Below are positions 1 through 56,173 of a stretch of 56,173 nucleotides of DNA, in pieces. The stretch is from Calditrichia bacterium (lineage in GTDB: Bacteria > Calditrichota > Calditrichia > RBG-13-44-9 > J075). How positions within the stretch are numbered: the first letter of the stretch is position 1; each line of letters starts with the position of its first letter. Under the pieces are notes generated by a model, which ran no database searches, was not told the DNA's origin, and saw only the letters and a program-made list of their open reading frames with translations. The position numbers and the translations under genes were made by a program. The DNA is taken from the NCBI GenBank assembly GCA_050633245.1, contig JBOEGD010000020.1, positions 1-56,173 of the forward strand, in the 5' to 3' direction.

Positions 1-21
1 CGCTGCCCGCTGCCCGCTGCC
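1..21. repeat. Heptamer tandem repeat (CGCTGCC)x3, probably truncated by the window edge
   Basis: Three exact copies at positions 1-21. Confidence 0.85.
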
Positions 22-111
22 TCAAATGTGATCCCGCTCGTGGAGATATGAGTTCAATTGTTTAACTTATCATCAATATTACCATCTACCTAACTTTCAG
101 CGGATAGAAAC

Positions 112-1857
112 ATGCAAATTCTGAATCGCCGAAAAGGCCGTCAGGCCGATCTTCAGGCTGTAGAAGGCAAGAAACGACAAAAGTTTACCGGTGTGGTCTA
201 TTATCACGGTATGGGACAGCAACGGCATTATGAGGAACTTAGTCGCCTGGTTGAAATGCTCGACCGTTACGACCGCAGTATCGGAAATACCAAGTTTCGC
301 AAGATCCAGGCGCGTATGGAGTCTTCTGAGCGGACGGCGCTTGGCGATGTATCCTATATAAAAGTGGGTTCCAGTTTTCGCTTCTATGAAATGTATTGGG
401 CGCCCATAACAGCCGATGGCAGCTCGGCAATTAAGGTATTACTCTGGCTGCTGAGTCATGTCATTACACCAATTAAAATGATGTTGAGTGCGTGGCGCTC
501 GCGTTCGCGTCTTCGTCGTGCCATCCTGTATGGCATTTGGGAAGGTGAGCGCTATAGCAAAAATCCGACGGTCGAAAATGCCACCTTTCGTCGTCTGTTG
601 AGGCTTTACGCCGAGTTCGAAAAGCTGGATGCGCGGAGGAAGTTTCCTCGCGGTAAGTTTAAAGAATTTCGCACATTTGTAAAAGAAAAGTCCGGTAAAA
701 AAAGCTGTGGTCCTTTGCTTAATCTTGCCACTCGCTGGCGCCGAAAGGTCATTCTATCAGAGATTAAAAATCTATTTTTAATCATTACACTTTTTCTTGC
801 GATGGGGCTTGGGTTGCTCGGCGTGCTTATGCTAATTGGTATGCTGTTGAAAATGGGTGGAATGACAATTGGTGGAATAGGCTCGGGCGAAATGTTTGAG
901 TTTCGGTGGACTACTTTCTTAGGCGTTCTGTTCTTGATTGGTACTTTTTCAGGACTTGCTTATTTTGTGAAGAATTATCTGGGCGATGTGCAGTTATGGA
1001 CAACGTATGAGCAGACAAATGCAAAGCACCAGAAGCGCCGCGCAATTCTAAACCGCGGAACCGAAATGTTAAAGCATTTGCTGCAGCATCCGGATTGTGA
1101 GCGGATTGTGATTGTTGCTCATAGTTTGGGAACTGCAATTGCCATGGACAGCCTGCTCCAGGTGGGGCGATTTAACAGAGTGCGAAACCCGGAAGCACCG
1201 ATTAAAGAACCACTGGCTCTCGAGCGTATTCAGCATTTCATCACGCTTGGTAGCCCGATTGATAAAATCCATTATTTCTTCGAAAATTATCAGAGTCGCT
1301 ATCACCGTTATGTTCGTGTTGTAGAAGAAATTCGTGGAGATCTGGGAGCGGTGCCTTTTGCAAAAAATCGCAAGCCTAATATTCACTGGATAAATTTTTG
1401 GGATCAGGGGGATATTGTTAGCGGTAGACTTACCTCGCCATCCAATGGATTACTTGCCGATTTACGTATTGATAATGTGCATGTGGCAAATTATTCCTTC
1501 CCAGAGCCTTCTCAGAGTCATCTGCGTTATTATCGGCATCGCGAAATTATAAAGACGCTTTATGAAATTGTTCTCTATAATAAATACTCGTTTCAATATG
1601 CCCCTTTTGTTGAAGGAAAAGGTTATGATTATGACTCGCTTTTTTTGGGGCCGGGGAAATTTTTGGGGTTTGTACCCATTTACAGAGTAATGATGACGCT
1701 ACTGCCTTGGCTGGTTACCGCCAGTGGTTTAGCGTATATATTTGGCCCACCGGAATGGCTTAGTTTGGGGCTTTATAGCACAACACTTGCATCCGGTGGA
1801 CTTATACTGTTGAGCACTCTAGTGAGTCTTATTCGCGGTCATTACGATTCAGTATAA
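112..1857 (+). CDS. Membrane-anchored alpha/beta-hydrolase-fold protein (lipase-like, function unknown)
   Basis: 581-aa ORF with HGMGQ oxyanion-like motif, AHSLG nucleophile elbow, ITLGSP, DIVS and SH motifs; two pairs of hydrophobic helices. Confidence 0.65.
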   Translation: MQILNRRKGRQADLQAVEGKKRQKFTGVVYYHGMGQQRHYEELSRLVEMLDRYDRSIGNTKFRKIQARMESSERTALGDVSYIKVGSSFRFYEMYWAPITADGSSAIKVLLWLLSHVITPIKMMLSAWRSRSRLRRAILYGIWEGERYSKNPTVENATFRRLLRLYAEFEKLDARRKFPRGKFKEFRTFVKEKSGKKSCGPLLNLATRWRRKVILSEIKNLFLIITLFLAMGLGLLGVLMLIGMLLKMGGMTIGGIGSGEMFEFRWTTFLGVLFLIGTFSGLAYFVKNYLGDVQLWTTYEQTNAKHQKRRAILNRGTEMLKHLLQHPDCERIVIVAHSLGTAIAMDSLLQVGRFNRVRNPEAPIKEPLALERIQHFITLGSPIDKIHYFFENYQSRYHRYVRVVEEIRGDLGAVPFAKNRKPNIHWINFWDQGDIVSGRLTSPSNGLLADLRIDNVHVANYSFPEPSQSHLRYYRHREIIKTLYEIVLYNKYSFQYAPFVEGKGYDYDSLFLGPGKFLGFVPIYRVMMTLLPWLVTASGLAYIFGPPEWLSLGLYSTTLASGGLILLSTLVSLIRGHYDSV

Positions 1858-1872
1858 TGAGTTTACAACGCG

Positions 1873-2535
1873 CTAAGAAAGCGAGTTGACCATTTCCTGC
1901 ACAAACTGAATTTCGTCTATATTTACTGTGTGTCCCATGCCGGGATATAAGCGTTCTGTAGTATTGGCGTTCATTTTACTGAGGACCAGAGTGCTTTGCT
2001 GTACACGTTCTTTAGGAATATGAAAATCCACATCACTACATCCTAAAAAAACGGGTGTTTCCTCCAGGTTGCCTTCGAACTTTAACTCGGCATCTGGTGG
2101 GCCAATAAGTCCACCACTTAATGCGGCGACACCACCATATCGCTTTGGATTACGAGCGACGAACTCTGTGCTAAGGCAGGCGCCCTGCGAAAAACCAATC
2201 AGCATTATCTTTTCTGTTGGAATGTCGTTTTCTTCGAGTCGCGTTATTGCATCTGCCAGAACTTCTAATGCAGAAGATAAAAACGGCTCGTTTTGTGCCG
2301 TCGGGGCCATAAAGCTATATGGATACCAGCTATTGCCTGCGGCGTCCGGAGCGAGTAATGCCGTTGTGCTACGATCGATTTTTAGTTCATCTACGAGTGT
2401 TAGAATATCTCTGGCATTCGCTCCACGACCGTGGGTGAAAATCAGCGCTTTTGTAGCTTCTTCCAGAGAAGCACCAACTGACAGCAATGGTTGGTTGTTG
2501 TGTGGCCCTTTGCCGCGATTGTATAAAATACTCAT
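1873..2535 (-). CDS. Phospholipase/carboxylesterase, MhqD-like
   Basis: HGRG, GFSQG nucleophile, D-x-HIP and MGH triad motifs; lies downstream of a ring-cleaving dioxygenase as in mhq clusters. Confidence 0.85.
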   Translation of the reverse strand: MSILYNRGKGPHNNQPLLSVGASLEEATKALIFTHGRGANARDILTLVDELKIDRSTTALLAPDAAGNSWYPYSFMAPTAQNEPFLSSALEVLADAITRLEENDIPTEKIMLIGFSQGACLSTEFVARNPKRYGGVAALSGGLIGPPDAELKFEGNLEETPVFLGCSDVDFHIPKERVQQSTLVLSKMNANTTERLYPGMGHTVNIDEIQFVQEMVNSLS

Positions 2536-2601
2536 TATTTTATTCTCCGGAGCGGGTAAATGTGGTGATTTTTATTTTAATAATTCAAAATCGGATTCAT
2601 T

Positions 2602-2804
2602 TTTTATAATAAAGATTGAGAGCTTTCGAGCTCCCAGACTGCTCCATTGTGACAATGCTCCAATGTATTGTCGGCTTTCTCTGACAACTTCAAAAAAATG
2701 GAAAAGCTTTCCAAAATTCTATCGGGATTTTATAATAAAGATTGAGAGCTTTCGAGCTCCCAGACTGCTCCATTGTGACAATGCTCCAATGTGTTGTCGG
2801 CTTT
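2602..2804. repeat. Two 77-bp direct repeats (2602-2678 and 2728-2804, one mismatch) with internal hairpins
   Basis: TTTTATAATAAAGATTGAGAGCTTTCGAGCTCCC...TGTCGGCTTT recurs at a 126-bp offset, separated by a 49-bp spacer. Confidence 0.9.
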
Positions 2805-2807
2805 GGG

Positions 2808-3743
2808 CTACTCACCTAAATCCGGAAGAGCGGCTTCAATCTGTTCCCGAGCCGATTCCAGCCACGGTGGTAAGATCAGTTTTTCTCCGAGTTTGTCCGG
2901 TTCTTCATCGACCGAGAACCCCGGCCCGTCGGTCGCGATTTCAAACAGAGCGCCGCCTGGTTCTTTAAAATAGATTGATTTGAACCAAAAGCGATCGATC
3001 TGTTCTGTAGGCGAAAGTCCAGCTGCGGCAATCTTCTTGCGCACCGCAAGTTCTTCATCTGAGTCGTTTACCCGCCATGCCACATGATGGACAATCCCTG
3101 GTCCCCACATGCCGCGGCGCCCATCCGGGATCTCACGGACTTCAACGATCTTGCCCGATCCACCGCCATCAACGCCATAACGCGTCCAGCCTTTTTCGTC
3201 TGCTAGTTTCGTAAACCCCAGTACATAAAGCAACTTTTCTGTTGCTGCTAACTCACGTTCCCACAAGCGTACAGTGTGTATTCCTTTGATCTGATGTTCC
3301 ACAGGAACCGGGCTTTCCTGCCACGCAGCAAAATCTCGTTCATCGGTAGTTTCTACCAGTGCTAACCGGAGTCCGTGCGTATCGACGAAGGGCAGCGTTT
3401 TTTCGCCGAATCGCAGCTCAATATCTCCAACGGAAACCCCGTTTTTTTGTAAGCGTGGTAGCCAATAATCAATAGCATCCGGATCTACCGCCAGAGGAAC
3501 CTCTGTTGTTAATCCAATGCCGTTAAATCCAGGCCGCATATCCGGCCATGGAAAAAATGTCAGATCACTGCCCGGACTTCCTGCTGCGTCAGCAAAAAAG
3601 AGATGATATGTCTCAGGCGCATCTTGATTAACGCTTTTCTTAACCAGACGCATGCCGAGTGTTTTCTTGTAGAAGTTCAAATTCTCAACCGGATCCCCGG
3701 CGATTACCGTGACATGATGGATGCCATGAACTGTATCGGACAT
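2808..3743 (-). CDS. Ring-cleaving dioxygenase, MhqO/MhqA-like (VOC/glyoxalase superfamily)
   Basis: GIHHVT, LVKKSVNQD, YHLFF, LTFFPWP, VHHVAW, DRFWFKSIYF and EIATDGPGF family motifs. Confidence 0.9.
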   Translation of the reverse strand: MSDTVHGIHHVTVIAGDPVENLNFYKKTLGMRLVKKSVNQDAPETYHLFFADAAGSPGSDLTFFPWPDMRPGFNGIGLTTEVPLAVDPDAIDYWLPRLQKNGVSVGDIELRFGEKTLPFVDTHGLRLALVETTDERDFAAWQESPVPVEHQIKGIHTVRLWERELAATEKLLYVLGFTKLADEKGWTRYGVDGGGSGKIVEVREIPDGRRGMWGPGIVHHVAWRVNDSDEELAVRKKIAAAGLSPTEQIDRFWFKSIYFKEPGGALFEIATDGPGFSVDEEPDKLGEKLILPPWLESAREQIEAALPDLGE

Positions 3744-4028
3744 AATTACCTCCCTGGTTGATATGTAATCTTATTCAATGTTTACAAGGCTATTATATAT
3801 ATGGATGTAGATTTCGTACGCAAGATACAGAATCGATTCAATTGCCCGGCAAGATGGGGCAAACAGGGGAGAAATATGTGACAATATTTATTAAATCGTG
3901 TCTGAAGAGTTAGTGACAAAACACATTGTTATCTACAAAAAGTGCATGCAATTTTGAATTATTAAATATATATCGAGGCAAATTTAAGAGATTGCCTTAA
4001 ACGGCCTAACATGTCACCAGAGGATGTT

Positions 4029-4280
4029 ATGAAAATGAGATTGTATTATCTAACACTTGCAGCACTGCTTTTCGTTGCAGTTGGTTGTAGTGAGGGAGAT
4101 ACTGACAAAGTAACCGAAAAAACGAAAGAGTCCATTGAGCAAACTAGTAAAGATCTTAAGGATGGAATTGTAGAAGATCTTGATTCTGTTGCAAGTGATC
4201 TTGAGGAAACTGCTAAAGAGCTAAAAGAGAAGTCTGAAACCGTAAAAAATGCAGTTGATGAACTACTCAAAGATATTTAA
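4029..4280 (+). CDS. Small alpha-helical lipoprotein
   Basis: Signal peptide with lipobox (FVAVG-C) followed by an amphipathic D/E/K-rich helix. Start probably ATG 4029 or 4035, after GAGGA. Confidence 0.7.
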   Translation: MKMRLYYLTLAALLFVAVGCSEGDTDKVTEKTKESIEQTSKDLKDGIVEDLDSVASDLEETAKELKEKSETVKNAVDELLKDI

Positions 4281-4299
4281 TTTAACGAAAAGGAAAATC

Positions 4300-5022
4300 A
4301 TGAAAAATTATTCAACACTTATTATAGCACTATTGATGGGGCTTTTTTTGTCGGCAAATCCCGTTTGGGGACAGGCCACAGATCTTAAAGATGCCAAAGG
4401 TAAAATGAAGGCCGAGCAGAAACAGGTTAAGGAAGAAGCAAAGGATTTGAAATCCAAGGCAAAGCAAAAAGAAGATGAAATGGAAGCCGAGGTTGCCCGT
4501 AAAAAGGGTGAAGTGAAGGAAATGCGCAAGAAGGGCGAAGAGATGTCTGAGGAAGACCGCGCAAAAACCAAGAAGAAGATGGAGCTGATGAGCGATAAAG
4601 AAAAAGAAGCTTATAAAAAGCGCCAGAAAGCGATGAAAGAAAAAGGCAAGGCTTACGGAAAGAAAAAAGAAGGAATGTCCGGTCGTGAGCATGGTGAGAA
4701 GCGCTCTGAAGAAGCTCGTATGAAGATGAAAGAAAAAATGGCTGATTCTGAAAAGAGCGTTAATGAGAGCGCTGAGGTTGCGAAAAGTTCCCGTTCTAAA
4801 ATTGATGGTGCTCGTAAGCGCGTTGAAGCTGATAAAAAAGCCGGAAAGCTTACCGAGAAGCAGTATCAGGAAAAGGTTGAGCGTATCGAACAGGCCGAAG
4901 CCAAAGTGAAAGACCTCGAAAAAACCGCATCAGAAAGCAAGGAAATGCTGATGAAGCGTAAGAAGGAAATGCTTGAGCAGGAAGCAACAACTGTTGAGTC
5001 TGCCGCAAAAGAGAAAAATTAA
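4300..5022 (+). CDS. Secreted Lys/Glu-rich coiled-coil (hydrophilin-like) hypothetical protein
   Basis: ATG 4300 after AAGGA; signal peptide MKNYSTLIIALLMGLFLSANPVWG; extremely charged mature part. Confidence 0.75.
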   Translation: MKNYSTLIIALLMGLFLSANPVWGQATDLKDAKGKMKAEQKQVKEEAKDLKSKAKQKEDEMEAEVARKKGEVKEMRKKGEEMSEEDRAKTKKKMELMSDKEKEAYKKRQKAMKEKGKAYGKKKEGMSGREHGEKRSEEARMKMKEKMADSEKSVNESAEVAKSSRSKIDGARKRVEADKKAGKLTEKQYQEKVERIEQAEAKVKDLEKTASESKEMLMKRKKEMLEQEATTVESAAKEKN

Positions 5023-5042
5023 TATTTCCCCTCAAAATTGAT

Positions 5043-5079
5043 AACAAAAAAGCCCGTTTCTAAATCGGGCTTTTTTGTT
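5043..5079 (+). terminator. Intrinsic terminator, possibly bidirectional
   Basis: AACAAAAAAGCCCG-N9-CGGGCTTTTTTGTT. Confidence 0.85.
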
Positions 5080-5174
5080 TCCCGCCTTTTTTATCTCGCA
5101 GATTTCTGATTTCCGCTACTTTGCAGTATATTCTTCAAAATTTAGCTCTAAAAACAGCTCCAACCGGAGGTTCT

Positions 5175-6392
5175 ATGTTGCTTCGAATTGCTGCGCTATT
5201 ATATTTGGCGCTTATATTAACGGCCTGTGCCGTACCCGAAAAGCCGATATCGGAAATGACAGACGAAGAGATTCGCGTTAAGGCCAATGAACTGGCTCAA
5301 AAGTTTATCATCATGGATGGGCATATTGATATTCCGTATCGACTAGATAACTTTATGGAAGATATCTCCGGAGAAACTGCCGGAGGTGATTTCGACTACC
5401 CAATGGCTAAAGCAGGCGGATTGAACGGTCCTTTCATGTCTATTTATATCCCTGCAAGCTATCAGGTTAAGGGGGGGGCGAAAGCGTATGCTGATTCTTT
5501 AATTGACATGGTTGAAAAGGTTGCCAGCACGCACCCGGACAAATTTGCCGTGGCAGTATCGACAGATGATATCTACGCGCAGTTTAAACGCGGCGTTGTT
5601 TCTTTGCCGATGGGAATGGAAAATGGCGCACCAATCGAAGGCGATCTGGCGAACGTTAAGCACTTCTACGATCGCGGCGTACGCTACATAACGCTTACTC
5701 ATTCCAAAGTGAATCATATTTGTGATTCTTCCTATGATGAAGAGCGCAAGTGGAATGGGTTGAGTCCGTTCGGTGAGGAAGTTGTTGCTGAAATGAACCG
5801 CGTCGGTATGATTATCGATGTTTCGCATATTTCTGATAGCACGTTTTATGACGTGATGAAGCTTAGTAAGGCACCAGTTTTCGCATCGCATTCCTCCGCT
5901 CGCAAGTTTACTGCGGACTGGGAGCGAAATATGGGTGATGATATGATAAAGTTGCTGGCTGAGAAAGACGGCGTTATCTCAATTAACTTCGGTTCATCTT
6001 TTCTTAAGAGTGAATTCAATTCGTCGTGGACAAACGGAATGCGTGAAATAAATGCCTATCTACAAGAAAACAAGATGGAGCGTGGTTCACCGGAAGCTTC
6101 AAAATACATCAATCAGTGGCGGTTGGATAATCCGGTTGGCACAATTGAGGATGTAATGGAGCATATCGATCATGTGGTTGAGCTGGTGGGGGTTAATCAT
6201 GTGGCTTTCGGGTCAGACTTTGATGGTGTGTTAAATCTGCCTAAAGGGCTTCAAACAGTAGCCGAGTTTCCGAACCTGATTTTTGAGATGTTAAAGCGCG
6301 GTTATTCTGAAGAAGATATCGAAAAGATCTGCGGTCTAAATATGCTGCGCGTTTGGAAAGCAGTTGAGAAGGTTGCCGGTGAGATGCAGTAA
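5175..6392 (+). CDS. Membrane dipeptidase (peptidase M19), lipoprotein
   Basis: DGHID, GMENG, RYITLTH, IIDVSH, ASHS and GSDFDG motifs; lipobox LTA-C; GGAGG before ATG 5175. Confidence 0.9.
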   Translation: MLLRIAALLYLALILTACAVPEKPISEMTDEEIRVKANELAQKFIIMDGHIDIPYRLDNFMEDISGETAGGDFDYPMAKAGGLNGPFMSIYIPASYQVKGGAKAYADSLIDMVEKVASTHPDKFAVAVSTDDIYAQFKRGVVSLPMGMENGAPIEGDLANVKHFYDRGVRYITLTHSKVNHICDSSYDEERKWNGLSPFGEEVVAEMNRVGMIIDVSHISDSTFYDVMKLSKAPVFASHSSARKFTADWERNMGDDMIKLLAEKDGVISINFGSSFLKSEFNSSWTNGMREINAYLQENKMERGSPEASKYINQWRLDNPVGTIEDVMEHIDHVVELVGVNHVAFGSDFDGVLNLPKGLQTVAEFPNLIFEMLKRGYSEEDIEKICGLNMLRVWKAVEKVAGEMQ

Positions 6393-6425
6393 GCGTAAGT
6401 ATCGCTAGAATACTTTTGAATGAAG

Positions 6426-6472
6426 AACCGATTGTTACCGACCCTTGATAGTTGTGTAATAATCGGTTTTTT
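6426..6472 (+). terminator. Probable intrinsic terminator
   Basis: AACCGATTGTTAC...GTAATAATCGGTT stem followed by a T run. Confidence 0.6.
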
Positions 6473-6663
6473 GCTGCTCTTGGCTATCTGTCCTCATTTT
6501 TGTAAATTCCCACAATCTGGGATGCAAGTCTACTATTCAAATCGATGTAATCTTTCTGCAAAGTGATTCAATGATCTCACGTTATTCGTTGATATGCCTT
6601 TGCCTTTTGCGATTCGAGTACAATACTGAACTAATATTACTATCCTAATCGGGGGAGTTCGGG

Positions 6664-7872
6664 ATGGCTCCTAAAATTCTTGTGGTTGATGATGAGCAGG
6701 ATGTTGAACTGCTCATTAACTCCAGCTTCCGAAAAAAAATCAAATCCGGTGAGCTTAGTTTTCAATTCGCATACGATGGCGTACAGGCACTGGAAAAACT
6801 ACATGCCGATCCGCATATAGATGTGGTATTAAGCGATATTAATATGCCACGGATGGATGGGCTGACACTCACGTCGCGAATTCAGGAAGAGGCGATAAGA
6901 GCTAAAGTGATTATTGTCTCTGCCTATAGCGACATGATAAATATTCGACAAGCCATGAATTTGGGTGCTTTCGATTTTGTAACAAAACCTCTTGATCTGG
7001 AAGACCTGGAAAAAACGCTTTATAAAGTGCTAGTCCATCATTCACAAGCATTTAAGGAAGAGAATGTTGAGTTGAATGCCGCCCTGAGAGAGCTTCGTCA
7101 GACGCAACAACAGCTCGTTTTGCAGGAAAAAATGGCTTCTCTTGGTAGTTTGGTTGCCGGTATTGCTCATGAAATAAATACGCCGGTGGGCGTCATTAAT
7201 AGCAGCGTCGATACAATATCTCGCTGTGTTGAAAAGCTGGTTGCAACACTCAATGATTCTACTCTTGACCCCGAAATAGAGAAGCGAGTCGAAAAACTCT
7301 TTCGACTGTTAAATCAAAATGCCGGGCTCAGCCTTTCTGCAGGACATCGTGTTGCCGGAGTTGTGTCCAGCCTAAAGAACTTTGCACGGCTGGATCAGGA
7401 AGAGTTTCAACCGGCGAACCTGAACGAAGGGATTGAGAGCATCCTGGTGCTGTTGGCCGGCAAAATGGAAAATATTCAGGTTAAGACAGATTTGGCAGCG
7501 TTACCACTGCTTTACTGTTCACCGGGGCAGATAAATCAGGTCTTTATGAGTCTGCTGGTTAATTCCATTCAGGCCACATCCGGCACTGGTGAAATCTCCG
7601 TTACCTCCCGGCATAAAGAAAACCAAATTGAACTTCTGTTTACCGATACTGGAATCGGTATGTCCCCGGAACTGGTGAAATCTGTATTCGACTTTCGCTT
7701 CACCAAGGTCGGCGCTCGTGTGAAGATGGGAATCGGTTTAGCCTCAGCATATAACATTATTCAAAAGCATGGTGGAACTATTCGCCTGGAAAGTGAACCG
7801 GGAAAAGGCACTCGTGTTTGTATTGAGCTACCGCTCGTGCATGAGAATAAAACCAAAGTGGAAAAGGTATGA
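6664..7872 (+). CDS. Hybrid response regulator/histidine kinase (REC-HisKA-HATPase)
   Basis: [17 protein letters not shown] and FVTKP receiver motifs; H-box [10 protein letters not shown]; DTGIG, GIGL and GKGT ATPase boxes. Confidence 0.92.
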
Positions 7873-9062
7873 CTGAAAACCGCTGGACAGATGATTTTTT
7901 GAACTCATTGCGTATGCAAGGCGACCCGCTTGCGGACGAAACAGTGGAAAAGATGCTCAAGGATGGGACGATTCAGCATGCTGGTGAGTTATTTCGTACG
8001 CTGAAATCTAATGACGATCAGGTTGCAGATAAACGCATCCCCGAGCTGACAGAGTTTGTCGCAACAACAAAGGGATTGCCTAAAGGCACCGACCTTAAGC
8101 GCATTGAACGTGGAGAAGCGGCATTTATGCGCAGTGCTTTTCCCGCTTGTCTGGCTTTGCTATGCAAAAGTTTACCTGAAGGTTATGCCGCCCCAAACCT
8201 GTCTCTGATTCTCAACATATCCAAAAACCTTGAAAAACATCCCTATGCCCGATTGATAGCTGTTCTTCAACTGGTTGTCAATGTCGGCGCCCATCAGGGT
8301 TTTCAAGATGATGGACGAGCAGTAATAACAGCTCAAAAAGTACGCTTGCTCCACGCCGGTATCCGGCAAATTACCAACAAATATGTACCGGACTATTCAA
8401 AGAGCTACCAGGTACCGGTAAATCATGAGGATATGCTCGCAACAATCATGGGTTTTTCGCTTTTGGTTATAACGGGATTGGAAGCACTTGATGTACCACT
8501 AAAGGAACAGGAAGCGGAAGATTTGCTGTATCTTTGGTGTGTTTTTGCTCAAATGTGCGGCATCTACCCACCGGGAAAGCCTGAAAGCATGGAGTATCTT
8601 CCAACAAGTGTCGCTGACGCGAAGGCCTTTTATGCTGCCTTTGGACGCAGGCATTATGCAAACGTCAAAGACAACCCTGATGGCGTTGAGTTGACCCGGG
8701 CAAATATCAAAATGTTGGAAGATATGATTCCGTGGCCGCTGCGTTTGTTCGGCTTAAAGGTTCTTCCAAAAGTTTATCTCGTTCACATGACCGGCGTTGA
8801 AGCAGCTAGGCGCGTTGGCGTAAGTCCGGTTTGGGGGCACACTATATTTAAGAAAATAGCCTTTGGCCTGACCCGGTTGATAACGTTTGTCTGGCGAAAG
8901 GTGAACCGTGTTGACAAGCAGGAAGAAGAGTCCGGACATCACCACCGCACGTTTAGCAATATGGTGATGCAATTTCTAATCGATGAGAAGTTTGGTGGAG
9001 CCGTTGAGTTCACCATACCAGCGACGTTAAAGAATCTGCACAATATGGTTAAGAGGCCTTAG
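7869..9062 (+). CDS. MpaB/rubber-oxygenase (Lcp)-like heme oxygenase (DUF2236 family), cytoplasmic
   Basis: GDPLAD N-terminus, [14 protein letters not shown] (heme-ligand His region), [10 protein letters not shown]; no signal peptide. ATGA overlap with the upstream gene. Confidence 0.8.
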
Positions 9063-9083
9063 CCTTTTTGATTTGGGGGAAAT

Positions 9084-9770
9084 ATGTTAGATCATTTATT
9101 TAATCTTACTGCCTATACACCGCTTGAATTAACGCTCTTTGTTGGCGGATGTTATATGTGGGTAATTGTGTATGGTATCTATGTGCATCAATTGGTAAAG
9201 CATAAATTTGCTGAGATGCCTCTTTTTGCTGCTGCCAGCAATATCGGTTGGGAGTTTGTATATGGATATACGGCACCATTTACCGATATGGGTGCTGCCT
9301 GTCTGTGGGGATATCGTCTTTGGTTCATAGTCGATGTTTTTATCTTCTACGGCGTTTTGAAATTCGGTATGGAACAGGTGAAAACGATAAAACTAAAAGA
9401 GCATTTTAGGCCGGTGATGATACTGACGGCTCTGTTTTGGGCGGTTGCCTACTTTGCCTTTAAGAGCAGTGGACACGATACGATTATCGGAGCGAACTCG
9501 GCTTACATCGCACAGGCGATAATTTCATTCCTATATCCGCTGTGGATAATGAACAGCAAGCGTCCCATGCTTTTTTCACGAACTGTTGCCTGGTTGCGAA
9601 TGTTTGGAAGTGGGTTGATAACAATGTTTATGTTTATTCACTACGAATCCAATTATTATATCCAGGTTGTCGGAACCACCTGTGTGTTGCTGGATATACT
9701 GAGCATTTATTTGGTTTATCAACGTCGTTCTGAGGCGGCTCCAGTCGCTGTTGCAGAGGCTGTCGTATAG
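9084..9770 (+). CDS. Integral-membrane terpene cyclase-like protein (Pyr4/PaxB/XiaH type)
   Basis: 228 aa with about 7 TM helices; W-x-x-V-Y, MP..A...NIGWE motif and a late LLD, matching the two conserved acidic residues of Pyr4-type cyclases. Confidence 0.7.
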   Translation: MLDHLFNLTAYTPLELTLFVGGCYMWVIVYGIYVHQLVKHKFAEMPLFAAASNIGWEFVYGYTAPFTDMGAACLWGYRLWFIVDVFIFYGVLKFGMEQVKTIKLKEHFRPVMILTALFWAVAYFAFKSSGHDTIIGANSAYIAQAIISFLYPLWIMNSKRPMLFSRTVAWLRMFGSGLITMFMFIHYESNYYIQVVGTTCVLLDILSIYLVYQRRSEAAPVAVAEAVV

Positions 9771-12700
9771 TGTTTGATTTTCCCGGATATACATTTAAAG
9801 AGCAGCTCCACGAAGGTCGAAATACTGTCGTTGTGCGTGCAACTCGCCAGTCTGATAAGGCTCCGGTAATTTTGAAGGCGCTACAAAAGCGTAACCCGTA
9901 TCCACATGAGGCGGTGCAACTGCATCATGAATATGATGTGCTACAGACGCTAGCTGATGTAGGGGGTGTTGTGAATGCTTATGGCGTTGAGCGTGCTCAA
10001 GGCATTCATGCACTTGTTCTGGAAGATGGTGGAGGAGATTCGCTACGTAAAGTGATTGCGCGTAGCCAGCGGAGCCTGGAATTGTTTTATTCTCTTGCAA
10101 TCGAATTAGTTAACGTCATAAAAGCTGTTCATGATGCCCACATTCTGCATAAAGACATCAACCCCAATAATATTGTCTATCATTCTGTAACAGGTCGTGT
10201 TTCGCTTATCGACTTTGGCAGTGCGTCCAGGTTGTCCAAGTCGCAGGCCTCAATATTGAACCCGGCTCTCATTGAAGGCACGTTGGCCTATATCGCTCCG
10301 GAACAAACGGGAAGAATGAATCGCTCCATCGACTATCGTAGCGACTACTATGCATTGGGGGTAACGTTATATGAGCTGTTGTTGGGGATTCAGCCATTTC
10401 GCTCCAGCGATCCCATGGAGCAGATTCACAGCCACATTGCCCAGAAACCAGTCTCCCCACATATTTTGAACCGAGATATCCCGAAAATGTTGTCAGATAG
10501 CGTACTTAAGCTTATTGCGAAACATCCGGAAGACCGCTATCAGAGTGCAGAAGGGATTTTAGCTGACCTGGAATTTTGCCGCCAATCATCCGGCGATAGA
10601 CATTCTACCGGAGAATTTGTGCCAGGTAAACAGGAGGTGATGCGGCGATTACGCATTCCCGAAAAGCTATTTGGGCGTGAAAAGGAAATTGAGGCGCTTC
10701 GCGAGGCTTTTAAGCGAACCTTAAATGGACGGGAAGAATTTCTTCTGATTTCAGGTGGAGCAGGAGTTGGAAAATCAGTATTAGTGAATGAACTGCACAA
10801 GCCTGTATTGGCAGGCAATGGGATCTTTGTCTCCGGTAAGTTCGATCAACTTCAGCGCAATGTACCTTACTTTTCTGTTAGCAGAGCTTTTGAGGCGCTG
10901 ATAAGAAACTGGTTGTCTCAAGAAACCTCAATCTTGGAACACTGGCATGATAAACTGCAAGAGGCGCTCGGCAATAATGTGTCGGTACTCATTCAAGTGA
11001 TCCCCGAAATGGAGTTCTTGTTTGGTAAACAACCAGACCCTCCTGAGCTACCTGATGCCGAGACTAAAAACAGAATGCGTGAGGTGTTTGGACGATTTAT
11101 TCGCTCGATAGCAACGCCAGAGCATCCATTGGTATTGTTTATGGACGATCTACAGTGGGCTGATGGCGCATCGATTCAACTGTTGGAAATGCTCCTGACG
11201 GATTCCTTTGATACCTTTATGTTGGTTATTGGCACTTATCGTCCAAAAGAAGCGGTCAACAACACCCAGTTAATGACCTCTTTCGAAAACCTCGGTAAGC
11301 AGAACTTTGATATTACCGAAATAAACCTCGACCCATTGGATAAAGCTGCTGTTCAGCAAATGATCAGCGAAACGGTTCATCAGGAACCGAAAAAAGTAAC
11401 GGAATTGGCAAATCTCATTTTTCAAAAAACGGATGGCAATCCCTACTTTATTGGTGAATTTATCGGCTCTCTTCGAGAAAAAGAATTGTTGAAATTTGAT
11501 TACTCCGATCAGCGCTGGAATTGGGATCTAACTGAAATCGGCCGTGAAGGCATCACCGATAATGTTGTCGCACTAGTAAGTGAGAAGATTGGCCGTCTCG
11601 ATCCCGAAACGCAAAAGACACTCACGCTTGCAGCATGTATTGGTACTCGTTTCCAGTTGGGCATGCTGGTACATTTACGCAAAGTAGGACTGCGCGACAC
11701 CGTACTTCATCTCGATGAAGCAATTAAGAACGGCATGATTTACCCACATTCAACTAATTACACCTATTTGTATCGGCTTGCCGAGGATGCAGATAAACAA
11801 GCGTATAAATTGCCCTCCGAATATGAAGAACTGGAATTTTCGTTTTCTCATGATCGTGTTCAGCAGGCTGCATATGGATTAATCCCGGAATCCTCAACGT
11901 CGACAATGCACTTAAAAATCGGTCGGCGAATGCTGAAAGGGGAAGCGGGCATACCGGAAGATGATACTCTGTTTGATGCGCTGACGCATATCAATAAAGG
12001 ACTGCGGCATGTTAAACATATCGATGATCGCAAGCGTATTGCCGAGCTAAATTTGTTGGCTGGGCGCCGGGCAATTGCTTCGGTGGCATACGAGCCGTCT
12101 CTCCTGTTTCTGGAATCTGCTTCAAAAGGGCTGGGTAAAGAAAACTGGCAACATGATTATGACTTGTGTCGCAATGTGGAGCTGGAATATGCTCATGGTC
12201 TTCAGCTAAATGGGCAAATGGAGGAGGCGCACTCCGTGTTGCAGCGAATGCTTGATGTTGTAACGTCGGACATTGACAAAGCTCGTGTACAGGAGCTGCT
12301 GGTGCGAATGCACATGCAGAATGGGGATTATGACCAGGCGTTGGAAATTGGCCTGGAAGGCCTTGCGAATACGGGCATGAAGTTTCCCTCGACTGCCAAT
12401 AAGCTACAGGCCGGAAAAGAGATTTTAAGAACGCGACTTTTGCTGCGTGGTAAAACAATTGAAGATTTAATTAACCTGCCAGACATGAAGAACGAGGGTG
12501 CGCAGATTTCGCTTGCGATCCAGAGTTCGCTTCAGGGAATTCATTATGGCAGAAGCGCCGAGTTAAGTGGTATTAATATTTGTAAACAGCTGCTGACTGT
12601 TTTAAAACACGGTCTTTCTGCAGAGGCGTCCAATGCTTTTTCTCTATATGGAATGCTGCTTGCTATCGGGCTTGGCAATTATCAGGATGCTCGCGCCTTT

Positions 12701-15223
12701 TGTAAGTTGGGAATTAAGAATGCAGACAAGTTTGAAGACAATTTTCAAAAGGGACGTGCTATATTTACTCTGGCCTCCTCGGTTAACCACTGGACGCGGC
12801 CGGTCGAAAGTAACCTGAAACTAATAGAAGAAGTAGCTGTCCTTGCAGAAGAAAGTGGCGATTTACTCTACCGCGGGTTTTGTATTACGCAATCTGCAAA
12901 TATAATGCTGTTGCAAGGCAAACCTCTGAAGGAAACACAAGGGAAGTTTGTGAATTTTATGTCCTCCGCAAATCGGATGAAGTTTGTTCCCGCACAATAT
13001 TTTCTCGCTCTATCTTTACAGACAATTGCAGCGCTCCAGGGCGAAACAAAATCTCCTCTTAGCTTACAGTCAGAGACATTCGACGAAGATTTTTATCGAA
13101 ATGAGCAGCTTGACACCACGCTGGGATGGGTTCTGATTTGGTATTTGCAGCAAAAGCTGTTTCTGGGCTTACTATTTAATCAGCTGGACGATAAGCTTAT
13201 CGCTATGGCAGAGGAGCATCGACACAATGTGTTGGGGCAATTTAGTGAAGCGGAATACCTCTTTATTCGTTCGCTGATTCTCATTAGAAAAAGCCCCACG
13301 ACACGCGATGGAGATCCTCGCTTACCCGGTCGGGCAGCACGGAAAGAGATTGCCGCCAATCAGCGACGCTTTCGCAAATGGCAGAGTCTTGTACCGGAGA
13401 ACTTTAAAGCACGCTATCTGTTGGTGGAGGCAGAACGCGCTCGACTTTCCAGAAAAGAGGCGCTGGCAATGCGCTATTATGATGAGGCCATTGACGCTGC
13501 ATCAATGTACGAGCATCTGCGAGATGAAGCATTAGCAAATGAGTTAGCTGGTCTCTTCTTTCATCAGCTGGGGCGCCAACGTCAGGCCGCACTGTACATG
13601 CAGGAAGCCGTTTATTGTTATTCTCGTTGGGAGGCATGGGCCAAGGTCGAACAACTGCGTAGTGATTATGATCAGCTTCTTTCCGGTGGAGACTCACGTC
13701 ATTTCTTCACGGGCGGTAAGCGACTTAATCCAATTACAGATTCGACTGAAACGGTTGCCATTGAGTTGGATATTGCTACAATAATGAAGTCTGCGCAGAT
13801 ATTCTCTCAGGAAATTGTACTTGGTAAATTGCTCGAAAAGCTTATGCGTATCGTAATGGAAAATGCCGGTGCCGAACGTGGAAGCTTGATTATGGATAAT
13901 GATGGCAGGCTGGAAATTGAAGCCTATGGACAAATTGCCGATCAGGAAATAACTGTTTTAGAATCGCTTCCGGTAGAAAAGAGTGATATTTTGTCTGCTG
14001 CGGCCGTCAATTTGGTGGCTCGCAAGCGGCAGCCGCTGGTGGTCGACGATGCTTCGGCGCATCTCGATTATGTTAGCGATGCCTATGTGCAGCAAAATGC
14101 GGTTAAGTCTCTACTCTGTATGCCGGTACTTAACCAGAATAAACTTGTTGCTCTACTTTATCTCGAAAACAATCTTGTTAGTGGTGCGTTTACGCCGGAA
14201 CGCTTGCAGGTTCTGAAAATGTTGTCTGCCGATATTGCGATTTCTATTGAGAATGCCCGTCTTTATTCCAAGCTGGAAGACTATAGCCATACGCTGGAAG
14301 ATCGGGTGCAGGAACGTACTCAGGATCTTCAACAGCGCACAGAAGAACTACAGTCTGCTCTTGAAGAACTGAAGGGGGCCCAAACGCGGCTGGTTCATGC
14401 TCAAAAAATGGCTTCGCTCGGAGAGTTGACAGCCGGAATTGCACATGAAATTAAAAACCCGCTAAACTTCATTAACAACTTTGCGCAGCTGGCGACGAAT
14501 CTGGTTTCAGAGCTTGATGAAGTATTACAGCAGCCTGAGAAGATTCAGGAAGAAGATGTTCAGGAAGAAGTAAAGGACATTATGCAGACCCTGCAGCAAA
14601 ATACCGGCAAGATTGCCGAACACGGCAAGCGTGCGGACGATATTGTAAAAGGCATGTTGATGCACTCGCGCGATAAAACCGGCACTGTCCAGCAATTTAA
14701 TTTGAATCGAGTGCTTGCCGATGCGTTGAACCTGGCCCAACAGAGCCACTTTGCTCAGCATCCCGATCTGAAAATTCGCTTTCGCAGTGATTATGATGAT
14801 AGTGCCGGTGATATTCCCGGCGTTCCACAGGACATTAGTCGTGCGCTGCTGAATTTGTTGACAAATGCTTGTCATGCGGTTCGAGCACGTGCCGAGGAAA
14901 GCTCTGATATTGATTACGGTCCGCTGGTGGAGGTGTCTACTAAACAGACGTCAGATTCCATTATTGTGCGAGTACGCGATAATGGGGAAGGAATATCTAA
15001 AGAGAACCTTGGGAAGATCTTTAATCCATTCTTTACTACCAGACCGGCCGGCGAAGGCACCGGGCTTGGGCTGTCTATCTCTTATGATATTGTGGTGCAG
15101 GAACACGGTGGCTTGCTGGAGGTCGCAAGTGAAAAAGGAGAGTTTTGCGAGTTTTCGCTCGCCTTGCCGACAGATGAGGATAGTACCAGGCCGCTGTTGG
15201 CAAATCCAAAATCAATAAGCTGA
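9770..15223 (+). CDS. Trifunctional Ser/Thr kinase - AAA ATPase - GAF - histidine kinase
   Basis: [12 protein letters not shown] and APE kinase motifs; Walker A GGAGVGKS and Walker [10 protein letters not shown]; GAF (LYLENN); H-box [10 protein letters not shown]; FNPFFTT and GTGLGL. GTG start overlaps the upstream TAG. Confidence 0.93.
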
Positions 15224-15226
15224 TGG

Positions 15227-15697
15227 CTATGCACGAAAGTAGTACCGCACACCGATTCCCAAATTAAAGCTGATCTTTGTTTCCGGTACAACATCCAAAA
15301 TCGGAACCACTTCCATAAAAATATCAAGTGGCGATTTTTTTAGTAAGACATCTATTCCGGTCGGAATCCGTATTCCGATTTTACTCTCCTCGCGAACCTT
15401 CATTCTTGCCCCTAATCCATAGTAAAACGAAATAATCGTTTTTTTGGTAGAGCCTCCGGGCTTGTTTATCAGCCAGTCTCCATGCAGGTGAAGACGTCGC
15501 TGATTGCCGAAAGACCAGCCAAGTCCTGCATCAAAAGCCGTTCCTTTGCCGGTCCAGTATTTTAAGCTGAAGCCAGTGGGCTCACCAGCTATTATTCCCA
15601 CACCCATTAAGGTCGGCTTGTCTTTTGCAGACAGGCTGAACCCACTAAGTATTAAAATTAATAGAATCCAAATTTTGTATTCAGATAATCGCTGCAT
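15227..15697 (-). CDS. Small outer-membrane beta-barrel-like protein (DUF3996-like)
   Basis: Signal peptide, GIIAGEPTGFSLKYW, alternating beta-strand pattern, C-terminal GVRYYF. Confidence 0.7.
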   Translation of the reverse strand: MQRLSEYKIWILLILILSGFSLSAKDKPTLMGVGIIAGEPTGFSLKYWTGKGTAFDAGLGWSFGNQRRLHLHGDWLINKPGGSTKKTIISFYYGLGARMKVREESKIGIRIPTGIDVLLKKSPLDIFMEVVPILDVVPETKISFNLGIGVRYYFRA

Positions 15698-15945
15698 GTT
15701 CAGTTCCGTATCTTATTCAGTCGTGGTAAAGCTATTCACAGGTCGCCGTCGGATCAATAGCCAAAACAAAATTATGGTTGATACCATTGTCTTGAATGGC
15801 TTCAAAGATAGCAGTGTAGCAATCGGGAGTTGTGGTCTATCGCAAAGGCTGGTAAAATTTTGATAAATGGGCATTCGGCAAAATTTAAAATCGAGGCAAA
15901 GTCTGTCAAGTCTTATCAGTCACGACTCACAACCACATTTTCTTC

Positions 15946-15974
15946 TTGCCTTTACGTAACAAGTTACCTATTTT
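15946..15974 (+). promoter_or_regulatory. Putative sigma70 promoter with an inverted-repeat operator in the spacer
   Basis: TTGCCT-17bp-TATTTT; GTAAC-AA-GTTAC (15956-15967) lies in the spacer, upstream of a MarR-fusion gene. Confidence 0.5.
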
Positions 15975-16001
15975 GTTTTAATTATAGTATTGGAGAATAA
16001 A

Positions 16002-16961
16002 ATGGATCTGATCAAGGAGCTGGGAGAACTTGCAATTGCTAGTCGATTACGTCGTATCAGTAACTCATTTATGAATGAAACTCAGGCAATTTACAACTTC
16101 CATCAAATGGATTTTGAGCCGCGCTGGTTTCCAACGTTTTATTATCTGAACAGCATTTATCCCAAAGCGGCGGGAGTAACTGATATTGCAAAGATAACCA
16201 AAGTGAGTCACCCACTGGTTAACCGCTTTGTTAAGCAGCTGTTGAAGAAGGACTATGTTGAAGAGGTTGCGAATGAAGACGATAAACGCAAGCGCCTCAT
16301 CCGCCTTACCCATAGCGGAAATGAATTAGCTGAAGAATTAAAACCGATTTGGGAAGGAATTGAGCTGAGTGCAAGAGAAGTTGCCTGCTCGGTAGATCCG
16401 CGATTTATGAAGCTGTTGGAAGAGCTTGAAGAGCGCATCGAAAGAAAAGGTCTCTTAGATACTTATATGAGTCGCCACAAATCTCGTCGCTACGAAGCGG
16501 TGCGCATTCATTTGAATAATAAAGAGCACTACTTAGATTTTAAGACGGTCAATTTACAGTGGCTGGAAAAGTTCTTCGTAGTCGAACCGAAGGATGTTGA
16601 AATCTTGAGTGCTCCACAGAGCATTATTGATGACGGCGGAGCGGTATTTTCGGCAACGATAAATGATGAGCCGCTCGGCGTTTGCGCGCTTATTAATCTC
16701 GGTGATAACGCTCTGGAGCTTAGTAAAATGGGCGTTTATGAAAAGGCTCAAGGCAAGCAAATTGGCAAAAAGCTGCTTGATGCGGCCATCGAGCATGCGC
16801 GCAAAATGAATGCGCGGGTCGTTTACTTGGAGTCGAGCAATCGTCTGAAGAAGGCGCTCAACCTGTATTTACAGTCAGGATTTGAGTTTACGCCAAGTAG
16901 CCATACCGGCATTTCAGTTTATGAGCGGGCCGACGTATTTATGAAACTGGAACTGAACTAA
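16002..16961 (+). CDS. Bifunctional MarR-HTH regulator / GNAT acetyltransferase
   Basis: ASRLRR..FEPRWFP and DKRKRLIRLT (MarR wing); ELSKMGV, QGKQIG and ALNLY..GF (GNAT). ATG 16002 after GGAG. Confidence 0.9.
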   Translation: MDLIKELGELAIASRLRRISNSFMNETQAIYNFHQMDFEPRWFPTFYYLNSIYPKAAGVTDIAKITKVSHPLVNRFVKQLLKKDYVEEVANEDDKRKRLIRLTHSGNELAEELKPIWEGIELSAREVACSVDPRFMKLLEELEERIERKGLLDTYMSRHKSRRYEAVRIHLNNKEHYLDFKTVNLQWLEKFFVVEPKDVEILSAPQSIIDDGGAVFSATINDEPLGVCALINLGDNALELSKMGVYEKAQGKQIGKKLLDAAIEHARKMNARVVYLESSNRLKKALNLYLQSGFEFTPSSHTGISVYERADVFMKLELN

Positions 16962-17191
16962 TGGGAACCGACTGGATTGCCTACTCAGCCTATATGCTGA
17001 ATTTTACCTCAATGTCTATGCGAAACATTGCCTGGTTACGAGCACTGTCGATCTCGGCAAATATTTTATATGTCTTTTATGGATTTACGATCGGCGCAAG
17101 ACCGCTAATGGTTGGTGGGACGATAGCAATTTGTATTCATGGTTATCAATTATATTGTTTGCAGCGGCGCAACGCAGCACGCTTAACTTAA
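16961..17191 (+). CDS. Small membrane protein (YgjV-like)
   Basis: 76 aa with three hydrophobic segments, LR..S.....YVFYG pattern; TAATG coupling to the upstream gene. Confidence 0.65.
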   Translation: MGTDWIAYSAYMLNFTSMSMRNIAWLRALSISANILYVFYGFTIGARPLMVGGTIAICIHGYQLYCLQRRNAARLT

Positions 17192-17192
17192 C

Positions 17193-17654
17193 TTATTTTT
17201 GAATTGTTGCCTGAACCGGCGCGCCATTGTCAAAATACACGGTGAATAGATGTTTGCTGCTGGTTTTGCACTCGAAGGAAAGGTCCCAGGCATTTGTACG
17301 TTCGCCAGCTTCGGGGATAGTAAGATTAGACCAGCTGAACTCATCTTTGAAACTCTCCGGATATGCTTTGCCAAACGCATCTTCGAACGCCGCCTTCATG
17401 AACGGGTGAATTGCTTTTATCAGCATTTCAAAATTCTCAACTACTGACCGCAGAAACTCTTCCTGCTTCTGCACTGGACCGCTAATTGGTGCAATTATTT
17501 CCAGTCGCAGTCCTTCGCTCATGTTCATAATAATCATTTCTCCTTCCCAGAAACCCGGTGTGGTCTTTCTGGGTGGAACGAACCGCAGTTCGCCGAACAA
17601 TGAGTGCGGGATGCGAATGCCTTTTCTTCGAAAGAGTTTCTTTATCCACTTCAT
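17193..17654 (-). CDS. Hypothetical protein (immunity-protein-like)
   Basis: 153-aa ORF, H..FGEL..W motif and C-terminal WDLSF...FTVYF.NG; part of a minus-strand gene run. Confidence 0.6.
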   Translation of the reverse strand: MKWIKKLFRRKGIRIPHSLFGELRFVPPRKTTPGFWEGEMIIMNMSEGLRLEIIAPISGPVQKQEEFLRSVVENFEMLIKAIHPFMKAAFEDAFGKAYPESFKDEFSWSNLTIPEAGERTNAWDLSFECKTSSKHLFTVYFDNGAPVQATIQK

Positions 17655-17671
17655 ACGAATCGTCCGTTATA

Positions 17672-18151
17672 TCAAAACTTGCGAAGCAGCGTCCAGGACG
17701 TGCCGCTTTCACCTACCTTGACAAACCCCTCTGATTCATAGAGGTTCTTTGCAAAATTACGCGGATCGACGCTTAAGCTTATAGCAGGATAGCCATCGGC
17801 TTCTGCGATATCCACAACGCGTCGTAATAGCTTTCTGCCAATGCCACGATAGCGATATGATTTTACTACTGCAATTCCCAGCTCAGGAATGGCAGGATCG
17901 ACAAAGCCATAAGAATGATTCTCTTCGGTCCAAAGTCGGAACCACGCAGCGCCAGCATGACGCAATCGCTGTGTGGCAACAATGGCGCGATCACCGTCGC
18001 GACCCCAGCCCTTAATAATTGCTTGAAACTCTGGCCGTTGGCGAAACTCTTTGAATTCCGGTCGCGGATGATCGAGGCTCCAAAAAAAGGCTTCGAAAAC
18101 CATGCGTTCCAAGAAATAGAATTCCCACCTTAAAGCAGGGCGTAATTTCAT
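17672..18151 (-). CDS. GNAT family N-acetyltransferase
   Basis: GAAWFR, YGFV..PELGIAV, R..GIG, LSV..N.A..LY..GF. Confidence 0.88.
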   Translation of the reverse strand: MKLRPALRWEFYFLERMVFEAFFWSLDHPRPEFKEFRQRPEFQAIIKGWGRDGDRAIVATQRLRHAGAAWFRLWTEENHSYGFVDPAIPELGIAVVKSYRYRGIGRKLLRRVVDIAEADGYPAISLSVDPRNFAKNLYESEGFVKVGESGTSWTLLRKF

Positions 18152-18235
18152 GATCGATTACTACTCTCATCCATAAAAGTGAATAGCAATCTAGTAAATT
18201 CAACTATTTTTGTCAAGTTTGTCGCTTCAACAAAG

Positions 18236-18607
18236 CTATTGAAAAGGTTTGTCAAAATAACGTCCACTGAGAATTGCAGGTACGCATGCCACTAGTTGAT
18301 AGAATGGAATAACAACAAATACCAGCGCGCTTTGGGCATCCTGCTGCCCACTGAACGCATCAAAATAGATATAGGTGCTTGCTGTAATGATGAGTGCCCA
18401 TGGAAGGATCGCTTTGGCTGCCGCCGATGACTTGAATATTCGATTGTTGAATGTGGCGAGCAGGCCGAATGGCAACATTAACAACCCGACGAGAAATAGA
18501 GCGATGACATAGATGAACCAGGAATCAAAACTTCCCTGCCCGATAAAAAAGTATAATGAGACCAAAGCACCGATTGCCAGTGTTATGTTGTTGAGTTGTT
18601 TGATCAT
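18236..18607 (-). CDS. Hypothetical membrane protein (4 TM)
   Basis: Four hydrophobic helices and a DAQSALVFV..PFYQ motif; 1-bp overlap with the upstream gene. Confidence 0.7.
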   Translation of the reverse strand: MIKQLNNITLAIGALVSLYFFIGQGSFDSWFIYVIALFLVGLLMLPFGLLATFNNRIFKSSAAAKAILPWALIITASTYIYFDAFSGQQDAQSALVFVVIPFYQLVACVPAILSGRYFDKPFQ

Positions 18608-18870
18608 TACCTCTCCTTAGGTGTTCTCTTTTTCCTTAACGCTTTTATGATCCCGATCAGACTAATGAGTACCCAGAACACTTCTACAAAAAATGCGGAC
18701 AGATTAAACTCATAATACAATGATAGCAAAATGAGTCCAGCCCCTATGGCATTGCTCAGAGAGTAGCTGAGTGCTTCACTGCGGACTTTGTCTAGCTGCA
18801 ACAATAGATAGCTGGCAAGAATTAGTACGACGCCGATATTGCCAGCTACGTCGTGCCACGTGTAACTCAT
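18607..18870 (-). CDS. CBU_0592-like small membrane protein
   Basis: G..GV.LIL..Y.LLQ, Y...N..GA..IL.SL...FN.....E.FW pattern; 3 TM. Confidence 0.75.
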   Translation of the reverse strand: MSYTWHDVAGNIGVVLILASYLLLQLDKVRSEALSYSLSNAIGAGLILLSLYYEFNLSAFFVEVFWVLISLIGIIKALRKKRTPKER

Positions 18871-19259
18871 TCGGCGACCTCAGCTATAACGGTATAATCT
18901 GCTGAACGTAGTGTATTTACCGCTTTTTGTGTTTTTGCTGAATTTACGAGGATGTAGTCGGTGTCGAAGGTGGAAATTGCAAAGATGCTAATCTTGGCTT
19001 TTGCCAAAACGTCTGAGATTCCCGCAAGAATGCCTGTTAGTGAAAAATCCAGTGGACCAAGGACTTCCAGGCATCGCCAGTCGGACTCCTGTTTGTCAGA
19101 TCCGAGAGATATGGATTGTGGAATAACGATTGACAACTCTTTGTTGGTGCGAGTTATTGAAAAGAAAGAAGTCTGATGTACTTCTGTTGGCACTTGCGTA
19201 TTGGCGGAGAAACGGTGTACGGCGAATTTCCCCTCAAGTAATTGTAGTGAAATTTTCAT
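18867..19259 (-). CDS. Tandem ACT-domain protein (ACT_7/CASTOR-like)
   Basis: SITRT..ELSIV, GPLDFSLTGILA and ISTFDTDYILV motifs. Confidence 0.88.
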   Translation of the reverse strand: MKISLQLLEGKFAVHRFSANTQVPTEVHQTSFFSITRTNKELSIVIPQSISLGSDKQESDWRCLEVLGPLDFSLTGILAGISDVLAKAKISIFAISTFDTDYILVNSAKTQKAVNTLRSADYTVIAEVAE

Positions 19260-19342
19260 AAGAGGCTCTTCCTATTTCAGGTGGGATTTGATTTCAGGTC
19301 GCCCGAGAAATTGTTGGTTTTTCCTTGTCAATTTTGAGCCGC

Positions 19343-20170
19343 TTATTTCTTTAGCCGCTTTTTTAGATGGTTCTCCAAAGCGGTGTTTTCAAAGTGTCTG
19401 GCCCATTCAATAGCATCCGCTTTATAGCGCGGATCTTTTATATTCCCTGTTGCATCGCGATCGATTAACCAATCTACCATGTCAATGTCATTCAGATATA
19501 CAGCCTGATGAAGTGCTGTGCATTCCTCATGATTACCCGGTGGAATGGCGTTTATGTTCGCACCCCGCTTTAGTAAGAGGGCTGGCGTATTGTATTTTTT
19601 ATTACGCAGTGCCAGTATGAAAGCCTGATCGATGGCATCCTGCTCTACGGAGTCTTGAATTGCTCCCCATGGGAAGTGAATCGGTAATAGTGCAGAGCTG
19701 AGTTTGCCGTTCTCATCAAAAAAGCGTTCTGTTGCTTCTGCATTTCCCAGCATCGCTGCAGCGCAGAGCGAATTGATTTTAGCTCCATGTTCATTTAACA
19801 AATACGCGGCCATGTCTTGATGTTTCCAATAAAGAGATTCTTCGATTGCTGTCCAAGGGGCTCCATCAGTTAAAGGAACGCCACTACTTATCAGAACGTC
19901 TACCAGTTCCCTGGCATTTACACTGGCAGCTGCAACCAATTGCTTTTTCGTTGTGGAGCCATTTTCAAGAAGATGCGTTAAAAACGTTGCCGCGTCAGGT
20001 ATTTTTCCAAGTCCGCCTTCAACGACAATGAATTGTATTAAATTTGGACTATCGCCGGGGTCATTTGAGGTCATTACAATAAGTTCCGGATTGTGCCGGA
20101 GCAACGATTTAAATAACGCAAAGTCACCCCTATAGGCCGCCTTTATTACCGGTTTGAATTGTTTATCCAT
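19343..20170 (-). CDS. Ankyrin repeat protein
   Basis: LLKRGANIN, TALHQAV and WLIDRDA ankyrin-like repeats; AAGGA RBS. Confidence 0.8.
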   Translation of the reverse strand: MDKQFKPVIKAAYRGDFALFKSLLRHNPELIVMTSNDPGDSPNLIQFIVVEGGLGKIPDAATFLTHLLENGSTTKKQLVAAASVNARELVDVLISSGVPLTDGAPWTAIEESLYWKHQDMAAYLLNEHGAKINSLCAAAMLGNAEATERFFDENGKLSSALLPIHFPWGAIQDSVEQDAIDQAFILALRNKKYNTPALLLKRGANINAIPPGNHEECTALHQAVYLNDIDMVDWLIDRDATGNIKDPRYKADAIEWARHFENTALENHLKKRLKK

Positions 20171-20270
20171 AACATCCTTTGGCTATTTCGCGTTATGCCG
20201 ACGCTGATCTGCATCAAGGCCGGCCAACTACACAGAGCGTTTAACTATTTTATCCTGTCTGGCTCAGTGG

Positions 20271-21743
20271 CTACTTCAACAATACCATTTTTCGGCTGGT
20301 TCGTTTATTACCGCTTTGTAGAGTGTAAATATACACACCGCTGGTCAGGTTTGAAGCGCTAACTTTTATGGTATGCTCTCCTGCCGTGAAGAAACCGGTC
20401 GTTAGATTTCTAACGAGCCGTCCTCCGAGGTCATAAAGGTTAAGCTCCACAGCACCTGCCCTTGCCATTCGAAAGGTAATCGCCGTCGATGGGTTAAAGG
20501 GATTCGGGTAGTTGCCGAGTAGCTCGAACGTGTTTACCCACTCAGCCGGTGTTTCGATTCCCGTTAGCACTTCTCCGACAAATAGATAGTCCTGTCGCTG
20601 AAACCCGGTTAGGTAAATATCCGGAATGTTATCGCCGGTGAAGTCGGCAAATTCGGCATCCACGCCACTGCCGTTTGGTGGTGGTAAAAAATAACGTGAC
20701 GTGCTGTCGCTATATATGCCGCTACCGTCATTGATAAATATTTGATAGGTGCCGACAAATGCGGAAACGGCAATAATGTCTTCGTCTCCGTCACCGTCGA
20801 TGTCATTAAAATCTGCATCAATGGTGTTGAATGTCTCGCTTGGCAGACTTGCACCAGTAACATCTAAAAAGAAACCGTCGCCGTCATTTAGGAGCAGTCG
20901 GTTTTGAGAAGGCCGCCCTTGAAGAAATGTGACATTGGCGAAAAACAAATCCAGATCGCCGTCATTGTCAACATCTCCCAAATCTGCCTCACGCGTCTCT
21001 TCGCCTGAGAAGGTAAAGGTTATGCGTGCGCTGGTCTCGTCAGCGAATGTCCCTGAGCCATCGTTGATGAGCACGCGATTTCCGTCTTCATTGCCTTCAA
21101 TAATATCGCCGTCTCCATCACCGTCAATATCGCCCCACTCCAGGTCCTGCGTAATTGCTCCGGCCCGCGGATAGCGTGCTAATGTTTCATCAGTAAAATT
21201 ACCGGAACCGTCGTTGATGAGCACACGGTTGGTGCCGTCATTTCCAATAATGATGTCTGGAATGGAGTCACCGGTTAAGTCGGTTACCAGCACAGCGTTT
21301 GAGACTCCGTTAACCGGTATGCGACTGCTGGCGTTTGTGAAGAATCCATTTCCATCGTTCAGGTAAAGCTCGTTAGTACTGTCGTCTTCACTCACAAAAA
21401 GAATGTCCAGCGTTCCATTGTTGTCGAAATCGGCAATGCCGATGTCTTCCGAGTCGTTGTTTTGCGCAGGCAGGCGGGTATTTGACTCATTGGTGAAAAC
21501 GCCGCTTCCGTTGTTGATCAGAATAATATTGCGCACGAATTCCACCGCAATAACGATATCAAGATCACCGTCACCGTCGAGGTCTGCCGGCCGCGCATCC
21601 ATATTATTATTACCGAGCGAGGCCAAGGGCAGATTGGTCGCGCTTACGTCACGGTAGACCAGGTTCTCAGGAACCTCCTGAGCAGATAGGTTGCTGAAGA
21701 AAAGACTAATGGCTAATGAGAAAATTAGAAGTGTTTTTAACAT
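20271..21743 (-). CDS. Secreted FG-GAP/VCBS repeat protein with C-terminal secretion/sorting domain
   Basis: Signal peptide; seven DxDGDGDxD-type Ca-binding repeats; C-terminal NYPNPFNPST...SGVYIY...KMVLLK. Confidence 0.88.
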   Translation of the reverse strand: MLKTLLIFSLAISLFFSNLSAQEVPENLVYRDVSATNLPLASLGNNNMDARPADLDGDGDLDIVIAVEFVRNIILINNGSGVFTNESNTRLPAQNNDSEDIGIADFDNNGTLDILFVSEDDSTNELYLNDGNGFFTNASSRIPVNGVSNAVLVTDLTGDSIPDIIIGNDGTNRVLINDGSGNFTDETLARYPRAGAITQDLEWGDIDGDGDGDIIEGNEDGNRVLINDGSGTFADETSARITFTFSGEETREADLGDVDNDGDLDLFFANVTFLQGRPSQNRLLLNDGDGFFLDVTGASLPSETFNTIDADFNDIDGDGDEDIIAVSAFVGTYQIFINDGSGIYSDSTSRYFLPPPNGSGVDAEFADFTGDNIPDIYLTGFQRQDYLFVGEVLTGIETPAEWVNTFELLGNYPNPFNPSTAITFRMARAGAVELNLYDLGGRLVRNLTTGFFTAGEHTIKVSASNLTSGVYIYTLQSGNKRTSRKMVLLK

Positions 21744-21755
21744 CGCGAATCCCCT

Positions 21756-21883
21756 TGAATTGATGAATGATGATTGATGAATGATGATTCATCAAACCTG
21801 TTTTAGATGATTAGCTTTAACATCCCTAACCAAAGCCACGCGATGGAAAATATTGGTGAATGATGAATGATTACTTATGAATT
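21756..21883. repeat. Two degenerate heptamer arrays, consensus ATGAATG (21756-21790, 21856-21883)
   Basis: Units ATGAATG/ATGATTG/ATGAATG/ATGATTC and GTGAATG/ATGAATG/ATTACTT/ATGAATT. Confidence 0.75.
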
Positions 21884-21993
21884 GATTGACAAGTTTTAAT
21901 TAACTGTGTACGATAGCCAATATTAATTGCCGGTATATTAGATGTCAATAAGCTTGATTACAGTGGCTTTAATCAATTCATTTCGAGAAAACC

Positions 21994-22341
21994 ATGATGC
22001 TTTACAAGCCGCCACCTGGCACAGCGACCTTGGCTAACGTAGTTTCCCTGCTTGAGTCTCGCTTTCCAGGCTTCTGGCGGCAACGTGATAGCGATGATCT
22101 ACCTTTGCCTTACCTTGTCTTTGCGGACTTTTCCCGCTGGTTGATGGACAAAATGGAACTGACGGTTGAGGATACATAAATTTCAGATATCTTCAATTTT
22201 TTAGAAGAGCTGCTCATTAAGGGCGAGCAAGATATATTTAGTTTGAGCGCATTGACGGTTACAGAGCAACTGGCTGACAACTTTTCGAATCTCGATTGTT
22301 ATCCTATTGGCAAGAGGATGTCTGCCTTGATTAATGCCTAG
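21994..22341 (+). pseudogene. Small helical protein (DUF7674-like) interrupted by an in-frame TAA at 22177-22179
   Basis: The same frame continues after the stop as ISDIFNFLEELLIKGEQDIFSLSALTVTEQLADNF... to TAG 22339-22341, completing a coherent ~115-aa protein. Confidence 0.65.
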
Positions 22342-22482
22342 AGAGCTCCACGATAAAAGAGCTGCGTATTGTCAGCCCAGTCGATCTGGCTTCGCTTCCG
22401 TTCAGACCGATGCTGAATTTCATTAACTCTCGCAATGGAGCCTGGTCGTGCGTTTCGTAGCCTAACCGGGAAACTTCAACGC

Positions 22483-22509
22483 AATCATAATTCATAATTC
22501 ATAATTCAT
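22483..22509. repeat. Heptamer array (AATTCAT)x3, overlapping the nadE stop codon
   Basis: Three exact units plus a partial one; the reverse complement ATGAATT matches the 21756-21883 arrays. Confidence 0.8.
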
Positions 22510-24256
22510 TAATGTCCTGTCCAGGCTTATACCGATTGGTAATCGGGAACCTGCGATCTTTACCGAAGGCGCGGGCGGTAATCTTAATGCCCGGTGCACT
22601 TTGGCGGCGCTTGTATTCATTGATGTCGGTTAACCGAATAACGCGCTGCACCGTTTCATGATCAAACCCCATATCAACAATCTCATCGAAACCGAGATCT
22701 TTTTCGACGTAAGCTTCAATAATCGGATCAAGCACTTCGTAAGGCGGCAGTGAATCAGTGTCCTTTTGATCATGTCGTAGCTCCGCTGATGGCTCTTTTG
22801 TCAGAATGTTGCGCGGAATAATGTCGAAACCCGCTTTGTTATTGCGATGTCGACAGAGTTCATATACCAGTAGTTTTGGTACGTCTTTGATTACTGCGAC
22901 AGCTCCAACCATGTCACCGTACAGCGTACAGTAGCCGGTACTGTATTCACTTTTATTTCCGGTTGTAAGAATAAGTGCGCCGAATTTATTGGAGTAGCCC
23001 ATTAGCAGCGTTCCGCGAATCCTTGCCTGTAGGTTCTCTTCTGTTAGATCGGCTTCTTTGTCTCCGAATAATGGCTTTAGTGCAGATATGTAGGTCTCGT
23101 AAAGCTCGCCGATTGCCACTTCCTTGAAGTGGATACCGAAGTTCTCCGCAAGCTTCTCCGCATCGGTTTTGCTGGAATCGCTGGTGAATTCACTGGGCAT
23201 GGAAATCGCCATTACATTGTCTGGCCCAAGCGCATCGGCTGCAACGGCTGCAACCAGTGCCGAGTCGATCCCGCCGGACAGCCCCAACGCAATCTTCGAG
23301 AAGCCGTTTTTGTGCACATAGTCCCGCAATCCGGTTTTTAGCGCGGCGTAGATTTCTTCATAGTGCCCCATTGGCAAATGCGGCTCAACATCCGGCAGCG
23401 TTTTTTTCTCTTTTTGTTCTGTCGGCATTAATGCAATTTTCCAGACCATCTTGTCTTCCGGCGGATCGAAGTGTTTTTCTTTCCGACGTCGTGGATCGTG
23501 CAGGCGCTTGCTGAATACCTGGTCGGGATGCAGATCGGCAACCAGAAATGCCTCTTCGAAGGCGGGTGCACGGGCTATTAGATCACCATCCTCCGAAAGA
23601 ATGATGCTGCTGCCGTCGAAAACCAGATCGTCCTGACCACCTACCAGGTTGCAGTACGCCAGTATTACATCGTTGTCACGGGCGCGAACGGCTAACATCT
23701 CTTCACGATCGGCAATCTTTTCCATTGCGTATGGGGAAGCTGAAAGATTGATAATGACTTCCGCATCACCAAATAAAGCCTGGTAGTGCATTGGCCCACC
23801 GGGATACCAAATGTCTTCACAAATATTGATGCCGATATTAATATCGTTAAAAACGAAGGTTGGATTTGACTTGCCTTTCTGAAAATAGCGATTTTCATCG
23901 AATACGCTGTAGTTGGGCAGGAAGTGTTTATGGTAGACACCTTCGACCGCTCCCTGATGTAACAGAGCTGCGGCGTTGTAAATGTCATCCTTGCGGTCGA
24001 CAAAGCCAACGACGATGGTTATCTTCTCGCTCAGGGGGAGCAGTTTTTTTAGATAGCGCACATTGTCATCGATAAACTCTGGTCTGAGTAGTAAATCTTC
24101 TGGCGGGTAGCCGCAGATCGTCAATTCAGGAAAGGCCACGATGTCTGCCTGCTGCTCAATTGCTTTTTCAATGTACTCAACGATATTTAGGTAATTACCG
24201 TGTAGATCCCCAACAGTTGAGTTCGTTTGGGCCAGCGCCAGTCTAAGACTTCTCAT
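22499..24256 (-). CDS. nadE: Glutamine-dependent NAD+ synthetase
   Basis: N-terminal nitrilase domain (FPEL, K.FLPNY, ICEDIW); synthetase domain GLSGGIDS, ENLQARIRG, TGNKSE, PSAEL, EYKRRQ. Confidence 0.97.
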   Translation of the reverse strand: MRSLRLALAQTNSTVGDLHGNYLNIVEYIEKAIEQQADIVAFPELTICGYPPEDLLLRPEFIDDNVRYLKKLLPLSEKITIVVGFVDRKDDIYNAAALLHQGAVEGVYHKHFLPNYSVFDENRYFQKGKSNPTFVFNDINIGINICEDIWYPGGPMHYQALFGDAEVIINLSASPYAMEKIADREEMLAVRARDNDVILAYCNLVGGQDDLVFDGSSIILSEDGDLIARAPAFEEAFLVADLHPDQVFSKRLHDPRRRKEKHFDPPEDKMVWKIALMPTEQKEKKTLPDVEPHLPMGHYEEIYAALKTGLRDYVHKNGFSKIALGLSGGIDSALVAAVAADALGPDNVMAISMPSEFTSDSSKTDAEKLAENFGIHFKEVAIGELYETYISALKPLFGDKEADLTEENLQARIRGTLLMGYSNKFGALILTTGNKSEYSTGYCTLYGDMVGAVAVIKDVPKLLVYELCRHRNNKAGFDIIPRNILTKEPSAELRHDQKDTDSLPPYEVLDPIIEAYVEKDLGFDEIVDMGFDHETVQRVIRLTDINEYKRRQSAPGIKITARAFGKDRRFPITNRYKPGQDINEL

Positions 24257-24473
24257 GTGTAATCCGCTTCTTGTTTCGGGTTTAAAAAACGTTTTATAAA
24301 AGATTGTACCAGCTCACAAATTGTGCACTGGTATATTGTAAGTTAATACGAGCAAAGTCAGGATTGCAAACATAAGATCGCTGACGACCAAAGTAGTTTA
24401 TAATCTACATAAAAATATAAAACTACTTGATTTTTTTACGCATGGCCTATAAGTTATAAGGCTATCTGATCTT

Positions 24474-24547
24474 GGTCCCATAGCTCAGTTGGTTAGAGCA
24501 ACCGACTCATAATCGGTTGGTCGCAGGTTCGAGTCCTGCTGGGACCA
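24474..24547 (+). tRNA. tRNA-Ile2 (CAT anticodon, lysidine type); CCA not encoded
   Basis: Cloverleaf with GGTCCCA/TGGGACC acceptor stem, ACCGA-CTCATAA-TCGGT anticodon arm, GGTTCGAGTCC T-arm and discriminator A. Resembles ileX-type rather than Met tRNAs. Confidence 0.9.
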
Positions 24548-24575
24548 CTTATATACTGTAAAAAGGAGTAGGCCA

Positions 24576-24671
24576 GTGAGACGGCGCTACAGACATCGCC
24601 TTTCGGTACCAAGCGACATTTGCCAAGACAAAAACATCTTTTACGATATAGCCAAGGGGTGCACCCAATAA
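24576..24671 (+). other. Candidate 31-aa small ORF/leader peptide (MRRRYRHRLSVPSDICQDKNIFYDIAKGCTQ)
   Basis: AAAAGGAG 7 nt before GTG; the TAA stop lies in the loop of the following hairpin. Confidence 0.35.
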
Positions 24672-24689
24672 GGGAAGCACCCCTTTTTT
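24654..24689 (+). terminator. Intrinsic terminator/attenuator hairpin
   Basis: AAGGGGTGC...GCACCCCTT followed by a T run. Confidence 0.75.
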
Positions 24690-24760
24690 ATTATACAGTA
24701 TCCCAAAATCATAACCCCGTCATACCCCGCGCAGGGTGGAGGACATAAAGGAGGCATAAC

Positions 24761-25489
24761 GTGAAGAAATTGGTTAATAATCTGGTAAAGCTTCAGGAAT
24801 TTGATACTCGGCTCAGAGAGCTTAAGTTACAAAAAGGTGATCTTCCGAGTATGATCGAAAACCTCAGTGGAAATCTTTCCGAGAAACGCAGTGCAACTGC
24901 AGACTATAAAGAGAAGGTTGATAAACTGCGTTCCGATCGCAAGATGTTTACGGCTGAGAGTGATGCCGGCAAGGCTCAGTTGAAGAAATATGAAGAGCAG
25001 CTCTACAAGGTTCAGAACAACAAAGAATACGATGCTATCTCCCTCGAGATCGACACCAAGAAAGCTGAAATCGAGAATCTGCAGAACAAAATTCTGCAGA
25101 CGATGGAAGAAGAAGAGTCACTACAGTCTAACAACGTCGAAATTGTTGATGAGATGAAGAGCCTAGAAGAGCAGTTGAAAGAAGCCGAAGGCGAGCTGGA
25201 AGAAATTGACAAGCTGACTCGTGAAGAAGAAACACGTTTGACAGGAGAGCGTGAGAAAGTTGCCGGTCGGTTAGATAAGCGTCAACTTCGTCAGTATGAG
25301 CGCATAAGCAATGCAAAAGCTGGAATTGCTGTTGCATCTATTCAGCGCGATTCTTGTGGCGGTTGCTTTTCATCTATCCCGCCTCAGCGTATTGTAGAAA
25401 TTCGCGGCGGTGAGCGTCTGATCAACTGTGAGCACTGCGGACGAATTTTGGTTTGGCAAGATGAAGTAACCGAAGTAATGGCTGGTTAA
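24761..25489 (+). CDS. C4-type zinc ribbon coiled-coil protein (DUF164, CT398/HP0958-like)
   Basis: Long coiled coil, NKEY..I..EI, CGGC and CEHCGRIL; strong AAGGAGG RBS; typical neighbour of rnpB. Confidence 0.9.
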   Translation: MKKLVNNLVKLQEFDTRLRELKLQKGDLPSMIENLSGNLSEKRSATADYKEKVDKLRSDRKMFTAESDAGKAQLKKYEEQLYKVQNNKEYDAISLEIDTKKAEIENLQNKILQTMEEEESLQSNNVEIVDEMKSLEEQLKEAEGELEEIDKLTREEETRLTGEREKVAGRLDKRQLRQYERISNAKAGIAVASIQRDSCGGCFSSIPPQRIVEIRGGERLINCEHCGRILVWQDEVTEVMAG

Positions 25490-25557
25490 GAGCAACACGA
25501 GGTTCTTTTATGTGGCGCTTTTTAGCGCCACCTGCGCGGATTAACGATATGCAGGTA

Positions 25558-25960
25558 ATCAGAGGTATCCAGGTAATCGCTTCATCGGTGACGATGGAGA
25601 GGAAAGTCCGAACTCCGAAGGACAGGGTGCCCGGAGAATATCCGGGGACTGTGCAGCGTAAGCTTCACAGGACGGAAAGTGTCACAGAAACTATACCGCC
25701 CCGATTTATCGGGGTAAGGGTGAAAAGGCGGGGTAAGAGCCCACCAGCCGGTTCCTGAAAAGGAAGATCGCGGAGACGCCCGGGCTGGACAAACCCCATC
25801 CGGAGCAAGGCCAAATAGAAGGAGATTCCTTCGGGAAGCGAAGCGGTCCGTTTCGCTGCGACATTGTCGCTGAATCTTCGGGTAGGCCGCTTAGATAAAT
25901 GATTACCATTTTTTCACTCGCTGAAAAAATACAGAATTCGGCTTATCGGATATCTTTGGT
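25558..25960 (+). ncRNA. rnpB: RNase P RNA, bacterial type A
   Basis: GAGGAAAGTCCG, ACAGAAA, GGTAAGAGCCCACC, GAGCAAGGCCAAATAG and ACAGAATTCGGCTTA signatures; P1 ATCAGAGGTATCC pairs with GGATATCTTTGGT. Confidence 0.96.
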
Positions 25961-25987
25961 TACTCGCAATTTATAGAATTACGTTTT

Positions 25988-26055
25988 TAAAACGAGTATT
26001 CGGCTTCCTGATTTATCCGATGATAAAATTGGACAGGAGCCGGGTATTCGTTTTA
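25988..26055 (+). terminator. Long hairpin after rnpB (terminator or processing stem)
   Basis: TAAAACGAGTATTCGGCTTCCTG pairs with CAGGAGCCGGGTATTCGTTTTA. Confidence 0.65.
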
Positions 26056-26123
26056 CGCTTTTAAGAGGGAACTAAATTTCACTGCTTTCCGGAAAGAAAG
26101 CGCGGATGCACTAGGATGACTTT

Positions 26124-28490
26124 ATGAAGACCTTTCAAAAAAATTGGCGGGCATTTCAGGCATTTCTTAACGAGAATGAGATGTTTGGTGTGCCCCTAAA
26201 CAGGCTTGCAGTGCGCACGCTCTGTGCCACGACACTTGTTCTGATGATTGCCTGGCTGCTGCCGTCGCAACGCCCGTTCGAATATAGTAATCTGGTCGTC
26301 GGCAGTATCGCCCCTGAAGAGATAATCGCACCCTTCAAATTTGCCATTCGTAAAAGCGACGAAACAATCAAGCAGGAAAGAGAAGCCGTTCGACTTGCCG
26401 TTCCCCAGGTCTTTGATCGTCGCAGTGATGTACCAAATATTCAATCGTTAACGCTGAAACAGTTTTTCGAAGATCTTGAGAGGTTTTTCAGGGAAAATAC
26501 CCAGCGACCAGATGATCGGATTGCGACATCGGATACCGTAAAAACGGTTGTTGATTCCTTTTTGGAAACGATGAATCTGAAATACAATCAAAGGATGACG
26601 CTTCAACAGCTTGTCTGGCTACACTCCATTAATGAAAAAAGCCGTTTGAAAAACCTTGGCCAACACCTTGATGAAGGGTTTCAAAAAGCATATAAGGTTG
26701 GTGTGCTGGACCGGAATAAAAATGAAATTCCTGAAAAGCTGCTCGTTGTTGCGCTTGAGGGAATTGAGGAGTCCATTCCCCCGGAAGAAGTTATGGAGGC
26801 CGACCAGGCACGCAGTCTGATTGAAGATGAGCTGCGCAAAAGTTTCGGAAATGAATCGGATGAGCTTAGACTTGCCAATTATTTGATTTCGACTTTTTTG
26901 CTGCCAAACCTGGTTTTTAATGAGGCCGTTACCGAAGAACGAAAAGGACAAGCCGAGCATGATGTTCCGCTAACACGTGGATTTGTAGAGCAAGATGAGC
27001 GCATCATCGATAATCATGAGCAGGTAACCGAGACCGTTTACCGCAAGCTGCAATCCCTGGCCCTCGCTCTCGAAGAACGTGCAAATCAACAAGAGGGCGT
27101 GAAGAAGATTCTGTTTAACCTCGGAAAATTTCTTTTTGCTCTGCTCCTGGTGGCGTTAACGGCGCTCTATATTCATCTTTATCGCAATCAGATTTTCGAA
27201 GAAGATCATCTTTTAATCATGATAACGATTATTTTTGTTTTTCAGTTGGCCACCGCAACATTAATCTTGCAAATACCGGATTGGTCTCATCTTAGTATTC
27301 CTGTCGTGATGGCACCAATGCTCTTAGCCATGCTGCTGGATTTTGGTGTGGCGTTTATCTGCACCGTTTTGTTAAGCATTGTACTGGGAGCGACCATTGG
27401 TAACGATTTTAACTTTACCACGCTAACGCTGGTTGTTGGAAGTGTCGCAGCCTTTTCTGTTCAGAAGATTCGCAACCGCGGACATATGGTGCGGGCGATT
27501 GTTTTTATAATGTTAGCATACCTCGCCGTCGATCTGATCCTTGGATTGTTACATTCCGATTCTTTGGAAAAGATGCTAAAAGACTTTGGCAAGTTTATGC
27601 TTCCTAACGCAATACTCGCCCCGACAGTAGTGTTTTTTCTAATTGGCATCTTTGAGCGATATTTTGACGTAACTACAGATATTACGCTGCTGGAATTGTC
27701 TGATTTGAATCATGAGCTGATGAAGGACCTTTCGGTGAAAGCGCCTGGCACCTTTCATCATAGTATCGTTGTTTCGAATCTGGCCGAGGCAGCAGCAAAA
27801 GCAATTGGTGCAAACGCATTGTTGACGCGCGTCGGCTGCTACTTTCACGATATTGGAAAGATGCAAAAGCCGGAATACTTTGTGGAAAATCAACTTCCCG
27901 GCGCTAATAAGCACGATAACCTGTCTCCGCATATGAGCTGTCTGGTGCTTATAAACCACGTAAAGGCCGGTCTTGATATGGCTGATAAACATGGTTTGCC
28001 TTATGTTGTGAAGCAGTTTATTGCAGAGCATCACGGTACGAGTATTATCAGTTATTTTTATCATAAGGCATTGGAAAATGGTGATGCGAAAGAAGTGAAT
28101 GAATCTGACTTTCGTTATCCGGGGCCGAAGCCGCAATCGAAAGAAACGGCTATCAGTATGATGGCAGATACTGTTGAAGCTGCCTCACGTACATTAAATA
28201 ATCCTACGCCACAGCGTATTCGCAATATGGTCGATACTCTGGTCGATCAGAAGATGAAAGAAGGGCAACTGGATAGTTGTAATTTGACACTTAATGAGAT
28301 TACCCAGATTAAGGAAGCCTTTCATCCTATCTTGACCGGAATTCATCATATTCGAATCGAATATCCCGGTGAAATTCTTTCCGAGGATAAAGGAAAAGAA
28401 CGAAGCGCTGCTCGAGAAAAGAACGGTAGCCGCTCACAGGGAAAATCTACTGAAGAGAAAAGTAAGCGCGAAGTGAAGGGAGACGTATGA
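26124..28490 (+). CDS. 7TM-HD phosphohydrolase, PgpH-like putative cyclic-di-AMP phosphodiesterase
   Basis: Extracellular domain, 7 TM, APGTFHHS, YFHDIGK, YFVENQ, EHHGT, FRYPGPKP and MADTVEAA. Confidence 0.9.
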   Translation: MKTFQKNWRAFQAFLNENEMFGVPLNRLAVRTLCATTLVLMIAWLLPSQRPFEYSNLVVGSIAPEEIIAPFKFAIRKSDETIKQEREAVRLAVPQVFDRRSDVPNIQSLTLKQFFEDLERFFRENTQRPDDRIATSDTVKTVVDSFLETMNLKYNQRMTLQQLVWLHSINEKSRLKNLGQHLDEGFQKAYKVGVLDRNKNEIPEKLLVVALEGIEESIPPEEVMEADQARSLIEDELRKSFGNESDELRLANYLISTFLLPNLVFNEAVTEERKGQAEHDVPLTRGFVEQDERIIDNHEQVTETVYRKLQSLALALEERANQQEGVKKILFNLGKFLFALLLVALTALYIHLYRNQIFEEDHLLIMITIIFVFQLATATLILQIPDWSHLSIPVVMAPMLLAMLLDFGVAFICTVLLSIVLGATIGNDFNFTTLTLVVGSVAAFSVQKIRNRGHMVRAIVFIMLAYLAVDLILGLLHSDSLEKMLKDFGKFMLPNAILAPTVVFFLIGIFERYFDVTTDITLLELSDLNHELMKDLSVKAPGTFHHSIVVSNLAEAAAKAIGANALLTRVGCYFHDIGKMQKPEYFVENQLPGANKHDNLSPHMSCLVLINHVKAGLDMADKHGLPYVVKQFIAEHHGTSIISYFYHKALENGDAKEVNESDFRYPGPKPQSKETAISMMADTVEAASRTLNNPTPQRIRNMVDTLVDQKMKEGQLDSCNLTLNEITQIKEAFHPILTGIHHIRIEYPGEILSEDKGKERSAAREKNGSRSQGKSTEEKSKREVKGDV

Positions 28491-28942
28491 CAACCATCGA
28501 AATTATGAGCAATCACCCAAGCTATGCTCCTGACCTCGCCGGAATTGCCGATGTAACCCGGCAGATACAGAACGAAATGGCTCTTTCTGCACTCGAGCTG
28601 ATCATCATCTTCGTTGAAGACTCTTATCTGAAAGATTTGCATTCAACATATTTGGATGACGATTCCGTGACGGACATTATGACGTTTAATCTTAGCGATG
28701 ATGATGAGGTTGAAGGTGAAATTTATATCTCCATAGATCGTGCGCGTGACAATGCCACGTCTTTTGAGGTGGCGGAACAAGAAGAGATTTGTCGACTGAT
28801 TATTCACGGCCTGCTACACTTGAAAGGCCATGATGATGAGACGCCCGAAGAAAAGAAGCAGATGCGTGAGCTCGAAAACTTCCACTTGGCTAACAGCCTG
28901 CCGGATGGCTGGAAAAAAGCGTTCTCAAATCGTGTTAACTAG
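28487..28942 (+). CDS. ybeY: rRNA maturation endoribonuclease YbeY
   Basis: TDIMTF, GEIYIS and IHGLLHLKGHD zinc motif. Confidence 0.93.
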   Translation: MTTIEIMSNHPSYAPDLAGIADVTRQIQNEMALSALELIIIFVEDSYLKDLHSTYLDDDSVTDIMTFNLSDDDEVEGEIYISIDRARDNATSFEVAEQEEICRLIIHGLLHLKGHDDETPEEKKQMRELENFHLANSLPDGWKKAFSNRVN

Positions 28943-29030
28943 TACACATGACCACTGTGGGATATTGATTCTGGTAAACGTATATTGTAAGCAGTTTCGC
29001 TCGATACTATATGGGGGGTAAGGACTACTC

Positions 29031-30335
29031 TTGTGGTTTGAAATTGCATTCTATGCCGGTTGCTTTTTGTCGTTGCTAGGACTCTCTGCCTTTTTCTCTG
29101 GCTCCGAAACCAGCTACTTTTCGCTTTCACAGTCGGTTGTTGATAACTTCCTGCATTCTTCAGACCGAAAAGAAGAACGTGTAGGGCGGCTGTTGCAAAA
29201 GCCCCGGCACCTGCTCATAACAATTATTGTTGGCAATACGATTGTCAATATCTCCATCGCTTCTCTCGCTGCAATCGTTACAACGCGTATTAGCTTCGCA
29301 ATGGGGTTCGATGAACGCCTGGCGCTGCTGGTTGATGTGATAGTCGTAACGGCTGTTATTCTGGTTCTCAGCGAAATCTTCCCCAAAGTTGTTGCGGTAA
29401 GAAATCCACAATCCTTTGCCAAAAGATGCAGTGGCCTGCTTAAGATCGTACATGTTCTCTTTACTCCGGTTACGCTGCCACTAAGTCGATTTACCCGCCT
29501 GGTTCAGCATACGGTAGGTTTGTCTGAAGATAAGACTATGCTCTCTGAGCAAGAACTGATGACGCTGGTTGAGGTGGGCGAAGAGCATGGTGCACTGGAA
29601 AAAGAAGAAAAAGAAATGATTCACAGTATCTTCGAATTCGGAGAGACGACTGTGAAAGAGATTATGATTCCACGAACAGATATGGTGGCTGTGGAAATTA
29701 ACAGTGGACTCGATTCAATTATGACGCTGGTGAAATCCAAACTGCTCTCTCGTATTCCCGTCTATGAAAATCGTATTGATAATGTGGTGGGAATCCTGTA
29801 TGTCAAAGATCTGTTACCTCTTATCAGTCACTCCGATAACGACGGATTCAAACTGCATGAGCTGATGCGCGAGGCTCACTTCGTGCCAGAGCAAAAGAAA
29901 ATTGACGATCTGTTGCGCGAATTTCAAAAAGATCGCCGGCATATGGCGCTGGTCGTTGATGAGTATGGTGGCATCTCCGGTTTGGTTACGCTGGAAGATG
30001 TAATTGAAGAAATTGTCGGAGAAATTCAGGATGAATATGACAAGGAGCAGCCACTCTTTTCTGTTGTTGAAGACAATGTATTCCTGGTTGATGGACGCAT
30101 GTCTATTGAAGAAGTAAATGAGGCGCTCGATCTCGATCTTCCAACCGAAGAAGGCGTGGAAACGATTAGTGGATTTATTCTCAGTTTACTGGGCTCCCTT
30201 CCCGAAGAAAAAGAGCGAGCGTATTACAATGGATATGAATTTGTCGTCGAAAGTGTAAGGCGCAATCGCATCCTGAAAGTTCGAATTTTAAAAAACAGTC
30301 CGGACTCCGGAGTTCACAATGAAACCAACTCCTGA
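29031..30335 (+). CDS. Hemolysin/CNNM family protein (DUF21-CBS-CBS-CorC; GldE/TlyC-like)
   Basis: SAFFSGSE, GNTIVN, SEIFPK, IMIPR, SRIPVY, VVDEYGG and EDVIEEIVGEI. TTG start. Confidence 0.9.
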   Translation: MWFEIAFYAGCFLSLLGLSAFFSGSETSYFSLSQSVVDNFLHSSDRKEERVGRLLQKPRHLLITIIVGNTIVNISIASLAAIVTTRISFAMGFDERLALLVDVIVVTAVILVLSEIFPKVVAVRNPQSFAKRCSGLLKIVHVLFTPVTLPLSRFTRLVQHTVGLSEDKTMLSEQELMTLVEVGEEHGALEKEEKEMIHSIFEFGETTVKEIMIPRTDMVAVEINSGLDSIMTLVKSKLLSRIPVYENRIDNVVGILYVKDLLPLISHSDNDGFKLHELMREAHFVPEQKKIDDLLREFQKDRRHMALVVDEYGGISGLVTLEDVIEEIVGEIQDEYDKEQPLFSVVEDNVFLVDGRMSIEEVNEALDLDLPTEEGVETISGFILSLLGSLPEEKERAYYNGYEFVVESVRRNRILKVRILKNSPDSGVHNETNS

Positions 30336-31713
30336 AATACAAATACAGCTTCGTGCACTTCCCTCGGTGCAAGAACTTTTACAGCATCCGCAAGTGCAAC
30401 ATCTTGAAATAGCTGCTGTGCCATTAACGCAGATAGTGAAGGAAGAGCTGGAGAGTTTGCGCAAGACCATTCTCGCTGCCAAATTTACGCAGCATGATAG
30501 TGTGCAAATCCTGGTTAAAAATATCTGTCTTCGGGGAAACGCTTTACTTCGACCATCGCTCCAGCGTGTGGTTAACGCTTCCGGCATTATCCTTCATACC
30601 AATATGGGAAGAGCACCACTTGCCGATACTGCCCGAGAAGCCGTTATGGAAGCAACGGAAAACTATTCCAATATCGAAATAGATTTATCCTCCGGCAAGC
30701 GAGGAAATCGCCAGGACCACTGTGAAGAACTGCTAAAATTGCTTACCGGAGCAGAAGCAGCGATGGTCGTAAACAATTGTGCCGCGGCAACGCTGCTGGC
30801 ACTAAGCGCAATTTGTCGTCGCAAAGAGGTGCCGGTGTCGCGCGGTGAGCTCGTCGAAATTGGCGGCTCGTTTCGCATGCCCGATGTAATGAAGTTCAGT
30901 GGTGCAAAAATGGTAGAAATTGGCACCACGAACAAAACGCATTTGCAGGACTATGCCGAAGCTGTAAATGAAAAGACTGCGGCAATTCTAAAAGTCCACT
31001 ACAGCAACTATCGCATTGTCGGCTTTACCAAAGAAGTCTCTATTGCCGAGTTGGGAGAGCTTGCACAGCAGAAGCAGGTGCCGCTCATTTATGATATGGG
31101 CAGCGGAATGCTGGAAGACATGCAGCACCTTGGATATCCCTACGAGCCGACAGCCCGGGAGATTTTGGATGCGGGTGTGGATGTTTTGTTATTTAGCGGC
31201 GATAAAATTCTTGGCGGTTCCCAAAGTGGGATTGTTGTTGGCAAGAAAAGATATATTAACAAACTACGAAAATTTCATCTTGCTCGTGCCCTTCGTTGCG
31301 ATAAAATGACGCTTGCCGCGCTGGAGGCAACGCTGCGTCTGTATCTTCAGCCAGAGCAATTAACTCACACGCTTCCCGTGGCGCAAATGCTGGCATTGAA
31401 TGTGGAGTCGCTACGGTCTCGCGCTGAAAACATCGTTGCACAGCTTGTAGACTGCACAGTATCTGTTGAGGTTACAGAGGCGACCTCGCAAATTGGAAGC
31501 GGAGCATTTCCATTGGAAACGCTTCCGTCGATTGCGTTGCAGCTTTCAGGGCCGCTCTCGCCGCTAAAACTTCAGACGAAACTTCGTGACTCGCAGGTGC
31601 CGATTATTGGCTATGTTCAAGACGATGTTCTTCTGCTGAACTTGCGTACTGTTCGCGATGATGAAGACGAACTTATCTTGCAGGCTTTGCAAAGCTTGTT
31701 GCCAAAAAGCTAA
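30319..31713 (+). CDS. selA: L-seryl-tRNA(Sec) selenium transferase
   Basis: NASGIILHTNMGRAP, VNNCAAA, SRGELVEIGGSFR and PLP lysine motif FSGDKILGG. Confidence 0.96.
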   Translation: MKPTPEIQIQLRALPSVQELLQHPQVQHLEIAAVPLTQIVKEELESLRKTILAAKFTQHDSVQILVKNICLRGNALLRPSLQRVVNASGIILHTNMGRAPLADTAREAVMEATENYSNIEIDLSSGKRGNRQDHCEELLKLLTGAEAAMVVNNCAAATLLALSAICRRKEVPVSRGELVEIGGSFRMPDVMKFSGAKMVEIGTTNKTHLQDYAEAVNEKTAAILKVHYSNYRIVGFTKEVSIAELGELAQQKQVPLIYDMGSGMLEDMQHLGYPYEPTAREILDAGVDVLLFSGDKILGGSQSGIVVGKKRYINKLRKFHLARALRCDKMTLAALEATLRLYLQPEQLTHTLPVAQMLALNVESLRSRAENIVAQLVDCTVSVEVTEATSQIGSGAFPLETLPSIALQLSGPLSPLKLQTKLRDSQVPIIGYVQDDVLLLNLRTVRDDEDELILQALQSLLPKS

Positions 31714-31718
31714 CTCCC

Positions 31719-33653
31719 ATGATGCAATCGAAACAAACGCATTCCTCAACACAGCGCCAGTATGTTATCGGTACGGCAGGCCATATCGATCATGGCAAGA
31801 CGGCTCTGGTTAAGCAGTTAACCGGAATCGATACCGATCGCCTTCCCGAAGAAAAAGCGCGCGGAATTACCATCGACCTCGGTTTTGCGCATCTTTCTGA
31901 TAATACAACGATTATTGATGTTCCAGGACATGAAAAGCTGATAAAAACCATGGTAGCCGGTGTCAGCTCAATAGACATGATGCTATTGGTTATTGCTGCT
32001 GACGACGGTGTGATGCCGCAGACGCGAGAGCATATAGACATCATCCGCCTGTTACAGATAAAGCATGGGGTTATTGCTATAACCAAAACCGATCTGGCAG
32101 ATGAGGATTGGCTTCAGCTTGTAGAAGATGATGTAAGAGGACTGCTTAGAGGAAGCGCCTTCGAGCAGTCGCCGGTTATTCGCACCTCTTCTGAAACCGG
32201 AGATGGGATTCCCGAACTGCATGCACAAATAATGGCAATGTTAAAAGATATTCCACCTCGCCAGGATCATGAGCTGCTCCGCATGCCGGTGGACCGGGTG
32301 TTTTCGGTCAAAGGATTCGGTACTGTTTTAACCGGGACGTTACTCTCAGGCAGCCTGTGTGAAGGCGATAAACTTCAGCTGCTCCCTGCCAAAACAGACG
32401 TGCGGGTACGTGGACTACAATCACACGATTCCGGCTCCGAGCAGTTACAAATCGGTAGCAGAGCAGCTGTGAATGTTGCTGGTGTAGACGTTGCCGATAC
32501 CCATCGTGGAATGGCATTGGTTCAACCCGATAGCTTTGCCCCGGCCGATATCCTCAATGTCCGTTTGCGGCTTTTAAAATCAGCAGGTGTAAAGCTAAAA
32601 AACAATCAGCGTGTTCGGCTTCATGTGCATACTGCCGAGGTGTTTGCCAGAGTCTTGCTGCCATTTCAAACCGCACTTCAACCAGGTGAAGACGCTTTTG
32701 TGCAGCTGCGTCTGGAAGAGCCACTTCATGCTGCTTTTCAGGATAGGTTCATTATCAGACAATATTCTCCGCAGCATACCATTGGGGGTGGCGTTGTGCT
32801 GCAGGTGAACCCTATCCGTTACCGAAAGAAATATGCTGTGCTTTTTCGAAAAACGCTGGAACACTTGCATTCAGATGATCCTGCTCAACATATTCCGGCT
32901 GTCTTTGATGAGATCGATTGCTCGATGATGAGCTTTAATGAGGTTCGCATTGCGACCAGCCTCTCGGAAAACAACCTGCGGAAACAGCTAAAAAAACTTA
33001 TCGCCAAACAGCAAATCTTTCGAGAGACGGGCAAGATGGAAGCCTATCTTTCTATTGGGCAGCTAAATGTCGTTCTCAATGCGGTTGAACGAATACTGGA
33101 ACCTTATCATAAAACATATCCCGGTCGTGCCGGGCTATCCGAAATTGAGCTGGTTGGCGCGCTGGAACAGCGCTTCGATCCTGCGCTGGTGCGCCGGGCT
33201 TTAAAAGCCGGTGTGCACGGCAAGCGATTGGCGGGTGACGGAGTGTATCGGCTCCCCGGTTTTCAGCAAACTCTATCGACAAAAGACGGAACCGTTTTTC
33301 AGGAACTGGAAAAACGCTATCGCGAAGCAGCATTAACTCCACCGACCCTGAAAGAAGCACAGCAGCTTTCAGGGCTTGACGGCAAGACGTTCAAAGAGCT
33401 GATGATGCATTTTCGTGAAGGCAATAAGCTGATACCGGTCGCAGAAGGTTTGTTGTTTTACCATGAGGCTATTGACGTACTAATCGAAAAACTAAGACAT
33501 GTTTTTACAGAACAAGAATCTCTCGGTGTTCCCGAGTTCAAGGAAATAACCGGAACAACCCGTAAACACGCAATTCCATTGTTGGCTTGGTTGGATAAAA
33601 AAGGATACACGCGTCGAGAAGGGGATCTGCGAATAAAGGGTGATCTTTTCTAA
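31719..33653 (+). CDS. selB: Selenocysteine-specific translation elongation factor
   Basis: GTAGHIDHGKT, RGITIDLGFA, DVPGHE, MPQTREH; C-terminal winged helix TRKHAIPLL. Confidence 0.96.
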   Translation: MMQSKQTHSSTQRQYVIGTAGHIDHGKTALVKQLTGIDTDRLPEEKARGITIDLGFAHLSDNTTIIDVPGHEKLIKTMVAGVSSIDMMLLVIAADDGVMPQTREHIDIIRLLQIKHGVIAITKTDLADEDWLQLVEDDVRGLLRGSAFEQSPVIRTSSETGDGIPELHAQIMAMLKDIPPRQDHELLRMPVDRVFSVKGFGTVLTGTLLSGSLCEGDKLQLLPAKTDVRVRGLQSHDSGSEQLQIGSRAAVNVAGVDVADTHRGMALVQPDSFAPADILNVRLRLLKSAGVKLKNNQRVRLHVHTAEVFARVLLPFQTALQPGEDAFVQLRLEEPLHAAFQDRFIIRQYSPQHTIGGGVVLQVNPIRYRKKYAVLFRKTLEHLHSDDPAQHIPAVFDEIDCSMMSFNEVRIATSLSENNLRKQLKKLIAKQQIFRETGKMEAYLSIGQLNVVLNAVERILEPYHKTYPGRAGLSEIELVGALEQRFDPALVRRALKAGVHGKRLAGDGVYRLPGFQQTLSTKDGTVFQELEKRYREAALTPPTLKEAQQLSGLDGKTFKELMMHFREGNKLIPVAEGLLFYHEAIDVLIEKLRHVFTEQESLGVPEFKEITGTTRKHAIPLLAWLDKKGYTRREGDLRIKGDLF

Positions 33654-33656
33654 CCA

Positions 33657-33685
33657 TTGCTTTTTACAAACTATACCGCTATAAT
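33657..33685 (+). promoter_or_regulatory. Sigma70 promoter of the TPP-riboswitch operon
   Basis: TTGCTT-17bp-TATAAT immediately upstream of the aptamer. Confidence 0.75.
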
Positions 33686-33688
33686 ATG

Positions 33689-33770
33689 CGCGTCAGGGGT
33701 GCCCGAAAGTACCGGGCTGAGATTATACCCTTATTACCTGATCTGGTTTATACCAGCGTAGGGAGATGGC
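33689..33770 (+). ncRNA. TPP riboswitch aptamer
   Basis: GGGGTGC...GGCTGAGA..ATACCC...ACCTGATCTGGTTTATACCAGCGTAGGGA matches the THI-box consensus. Confidence 0.95.
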
Positions 33771-33809
33771 TCTCATATTTGCCCGCCGTAAGGCTTTCTG
33801 GAATATCTT

Positions 33810-33844
33810 AGCCGCTTCCTGCATTGGGAATCGGCTTTTATTTT
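33810..33844 (+). terminator. Riboswitch expression-platform terminator
   Basis: AGCCG-CTTCC..GGAAT-CGGCT stem followed by TTTATTTT, just before the AGGAGG RBS. Confidence 0.6.
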
Positions 33845-33856
33845 AGGAGGCTTCTC

Positions 33857-36274
33857 ATGCAGAAGACAATTTTTATTCTACTACTAATTTCCCAGTTCGC
33901 ATTGGCGCAGTCAAGCTTTTCGGGTGTAATTCGTGATGCCGAAACCGGCGAAGGCCTTGCCGGTGCGGAAATAGTTTTTTCCAACGGTACTGCTGTTATC
34001 GCTGATGGCGACGGCGCATTTCTTATCCAAAGTCGCTCTGAAACGAGCTTGTCTTATCAGGTCTCTTATGTTGGCTATCGACAGGCAACCGGAACGCTCG
34101 AAGCGAATAGCGGTAACGCTGTTGATATTCTACTTTCTCCATCTCCGCTAAAGGGGCGTGAAGTGCTTGTTCTTTCTACGCGGGCAGAAGCCGGGGAGTC
34201 TCCGGCTACCTTTAGTACCTTGACGCGCGAAGACCTGGATGTTCGTTACTACGCGCAGGATTTGCCGGTATTGCTCAGTGACCTGCCTTCTTCCAGTTAT
34301 TACTCGGAAAGCGGAAATGGTATTGGCTACAATTACCTTAGCATTCGCGGATTCGATCAGCGTCGTGTTTCAGTTATGGTGAACGGCATTCCTCAGAACG
34401 ATCCTGAAGACCATAATGTGTACTATGTAAACTTTCCGGACTTTCTAAGCAATGTGGAAGATGTGCAGGTGCAGCGTGGTGCCGGGAACGCTTTTTACGG
34501 TCCGGCTGCAATTGGTGGATCGATTAACATTGTTACCTCCGGCGTGTCGCCCGAGAAGGGAATAAAGGCTAGTGGGGGACTTGGCTCTTTCGGCACGCGC
34601 AAGTATTCCCTATTTCTAAACAGCGGTTTGCTAAAGGATAAGTATGTCTTCTCCGCTCGTGCCTCGCGGATTGAGAGCGATGGTTATCGCGATCGTAGTG
34701 GTGTTGAATTTACCGGTTTTTTTGTAAGTGGTGCCCGCTTTGGTGATCGGTCTTCTACCAGGCTCAATGCTTATGGCGGTCCAATTAAAGATCAGCTGGC
34801 ATTTTTGGGAATCTCAAAAGAAGCAGCTCTTGACCGCAGTACCCGTCGTACCAATCCACTATCGCGGGATGACGAGCGTGAGAGTTTCAATCAACCCCAT
34901 ATTGAGCTGATTCACGATTATCAGATAAGTGAAAAGATTAATTTTCGCAACACCGTGTTCGGAATTCGCGGGGCCGGTTTTTTTGACTTCGACGGCTCGT
35001 GGGCTTCTCCGGGCTATTTGCGTCTTACGCCAGAGTTTGGTTTCGACCTGCAAACCGATCCCAATAACTTTGGATTTACCGACGACCTGCTTATCCGCGC
35101 GTATGTCGACAATAAGCAGGCGGGTTGGTATCCGTCGCTTGACTATTCAAGTGAAAGGTTAAATCTTACTGTCGGAAGTGAGCTGCGTACGCATCGTTCA
35201 TTGCATTGGGGACGAATACAAAAGGCCAGCGGCGATCTGCTGCCGCAAGCAACCTCAGGTGAATTTAGTGGTCAGAATTATATCGGGGACCGCCGATTCT
35301 ATGAATATAGCGGCGGCAAAGATATTCTCGCGCCTTTTGCAAATGCATCGTGGCGATTGAATGAACGTTTTCTACTGCAAGCCGGCTTACATGCGGTCTA
35401 CCAGCGTTATAAGCTATTTGATGAAGCGTTTATCGGAACCGAATTTGACTACGACTACTTTTTCCTCAATCCACGTATTGGATTAAACGTTACGCTTACT
35501 CCGGAAATATCGAGCTTTGTCAGTTTCTCCCGAACCAACCGTGAGCCGCGTTTAAGTCGCTTGTACGATGCCGGTGAGTCGGGTGGCGGAGCTGAACCTG
35601 AATTTGAGCGCAATGCCGATGGCAGCTTCGACTTTGATCGTCCATTTGCCAAGCCAGAGAAACTGAATGATATTGAGGTTGGCCTAAGCTATCGTTCCGA
35701 TAGAACCTTTGGTTCTGTAAACCTTTACTATATGGATTTTCGCGATGAGATAATTCGCAATGGCCAAGTCGATATTTTTGGTCAGGCTCGTACGGGAAAT
35801 GCCGATCGTACACTTCATAGCGGTATCGAGTTTAGTGGTTCCTATCAGGTAACCCCCTGGCTCTCTGCGAAGGGAAATCTGACTGTTAGCGAAAATGAGA
35901 TAAAGGAATACGACGATTTTAGCAGCGGAACGGCCGTCTCATTGGCTAATACGCCGATTGTTGGTCACCCCGATCTGCTGTTTAACTCACGCCTGCAGTT
36001 TCAGAATAAGTATGTCGTAGCCTCGGTTGGAATGAAGCATGTCGGTGAGCAGTTTGTCGATTTGAACCCGGTAAAAGAAGGCAACAATACCGTTGATAGC
36101 TACACCGTTTTTGATGCAGTTTTAGGTAGTAACTTCGGGCAAAATGGAATCTTTTTCCAACTACATGTTCAAAATCTGTTTGATAGCCTATATATTACAC
36201 GTGGAGATGGGGCGGACAATTTCTTTCCCGCTGCAGAGCGACAGGTGTTTCTTAACATGCGTGTTGAGCTGTAG
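33857..36274 (+). CDS. TonB-dependent receptor, probably for thiamine or a thiamine-related compound
   Basis: Signal peptide at ATG 33857 (AGGAGG); plug motifs SIRGFD, NGIPQND, VQRG and GGSINI; beta-barrel; directly under a TPP riboswitch. Confidence 0.88.
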   Translation: MQKTIFILLLISQFALAQSSFSGVIRDAETGEGLAGAEIVFSNGTAVIADGDGAFLIQSRSETSLSYQVSYVGYRQATGTLEANSGNAVDILLSPSPLKGREVLVLSTRAEAGESPATFSTLTREDLDVRYYAQDLPVLLSDLPSSSYYSESGNGIGYNYLSIRGFDQRRVSVMVNGIPQNDPEDHNVYYVNFPDFLSNVEDVQVQRGAGNAFYGPAAIGGSINIVTSGVSPEKGIKASGGLGSFGTRKYSLFLNSGLLKDKYVFSARASRIESDGYRDRSGVEFTGFFVSGARFGDRSSTRLNAYGGPIKDQLAFLGISKEAALDRSTRRTNPLSRDDERESFNQPHIELIHDYQISEKINFRNTVFGIRGAGFFDFDGSWASPGYLRLTPEFGFDLQTDPNNFGFTDDLLIRAYVDNKQAGWYPSLDYSSERLNLTVGSELRTHRSLHWGRIQKASGDLLPQATSGEFSGQNYIGDRRFYEYSGGKDILAPFANASWRLNERFLLQAGLHAVYQRYKLFDEAFIGTEFDYDYFFLNPRIGLNVTLTPEISSFVSFSRTNREPRLSRLYDAGESGGGAEPEFERNADGSFDFDRPFAKPEKLNDIEVGLSYRSDRTFGSVNLYYMDFRDEIIRNGQVDIFGQARTGNADRTLHSGIEFSGSYQVTPWLSAKGNLTVSENEIKEYDDFSSGTAVSLANTPIVGHPDLLFNSRLQFQNKYVVASVGMKHVGEQFVDLNPVKEGNNTVDSYTVFDAVLGSNFGQNGIFFQLHVQNLFDSLYITRGDGADNFFPAAERQVFLNMRVEL

Positions 36275-36298
36275 CAAAACGCTTTTCAGGAGACTACC

Positions 36299-38353
36299 GT
36301 GCGATTTTTAATGACTTTTGTACTCGTTGCCATCTGCCTGACCACTGGTTGGGCAGAGCCGTTAATGGTTAATTCCCCTAATGGTGTGCTTGCGGTTTCA
36401 TTCGAATTAAAGAATGGCGAACCATTTTACTCTATCACTCGATTTGAACGCCCCGTTATTGAATCTTCCAGAATGGGATTTGTTCTTCGTGATGCCCGTG
36501 CTTTGAACGGCAGTTTCCGCGTGATAGAAAGTGAACTGCGTAATATTGATGATACGTGGACAACCGTTTTAGGCGAACGAAAGACGGTGCGAAATAACTT
36601 CACGGAATTACGTGTTGAGCTTGAAGAAACGACTCGCGAAAAACGTCGCATGACAATACGCTTTCGCGCATTCAACGACGGTGTCGGCTTTCGCTATGAA
36701 ATTCCAAAGCAGCGAAACCTTAAATCTATGAACATCATGGATGAGCTGACCGAGTTTGCTCTCGCAGGCGATCACGATTCCTGGTGGATTGGTGCCTATC
36801 AGTGGAATCGCTACGAGTATCTTTACAGCAATACGCCGTTAAGCGAAATTGATGTTGTGCATACGCCGTTTACTATGGAGACTAAACAAGGAATTTCACT
36901 AAGCATTCATGAGGCTGATTTAACTAATTATTCCAGCATGACTCTGCGTCGCAAGGGAAAGCACCTGCTTCAGGCCGACCTGGTTCCATGGTCCGATGGT
37001 ATCCGCGTTAAAACAAAGGCTCCAATGAAGACGCCTTGGAGAACAATTCTGATTACTGAAAATCCGAGTGAGCTTATTACCTCCGATCTGATGTTGAATC
37101 TTAATGAGCCGAACAAGATTAAAGATACATCATGGATTCAGCCGGCAAAATATGTTGGAATCTGGTGGGAGATGCACCTGAATGTGGCCAGTTGGGGATC
37201 AGGAGATAGGCATGGTGCAACGACTGCCAATACCAAACGCTATATCGACTTTGCAGCAGAGCATGGTTTTGACGGTGTCCTTGTAGAAGGTTGGAATGAA
37301 GGTTGGGATGGTGATTGGGTTCGGGATGGCCATAAGTTCAGCTTTACAAAAACCTACCCTGATTTCGATATGCCTGAGTTATCTCGCTATGCTGCTGAAA
37401 AAGGAACGGCGATTATTGGACACCATGAAACCGGCGCTGGTGTTCTGAACTATGAAAGGCAAATGAACGACGCGTTCAAATACTATAATAAGTATGGTAT
37501 TAAGGCGATCAAAACAGGTTATGTCCAACATGGGCGAAATATAAAACGCATTGATGAAAATGGCGACGTGCAGTACGAATCTCATCACGGGCAGTTTATG
37601 GTGGAACACTATCGAAAGGTGATCGAGGAAGCAGCAAAATACAAGCTGATGATCAATGTGCATGAGCCCATAAAAGATACCGGGATTCGGCGTACCTGGC
37701 CAAACATGGTCTCTCGTGAAGGCGCACGTGGACAGGAATATAATGCCTGGGGAGAAAATGGTGGTAATCCCCCGGATCATACTACTATCCTTCCGTTTAC
37801 GCGGCTACTGGGTAGTCCGATGGATTTTACACCGGGCATCTTTGACTTGCTGTTCAAAGAAGCAAAACCGGCTAACCGAGTAAATACAACACTTGCAAAA
37901 CAGCTTGCATTATACGTAGTTATTTATAGTCCCATTCAAATGGCCGCGGACCTGCCTCAGAACTACGAAGCGAACATGCCACCTTTTCAATTTATTAAAG
38001 ATGTGCCTGCCGATTGGCAGGATACCAAGGTCTTGCATGCTCGCATTGGCGATTATGTAACGTTAATCCGCAAAGATCGTGCGAGTGAAGAGTGGTATCT
38101 TGGCAGCATTACAGATCAGGAAGGACGAGTCTTACGTGCGCCTCTTACGTTTCTTGATGAGTCCAGGCAGTATGTTGCTCAGGTCTACCGTGATGGAGAT
38201 GACGCCGATTGGCAGACAAATCCCTATCAACTGGTGATAGAGGAGAAGCTTGTCAACTCGCAGGACGAGTTAACACTTTATCTTGCACCCGGAGGCGGAC
38301 AAGCGATTCGCTTTAAGCCGGCAACTGACGCCGACATAAAACGTTTGCAATAA
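36299..38353 (+). CDS. Glycoside hydrolase family 97, SusB-like inverting alpha-glucosidase
   Basis: KYVGIWW, VLVEGWN, HHET, NVHE, EGARGQEY, MDFTPG and QMAAD motifs; signal peptide; GTG after AGGAG. Confidence 0.93.
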   Translation: MRFLMTFVLVAICLTTGWAEPLMVNSPNGVLAVSFELKNGEPFYSITRFERPVIESSRMGFVLRDARALNGSFRVIESELRNIDDTWTTVLGERKTVRNNFTELRVELEETTREKRRMTIRFRAFNDGVGFRYEIPKQRNLKSMNIMDELTEFALAGDHDSWWIGAYQWNRYEYLYSNTPLSEIDVVHTPFTMETKQGISLSIHEADLTNYSSMTLRRKGKHLLQADLVPWSDGIRVKTKAPMKTPWRTILITENPSELITSDLMLNLNEPNKIKDTSWIQPAKYVGIWWEMHLNVASWGSGDRHGATTANTKRYIDFAAEHGFDGVLVEGWNEGWDGDWVRDGHKFSFTKTYPDFDMPELSRYAAEKGTAIIGHHETGAGVLNYERQMNDAFKYYNKYGIKAIKTGYVQHGRNIKRIDENGDVQYESHHGQFMVEHYRKVIEEAAKYKLMINVHEPIKDTGIRRTWPNMVSREGARGQEYNAWGENGGNPPDHTTILPFTRLLGSPMDFTPGIFDLLFKEAKPANRVNTTLAKQLALYVVIYSPIQMAADLPQNYEANMPPFQFIKDVPADWQDTKVLHARIGDYVTLIRKDRASEEWYLGSITDQEGRVLRAPLTFLDESRQYVAQVYRDGDDADWQTNPYQLVIEEKLVNSQDELTLYLAPGGGQAIRFKPATDADIKRLQ

Positions 38354-39006
38354 TGCACGATAGAATATCCAATAGTTTTGGTTTACGTTCTGCCCTTGTC
38401 GTCGCAAACGGAGGCCTTAGTAAAAATGAACTGAGTAAGATTTCAGGGCAATTATTTGACCTGATCGTTGCAGCAGACGGAGGCGCTGACAGTCTCATCG
38501 ACACAGATTACTCCCCCAATCTGATTGTTGGTGATCTGGATTCTGTTTCCTCTGCTGCGCGTCAGGCTATTTCTCCGGAAAATATTCTTCATATACCCTC
38601 GCAGGAATCAACCGATCTGGAAAAAGCGCTGCTTGTTTGTCGTGATCGCGGAATTACTGATATCACGCTTGTTGGCGCTTTTGGTAAGCGGTTGGATCAT
38701 ACGCTGAACAACCTCTCCATTCTCTGTCGTTACGATCGTCAATTTACGCTTACCTTGCTAGAAAAGTTCTCTCAGCTCTTTTTGGTGCGCGAGAGCTGGG
38801 AATATCATGGTCATCCCGGGCAGACCGTTTCACTTATTCCACTATCAGCTATTTCTGCTGTTCAGACTACCGGACTGGTTTATCCTTTAAATAGTGAGCC
38901 TTTGGCCTTGGGCGTTCGCGAGGGATCTAGTAATGAAATTACGACGGGCGCTGTGCGTGTAGAGGTTTCAAATGGAGTCTTGGCTGTTTTTGTGCTGGAT
39001 GACTAA
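38353..39006 (+). CDS. thiN: Thiamine pyrophosphokinase
   Basis: AADGGA, VGDLDS, TDLEKAL, GKRLDHTL.N, GLVYPL and GSSNE; TAATG coupling to GH97. Confidence 0.93.
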   Translation: MHDRISNSFGLRSALVVANGGLSKNELSKISGQLFDLIVAADGGADSLIDTDYSPNLIVGDLDSVSSAARQAISPENILHIPSQESTDLEKALLVCRDRGITDITLVGAFGKRLDHTLNNLSILCRYDRQFTLTLLEKFSQLFLVRESWEYHGHPGQTVSLIPLSAISAVQTTGLVYPLNSEPLALGVREGSSNEITTGAVRVEVSNGVLAVFVLDD

Positions 39007-39345
39007 CTTCTCACTTTTTGAGAGAGTATCTCTCGATTATTTTCCTGTTATTGTGCAATAAAATCGAAACATTACTTTTACCATCTTCCTGTAGCAGTTA
39101 CATTTATTGGCTGGCGAGTCTGTGAAACTCAGATCATTTCGTATCCGTCGATAATATAATGGCGCCGATCGAATCTAATTGTCAACACGACCTGGAATAA
39201 ATGCTGTTGCGAGTTTAAGCAAATTTCACTTTTTTGTCATAGTTCCCCCATTGATTTTACATACACATGCTTACATTTTATTACTTGAATACGATATGCA
39301 TATATGATAGTGAAGACTAAATGAAGTGATATAAAGGAGATACCC

Positions 39346-40284
39346 ATGGGACAAGCAATGCTCTACATCTTACTGGTTATTCTTGCGATTCAGACGAGTG
39401 GCTGCTCGGGAAGTGCAGATGAGGCTGAAGCAGTTGCAGTTGAAGAAATTGAGCTCGATGAGCGCTTTACTCGCTACTGGTATTCCGGTAAGGCGGAGCT
39501 GACCCGATATGAACTAGAACAGAGCCGCTACGGTGAAACGCATTCCGGAGATGCGGTCTTGATTTTTGTTACGGAAGACTTCTGGGCAAACAAGCAGGTT
39601 AAATACGAGTTTGGGGATAAAACATCAGCCGTTCTACCGATTCTTAAACTTAATTTTACGCGTACGTTCAATACCGGAATCTATCCTTACTCTATGATGA
39701 CCTCTATATTTTCACCGATTCAGAAACACAATTCCCTTAAAGTGACGATGACATCTCAGGAATGGTGTGGGCATGCCTTTGCGCAGCTGAACCTGCGTGA
39801 GGACGAGTATATCGGGCAGCTACGATCGTATTTCCAGGCAGAGGGTGATCGAGAATATCGTTTAAGCCCCGACCTGCTGGAAGATGAAATCTGGACTCGT
39901 CTAAGACTTAATCCCTATTCGTTACCGACCGGAACGATATCCGTAGCGCCTGGAATGCAGTATGAACGTTTGGCACACATTGAACCCGGGACTTATGAGG
40001 CCACTGCAGAACGCGATCAAGTTCGCAATGCAGACTTTTCAAAGAACCTGATTGGTGTCTATCGGCTTACCTATAATGAACTACCGCGAGTTTTGGAAGT
40101 ATACTATGAACCTGTCTTTCCACATCGAATTCTAGGTTGGGAAGAGCGATATCGCCCGGAGCGTCTTGGTATTAATGATTGGAAAGTAACGCGGGCAAAA
40201 CGGACTCATGAAATGCTGAGTGATTATTGGAGCCGTAATTCTGTTGCAGACTCATTGCTACGCACTGAACTGGGGTTAAAATAA
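39346..40284 (+). CDS. Conserved hypothetical exported protein/lipoprotein
   Basis: AAGGAG RBS; N-terminal hydrophobic segment with SG-C; YWY.GKAE..Y.L.Q.RYGE, FVTEDF, TGIYPYS and QEWCG motifs that I recall from Bacteroidota homologues. Confidence 0.8.
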   Translation: MGQAMLYILLVILAIQTSGCSGSADEAEAVAVEEIELDERFTRYWYSGKAELTRYELEQSRYGETHSGDAVLIFVTEDFWANKQVKYEFGDKTSAVLPILKLNFTRTFNTGIYPYSMMTSIFSPIQKHNSLKVTMTSQEWCGHAFAQLNLREDEYIGQLRSYFQAEGDREYRLSPDLLEDEIWTRLRLNPYSLPTGTISVAPGMQYERLAHIEPGTYEATAERDQVRNADFSKNLIGVYRLTYNELPRVLEVYYEPVFPHRILGWEERYRPERLGINDWKVTRAKRTHEMLSDYWSRNSVADSLLRTELGLK

Positions 40285-40453
40285 AGTGTAGAAAAAGATT
40301 TTCAGTAAACGTATTGCGGAAATCGCTTCGTTGCGTTAGTTTAGCTCTTTCCTGCATAAATATTCTATATAGTGGCAGGTAATAGAGTAATTGTTCTTTG
40401 AGAAATGTATCATCGTCGACGTAGGTTGACATTCTTTTCATGAGGTTACGAAT

Positions 40454-41047
40454 ATGGGACTTTTTGGGCCACCGGACGTGTCACAGCTGAAAACAAAAAA
40501 GAATGTCAAGGGATTGATAAAAGCGCTTGAATACCAAAAGGATTGGCGAGTAAGAGAATTAGCTGCGCGTGCACTGGGCGAACTTGGAGCAGTGGAAGCT
40601 GTTGATGCACTCATTAATAAGCTGAAAGACTTCTCCGAGGTTGTTGAAAATACTGCTGCCGATGCACTTGTAGAAATCGGAAAACCTGCAATCGATGATT
40701 TGGTTTCGGCCTTAGCCGACCCGGATCGACGCGAATACGTTGCCCACGTGCTTGTTGATATAGGCGGTGATGCTATTCCTGCCTTAAGCGAAGTCGTCGA
40801 AAAAGGTTGGTTTATGAATGCGCGAAAATACGCCGCCTGGACACTGGGTAAAATTGGTGACTCCAGCGCTGTTGATGCGTTACTCAAAGGCGTACTTGAT
40901 GAAGATCCGCATGTAAGAAAAGCGGCGGCACAAGCGATGTTGGAAATTGGTGAGGAAGCCATTGAGCAGTTAAATGCCGCATTGAAAAACGACGATAAGA
41001 AAATCCGTCAGGCTGCTGAATGGGCGCTGAGTAGTTTTGAGGAATAA
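40454..41047 (+). CDS. HEAT repeat (PBS lyase-like) protein
   Basis: Repeated VR..AA.ALG.IG...AV..L units; N-terminal FGPPDV motif. Confidence 0.88.
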   Translation: MGLFGPPDVSQLKTKKNVKGLIKALEYQKDWRVRELAARALGELGAVEAVDALINKLKDFSEVVENTAADALVEIGKPAIDDLVSALADPDRREYVAHVLVDIGGDAIPALSEVVEKGWFMNARKYAAWTLGKIGDSSAVDALLKGVLDEDPHVRKAAAQAMLEIGEEAIEQLNAALKNDDKKIRQAAEWALSSFEE

Positions 41048-41055
41048 TTTTATTT

Positions 41056-41095
41056 GCATTTGTAGAGACGCAATGCATTCCGTCTCTACAAATGC
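41056..41095. repeat. 40-bp palindrome, GTAG-type REP-like element or bidirectional terminator
   Basis: GCATTTGTAGAGACG-CAATGCATTC-CGTCTCTACAAATGC: perfect 15-bp stem between convergent genes. Confidence 0.75.
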
Positions 41096-41109
41096 GCCGC
41101 TACAACAAT

Positions 41110-42156
41110 CTATTTTTTCTTCTTGAACAAATATGCTACGTCTTCTTTGCGAGCCCCTTTTGCATCCGCAACACAAAAACTTCCACCACTATAAATTCCC
41201 GCAGCGCCGAACTCCCCTTTTTTATTAACGGCATAAAACTTCACGTTGAAGTTTGGCTGACCGTTTTGCTCGCGCAGATTCGGTAGTAAGGTGTTGTCGG
41301 CAATACGCTGGCAGGTTGCCAGACAGGCATCGGTCGGCGATTTTCCCTGACGCATAAATTCCACAACCAAAAATGAACATAGGTTCTTCAGGTTGGCTTC
41401 ACCACGTCCAGTTGAACCCGCAGCACCAACTTTATTGTCCACATAAAGACCAGCACCTATGATTGGTGAATCTCCAACTCGGCCTGGAATCTTGAAAAAT
41501 AAACCGCTCGTCGTGGTCACACCGGCTAAGTCGCCATTGGTATCGACTGCGCAACAATTGATTGTGCCATAAACATCGCGATGATTTTGCAGCATTTCGC
41601 TGTATTCATCTTCAGGCCCAGGAAACCAGTCGTCCTTCTCATTTGTTGTCTCTTTCCATCTTAACCACAATTTTCGGGATCTTTCGGTCAGAAGATCTTC
41701 TTTCTTAAAGCCGTGTGCTCTGGCAAATCGATTGGCACCTTCACCTACAAGTAAAACGTGATCAGTGCGTTCCATTACCAGCTTTGCGACCTTGGACGGA
41801 TTTTTAATCCCTTCAATTGCCCCAACCGCACCGGCGTTGTGTGTCGGGCCGTGCATAACAGACGAGTCGAGTTGGACGATCCCATCCTCATTAGGCAAGC
41901 CACCATAGCCAACGGTAATGTCATCGGGATCGTCTTCCACTATGTTTACCCCGGCAATTACCGCATCGAGCGGATCGCTCTTTTGCTTCAGCATTTCCAT
42001 GGCTTTTTTTACGGCTTCTAATCCATTTCCGCTTGAAACGACAACGGGATGATCCGGCTTCATCGCGGCCTGCGCAGAAGAAAACTGTAGAGATGCCGGC
42101 AATAGTGCTAATCCAAAACCAGCAGCAGAACGTTTTAAGAATTGTCTTCTTTTCAT
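41110..42156 (-). CDS. Tat-exported Ntn hydrolase, glycosylasparaginase/isoaspartyl peptidase (asparaginase 2) family
   Basis: MKRRQFLK Tat motif at ATG 42156 (AGGAG RBS); VGYGGLP, G|TI autocleavage site, TTTSG, GRVGDSPIIGAG and STGRGE. Confidence 0.9.
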   Translation of the reverse strand: MKRRQFLKRSAAGFGLALLPASLQFSSAQAAMKPDHPVVVSSGNGLEAVKKAMEMLKQKSDPLDAVIAGVNIVEDDPDDITVGYGGLPNEDGIVQLDSSVMHGPTHNAGAVGAIEGIKNPSKVAKLVMERTDHVLLVGEGANRFARAHGFKKEDLLTERSRKLWLRWKETTNEKDDWFPGPEDEYSEMLQNHRDVYGTINCCAVDTNGDLAGVTTTSGLFFKIPGRVGDSPIIGAGLYVDNKVGAAGSTGRGEANLKNLCSFLVVEFMRQGKSPTDACLATCQRIADNTLLPNLREQNGQPNFNVKFYAVNKKGEFGAAGIYSGGSFCVADAKGARKEDVAYLFKKKK

Positions 42157-42811
42157 ACAAACTCCTAATGTAATGATTGATGATCTATAGTCGATGAGTA
42201 GGTTCTTCAGAATGCTGATCAGATGAAACTGCATATTAATTTAGATTACACATTTGTGTGCAGAAAGACAAGCAGCCGGAGGGTAAAACAGGTTTGTGTT
42301 TACATGATTTTCTTAGGGGAGCATTTTTATTTCTTCTATGGATCAGAAATAAATCTTTACTATATTTGCCCCGTCTTTGCAGTAAAAAACGAATTAAAAG
42401 TGATTTTCATTAATTTTTTAAGTCTGGCAAGCTGTTACTTTTATCCGTTGCGTTCGAATCACCGACATCGCATCTATTTAAACTTTTGCGAACGCGCCCA
42501 GATATAGTTTAAAAGAACCTTTTTTAGTCGCCTCATCTGTCCGCTTTCGCGGCCGGCAGAGCAATCTGCAATACTGATTCACTGAATATTGACAACCTTT
42601 CAAATAGATTTACCAGCGTGCAGTTTTTTTGCGCTTCAAATTGAATGATGTATTTCATCTATGGTATCTGATTTTACGCTTATTTAGGCGCTTCAGATGC
42701 CGATTCTTTTTAAGTTACCTCTTTGGTATTTATAGTATTCACTAAGCTGGATGAAAAGCATAGTGACATTGAGCTTACTACTATCATAATATTATACTAC
42801 GGGATTGCAGC

Positions 42812-45800
42812 ATGGATAAAGTAACGATTCAGAGTGGTCTTGAATTTTTGAAAGATTCGTCCGCCGCAAAACGGGTCGCTTCACAGCAAAATGCGATTGA
42901 ACTCTTACTCGAAAATTACAAGCGAACGGATGTGAACGAGCAGCTGTCTGGTGACGCCGCTTATAAGGAATTGCGTTCAAAGTTGAGTGAGGCTACGGCA
43001 ATTTTTACGCTTACAGCTGTTCAGAAGGAGATATATCACTCTGACTCAGGTACGGCGGTTGTCCCGACATTTTTGAAGAACCGTCTTTTGAATCTTCATT
43101 GTCGCTTCGTGGTAAGACCCGGGACTCTCGAAGATCTACAGCTGTTTGTGGCTTATGCGCACAGTGAAAAGATCCGCTACACGGTTCGAGGATCTGGTAG
43201 TTGGCCATTTGGTGGCTCTATTCCGATGAATAACGAGATTGTCGTCGATCTGTCATATCTCGATTTCCACCAGCTGGATACCGAATCGGCAACGCTGACA
43301 ATTGGTGCCGGTGCCGTGTTTTCCAAGATGCGCACTGCTCTGAAGAAAGATGGATATGCGCTAAAACAAGAAATTACGAACCCTCATTCCGGAACAATTT
43401 GCGGTTGGATTGTTACCGGTGGTTTGGGCCTGGGAACCTATAAATATGGACCGGTTAAAGAATCGGTTAAGAAATTGTTTTTGCTTACTCCGTTCGGAGA
43501 GTGGAAAACACTTACGCCATCAGATGATTTATTCGATGACATCTTCGATAGTGAAGGTCAAATCGGGATTATCGCCGGCGCGGAAATCAGCGTAAAGAAA
43601 ATGAGCTTCGTATCAAAGCCTTATGCTTTTTCCTTTGAGCATTCTCGTGAAGCGGCAGCATTTATTGAACAGATTGAAGAGTGGAAGTTAAGCCCGACTT
43701 CAATCTTGTATTTCGACAAAAACTATATTACTACGACCTACCAGATCCAAAAAGAAAAACATCAGCATGAGCTGGAAAAGGCGCTTGCCTCTGAAGATGA
43801 TTTACGTATCGCTCGTGAACGACAGCAAATGGAAACCGTTGCCCGCTTGCAAAATTTGAATCATGTCGTGGCCATGGAGTTCGATACACAAGAAGACTAT
43901 GAGCAAACGCTGAAATATCACTTTTTCAATTCCCGAGAAGACAAGAGTCGTTACCGGGATATTTCATTTCAACGGCAGCCCGTCGATGTGGCTCACAAGT
44001 TTTGGGATCACCGTTTTGCACCGGTTGAAATGAAATCCAAAGGTCCATCGATGCTGGTTAGCGAATGCGTTCTGCCATTTGATAAATTCGCTGAATACTG
44101 CGATTTCATCCAATCTGCTATTACCAACTGGACGAATAATCCGGTGAAGACCGAAGCTCATGTGCTTCCCGGTGGCAAGCTGTTAATTCAGTCTATTTTG
44201 CTGGCTGATATTGGAACCAGACGCCATAAAATTTATCTTGGATTGGTTCCTTTTATGATGCAGACGGCAATTAGCTTTGGTGGTCGTCCCTATGGAACGG
44301 GTATCTGGAACTTGCCCTTCCTAAAGGGATTACGTGCAAATGGCTATGAAGAGAAAATCAATAAGCTGACCGAGCTGAAAAAAGAACTCGACCCGAACGG
44401 ACTGGTCAACCAGTGTAAGTATGTGCATCCAACCGGAAGGAAGGTTGCACTGCGACTGTTTTCCGGAACGACTCCATTGATAAATATAGGTGTTCGCTTT
44501 CTTCGGCGTGGTTGGAAAAAAGACTCCGGCTTCTCTATCTACTCGCTGGGTAGAATGTTGTGGCGCGCAAATCGTGCGATCTTCCCATCGGTTATCCCGC
44601 CTAATATTGAAGTAGAACGTCATCCCATTATGGAAATTAATGATTCCTGTGCCGAGTGCGACAGCTGTGAGAAGGTTTGTCCTACCAGTGATGTGTTTGG
44701 TATGTGGGGATTGGCTACGCCAATTACCCGCCGAAAAACGGCAAACAGATTGGCCAAAGGCGAGCAGATTGATCAGGAAGAAGCACTTGGCTTTCTGGTG
44801 TGTACGCGCTGCGATAACTGTACGCGCGTTTGTCCGTCCGATCTTCCGCTGACCGATATGTTCGACATGGTAGAAGGTGATAAGGCCTTCCAGGATGCGC
44901 TTGGACTTAGTTTGGATCAGAAAAATGATTTTGTCGATCGCATGTGGGACATTATGAAAGAAAGCCCGCTTTATGTTGAGCATACCAAAGCGGAGCAAAA
45001 GGAAGATAAGTCTCACCTTCAGCACGGGCTCGAAATTAATTACAAACGCGGTTATGCTTACGCGAAGCTTTTTATTGACGAAGAGACCTGTATTAATTGT
45101 GGAATGTGTGCTCATGAGAATGCCTGTATTTACGGTGCGCGGGCAGGTAACCCGCGTGAGATGCCGGAACTGATTGACGAAAACTGTGCGCTTTGTAATG
45201 CCTGTATTAACTTTTGTCCGCAGAATAAAGCGGTGCAGATGGAACGCGACTATATTCAAGACCTAATCACAAACGCTGTGGATATGGATGAGCAGCAGTA
45301 TTGGGAAGAGAAAAAAGGCTTCCTTCGTGATACGACAACCATCCAGCCGTCGCCAGAGGTTAAGGCAAAGTCAGATGTTTATGTAACAGAAGTTATTCTA
45401 ACGGAAATTGATAAAGAGGCATCAACCGGCCAGATACCGGTTTCCGGAATGGGACAAGGCGACCGCCACATGGGCATTGGTTTCGATGCCGAACGCTTTT
45501 CACATTTCCATATTGTCGGTCCGGCGCAGAACCGTCTACACGAAGGTGATCCTGATGAAGAACTGTCGGTTATTCTCGGCAAGCGCCATCGCTACTGTAA
45601 GTTTGACGAAAAAGAACGTCTGGACTTCGACCCGTTTCCAAACATTAAGCTGATGTCTCCGATGCTGTATAACTCAGTGAGGCTGCATAGCAATGGCCGT
45701 GCAGAGCTGGCGTTTATTAAAGTAGCCGAAATTCAGAGTACGCTGGCGGTTATTAAGCTGAACCGGCTTCTGGAAAATTATGATTTCTTCCTCGAGGAAG

Positions 45801-48800
45801 GCAAGTACGATCGACTGCCGCCGGTTGTTGTACCGCGGGTCGATCATGAAATGATTGATCACCTGCGCGTCAATCCGAATATCCGACGCGAAATGCTGAT
45901 GGATCTCTGGCGCATGCCGATGTTCGAAATTACGCCTCATAAAGAGATGGAATCGACCGTCCAGTTTATTCGCGAGTCGGCAAAATCGCTACATGACAAG
46001 TCGCCGCTGATTTGTGGTTATCTGGAAGTGTCGGAATACGATATTGTCGGTGGAGAGATTCTTCCAAAGCTGAAAAAACGTTTGGAAGCGTTAATGGCGC
46101 TGGATATTGATGTGCTGCACGTTCACGGTTTGCGCAATAAGGATCAATACTTTGTAACTTCAGAAGCTGTGCGCACCATTCACCATTATCTATTGAGCTC
46201 TGGACGCAGACACGGTATTTCGCTGGTTGCTTCTGGTGGAATTCGCTTGGCGTCCGATAGCCAGAAAACAATTCAGCGTGGCGCCGAAGCAACGCTATTG
46301 GATTTTGCTGCCCTCCTGGCTCTGGATCCGAATGCCTATCGCGCAACGCTTCAGGATAAAACGACGACGGATAAGTTAATCAATCTGGATATTGATATCG
46401 CCGTTGAGCGTCTGAATAACCAGATTGAATCTCGTAAAGTTCAAATTCTGGAAGTACTGGGTGCGTCCGGTTTTAAAGACATTAAAAAGACGGTTGGTGA
46501 AGAAGGGCGTTTGATTGATTTTTATGAACTGGAAGAACGCGTTCAGAAAGATATTTTTGAGCACGAGGAAAAAGTAACCGTTCATGAAAAACTAAATATC
46601 GATCTGTTGAAGAAAGAACCGCTTCCACCCAAGTCTTCTCCATCCTATACTGAGCTTCGCGAGCGTCTTACCGATCTGCGTTCTCCGCACCACTTCTACA
46701 ATCTGAGTGATGAGAATAAGACTGTTTATCAGCGCGACCATGTTTGGCCGGGAGATCTTATTCAAACCGTCGGAAAAATGGCCGCTGGTGATCCTGAAAT
46801 GGGCTACCTGAAAAACGTTAAGGCCACCGGCCTGCTCGGTGACGGTTTTGATGTAATGAAGATTCTTTATCAACAGGATCCGGATAATATTCCTGAAGAA
46901 GAACTTAATCATATCAGCACGGCACTGCCTCTCGATAAAGATCTGGTGTTAAGTGCCCCGTGGATGTTTGGTGGAAAGTCGGTGGGGTCGATTGGTCTCG
47001 ATACCTGGCGTTCGCATGTTATTGCATCCCGCGAGTTGGGTATTCAGTACGACAGTGGTGAGGGTGGCTATCCTACCAGCTTCTTCCTGAATCGCAAAGG
47101 TGAGCCGATCTTTTTCGATGAGCCGGAAATGAAGCTGATTAAGAAACATTTTGAGCACGATACGCAACACACCTGTCAGGAAATTCGGGATATCCTTAGT
47201 AAGAATGGCATGACGAAAGACAAGTATCCGCGAATCTTTGAAGTACTGGAAGCGTATCCGGATTCGCAGCCATTTCTATATTATGAAGTTATTGGTGAGG
47301 CTGATGAGCCGTTTGTCTCAACCGAGATGAAAACAGGGCTTTTCGGAGTTACCAAAGAAACTATCAAAAAAGCACGCCGCGTTGTTATTGCATATAGCCA
47401 GGGCGCAAAGATGGGAATTGGTGGTCACATTCTCGCCGGTAAGGTAAACAAACTTGTGTCTTACCTGCGCGGTATTCAAGGAATGGAAGAGCTGAATACC
47501 GATCGCGTAAAGTCTTTGATTGAACGCATCGAGAGAATTGAAGCAAGTGCCGATCACCCATTAAAGGGAGAAACAAAAGAAATCTTTAGTGAATTGAAGC
47601 GAGCTCATGATGATGAAGAGGTTTATCCTGAACTAAAGACATTGCTCTGGAAAATTCAGCAGAAGACCTATGAACTGAATGAGGAAGGCAAACTCGATCA
47701 GCTGGATTTCGAATCTATCCTGCGAATGTGTGAGGAAGTAATCTCCTTCTCCTACAGCAGCGTGATTTCACCATTTCCATTCCACAACTGCTATTCTATT
47801 GAAGATGTAAAATCCTTCATCGATATGGTTCGCATGATTAACCCGGGGGCAGTTGTTTCGGTTAAGGTCTCACCATCGGTCGATATTGAGTTTATTGCCG
47901 CCGGTCTGGCACGCATTTCCCGCGACAATACGAATGAAGTGCTGAAGCGTAAAGTGAAAGAAGTTGAGTCGAATACGCTACAGCTATCTGATGAGCTTGC
48001 TGAGTACGCGCGAAAGTACGGTATGCAGATCGAGATTTGGTTGGACGGACCGCGTGGTGGAACCGGAGCTTCGCCGAACATAATTAAAGGTCAGATGGGA
48101 ATGCACATCGAATATGCCATCCCGCTAATCCACGATCGCCTGGTGCGCGATGGCTTGCGCAACAGCGTAAAATTTATTGTGAGTGGTGGAATTCGGACCT
48201 ATGAAGATGTTATCAAGGCCGTTGCTCTCGGAGCCGACGGCGTTATCTGGGGAACGGCTCCGCTGGTTGCTATTGGTTGCGATCGTAATCGTAACTGTCA
48301 CGACGGCTGCTCGCGCGGAATTGCAACCAGTAACCTGATTATGCAGAACCTGCGTAATGTAGATCTAAACTCAAAACAAATGATTAATGCCTTCCTGGTT
48401 ATGCAGATGCAGGTTATTCGCGCGCTTGCAGGATTAGGACTGAAAGATATTCGCGAGCTGCGTGGCCGTTTTGATAAGGTGCAGTGGATTGGTTTAAAAG
48501 AACGCGTCGATTTCCGTATTCGCCAGCGTCGCGAACACTCCAAGCATACGCGTGATATGATGAAGCCGGCGGCAGAGCTGGAACATCAGACCGGGCAGAC
48601 GAACTGTGGTGTGGCCGCGGTTATCGGAACGCATAATGTGCCGAGTTATATTTTGGATGAAGCGCTTTATGCTATGAAGAACCGCGGAATGGATGGTGTT
48701 GGTGTTGGTAAAACTTTATGCTTTCCGGAGTTTCCACATCATTATGCCTACCGCGTTATGGTGAAGGGAAAGCTGCAGCTGGAGATGGAAGAACATCTGC

Positions 48801-51475
48801 GCAAAAATAACGGTACAATTAAAAGCGAAGATGCATATCGCAAGAAGGCGCGCAAGAACTTGTTGGAATATCGTTACGAACTTGCACAGAAGATTCGCAA
48901 CATTTTCCTGGAGCCTTTCTTTGAATTTAGCGGTGAGACAGATGTTCGCAAAGTTCGTGAACCATATAAAGAGAAGAATAATGTCGAGCGCGACTATCGC
49001 GAGTTTGGCAATCCGAATACCGATCCGGGAGATATCTTCCGTTTCTTCGTTCGTGTAAAAGAAGATGTGCTGATCGAATTTATCGAAAACGAACTACTCT
49101 CGGCACCGCGTTTTGCATACGTTCGTGAATTTTTCAGCGATATCGACCGCACAAACTATCGTGAGTCCGGCCGCTTCATGCAGAAAGCGGAAGACTTTTT
49201 TGTCTTTAATCATTCCGTCATGTTAACACAGGTTCTGTACGTATGGGATCTGCAGTCGGACGACTGGTCTGAGCATGCTGCCAAAAATGATGCGTTCCGT
49301 GAGTACCTGCCGATTCTACTGCAGGACGATCCATTCGCAGGTAACGGCATGGGAAGCCATGTCGATGGCTATTTGCAGCTGCTGAAGAGCTTTATTGCGG
49401 AATATCCGTTCAGCGATTTTAAGCATAAATACACGGCGCGTACTCGCAAAATTGCTGCGGTAATGTCCTGTGGTAAGAACTTTGCCATTTGGAAAACCGC
49501 TGGACGTGAAATTCCGTGGGAAACGCCCGCATCACCAAATAATATTATTCACGTGCGTTTGGCAACCGGCTCGGTTGTAGAGCAAATGAATGCGCATCCA
49601 TTTGGCAAGTTGCATACCGCTCTCACCCATAATGGTGAAACGACTAACTACGAAACGTTGAAGCAGCGCGTTGAGCAGTTTGGACTGCCGCCATTGGCCA
49701 GTACTGATACCGAGGTGGCTTCGCTGAAGTTTCACCTGGTCGCTGAAGAATTGGAATATCCCGATTGGGCACTATTCGAAAGCCTCTCTCCAACAACCGG
49801 TGATGACCTGGCACTTATGCCGGAAGAAATGCGCTCGGAGTTGGAAGGCGTTCAGCGAGTGGAATTTACCAGCTCACCGGACGGGCCATACCAATATCTT
49901 TGTCTGCGCCACAACCCGAATGATGGAGCAACGGAACGTATCGATCTGAAAGATCCTGCCGACCTTCGTCCGGGAACGACATCGTTTTGGTACGACAACA
50001 ACGGAAAAGACAAGCGAGCTTATAGCATTATTGCTTCAGAGGAACAGGCCAGTCAGCGTGTGCTCGAACTACTGGACAAAGAAGGCTTGATTGACGGAGC
50101 TATGCCGGATCTGGTAACGGTGAGTAATGGTATGATCAATCGCTTCGAATATGATGAAAGCGGAAAGATCTACGACTACAAATTATTTGATCGCTATGGA
50201 AACAGCATCGACCTGCCGGATAGCGGAGAACACTATAGCTTTAAGCGTAACAAGGTTAAGAAGCCGAAGAATGCTGCTGATCTGCTAAAGCTGATTAACG
50301 AATTAAGCGTCTCAGAACTGAAAACTCATATTCGCGAGAATGTTGCCAAATGGGATTTCAACTCGTATCGCTGGATGATGCACCAACTTGTAGAGCAAGG
50401 CTTGGCTAAAAAGGGAAGTAAGTCTTCTAACGAGTGCATTGAGCTAATGACCTGGTGCATTGATATCTTGCGAACTATTGATACCGGCAAGATGGCGACC
50501 AGTTCACTTGTGGATATTACTCAAAATGTACTGGATGCTTTTTTCGATAGCCTGGCAGAATCTCATAGCGATATCTGGGTGAAGCGCACCTTCGAGAACT
50601 CGGATGTACCGAAAGTTGGTGACGCAGACAAGCAGATTCTGCTTCTCGATGCAACCGGCTTCGAGCCTGAAGGAATTGATCCTGAGCTTTGCCTGGCAGC
50701 TCTGCTAACCAAGGCATACGATCTTGGCTGGCGCAAATACGTGCTGTATCGCGTTAACGGTCAGCGCCTCATCTCGACCGCCGTCATGGGAAGTTCCGAT
50801 ACCGAAGATGTTGTTATCGACGTCTACGGAATGCCGGGCGAGTATTTTGGTGCATTTATGCAGGGTGGCACTATTCGCTGTCATGGAAACGCTCAGAACT
50901 TCTGTGCAATGGGAATCCATCATGGAAATCTAACCGTTTACGGAAATGCCGGTAAGGTTTGCGGCTATGCTTCGAAGGGTGGCAAGATTGTGATCCTTGG
51001 TGATATCGTTGACCGCGCGTGGACGAACTCTGTAAACGATCCACGCTGTCAGGATCTGGAAATACACATTCTCGGTAGCGCCAGTAAGTATGCTGGTGAA
51101 TCGCTTATGGGTGGAGACTTCTTCTTTGGCGGCATGTATTTTGATCAGAACGGTCAGCTGCGTACGCAGGACCGTCCATATCGCGGCACCAAGATGATGG
51201 GTGGGGCATCGCGTGGAAGAATGCTCTTCTTTAACCCAAAGGACTCGCTGCACGAAAATCAGTATACGCATGGTAAAATCGAAGAGATTAGCGATGAGGA
51301 CTGGGGTTACTGGAAAGATACGGTTGAGAGCACTCTGGAAACTGCAGGCGTCTCCTTAACGAAGAAGGGCGAGGTTACCTCTTTTGTCGCCGATGAGACC
51401 GAGTTTGAAATTGATCGCAAAAACTTCACGCTGATCATCCCAAAGGGCGGACTAAAAGGCTACGAATCGCATTAA
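42812..51475 (+). CDS. Giant glutamate-synthase-related fusion: FAD-linked oxidoreductase + 4x[4Fe-4S] motifs + two GltS-type barrels + class II GATase + GXGXG domain
   Basis: RGSGS/GTICGW/SEGQIG (FAD_binding_4); CxxCxxCxxxCP motifs; DSGEGG, SQGAKMGIGGHI, DGPRGGTGASP, SGGIRT and CDRNRNCHDGC; NCGV, RGMDGVG, HVRLAT, AHPF, HNGE and TDTEV; G-rich beta-helix at the C-terminus. Confidence 0.85.
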   Translation: MDKVTIQSGLEFLKDSSAAKRVASQQNAIELLLENYKRTDVNEQLSGDAAYKELRSKLSEATAIFTLTAVQKEIYHSDSGTAVVPTFLKNRLLNLHCRFVVRPGTLEDLQLFVAYAHSEKIRYTVRGSGSWPFGGSIPMNNEIVVDLSYLDFHQLDTESATLTIGAGAVFSKMRTALKKDGYALKQEITNPHSGTICGWIVTGGLGLGTYKYGPVKESVKKLFLLTPFGEWKTLTPSDDLFDDIFDSEGQIGIIAGAEISVKKMSFVSKPYAFSFEHSREAAAFIEQIEEWKLSPTSILYFDKNYITTTYQIQKEKHQHELEKALASEDDLRIARERQQMETVARLQNLNHVVAMEFDTQEDYEQTLKYHFFNSREDKSRYRDISFQRQPVDVAHKFWDHRFAPVEMKSKGPSMLVSECVLPFDKFAEYCDFIQSAITNWTNNPVKTEAHVLPGGKLLIQSILLADIGTRRHKIYLGLVPFMMQTAISFGGRPYGTGIWNLPFLKGLRANGYEEKINKLTELKKELDPNGLVNQCKYVHPTGRKVALRLFSGTTPLINIGVRFLRRGWKKDSGFSIYSLGRMLWRANRAIFPSVIPPNIEVERHPIMEINDSCAECDSCEKVCPTSDVFGMWGLATPITRRKTANRLAKGEQIDQEEALGFLVCTRCDNCTRVCPSDLPLTDMFDMVEGDKAFQDALGLSLDQKNDFVDRMWDIMKESPLYVEHTKAEQKEDKSHLQHGLEINYKRGYAYAKLFIDEETCINCGMCAHENACIYGARAGNPREMPELIDENCALCNACINFCPQNKAVQMERDYIQDLITNAVDMDEQQYWEEKKGFLRDTTTIQPSPEVKAKSDVYVTEVILTEIDKEASTGQIPVSGMGQGDRHMGIGFDAERFSHFHIVGPAQNRLHEGDPDEELSVILGKRHRYCKFDEKERLDFDPFPNIKLMSPMLYNSVRLHSNGRAELAFIKVAEIQSTLAVIKLNRLLENYDFFLEEGKYDRLPPVVVPRVDHEMIDHLRVNPNIRREMLMDLWRMPMFEITPHKEMESTVQFIRESAKSLHDKSPLICGYLEVSEYDIVGGEILPKLKKRLEALMALDIDVLHVHGLRNKDQYFVTSEAVRTIHHYLLSSGRRHGISLVASGGIRLASDSQKTIQRGAEATLLDFAALLALDPNAYRATLQDKTTTDKLINLDIDIAVERLNNQIESRKVQILEVLGASGFKDIKKTVGEEGRLIDFYELEERVQKDIFEHEEKVTVHEKLNIDLLKKEPLPPKSSPSYTELRERLTDLRSPHHFYNLSDENKTVYQRDHVWPGDLIQTVGKMAAGDPEMGYLKNVKATGLLGDGFDVMKILYQQDPDNIPEEELNHISTALPLDKDLVLSAPWMFGGKSVGSIGLDTWRSHVIASRELGIQYDSGEGGYPTSFFLNRKGEPIFFDEPEMKLIKKHFEHDTQHTCQEIRDILSKNGMTKDKYPRIFEVLEAYPDSQPFLYYEVIGEADEPFVSTEMKTGLFGVTKETIKKARRVVIAYSQGAKMGIGGHILAGKVNKLVSYLRGIQGMEELNTDRVKSLIERIERIEASADHPLKGETKEIFSELKRAHDDEEVYPELKTLLWKIQQKTYELNEEGKLDQLDFESILRMCEEVISFSYSSVISPFPFHNCYSIEDVKSFIDMVRMINPGAVVSVKVSPSVDIEFIAAGLARISRDNTNEVLKRKVKEVESNTLQLSDELAEYARKYGMQIEIWLDGPRGGTGASPNIIKGQMGMHIEYAIPLIHDRLVRDGLRNSVKFIVSGGIRTYEDVIKAVALGADGVIWGTAPLVAIGCDRNRNCHDGCSRGIATSNLIMQNLRNVDLNSKQMINAFLVMQMQVIRALAGLGLKDIRELRGRFDKVQWIGLKERVDFRIRQRREHSKHTRDMMKPAAELEHQTGQTNCGVAAVIGTHNVPSYILDEALYAMKNRGMDGVGVGKTLCFPEFPHHYAYRVMVKGKLQLEMEEHLRKNNGTIKSEDAYRKKARKNLLEYRYELAQKIRNIFLEPFFEFSGETDVRKVREPYKEKNNVERDYREFGNPNTDPGDIFRFFVRVKEDVLIEFIENELLSAPRFAYVREFFSDIDRTNYRESGRFMQKAEDFFVFNHSVMLTQVLYVWDLQSDDWSEHAAKNDAFREYLPILLQDDPFAGNGMGSHVDGYLQLLKSFIAEYPFSDFKHKYTARTRKIAAVMSCGKNFAIWKTAGREIPWETPASPNNIIHVRLATGSVVEQMNAHPFGKLHTALTHNGETTNYETLKQRVEQFGLPPLASTDTEVASLKFHLVAEELEYPDWALFESLSPTTGDDLALMPEEMRSELEGVQRVEFTSSPDGPYQYLCLRHNPNDGATERIDLKDPADLRPGTTSFWYDNNGKDKRAYSIIASEEQASQRVLELLDKEGLIDGAMPDLVTVSNGMINRFEYDESGKIYDYKLFDRYGNSIDLPDSGEHYSFKRNKVKKPKNAADLLKLINELSVSELKTHIRENVAKWDFNSYRWMMHQLVEQGLAKKGSKSSNECIELMTWCIDILRTIDTGKMATSSLVDITQNVLDAFFDSLAESHSDIWVKRTFENSDVPKVGDADKQILLLDATGFEPEGIDPELCLAALLTKAYDLGWRKYVLYRVNGQRLISTAVMGSSDTEDVVIDVYGMPGEYFGAFMQGGTIRCHGNAQNFCAMGIHHGNLTVYGNAGKVCGYASKGGKIVILGDIVDRAWTNSVNDPRCQDLEIHILGSASKYAGESLMGGDFFFGGMYFDQNGQLRTQDRPYRGTKMMGGASRGRMLFFNPKDSLHENQYTHGKIEEISDEDWGYWKDTVESTLETAGVSLTKKGEVTSFVADETEFEIDRKNFTLIIPKGGLKGYESH

Positions 51476-51482
51476 GAAAATA

Positions 51483-51511
51483 GTTCTCCCGGCCGTTACA
51501 GCCGGGAGAAC
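51483..51511 (+). terminator. GC-rich hairpin after the giant gene
   Basis: GTTCTCCCGGC-N7-GCCGGGAGAAC perfect 11-bp stem; weak U-tail. Confidence 0.65.
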
Positions 51512-51908
51512 AGACTTTGCTGCAAAACCATTCCCACTTTGATAAACATTTTAGTACCAAGCACTATTCAAATTACTCAAGAAAAATAGCATTTTAGCAC
51601 ACTTTTTCCTGCATCAGGAGCCGCTCAGGCTACGACATCTTTGTAGTGGAGAATTTCTTGGTGGATCAGACGGAAAATGTTGGATGTCTTGAAATGGGTG
51701 TGTAAAGAAGTGGCTTTATGTAAGCAGGGTCCTTGTATCCACAAAAATCCAGATCATAAACTTGCCTGAGACCGATCCGATTGTCTGATCATAGGTCGCA
51801 GTTCTCGTACAATCAGAAGTCCGCAGTTTACGCAGACCCTGCTTTGCTTGTTTTCTGTAGTCAATCATCGACAGAGGTGTCGAATTACTTTAGTACCCTG
51901 TCTCAGGC

Positions 51909-52568
51909 CTAGCGTTCCAGCGTAAATGAAGAGACAATAGTCTCATCAATCAGATCTTTGTTTTCGCTCTGAGCGGGGTCGATAAATGTCCCTTCCGAGG
52001 TTAGAAACCAGCTGCTGAGATCAATGACAATTTCCAGTTTATTTTCCTGCTGACCACTGTTTAGTTGTATTGGCTGCTCCAGAATCTTCTCTTCATTATA
52101 CGTAAACCCGGAAGCATACTCAAAAGGGCGTGTAAACAGTGTCGTTGCAAAACCATTAACCATACAGCTTTGACTTTGTAACTCGGGATTATCAGTATAT
52201 AGCTGTCCATCCGTGGAGACCAGCGGGCCAAGTGAAAGCCGTGCTTCGGTGTACTCAGCGTAGGGCAGGGATAGTGTCGCGAGCTGACTTGTGGTGTCGA
52301 TACTTGCAAGGTCTGCGATAATTGGACCGTTCGAAAGCAGGTTTACACCACGGCCATCGCTATCCAATATTTCAATTTTCCGCAGTACTACCATTGCAGT
52401 ATTTAATGTAACAACATCTGCAGTACTGGCTTGCGATGCGTTTAATATGCGAACCTGGATGTTAAGACGACCCTCGTTTAGATCCTGCATGTTCGAGCCG
52501 GGATCAGATTCTCCACAACTCCATAAGCCCAGCATTATTAGTGAGGCGATTAAAATTATACGAAACAT
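51909..52568 (-). CDS. Lipoprotein, DUF4382-like beta-sandwich
   Basis: Lipobox LWS-C; Y.E.RL and ID...WF...G..IDP patterns. Confidence 0.65.
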   Translation of the reverse strand: MFRIILIASLIMLGLWSCGESDPGSNMQDLNEGRLNIQVRILNASQASTADVVTLNTAMVVLRKIEILDSDGRGVNLLSNGPIIADLASIDTTSQLATLSLPYAEYTEARLSLGPLVSTDGQLYTDNPELQSQSCMVNGFATTLFTRPFEYASGFTYNEEKILEQPIQLNSGQQENKLEIVIDLSSWFLTSEGTFIDPAQSENKDLIDETIVSSFTLER

Positions 52569-52762
52569 GTTTTTTCCTTTCAGATAAATTGACTATCCGA
52601 TAAAAACAAATTCCGCGCCAACAATGCAATAATGGCCTTTCGACGTGAATACTATAGATTCTTGCAGTCTCCGGAGTGAATATTGTTTTGAATATGTGTT
52701 TATTTTATACAGTCTGGCGATGTGTGGCCAAAAAAACATGCGGGGAATGGGGCATTACTAAC

Positions 52763-52778
52763 AGGCATGAGAATTGCA
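52763..52778 (+). promoter_or_regulatory. Putative sigma54 (-24/-12) promoter
   Basis: AGGCATGAGAATTGCA matches GGCA-N6-TTGCA with correct GG-N10-GC spacing. Confidence 0.4.
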
Positions 52779-52936
52779 AAAGGTGGAGTCGTCTTAACCG
52801 CACATTAGTAATTTTTGCAATGCTCAAGGGAGTGAAGCAGCGCATCTTTGACACTTTCGCGTTCATGTTTACCAGAATTTCCGGGAAGGAAAGCTCTGGC
52901 TAAACGACTGCGCAATGATCTTCTTTCGGAGGAACT

Positions 52937-53332
52937 ATGAAGCGTTTCAAAATCACTGGTGCTTTTTTTAGTACAATGACGGTCTTGTTCGTTTGGCTGG
53001 TTTTTATCACCGCAGCTATGAGTCATGGCAATTCAGATTATTATCCGAACTCAGCGCCACGAGCCAATGCCGGTGCCGATAAAATTTTGTACCTTCCCAA
53101 CAACTCTGTAAGTCTTCAGTCAAATGCTATTGACGAAGATGGTTCAGTTTCTTTTTATTATTGGGCTCAGGTTGCAGGTCCATCCGCCGCAGGCATGGCA
53201 AAACCTTTTACCAGTGAGCTGGAACTTTCTAATTTACAGGAAGGTCATTACACTTTTCGTCTGGTAGTAATCGACAACGAAGGTCATCCTGCAGAAGATG
53301 ATGTTGAGGTTATCGTACAGCCGCGCGGGTAG
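52937..53332 (+). CDS. Secreted/anchored single PKD-like (KIAA0319-type) domain protein
   Basis: GGAGG RBS; hydrophobic N-terminus; P.ANAG.D..L.LP, D.DG....Y.W.QV.GP and G.YTFRL.V.DN.G. Confidence 0.8.
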   Translation: MKRFKITGAFFSTMTVLFVWLVFITAAMSHGNSDYYPNSAPRANAGADKILYLPNNSVSLQSNAIDEDGSVSFYYWAQVAGPSAAGMAKPFTSELELSNLQEGHYTFRLVVIDNEGHPAEDDVEVIVQPRG

Positions 53333-53340
53333 TCTGGTGA

Positions 53341-55965
53341 TTATGAACCAACGAGTTCCTTAAGCACATCAATACCTTCTTGAAATTCGGGCGTAGCGAT
53401 TCTTAAGAAATCGTTATCTGGCGGTTTGGGCGGTGGCGGTAAGTCGACAAGGCTATCGGCACTAAGGCATGTTACTTCAGTTAAACGTGCTTCTATCCAG
53501 CCGGTGCGGTCAATTACCTCAGTGATTACACCTTCGCACTTGTCCCAGTCCAGCACGGTTTCTATAAGTTCAGGTGATTCGTCCAGCTCTACAAATCCAG
53601 CCAGCGATCGTTGCGCAACAGCCATTATATCGCCTTGTTCATCCATTTCGAAGGTGAGTTCATCACCTGTTTCGAAATGGTGAAATGCATTTTGATATTT
53701 TCGTATAAATATTGCGATCTCCAGCAGTCTGTCTTCTGCATTTACAGCTTGATTAATCTGATCTTTTTGCTGCTGTCTATAGTGTTCCATTTCTTCATAA
53801 TAAGCGGCATATACGCTTTCCGCTTCTTCCAGCTTATGTGACATGTTGCGGATGAGTAGTTTGAGGTTGTTTTTCATCGTGTCTGGCAAAACCTGCCAAT
53901 ACATTAAAAACCGTTCCAGCTTAAATCTACCAATGCCTCGTGCAAGGTTGATAAGATCATTTTCTTTGCTGACCAGGCGATTGCTATAAAGCGTTTTCCG
54001 AAATGCCTCCAGTTCCTGTAACAAATCATCCGACTTAGCCTGGGCAAGAAATGGTGACATCTCGTGCAGGTTATTGCGATAGAGGTGCAGCATTTCTTTC
54101 GAACGTGTTAGTGCCACGTAAAAAAGTCGTCTCTCTGCCTCAACTTCCGGGCTGTTTGCATCGCTTTTTCCATCAATAGAACACGGTAGCAAACCTTCAC
54201 GGCAACCTGGCATAAATACAACCTCCCACTCCAGACCTTTTGCGCGATAAATTGTCATAATACGAATTGGGTTGCCACTGGCAGATGGCGGGTGCGCTGT
54301 AAGCTCGCGCACATGTTCCAGCAATTCAAGGCAGGTACCGCGAGTGCGCGCGAACTCAATTAGTGCTTCAACCGTTTGTAGGCGTGTAATGCCAACTTCT
54401 TTCTGACCACTAATCTCAAGAAGGTGCGATTTATATTCAATCTTGATAATCAACCAGCGAAGTGTTTTGTCTGCAGGCTTGCGTAACTGGCCGGAGAGTC
54501 GGCGGATCATTAAGATAAATTCTTCCATCTGCTTGCGCGGGCGTTTTTTTAACTGATCGAGTTCTCGCTCGGCAATGTCGAGTATTGAGCGTCCTTTGCG
54601 TCTTGCCTGCTGAATGACAAAAGAGATAAAATTATAGGAGATGTATCTTCGCGGGCGATTAATAATGGCCTGAAACATTGCCGCATATTTTTCTGCCTGA
54701 TCTGGACTCTTGGGATAGCCGCGTTTGCGAATTTGCTGATCGAATTTGGCAAAAGAGAGATATTTAAAAAGCGTCACCAGCTCAGCTCGCTTATAAAATG
54801 GAGCATTGCCTTCAATCTTATAACGCATTCCTTCATCCATAAATGCAGTTTCCAGAAAGGCTGTTTCAGAGTAAAGGCGTATTAATACCACCATCTCATC
54901 GATTGAACGTCCACTTTTAAGCTGTTCTTTTATTTCAGCGGTAATATTGCGAGCGATGGCCCAATCGTCTTTACAGTTGTGAATGAATGTCTCGCCATCA
55001 AATCCACGTGTTAGACTAAGGTGCTTGTCGTAACGCTTTTTGTTCTGTTCTACCACCGCGTTAGCCAGCGCGAGATGCTGTGCAGGGCAACGAAAGTTGT
55101 CACTTATCTTATAGACCTTGGCGTTATAGGCTTCCTCGAAACCCAGAATAAACCCCGGATTTGCCCCACGCCATTCGTAAATGCACTGGTCATCGTCTCC
55201 GATTGCCATGTAGTTACGATGCAGGCGTGTAATGAGATCCATTATCAAGTATTGCGCATAGTTAACGTCCTGAAACTCATCGACAATAACGGAGTCGTAG
55301 GTTTCTTGCACTTCGTGCAACAGCTCGGGAACTCCGGCGAGAAGCTCCCAGCCTGTTTGCAACATGTCGTCGAACGTGATGATCTGTTCTTGCTTACGCA
55401 GTGTCTCATATATAGCATAAGCTTCAACATAGAGCTTATTGTTGTGTTTTGCCTGCGAGGCGAACTCACGGGCATCGGCGGAGAGCTCGGCTTTTTCGAG
55501 GTCGGGATAAATCAAATTTCCCTTCCAAATAGATATTTGATTAGTTAAATCTTCCCTGTCGATATGCATTTCTGAGAGGTCCATCCCACTACTTCTGGAA
55601 AGCGATGTCAGGGTTTTTCCAATCAGCTGTTCACCGATGTTGTCATTGCTTTGTCTGTTGATCCAACCTTTGTCGAGAAAACCATGCTGGGTAGCGAGAC
55701 GGATAATGTGGTAGCCCAGAGAGTGAAGCGTTCGGCAGTCGACACCAGAAACGTCAAGATCTTGCAACTGGGTGGTGATATCCCTTACTGCAGCAGTATT
55801 AAACGATGTTGCCAGGATGCGATTTGGGCGAACAATTCCCTGCTCAGTTAGATTTTTGATGCGATGAACCATACAGGTTGTTTTTCCTGAGCCTGCGACG
55901 GCAAATACGAGTGCTGGCCCGCGAAGATGGTTTACAATGGCCTGTTGTTGGTCGGTTAACCGCAT
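53341..55965 (-). CDS. UvrD/Rep/PcrA family ATP-dependent helicase with extended C-terminus
   Basis: AVAGSGKT, TLHS, VDEFQD, GDDDQCIYEWRGA, NFR, TIYRAKGLEW and ERRLFYVALTR. Confidence 0.92.
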   Translation of the reverse strand: MRLTDQQQAIVNHLRGPALVFAVAGSGKTTCMVHRIKNLTEQGIVRPNRILATSFNTAAVRDITTQLQDLDVSGVDCRTLHSLGYHIIRLATQHGFLDKGWINRQSNDNIGEQLIGKTLTSLSRSSGMDLSEMHIDREDLTNQISIWKGNLIYPDLEKAELSADAREFASQAKHNNKLYVEAYAIYETLRKQEQIITFDDMLQTGWELLAGVPELLHEVQETYDSVIVDEFQDVNYAQYLIMDLITRLHRNYMAIGDDDQCIYEWRGANPGFILGFEEAYNAKVYKISDNFRCPAQHLALANAVVEQNKKRYDKHLSLTRGFDGETFIHNCKDDWAIARNITAEIKEQLKSGRSIDEMVVLIRLYSETAFLETAFMDEGMRYKIEGNAPFYKRAELVTLFKYLSFAKFDQQIRKRGYPKSPDQAEKYAAMFQAIINRPRRYISYNFISFVIQQARRKGRSILDIAERELDQLKKRPRKQMEEFILMIRRLSGQLRKPADKTLRWLIIKIEYKSHLLEISGQKEVGITRLQTVEALIEFARTRGTCLELLEHVRELTAHPPSASGNPIRIMTIYRAKGLEWEVVFMPGCREGLLPCSIDGKSDANSPEVEAERRLFYVALTRSKEMLHLYRNNLHEMSPFLAQAKSDDLLQELEAFRKTLYSNRLVSKENDLINLARGIGRFKLERFLMYWQVLPDTMKNNLKLLIRNMSHKLEEAESVYAAYYEEMEHYRQQQKDQINQAVNAEDRLLEIAIFIRKYQNAFHHFETGDELTFEMDEQGDIMAVAQRSLAGFVELDESPELIETVLDWDKCEGVITEVIDRTGWIEARLTEVTCLSADSLVDLPPPPKPPDNDFLRIATPEFQEGIDVLKELVGS

Positions 55966-56033
55966 GTTTACTTGCCTTTATTATTCTATTCTGCAAATCG
56001 TTGTGTTTTTTTGAATCTTTTTAATACGAGTGA

Positions 56034-56061
56034 CAGGACTCAGAACCCAGAACACAGTACA
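56034..56061. repeat. Degenerate heptamer array (CAGNACN)x4
   Basis: CAGGACT CAGAACC CAGAACA CAGTACA. Confidence 0.55.
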
Positions 56062-56133
56062 GAGCGGGGTGAATAAAAGAAGCTATTTTGCAGACAGTAA
56101 TCATAAAGTGTGCCTATTGCCCTATTATTTGTT

Positions 56134-56173
56134 CTTTTCACTTTTCACTTTTCACTTCTCACTTCTCACTTCT
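56134..56173. repeat. Heptamer tandem repeat (CTTTTCA)x3 (CTTCTCA)x2+, running off the window end
   Basis: Read directly from the sequence. Confidence 0.9.

Follow-up and report, generated by a model that had tools for sequence, protein, structure and literature searches.

A 2887-residue single-chain relative of multi-subunit glutamate synthases with fused FAD and ferredoxin-like modules from a Calditrichia bacterium

The locus and its reading frame

The window, i.e., the whole stretch of DNA analysed here, comprises 56,173 nucleotides (contig JBOEGD010000020.1) from a Calditrichia bacterium. It contains one exceptionally long reading frame, whose features are as follows.

42812..51475, plus strand: whole open reading frame, 2887 amino acids and stop, apparently monocistronic (ORF translation)
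43106..43513, plus strand: FAD_binding_4 domain (VAO/PCMH-type FAD-binding), residues 99-234 (Pfam PF01565, 86.5 bits, 1.7e-24)
43625..44419, plus strand: FAD-oxidase_C-like cap, residues 272-536 (weak; PF02913, 20.6 bits at a cut-off of 21.2)
44642..44842, plus strand: first 2x[4Fe-4S] ferredoxin-like domain (Fer4_8/17), residues 611-677 (Pfam)
45071..45241, plus strand: second 2x[4Fe-4S] domain (Fer4_21), residues 754-810 (Pfam)
45521..46591, plus strand: degenerate (beta/alpha) barrel, residues ~904-1260, holding SGGIRLASD (weak PF01645, ~1119-1221)
46700..48496, plus strand: FMN synthase (beta/alpha)8 barrel, residues ~1297-1895, with QGAKMGIGGH (K1533) and SYLR (R1553) (Pfam, alignment, fold)
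48278..48310, plus strand: cluster motif C1823-X5-C1829-X3-C1833 within the FMN barrel (alignment with Azospirillum brasilense GltS, 2vdc_A)
48497..48604, plus strand: linker, residues 1896-1931, variable, of low confidence, ending in Asn1931 (sequence variability, model)
48605..50161, plus strand: class II (Ntn) glutamine amidotransferase (GATase) with large inserts, residues 1932 to ~2450, Cys1932 as putative nucleophile (Pfam, fold)
50162..50731, plus strand: helical middle region between GATase and beta-helix, residues ~2451-2640 (model)
50732..51472, plus strand: C-terminal beta-helix (GXGXG / FwdC-like), residues ~2641-2887 (Pfam, model)

The domain order FAD-FeS-central-FMN-GATase-GXGXG, as given in the original prediction, was recovered by Pfam. 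Its landmarks also lie where it had placed them: Cys613 starts at base 44648, SGGIRLASD occupies residues 1141-1149, CDRNRNCHDGC residues 1823-1833, and Cys1932 starts at base 48605. The four Cys clusters listed there correspond to the two Fer4 dicluster domains (611-677 and 754-810), and the degenerate barrel to the weak PF01645 stretch at ~1119-1221.

The 2887-residue gene is real and conserved. A homologue search found 189 proteins. Among the 119 listed besides the query, 100 have at least 2500 residues (2780-3000 amino acids, n=71; 2500-2580, n=26; more than 3000, n=3); these are full-length fused proteins from independent assemblies, and the internal Cys motif is kept in all 100. In addition, two contigs of 15.3 and 40.3 kb, from two runs of one study, run unbroken over the full 8664 bases, with 0 gaps against 607 substitutions, and 37 of the 40 differences listed fall on third codon positions. 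An assembly or annotation artefact, with stop codons lost or genes joined, is ruled out by these homologues and the gapless contig cover; no evidence in its favour was found, and we assign it a negligible probability.

The neighbouring genes are unrelated to the giant gene and not conserved. In the 10 giant loci examined the flanks differ and include genes for a tRNA methyltransferase, PIN and YdjC proteins and a histidine kinase with a sigma-54 activator; nitrogen-metabolism genes were not found among them, nor were genes for hydroxyacid transport or hydroxyacid pathways, either there or near the gene in the window. The window holds a divergent Asparaginase_2 gene, which does not recur in the flanks of the 10 loci. 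A sigma-54 promoter was considered as a hint of nitrogen control and rejected: the window contains 18 matches compared to 30 expected by chance, none of them convincing at 42235-42811.

No gltD is adjacent in the window, as had been stated at the outset. The check for separate gltB and gltD genes was extended to the genome, which is 97% complete, and gave 0 matches each for PF00310 and for the GltD-type Fer4_20. GXGXG occurs in this gene only, which provides the sole set of GATase, FMN barrel and GXGXG. The genome further carries one glnA and two glutamate dehydrogenase (GDH) genes.

Modules of the chain

The profile of the FAD module aligns over its full length (profile positions 95-536) with LctD (7qh2_C, 4.4e-42), and LctD, mouse LDHD, glycolate oxidase and D2HGDH are its best solved relatives. 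With these D-lactate, glycolate and D-2-hydroxyglutarate dehydrogenases (PDB 7qh2_C, 8jdb, 9qgz, 6lpn) it shares the FAD_binding_4 plus FAD-oxidase_C fold, the first His and a C-terminal K..DP..LN..K motif. We take the His, His and Glu of LctD and LDHD to be the metal ligands of the substrate site. According to the alignments, His450 as the first His of this triad is kept in the cap domain, whereas the second His and the Glu-His were not seen in any of the 11 aligned modules. All 11 have Leu or Ala at the former position and a deletion together with Thr, Ile or Val at the latter, such that GHAGDGN-LH and SGEHGIG of LctD face EAH...L/A and PYG-x-G-I/L-W in the family. Further differences are the fusion to ferredoxin domains and a glutamate synthase, and the scores: GlcD is the top NCBIfam FAD match and stays far under its cut-off (TIGR00387, 57.2 versus 567.9 bits), and the YdiJ equivalog NF049975 reaches 26.9 bits at a cut-off of 1350.

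Residue conservation was assessed in 27 sequences from three groups with 28-39% identity to the query. Here, 15 of the 16 dicluster cysteines are invariant. In the first dicluster (C613/616/619/623 and C664/667/670/674) this holds for seven of eight, with C670 as the exception; the second consists of C760/763/766, followed at a short distance by a fourth Cys, and of C792/795/798/802. C1823, C1829 and C1833 of the FMN barrel, also invariant in the 27 sequences, align with CX5CX4C of 2vdc_A, the 3Fe-4S site of A. brasilense GltS, in a version that is one residue shorter. A regular expression for this three-Cys motif matches 97 of the 100 full-length homologues.

Glu_synthase (PF01645) is matched with 206.6 bits (8.3e-61, cut-off 20.4) in four stretches, the best at 1742-1877, and Foldseek relates the FMN-barrel region to GltS at 1.9e-17. 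K1533 and R1553 are invariant in the 27 sequences. Their aligned counterparts in A. brasilense GltS are the QGAKPGEGG Lys and the ARLR Arg, which we assume to belong to its 2-oxoglutarate site. The Gln after GEGG in that protein is replaced here by an invariant His1539. Comparing residues 904-1895 with the central and synthase domains of GltS (1ea0_A; model 74-1065 versus chain 512-1182, domain limits taken from PMC8097209), VIA-align gave Z 28.1 over 550 aligned residues at an rmsd of 8.6. This model comparison identifies the degenerate barrel as the equivalent of the central domain in GltS; as in GltB, it lies just before the FMN barrel.

Within the GATase, GATase_6 is matched at residues 2244-2303 (30.6 bits, cut-off 27) and the motifs HVRLAT, HNG and TDTE are kept, while the GltB-type PF00310 has no match at E<=0.001 and the gltB equivalog NF008730 scores 113.8 bits for the whole protein versus a cut-off of 1047. 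C1932-G-V, N1957-R-G, H2247/R2249/T2252, H2273-N-G and T2298-D-T, and likewise N2274-G2275 and D2299, are invariant in the 27 sequences from the three groups; their roles at the glutamine site are assumed after GlmS and PurF. The model of the C-terminal part (pLDDT 83.9) matches GlmS (9e-8), PurF and GltS in fold. Its helices at 557-653 make up the middle region, which is also present in split subunits. GXGXG (PF01493, residues 2664-2738) reaches 31.8 bits in the whole protein at a cut-off of 32.5, and 34.7-34.8 bits when the C-terminal part is searched alone.

As Cys1932 is internal, an Ntn amidotransferase would need cleavage of the chain for a free amino terminus, which is the chief mechanistic difficulty and one that the original prediction does not raise. 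At the preceding linker, pLDDT is below 50 over the last 20 residues of the model. Bacillus subtilis PurF and bacterial GltB are Ntn amidotransferases made with a propeptide, and removal of this leader exposes the catalytic Cys. All of the 48 stand-alone GATase-GXGXG subunits that have an intact N-terminus carry such a leader, at least four codons long (4-35 or more residues), in which E-G-G directly precedes the Cys. Leader removal thus looks like a family trait, and from these leaders we infer that the giant matures by self-cleavage at Asn1931|Cys1932. In contrast to the propeptides of PurF and GltB, the leader would comprise 1931 residues and would be kept as the redox half.

Split relatives and known glutamate synthases

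ANME-1 archaea have four adjacent genes between glnA and carBA that are colinear with the giant. The first encodes a VAO-type FAD subunit with 2[4Fe-4S], the second a barrel like the central domain, the third an FMN synthase barrel and the fourth a GATase with beta-helix; the FAD part built into the giant is found in these glutamate synthase operons as a gene of its own. One such locus (L039) reads glnA, FAD+Fer4 (613 amino acids), Fer4+weak barrel (481), Fer4+FMN barrel (507), GATase-X-GXGXG (849), carB, carA, and its four products map in order to residues 71-711, 758-1249, 1297-1888 and 2194-2831. In the separate barrel subunit, the Fer4 at the N-terminus is the counterpart of the giant's second dicluster.

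Canonical GltS follows the order GATase-central-FMN-GXGXG. According to Pfam the giant does not, and it had for this reason been described as a permuted GltB. The order itself stands; its reading as a rearrangement of canonical GltB does not. Since the four split genes are colinear with the giant, its domain order is that of FAD, central-like barrel, FMN barrel and GATase-beta-helix genes read as one chain.

Partial fusions occur as well, e.g., three genes for FAD (670), barrel+FMN (1150) and GATase-GXGXG (923) in L083, and barrel+FMN fusions of 982-987 amino acids in L040, L058 and L080. One protein of 3152 amino acids (P0137) has another order, with GATase-GXGXG first, followed by FAD-FeS-barrel-FMN. 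A form that seemed to be split exactly at the Cys (L037) was discarded because its frame breaks fall on runs of N in the scaffold. The three-gene core is also widespread in anaerobes together with other electron-input modules, e.g., MetF/MetV/MvhD/HdrL. Among 60 split-type loci, glnA is present in 11 and carA or carB in nine, 17 loci in all. In an unrooted FastTree phylogeny of 69 GATase-GXGXG modules, long branches part fused groups 1 and 2, group 3 with P0137, and all 48 split forms; the fused state may have a single origin.

With GltB of A. brasilense (PDB 1ea0, 2vdc, 6s6s) the giant has in common an Ntn GATase, a truncated central barrel, a three-Cys FMN barrel and a C-terminal beta-helix, and the motifs QGAK...GG and ...LR are kept. 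It differs in the GATase, which follows the FMN barrel and is nearer to GlmS/PurF than to PF00310, in the lack of a GltD partner, in its roughly twofold size and in CX5CX3C instead of CX5CX4C; electrons would enter via the fused VAO-type FAD and four [4Fe-4S] clusters. Ferredoxin-dependent GltS of Synechocystis (PDB 1ofd, 1llw; Foldseek 2e-16 to 1.5e-15) resembles the giant in being one chain that lacks a pyridine-nucleotide subunit, and in its one-electron delivery to Fe-S/FMN. It takes free ferredoxin, whereas the giant has ferredoxin-like domains and an FAD domain in the chain. In the N-methylglutamate synthase MgsABC, homologues of GltB domains 1, 2 and 3 are separate parts, and the scaffold serves another amine chemistry. 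This system has no FAD/Fe-S input module, belongs to a methylamine-use context and has a subunit makeup unlike that of the giant; the contexts of the giant and its split relatives are glnA/carAB or MetF/Hdr and not MgsABC-like methylamine genes.

According to PMC3448663, the electron donors of characterised glutamate synthases are NADPH, NADH or ferredoxin. PMC3448663, PMC3087415 and PMC9012536 describe a putative F420-dependent FGltS of methanogens and ANME that was predicted from gene context and has not been purified. FGltS shares with the giant an archaeal-type GltS core and a dedicated, exchangeable flavin/Fe-S input encoded alongside. The input of FGltS is an FrhB/FdhB/Fsr-N homologue binding F420, while that of the giant is a VAO/PCMH-type FAD_binding_4 module, with all parts fused.

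Proposed working and alternative readings

The giant is probably the single-chain form of a multi-subunit glutamate synthase, with a fused VAO-type FAD module and a two-dicluster electron entry. The multi-subunit relative occurs widely among anaerobes, both bacterial and archaeal, and is to our knowledge undescribed; searches of the literature outside subscription journals turned up no account of a glutamate synthase that is fused to a VAO-type FAD oxidoreductase or encoded in a cluster with one. In the proposed working, a two-electron donor would reduce the FAD, from which single electrons would travel over four [4Fe-4S] clusters and the 3Fe-4S-like cluster to reach FMN. Glutamine would be hydrolysed at Cys1932, the ammonia would pass to 2-oxoglutarate at the FMN site, and the resulting 2-iminoglutarate would be reduced there to glutamate. 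Cleavage at Asn1931|Cys1932 would leave parts of ~220 and ~108 kDa.

We infer both the glutamate synthase reaction and the electron path from FAD to FMN from sequence. The conserved residues of the glutamine site, the 2-oxoglutarate site and the clusters speak for this reading, as do the split operons beside glnA and carAB. Several observations point the other way: the GATase without a PF00310 match, the low gltB equivalog score (113.8 versus 1047), the exchange of Gln for His1539, the two GDH genes, the giant's lack of nitrogen-metabolism neighbours and the canonical GltB present in six of 33 giant genomes. Concerning electron entry at the FAD, the module has only one of the three metal ligands known from its nearest characterised relatives. 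Of the self-sufficient enzyme that had been proposed, the GltS type, the built-in FAD/Fe-S entry and the absence of a GltD partner hold.

The missing ligands weaken the idea that the same enzyme uses a D-2-hydroxyacid (D-lactate, glycolate or D-2-hydroxyglutarate) as donor at its FAD, which we consider unlikely; the FAD site may oxidise no small substrate at all. With such a donor, the electrons for reductive amination would come straight from the oxidation of an organic acid, which in the case of D-2-hydroxyglutarate would also supply 2-oxoglutarate. Textbook redox potentials would allow this, the best solved relatives of the module from LctD (4.4e-42) to D2HGDH fit it, and so do GlcD as top NCBIfam match and a first dicluster of the GlpC/GlcF type (Fer4_8/17). 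On the other hand, none of the 11 modules has the second His or the Glu-His, the GlcD score of 57 bits falls far below the cut-off of 568, and hydroxyacid transporter or pathway genes are missing nearby.

A different chemistry on a GltS-like machine, i.e., another amide donor or 2-oxoacid, a transfer as in N-methylglutamate synthase or another reductive amination, appears more doubtful still. It would account for a GATase far from the GltB type, for the Gln-to-His exchange at the FMN site, for canonical GltB co-occurring in six of 33 genomes and for the giant's lack of nitrogen-gene context, but the GlmS/PurF-type glutamine-site residues and the 2-oxoglutarate Lys and Arg are invariant, and 17 of 60 split loci lie beside glnA or carAB. 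Very improbable, in our view, is an uncleaved chain that retains the GATase as a structural relic and works with free ammonia, or as a glutamate-oxidising dehydrogenase with electrons leaving via the FAD. An internal Cys would indeed be useless as Ntn nucleophile if the chain stays intact, and the organism, which carries GDH genes, may grow on amino acids. This is countered by the invariance of Cys1932 and the whole glutamine-site set across three groups at 28-39% identity, and by the leader before the Cys in all 48 split subunits.

Going beyond the single-chain glutamate synthase preferred here, one may tentatively think of a fourth class of glutamate synthases, a possibility that we regard as rather unlikely. 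Such enzymes would use neither NAD(P)H nor free ferredoxin; they would have a VAO flavin domain of their own, a 1931-residue propeptide kept as redox subunit, and a core that takes various inputs. The flavin domain would take its electrons directly from a two-electron donor, be it a small organic compound or another, and the three-part core would act as a plug-in acceptor for inputs including the MetF/MetV/MvhD/HdrL sets, which resemble electron-bifurcating complexes. Nitrogen assimilation would then be linked directly to Wood-Ljungdahl-type redox chemistry. If the preferred reading is true, this family would add a further route by which electrons enter nitrogen assimilation. The single-chain form is also handy for biochemistry, as one gene holds the whole electron path and the self-cleavage of the giant precursor poses a clean question.

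In a survey of 86 genomes of the phylum, six have the giant together with canonical GltB, 27 the giant only, 23 canonical GltB only and 30 neither; as relatives, these genomes are not independent. A strict replacement of canonical GltB was rejected: with both present in six of 33 giant genomes and neither in 30 of 86, the giant is neither a strict replacement nor essential. Most giant genomes of the phylum (27 of 33) have no canonical GltB. For uncultured anaerobes with this family, metabolic reconstructions based on gltB/gltD would score GOGAT as absent. The family is not rare. A search with the C-terminal module found at least 594 encoding loci in contigs representing one genome per species, distributed over Calditrichota, KSB1, Thermodesulfobacteriota, Planctomycetota, Chloroflexota, Bathyarchaeia and ANME-1, and their products bear no annotation beyond "FAD-binding protein" or "glutamate synthase-related protein".

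Gene model and full-length homologues

The giant, a single-chain glutamate synthase-like protein of 2887 residues, is encoded in one unbroken open frame at 42812-51475 (+).

Pfam matches of the giant (residues, strand of the gene)
99-234 (+): FAD_binding_4
272-536 (+): FAD-oxidase_C, weak
611-677 and 754-810 (+): two ferredoxin-type dicluster domains
~1119-1221 (weak) and 1742-1877 (strong) (+): two of the four Glu_synthase stretches
2244-2303 (+): class II amidotransferase signature
2664-2738 (+): GXGXG

All coordinates and motifs of the original prediction were recovered, i.e., Cys613 at base 44648, SGGIRLASD, CDRNRNCHDGC, and Cys1932 at base 48605. Neighbours in the window are a divergent Asparaginase_2 gene, a HEAT-repeat protein, a PKD-domain protein and a UvrD helicase; as stated earlier, no gltD lies beside the gene, nor is a ferredoxin gene found among these neighbours.

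A length-matched search returned 189 homologues, and the following figures refer to the 119 listed besides the query. Here, 71 have 2780-3000 aa, are 53-71% identical and carry the record names Calditrichia, KSB1, Krumholzibacteria, Gemmatimonadetes and Zhuqueibacterota. A further 26, with Thermodesulfobacteriota names, have 2500-2580 aa (31-41% identity, BLASTP), and three exceed 3000 aa (28%). The internal Cys-Gly-Val...Asn-Arg-Gly motif is kept in all 100 listed proteins of at least 2500 aa. Two contigs of 15.3 and 40.3 kb, from two runs of one study, span all 8664 bases unbroken, with 607 substitutions and no gaps against the giant gene; by our own arithmetic, 37 of the 40 printed substitutions fall on third codon positions. 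Since long homologues exist and the gene is covered in one piece without gaps, misassembly and lost stop codons are excluded.

The Asparaginase_2 gene (41110-42234, -) starts 577 bases upstream and is of the isoaspartyl peptidase/L-asparaginase type, a self-cleaving Ntn hydrolase family; it was not seen beside the giant in 10 other loci examined. Another very long ORF (9770-15223, +; 1817 aa) follows a same-strand ORF run from 6664 to 9770. At L028:10924-13850, a histidine kinase and a sigma-54-dependent response regulator directly follow a giant-type gene; no sigma-54 promoter is evident upstream of the giant in the window.

Synthase, amidotransferase and FAD modules

The model of residues 831-1931 (pLDDT 74) matches GltS large subunits in Foldseek (1.9e-17) and GltS in VIA-align (Z 28.1, 550 residues aligned, rmsd 8.6). 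Its residues 74-1065 correspond to A. brasilense GltS 512-1182, which covers the central and synthase domains by the limits in PMC8097209. Because the model aligns across both, the stretch described earlier as a degenerate barrel, where a weak Glu_synthase match does occur, corresponds to the GltS central domain and precedes the FMN barrel, as is usual. The position of the amidotransferase alone differs from A. brasilense GltS. Sequence alignment pairs QGAKMGIGGH with QGAKPGEGGQ, SYLR with ARLR and C-X5-C-X3-C with C-X5-C-X4-C of that enzyme. Over 27 sequences from all three homologue groups, K1533, R1553 and the three cluster Cys are invariant, as are 15 of the 16 dicluster Cys and C1932-G-V, N-R-G, H..R..T, H-N-G and T-D-T; their presumed roles are taken from work on GltS, GlmS and PurF. 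The model of residues 1932-2887 (pLDDT 83.9, pTM 0.88) matches GlmS, PurF and GltS.

Ntn amidotransferases act through the free amino group of Cys1. The putative nucleophile of the giant is residue 1932, after a variable linker modelled at low confidence; of the 100 full-length homologues, 71 have Asn just before the Cys, 26 have Asp and 3 have Ala. Stand-alone subunits of amidotransferase plus GXGXG (GATGXG) with intact start carry E-G-G-C-G-V in 48 of 48 cases, the nearest in-frame start codon lying 4-35 codons upstream. As all 48 begin upstream of the Cys, a leader that would have to come off appears to be a family trait. For the giant, we infer self-cleavage between Asn1931 and Cys1932, after which the N-terminal 1931 residues would be kept as redox chain.

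It was suggested that oxidation of an organic substrate at FAD drives the enzyme. A profile built from 11 FAD modules matches LctD over its full length (4.4e-42), followed by LDHD, alkyl-DHAP synthase, glycolate oxidase and D2HGDH, which would fit a synthase driven by lactate or 2-hydroxyglutarate. However, the giant family has neither the second His that LctD and LDHD carry in G-H-x-G-D-G-N-x-H nor their Glu-His in G-E-H-G-I-G; as these residues coordinate the metal to which the hydroxyacid is bound, such a donor becomes less likely. NAD(P)H or another hydride carrier may serve instead; MurB shows that a VAO-type fold can use one. The original observation stands, and its interpretation is partly supported. 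The synthase half of the mechanism is well supported, self-cleavage is an inference, and the donors named here are candidates. The giant is a variant within a known kind of enzyme, the GltS type.

Split operons and exchangeable electron inputs

Searching the C-terminal 956 residues against 1.8 billion representatives yielded many proteins of 830-900 aa consisting of the GATGXG module alone, and at least 594 loci encode it in a scan that took a single genome for each species. L039 is a split-type locus from ANME-1.

Gene order at L039
glnA
FAD_binding_4+FAD-oxidase_C+Fer4 (613 aa)
Fer4+weak Glu_synthase barrel (481 aa)
Fer4+Glu_synthase (507 aa)
GATase-X-GXGXG (849 aa)
carB
carA

The four middle products align in order to giant residues 71-711, 758-1249, 1297-1888 and 2194-2831. 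Given this colinearity, the giant is an ANME-1-type operon read as one chain. The order previously called permuted is the gene order of the split operon. Intermediate fusions occur at L083 (FAD 670, barrel+FMN 1150, GATGXG 923 aa) and as barrel+FMN proteins of 982-987 aa in three loci. In a tree of 69 modules, built quickly and without a root, long branches part the fused groups from the 48 split forms; fusion may have happened once or more than once. P0137 (3152 aa) holds the same parts in opposite order, GATase-GXGXG and then FAD-FeS-barrel-FMN; its leader of 78 residues has a hydrophobic stretch at the start and DTEGG before the Cys. That the same parts were fused independently is good evidence for their working together.

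Neighbours of the core (barrel, FMN barrel, GATGXG) were counted in 60 split-type loci. A VAO-type FAD subunit adjoins it in four, and MetF/MetV/MvhD in 30, sometimes together with HdrC, HdrB and a ~1500-aa HdrA/GltD-like protein; others, e.g., in Bathyarchaeia, have no recognisable input gene beside the core. glnA occurs in 11 and carA or carB in 9 loci (17 together). The ~1500-aa protein matches HdrL as described in the D. autotrophicum genome paper. A conserved cluster at L073:3185-17218 comprises MvhD, MetF, barrel, FMN barrel, GATase-GXGXG, HdrC-like, HdrB-like, the HdrL-type protein, MvhD and MetV, and recurs in L045, L052, L061, L062, L067, L071, L081 and L096, in MAGs of Planctomycetota, Chloroflexota, Spirochaetota, Verrucomicrobiota and Thermodesulfobacteriota. 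This cluster suggests that a glutamate synthase is coupled to a complex of the bifurcation type. At L049:6425-11690 (Methanophagaceae MAG), an 864-aa GATase-GXGXG subunit is flanked by 417- and 468-aa proteins that match neither barrel nor FMN references, which may represent another arrangement or another kind of input. PMC3448663, PMC3087415 and PMC9012536 describe characterised glutamate synthases running on NADH, NADPH or ferredoxin, and already predict archaeal ones with dedicated F420-binding input subunits. Our literature search found no report of a glutamate synthase with VAO-type input.

Genome and phylum context

The genome of the giant is 97% complete and has one glnA and two GDH genes. 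As to separate gltB/gltD, neither PF00310 nor GltD-type Fer4_20 had a match in it, and GXGXG occurs in the giant gene only; therefore the giant is its sole complete GOGAT-like set. Two more proteins with PF01645 only lack an amidotransferase partner. One (L001:919-2535, contig C26; 538 aa) has a Rieske [2Fe-2S] domain at its N-terminus, fused to a Glu_synthase FMN barrel, and is also without a GXGXG partner; the other has 601 aa (L002:844-2649).

Of 86 genomes surveyed in the phylum, 33 carry the giant and 29 canonical GltB; 6 have both and 30 neither. The giant is thus common and often the sole GOGAT candidate. It is not essential, nor does its presence strictly exclude GltB.
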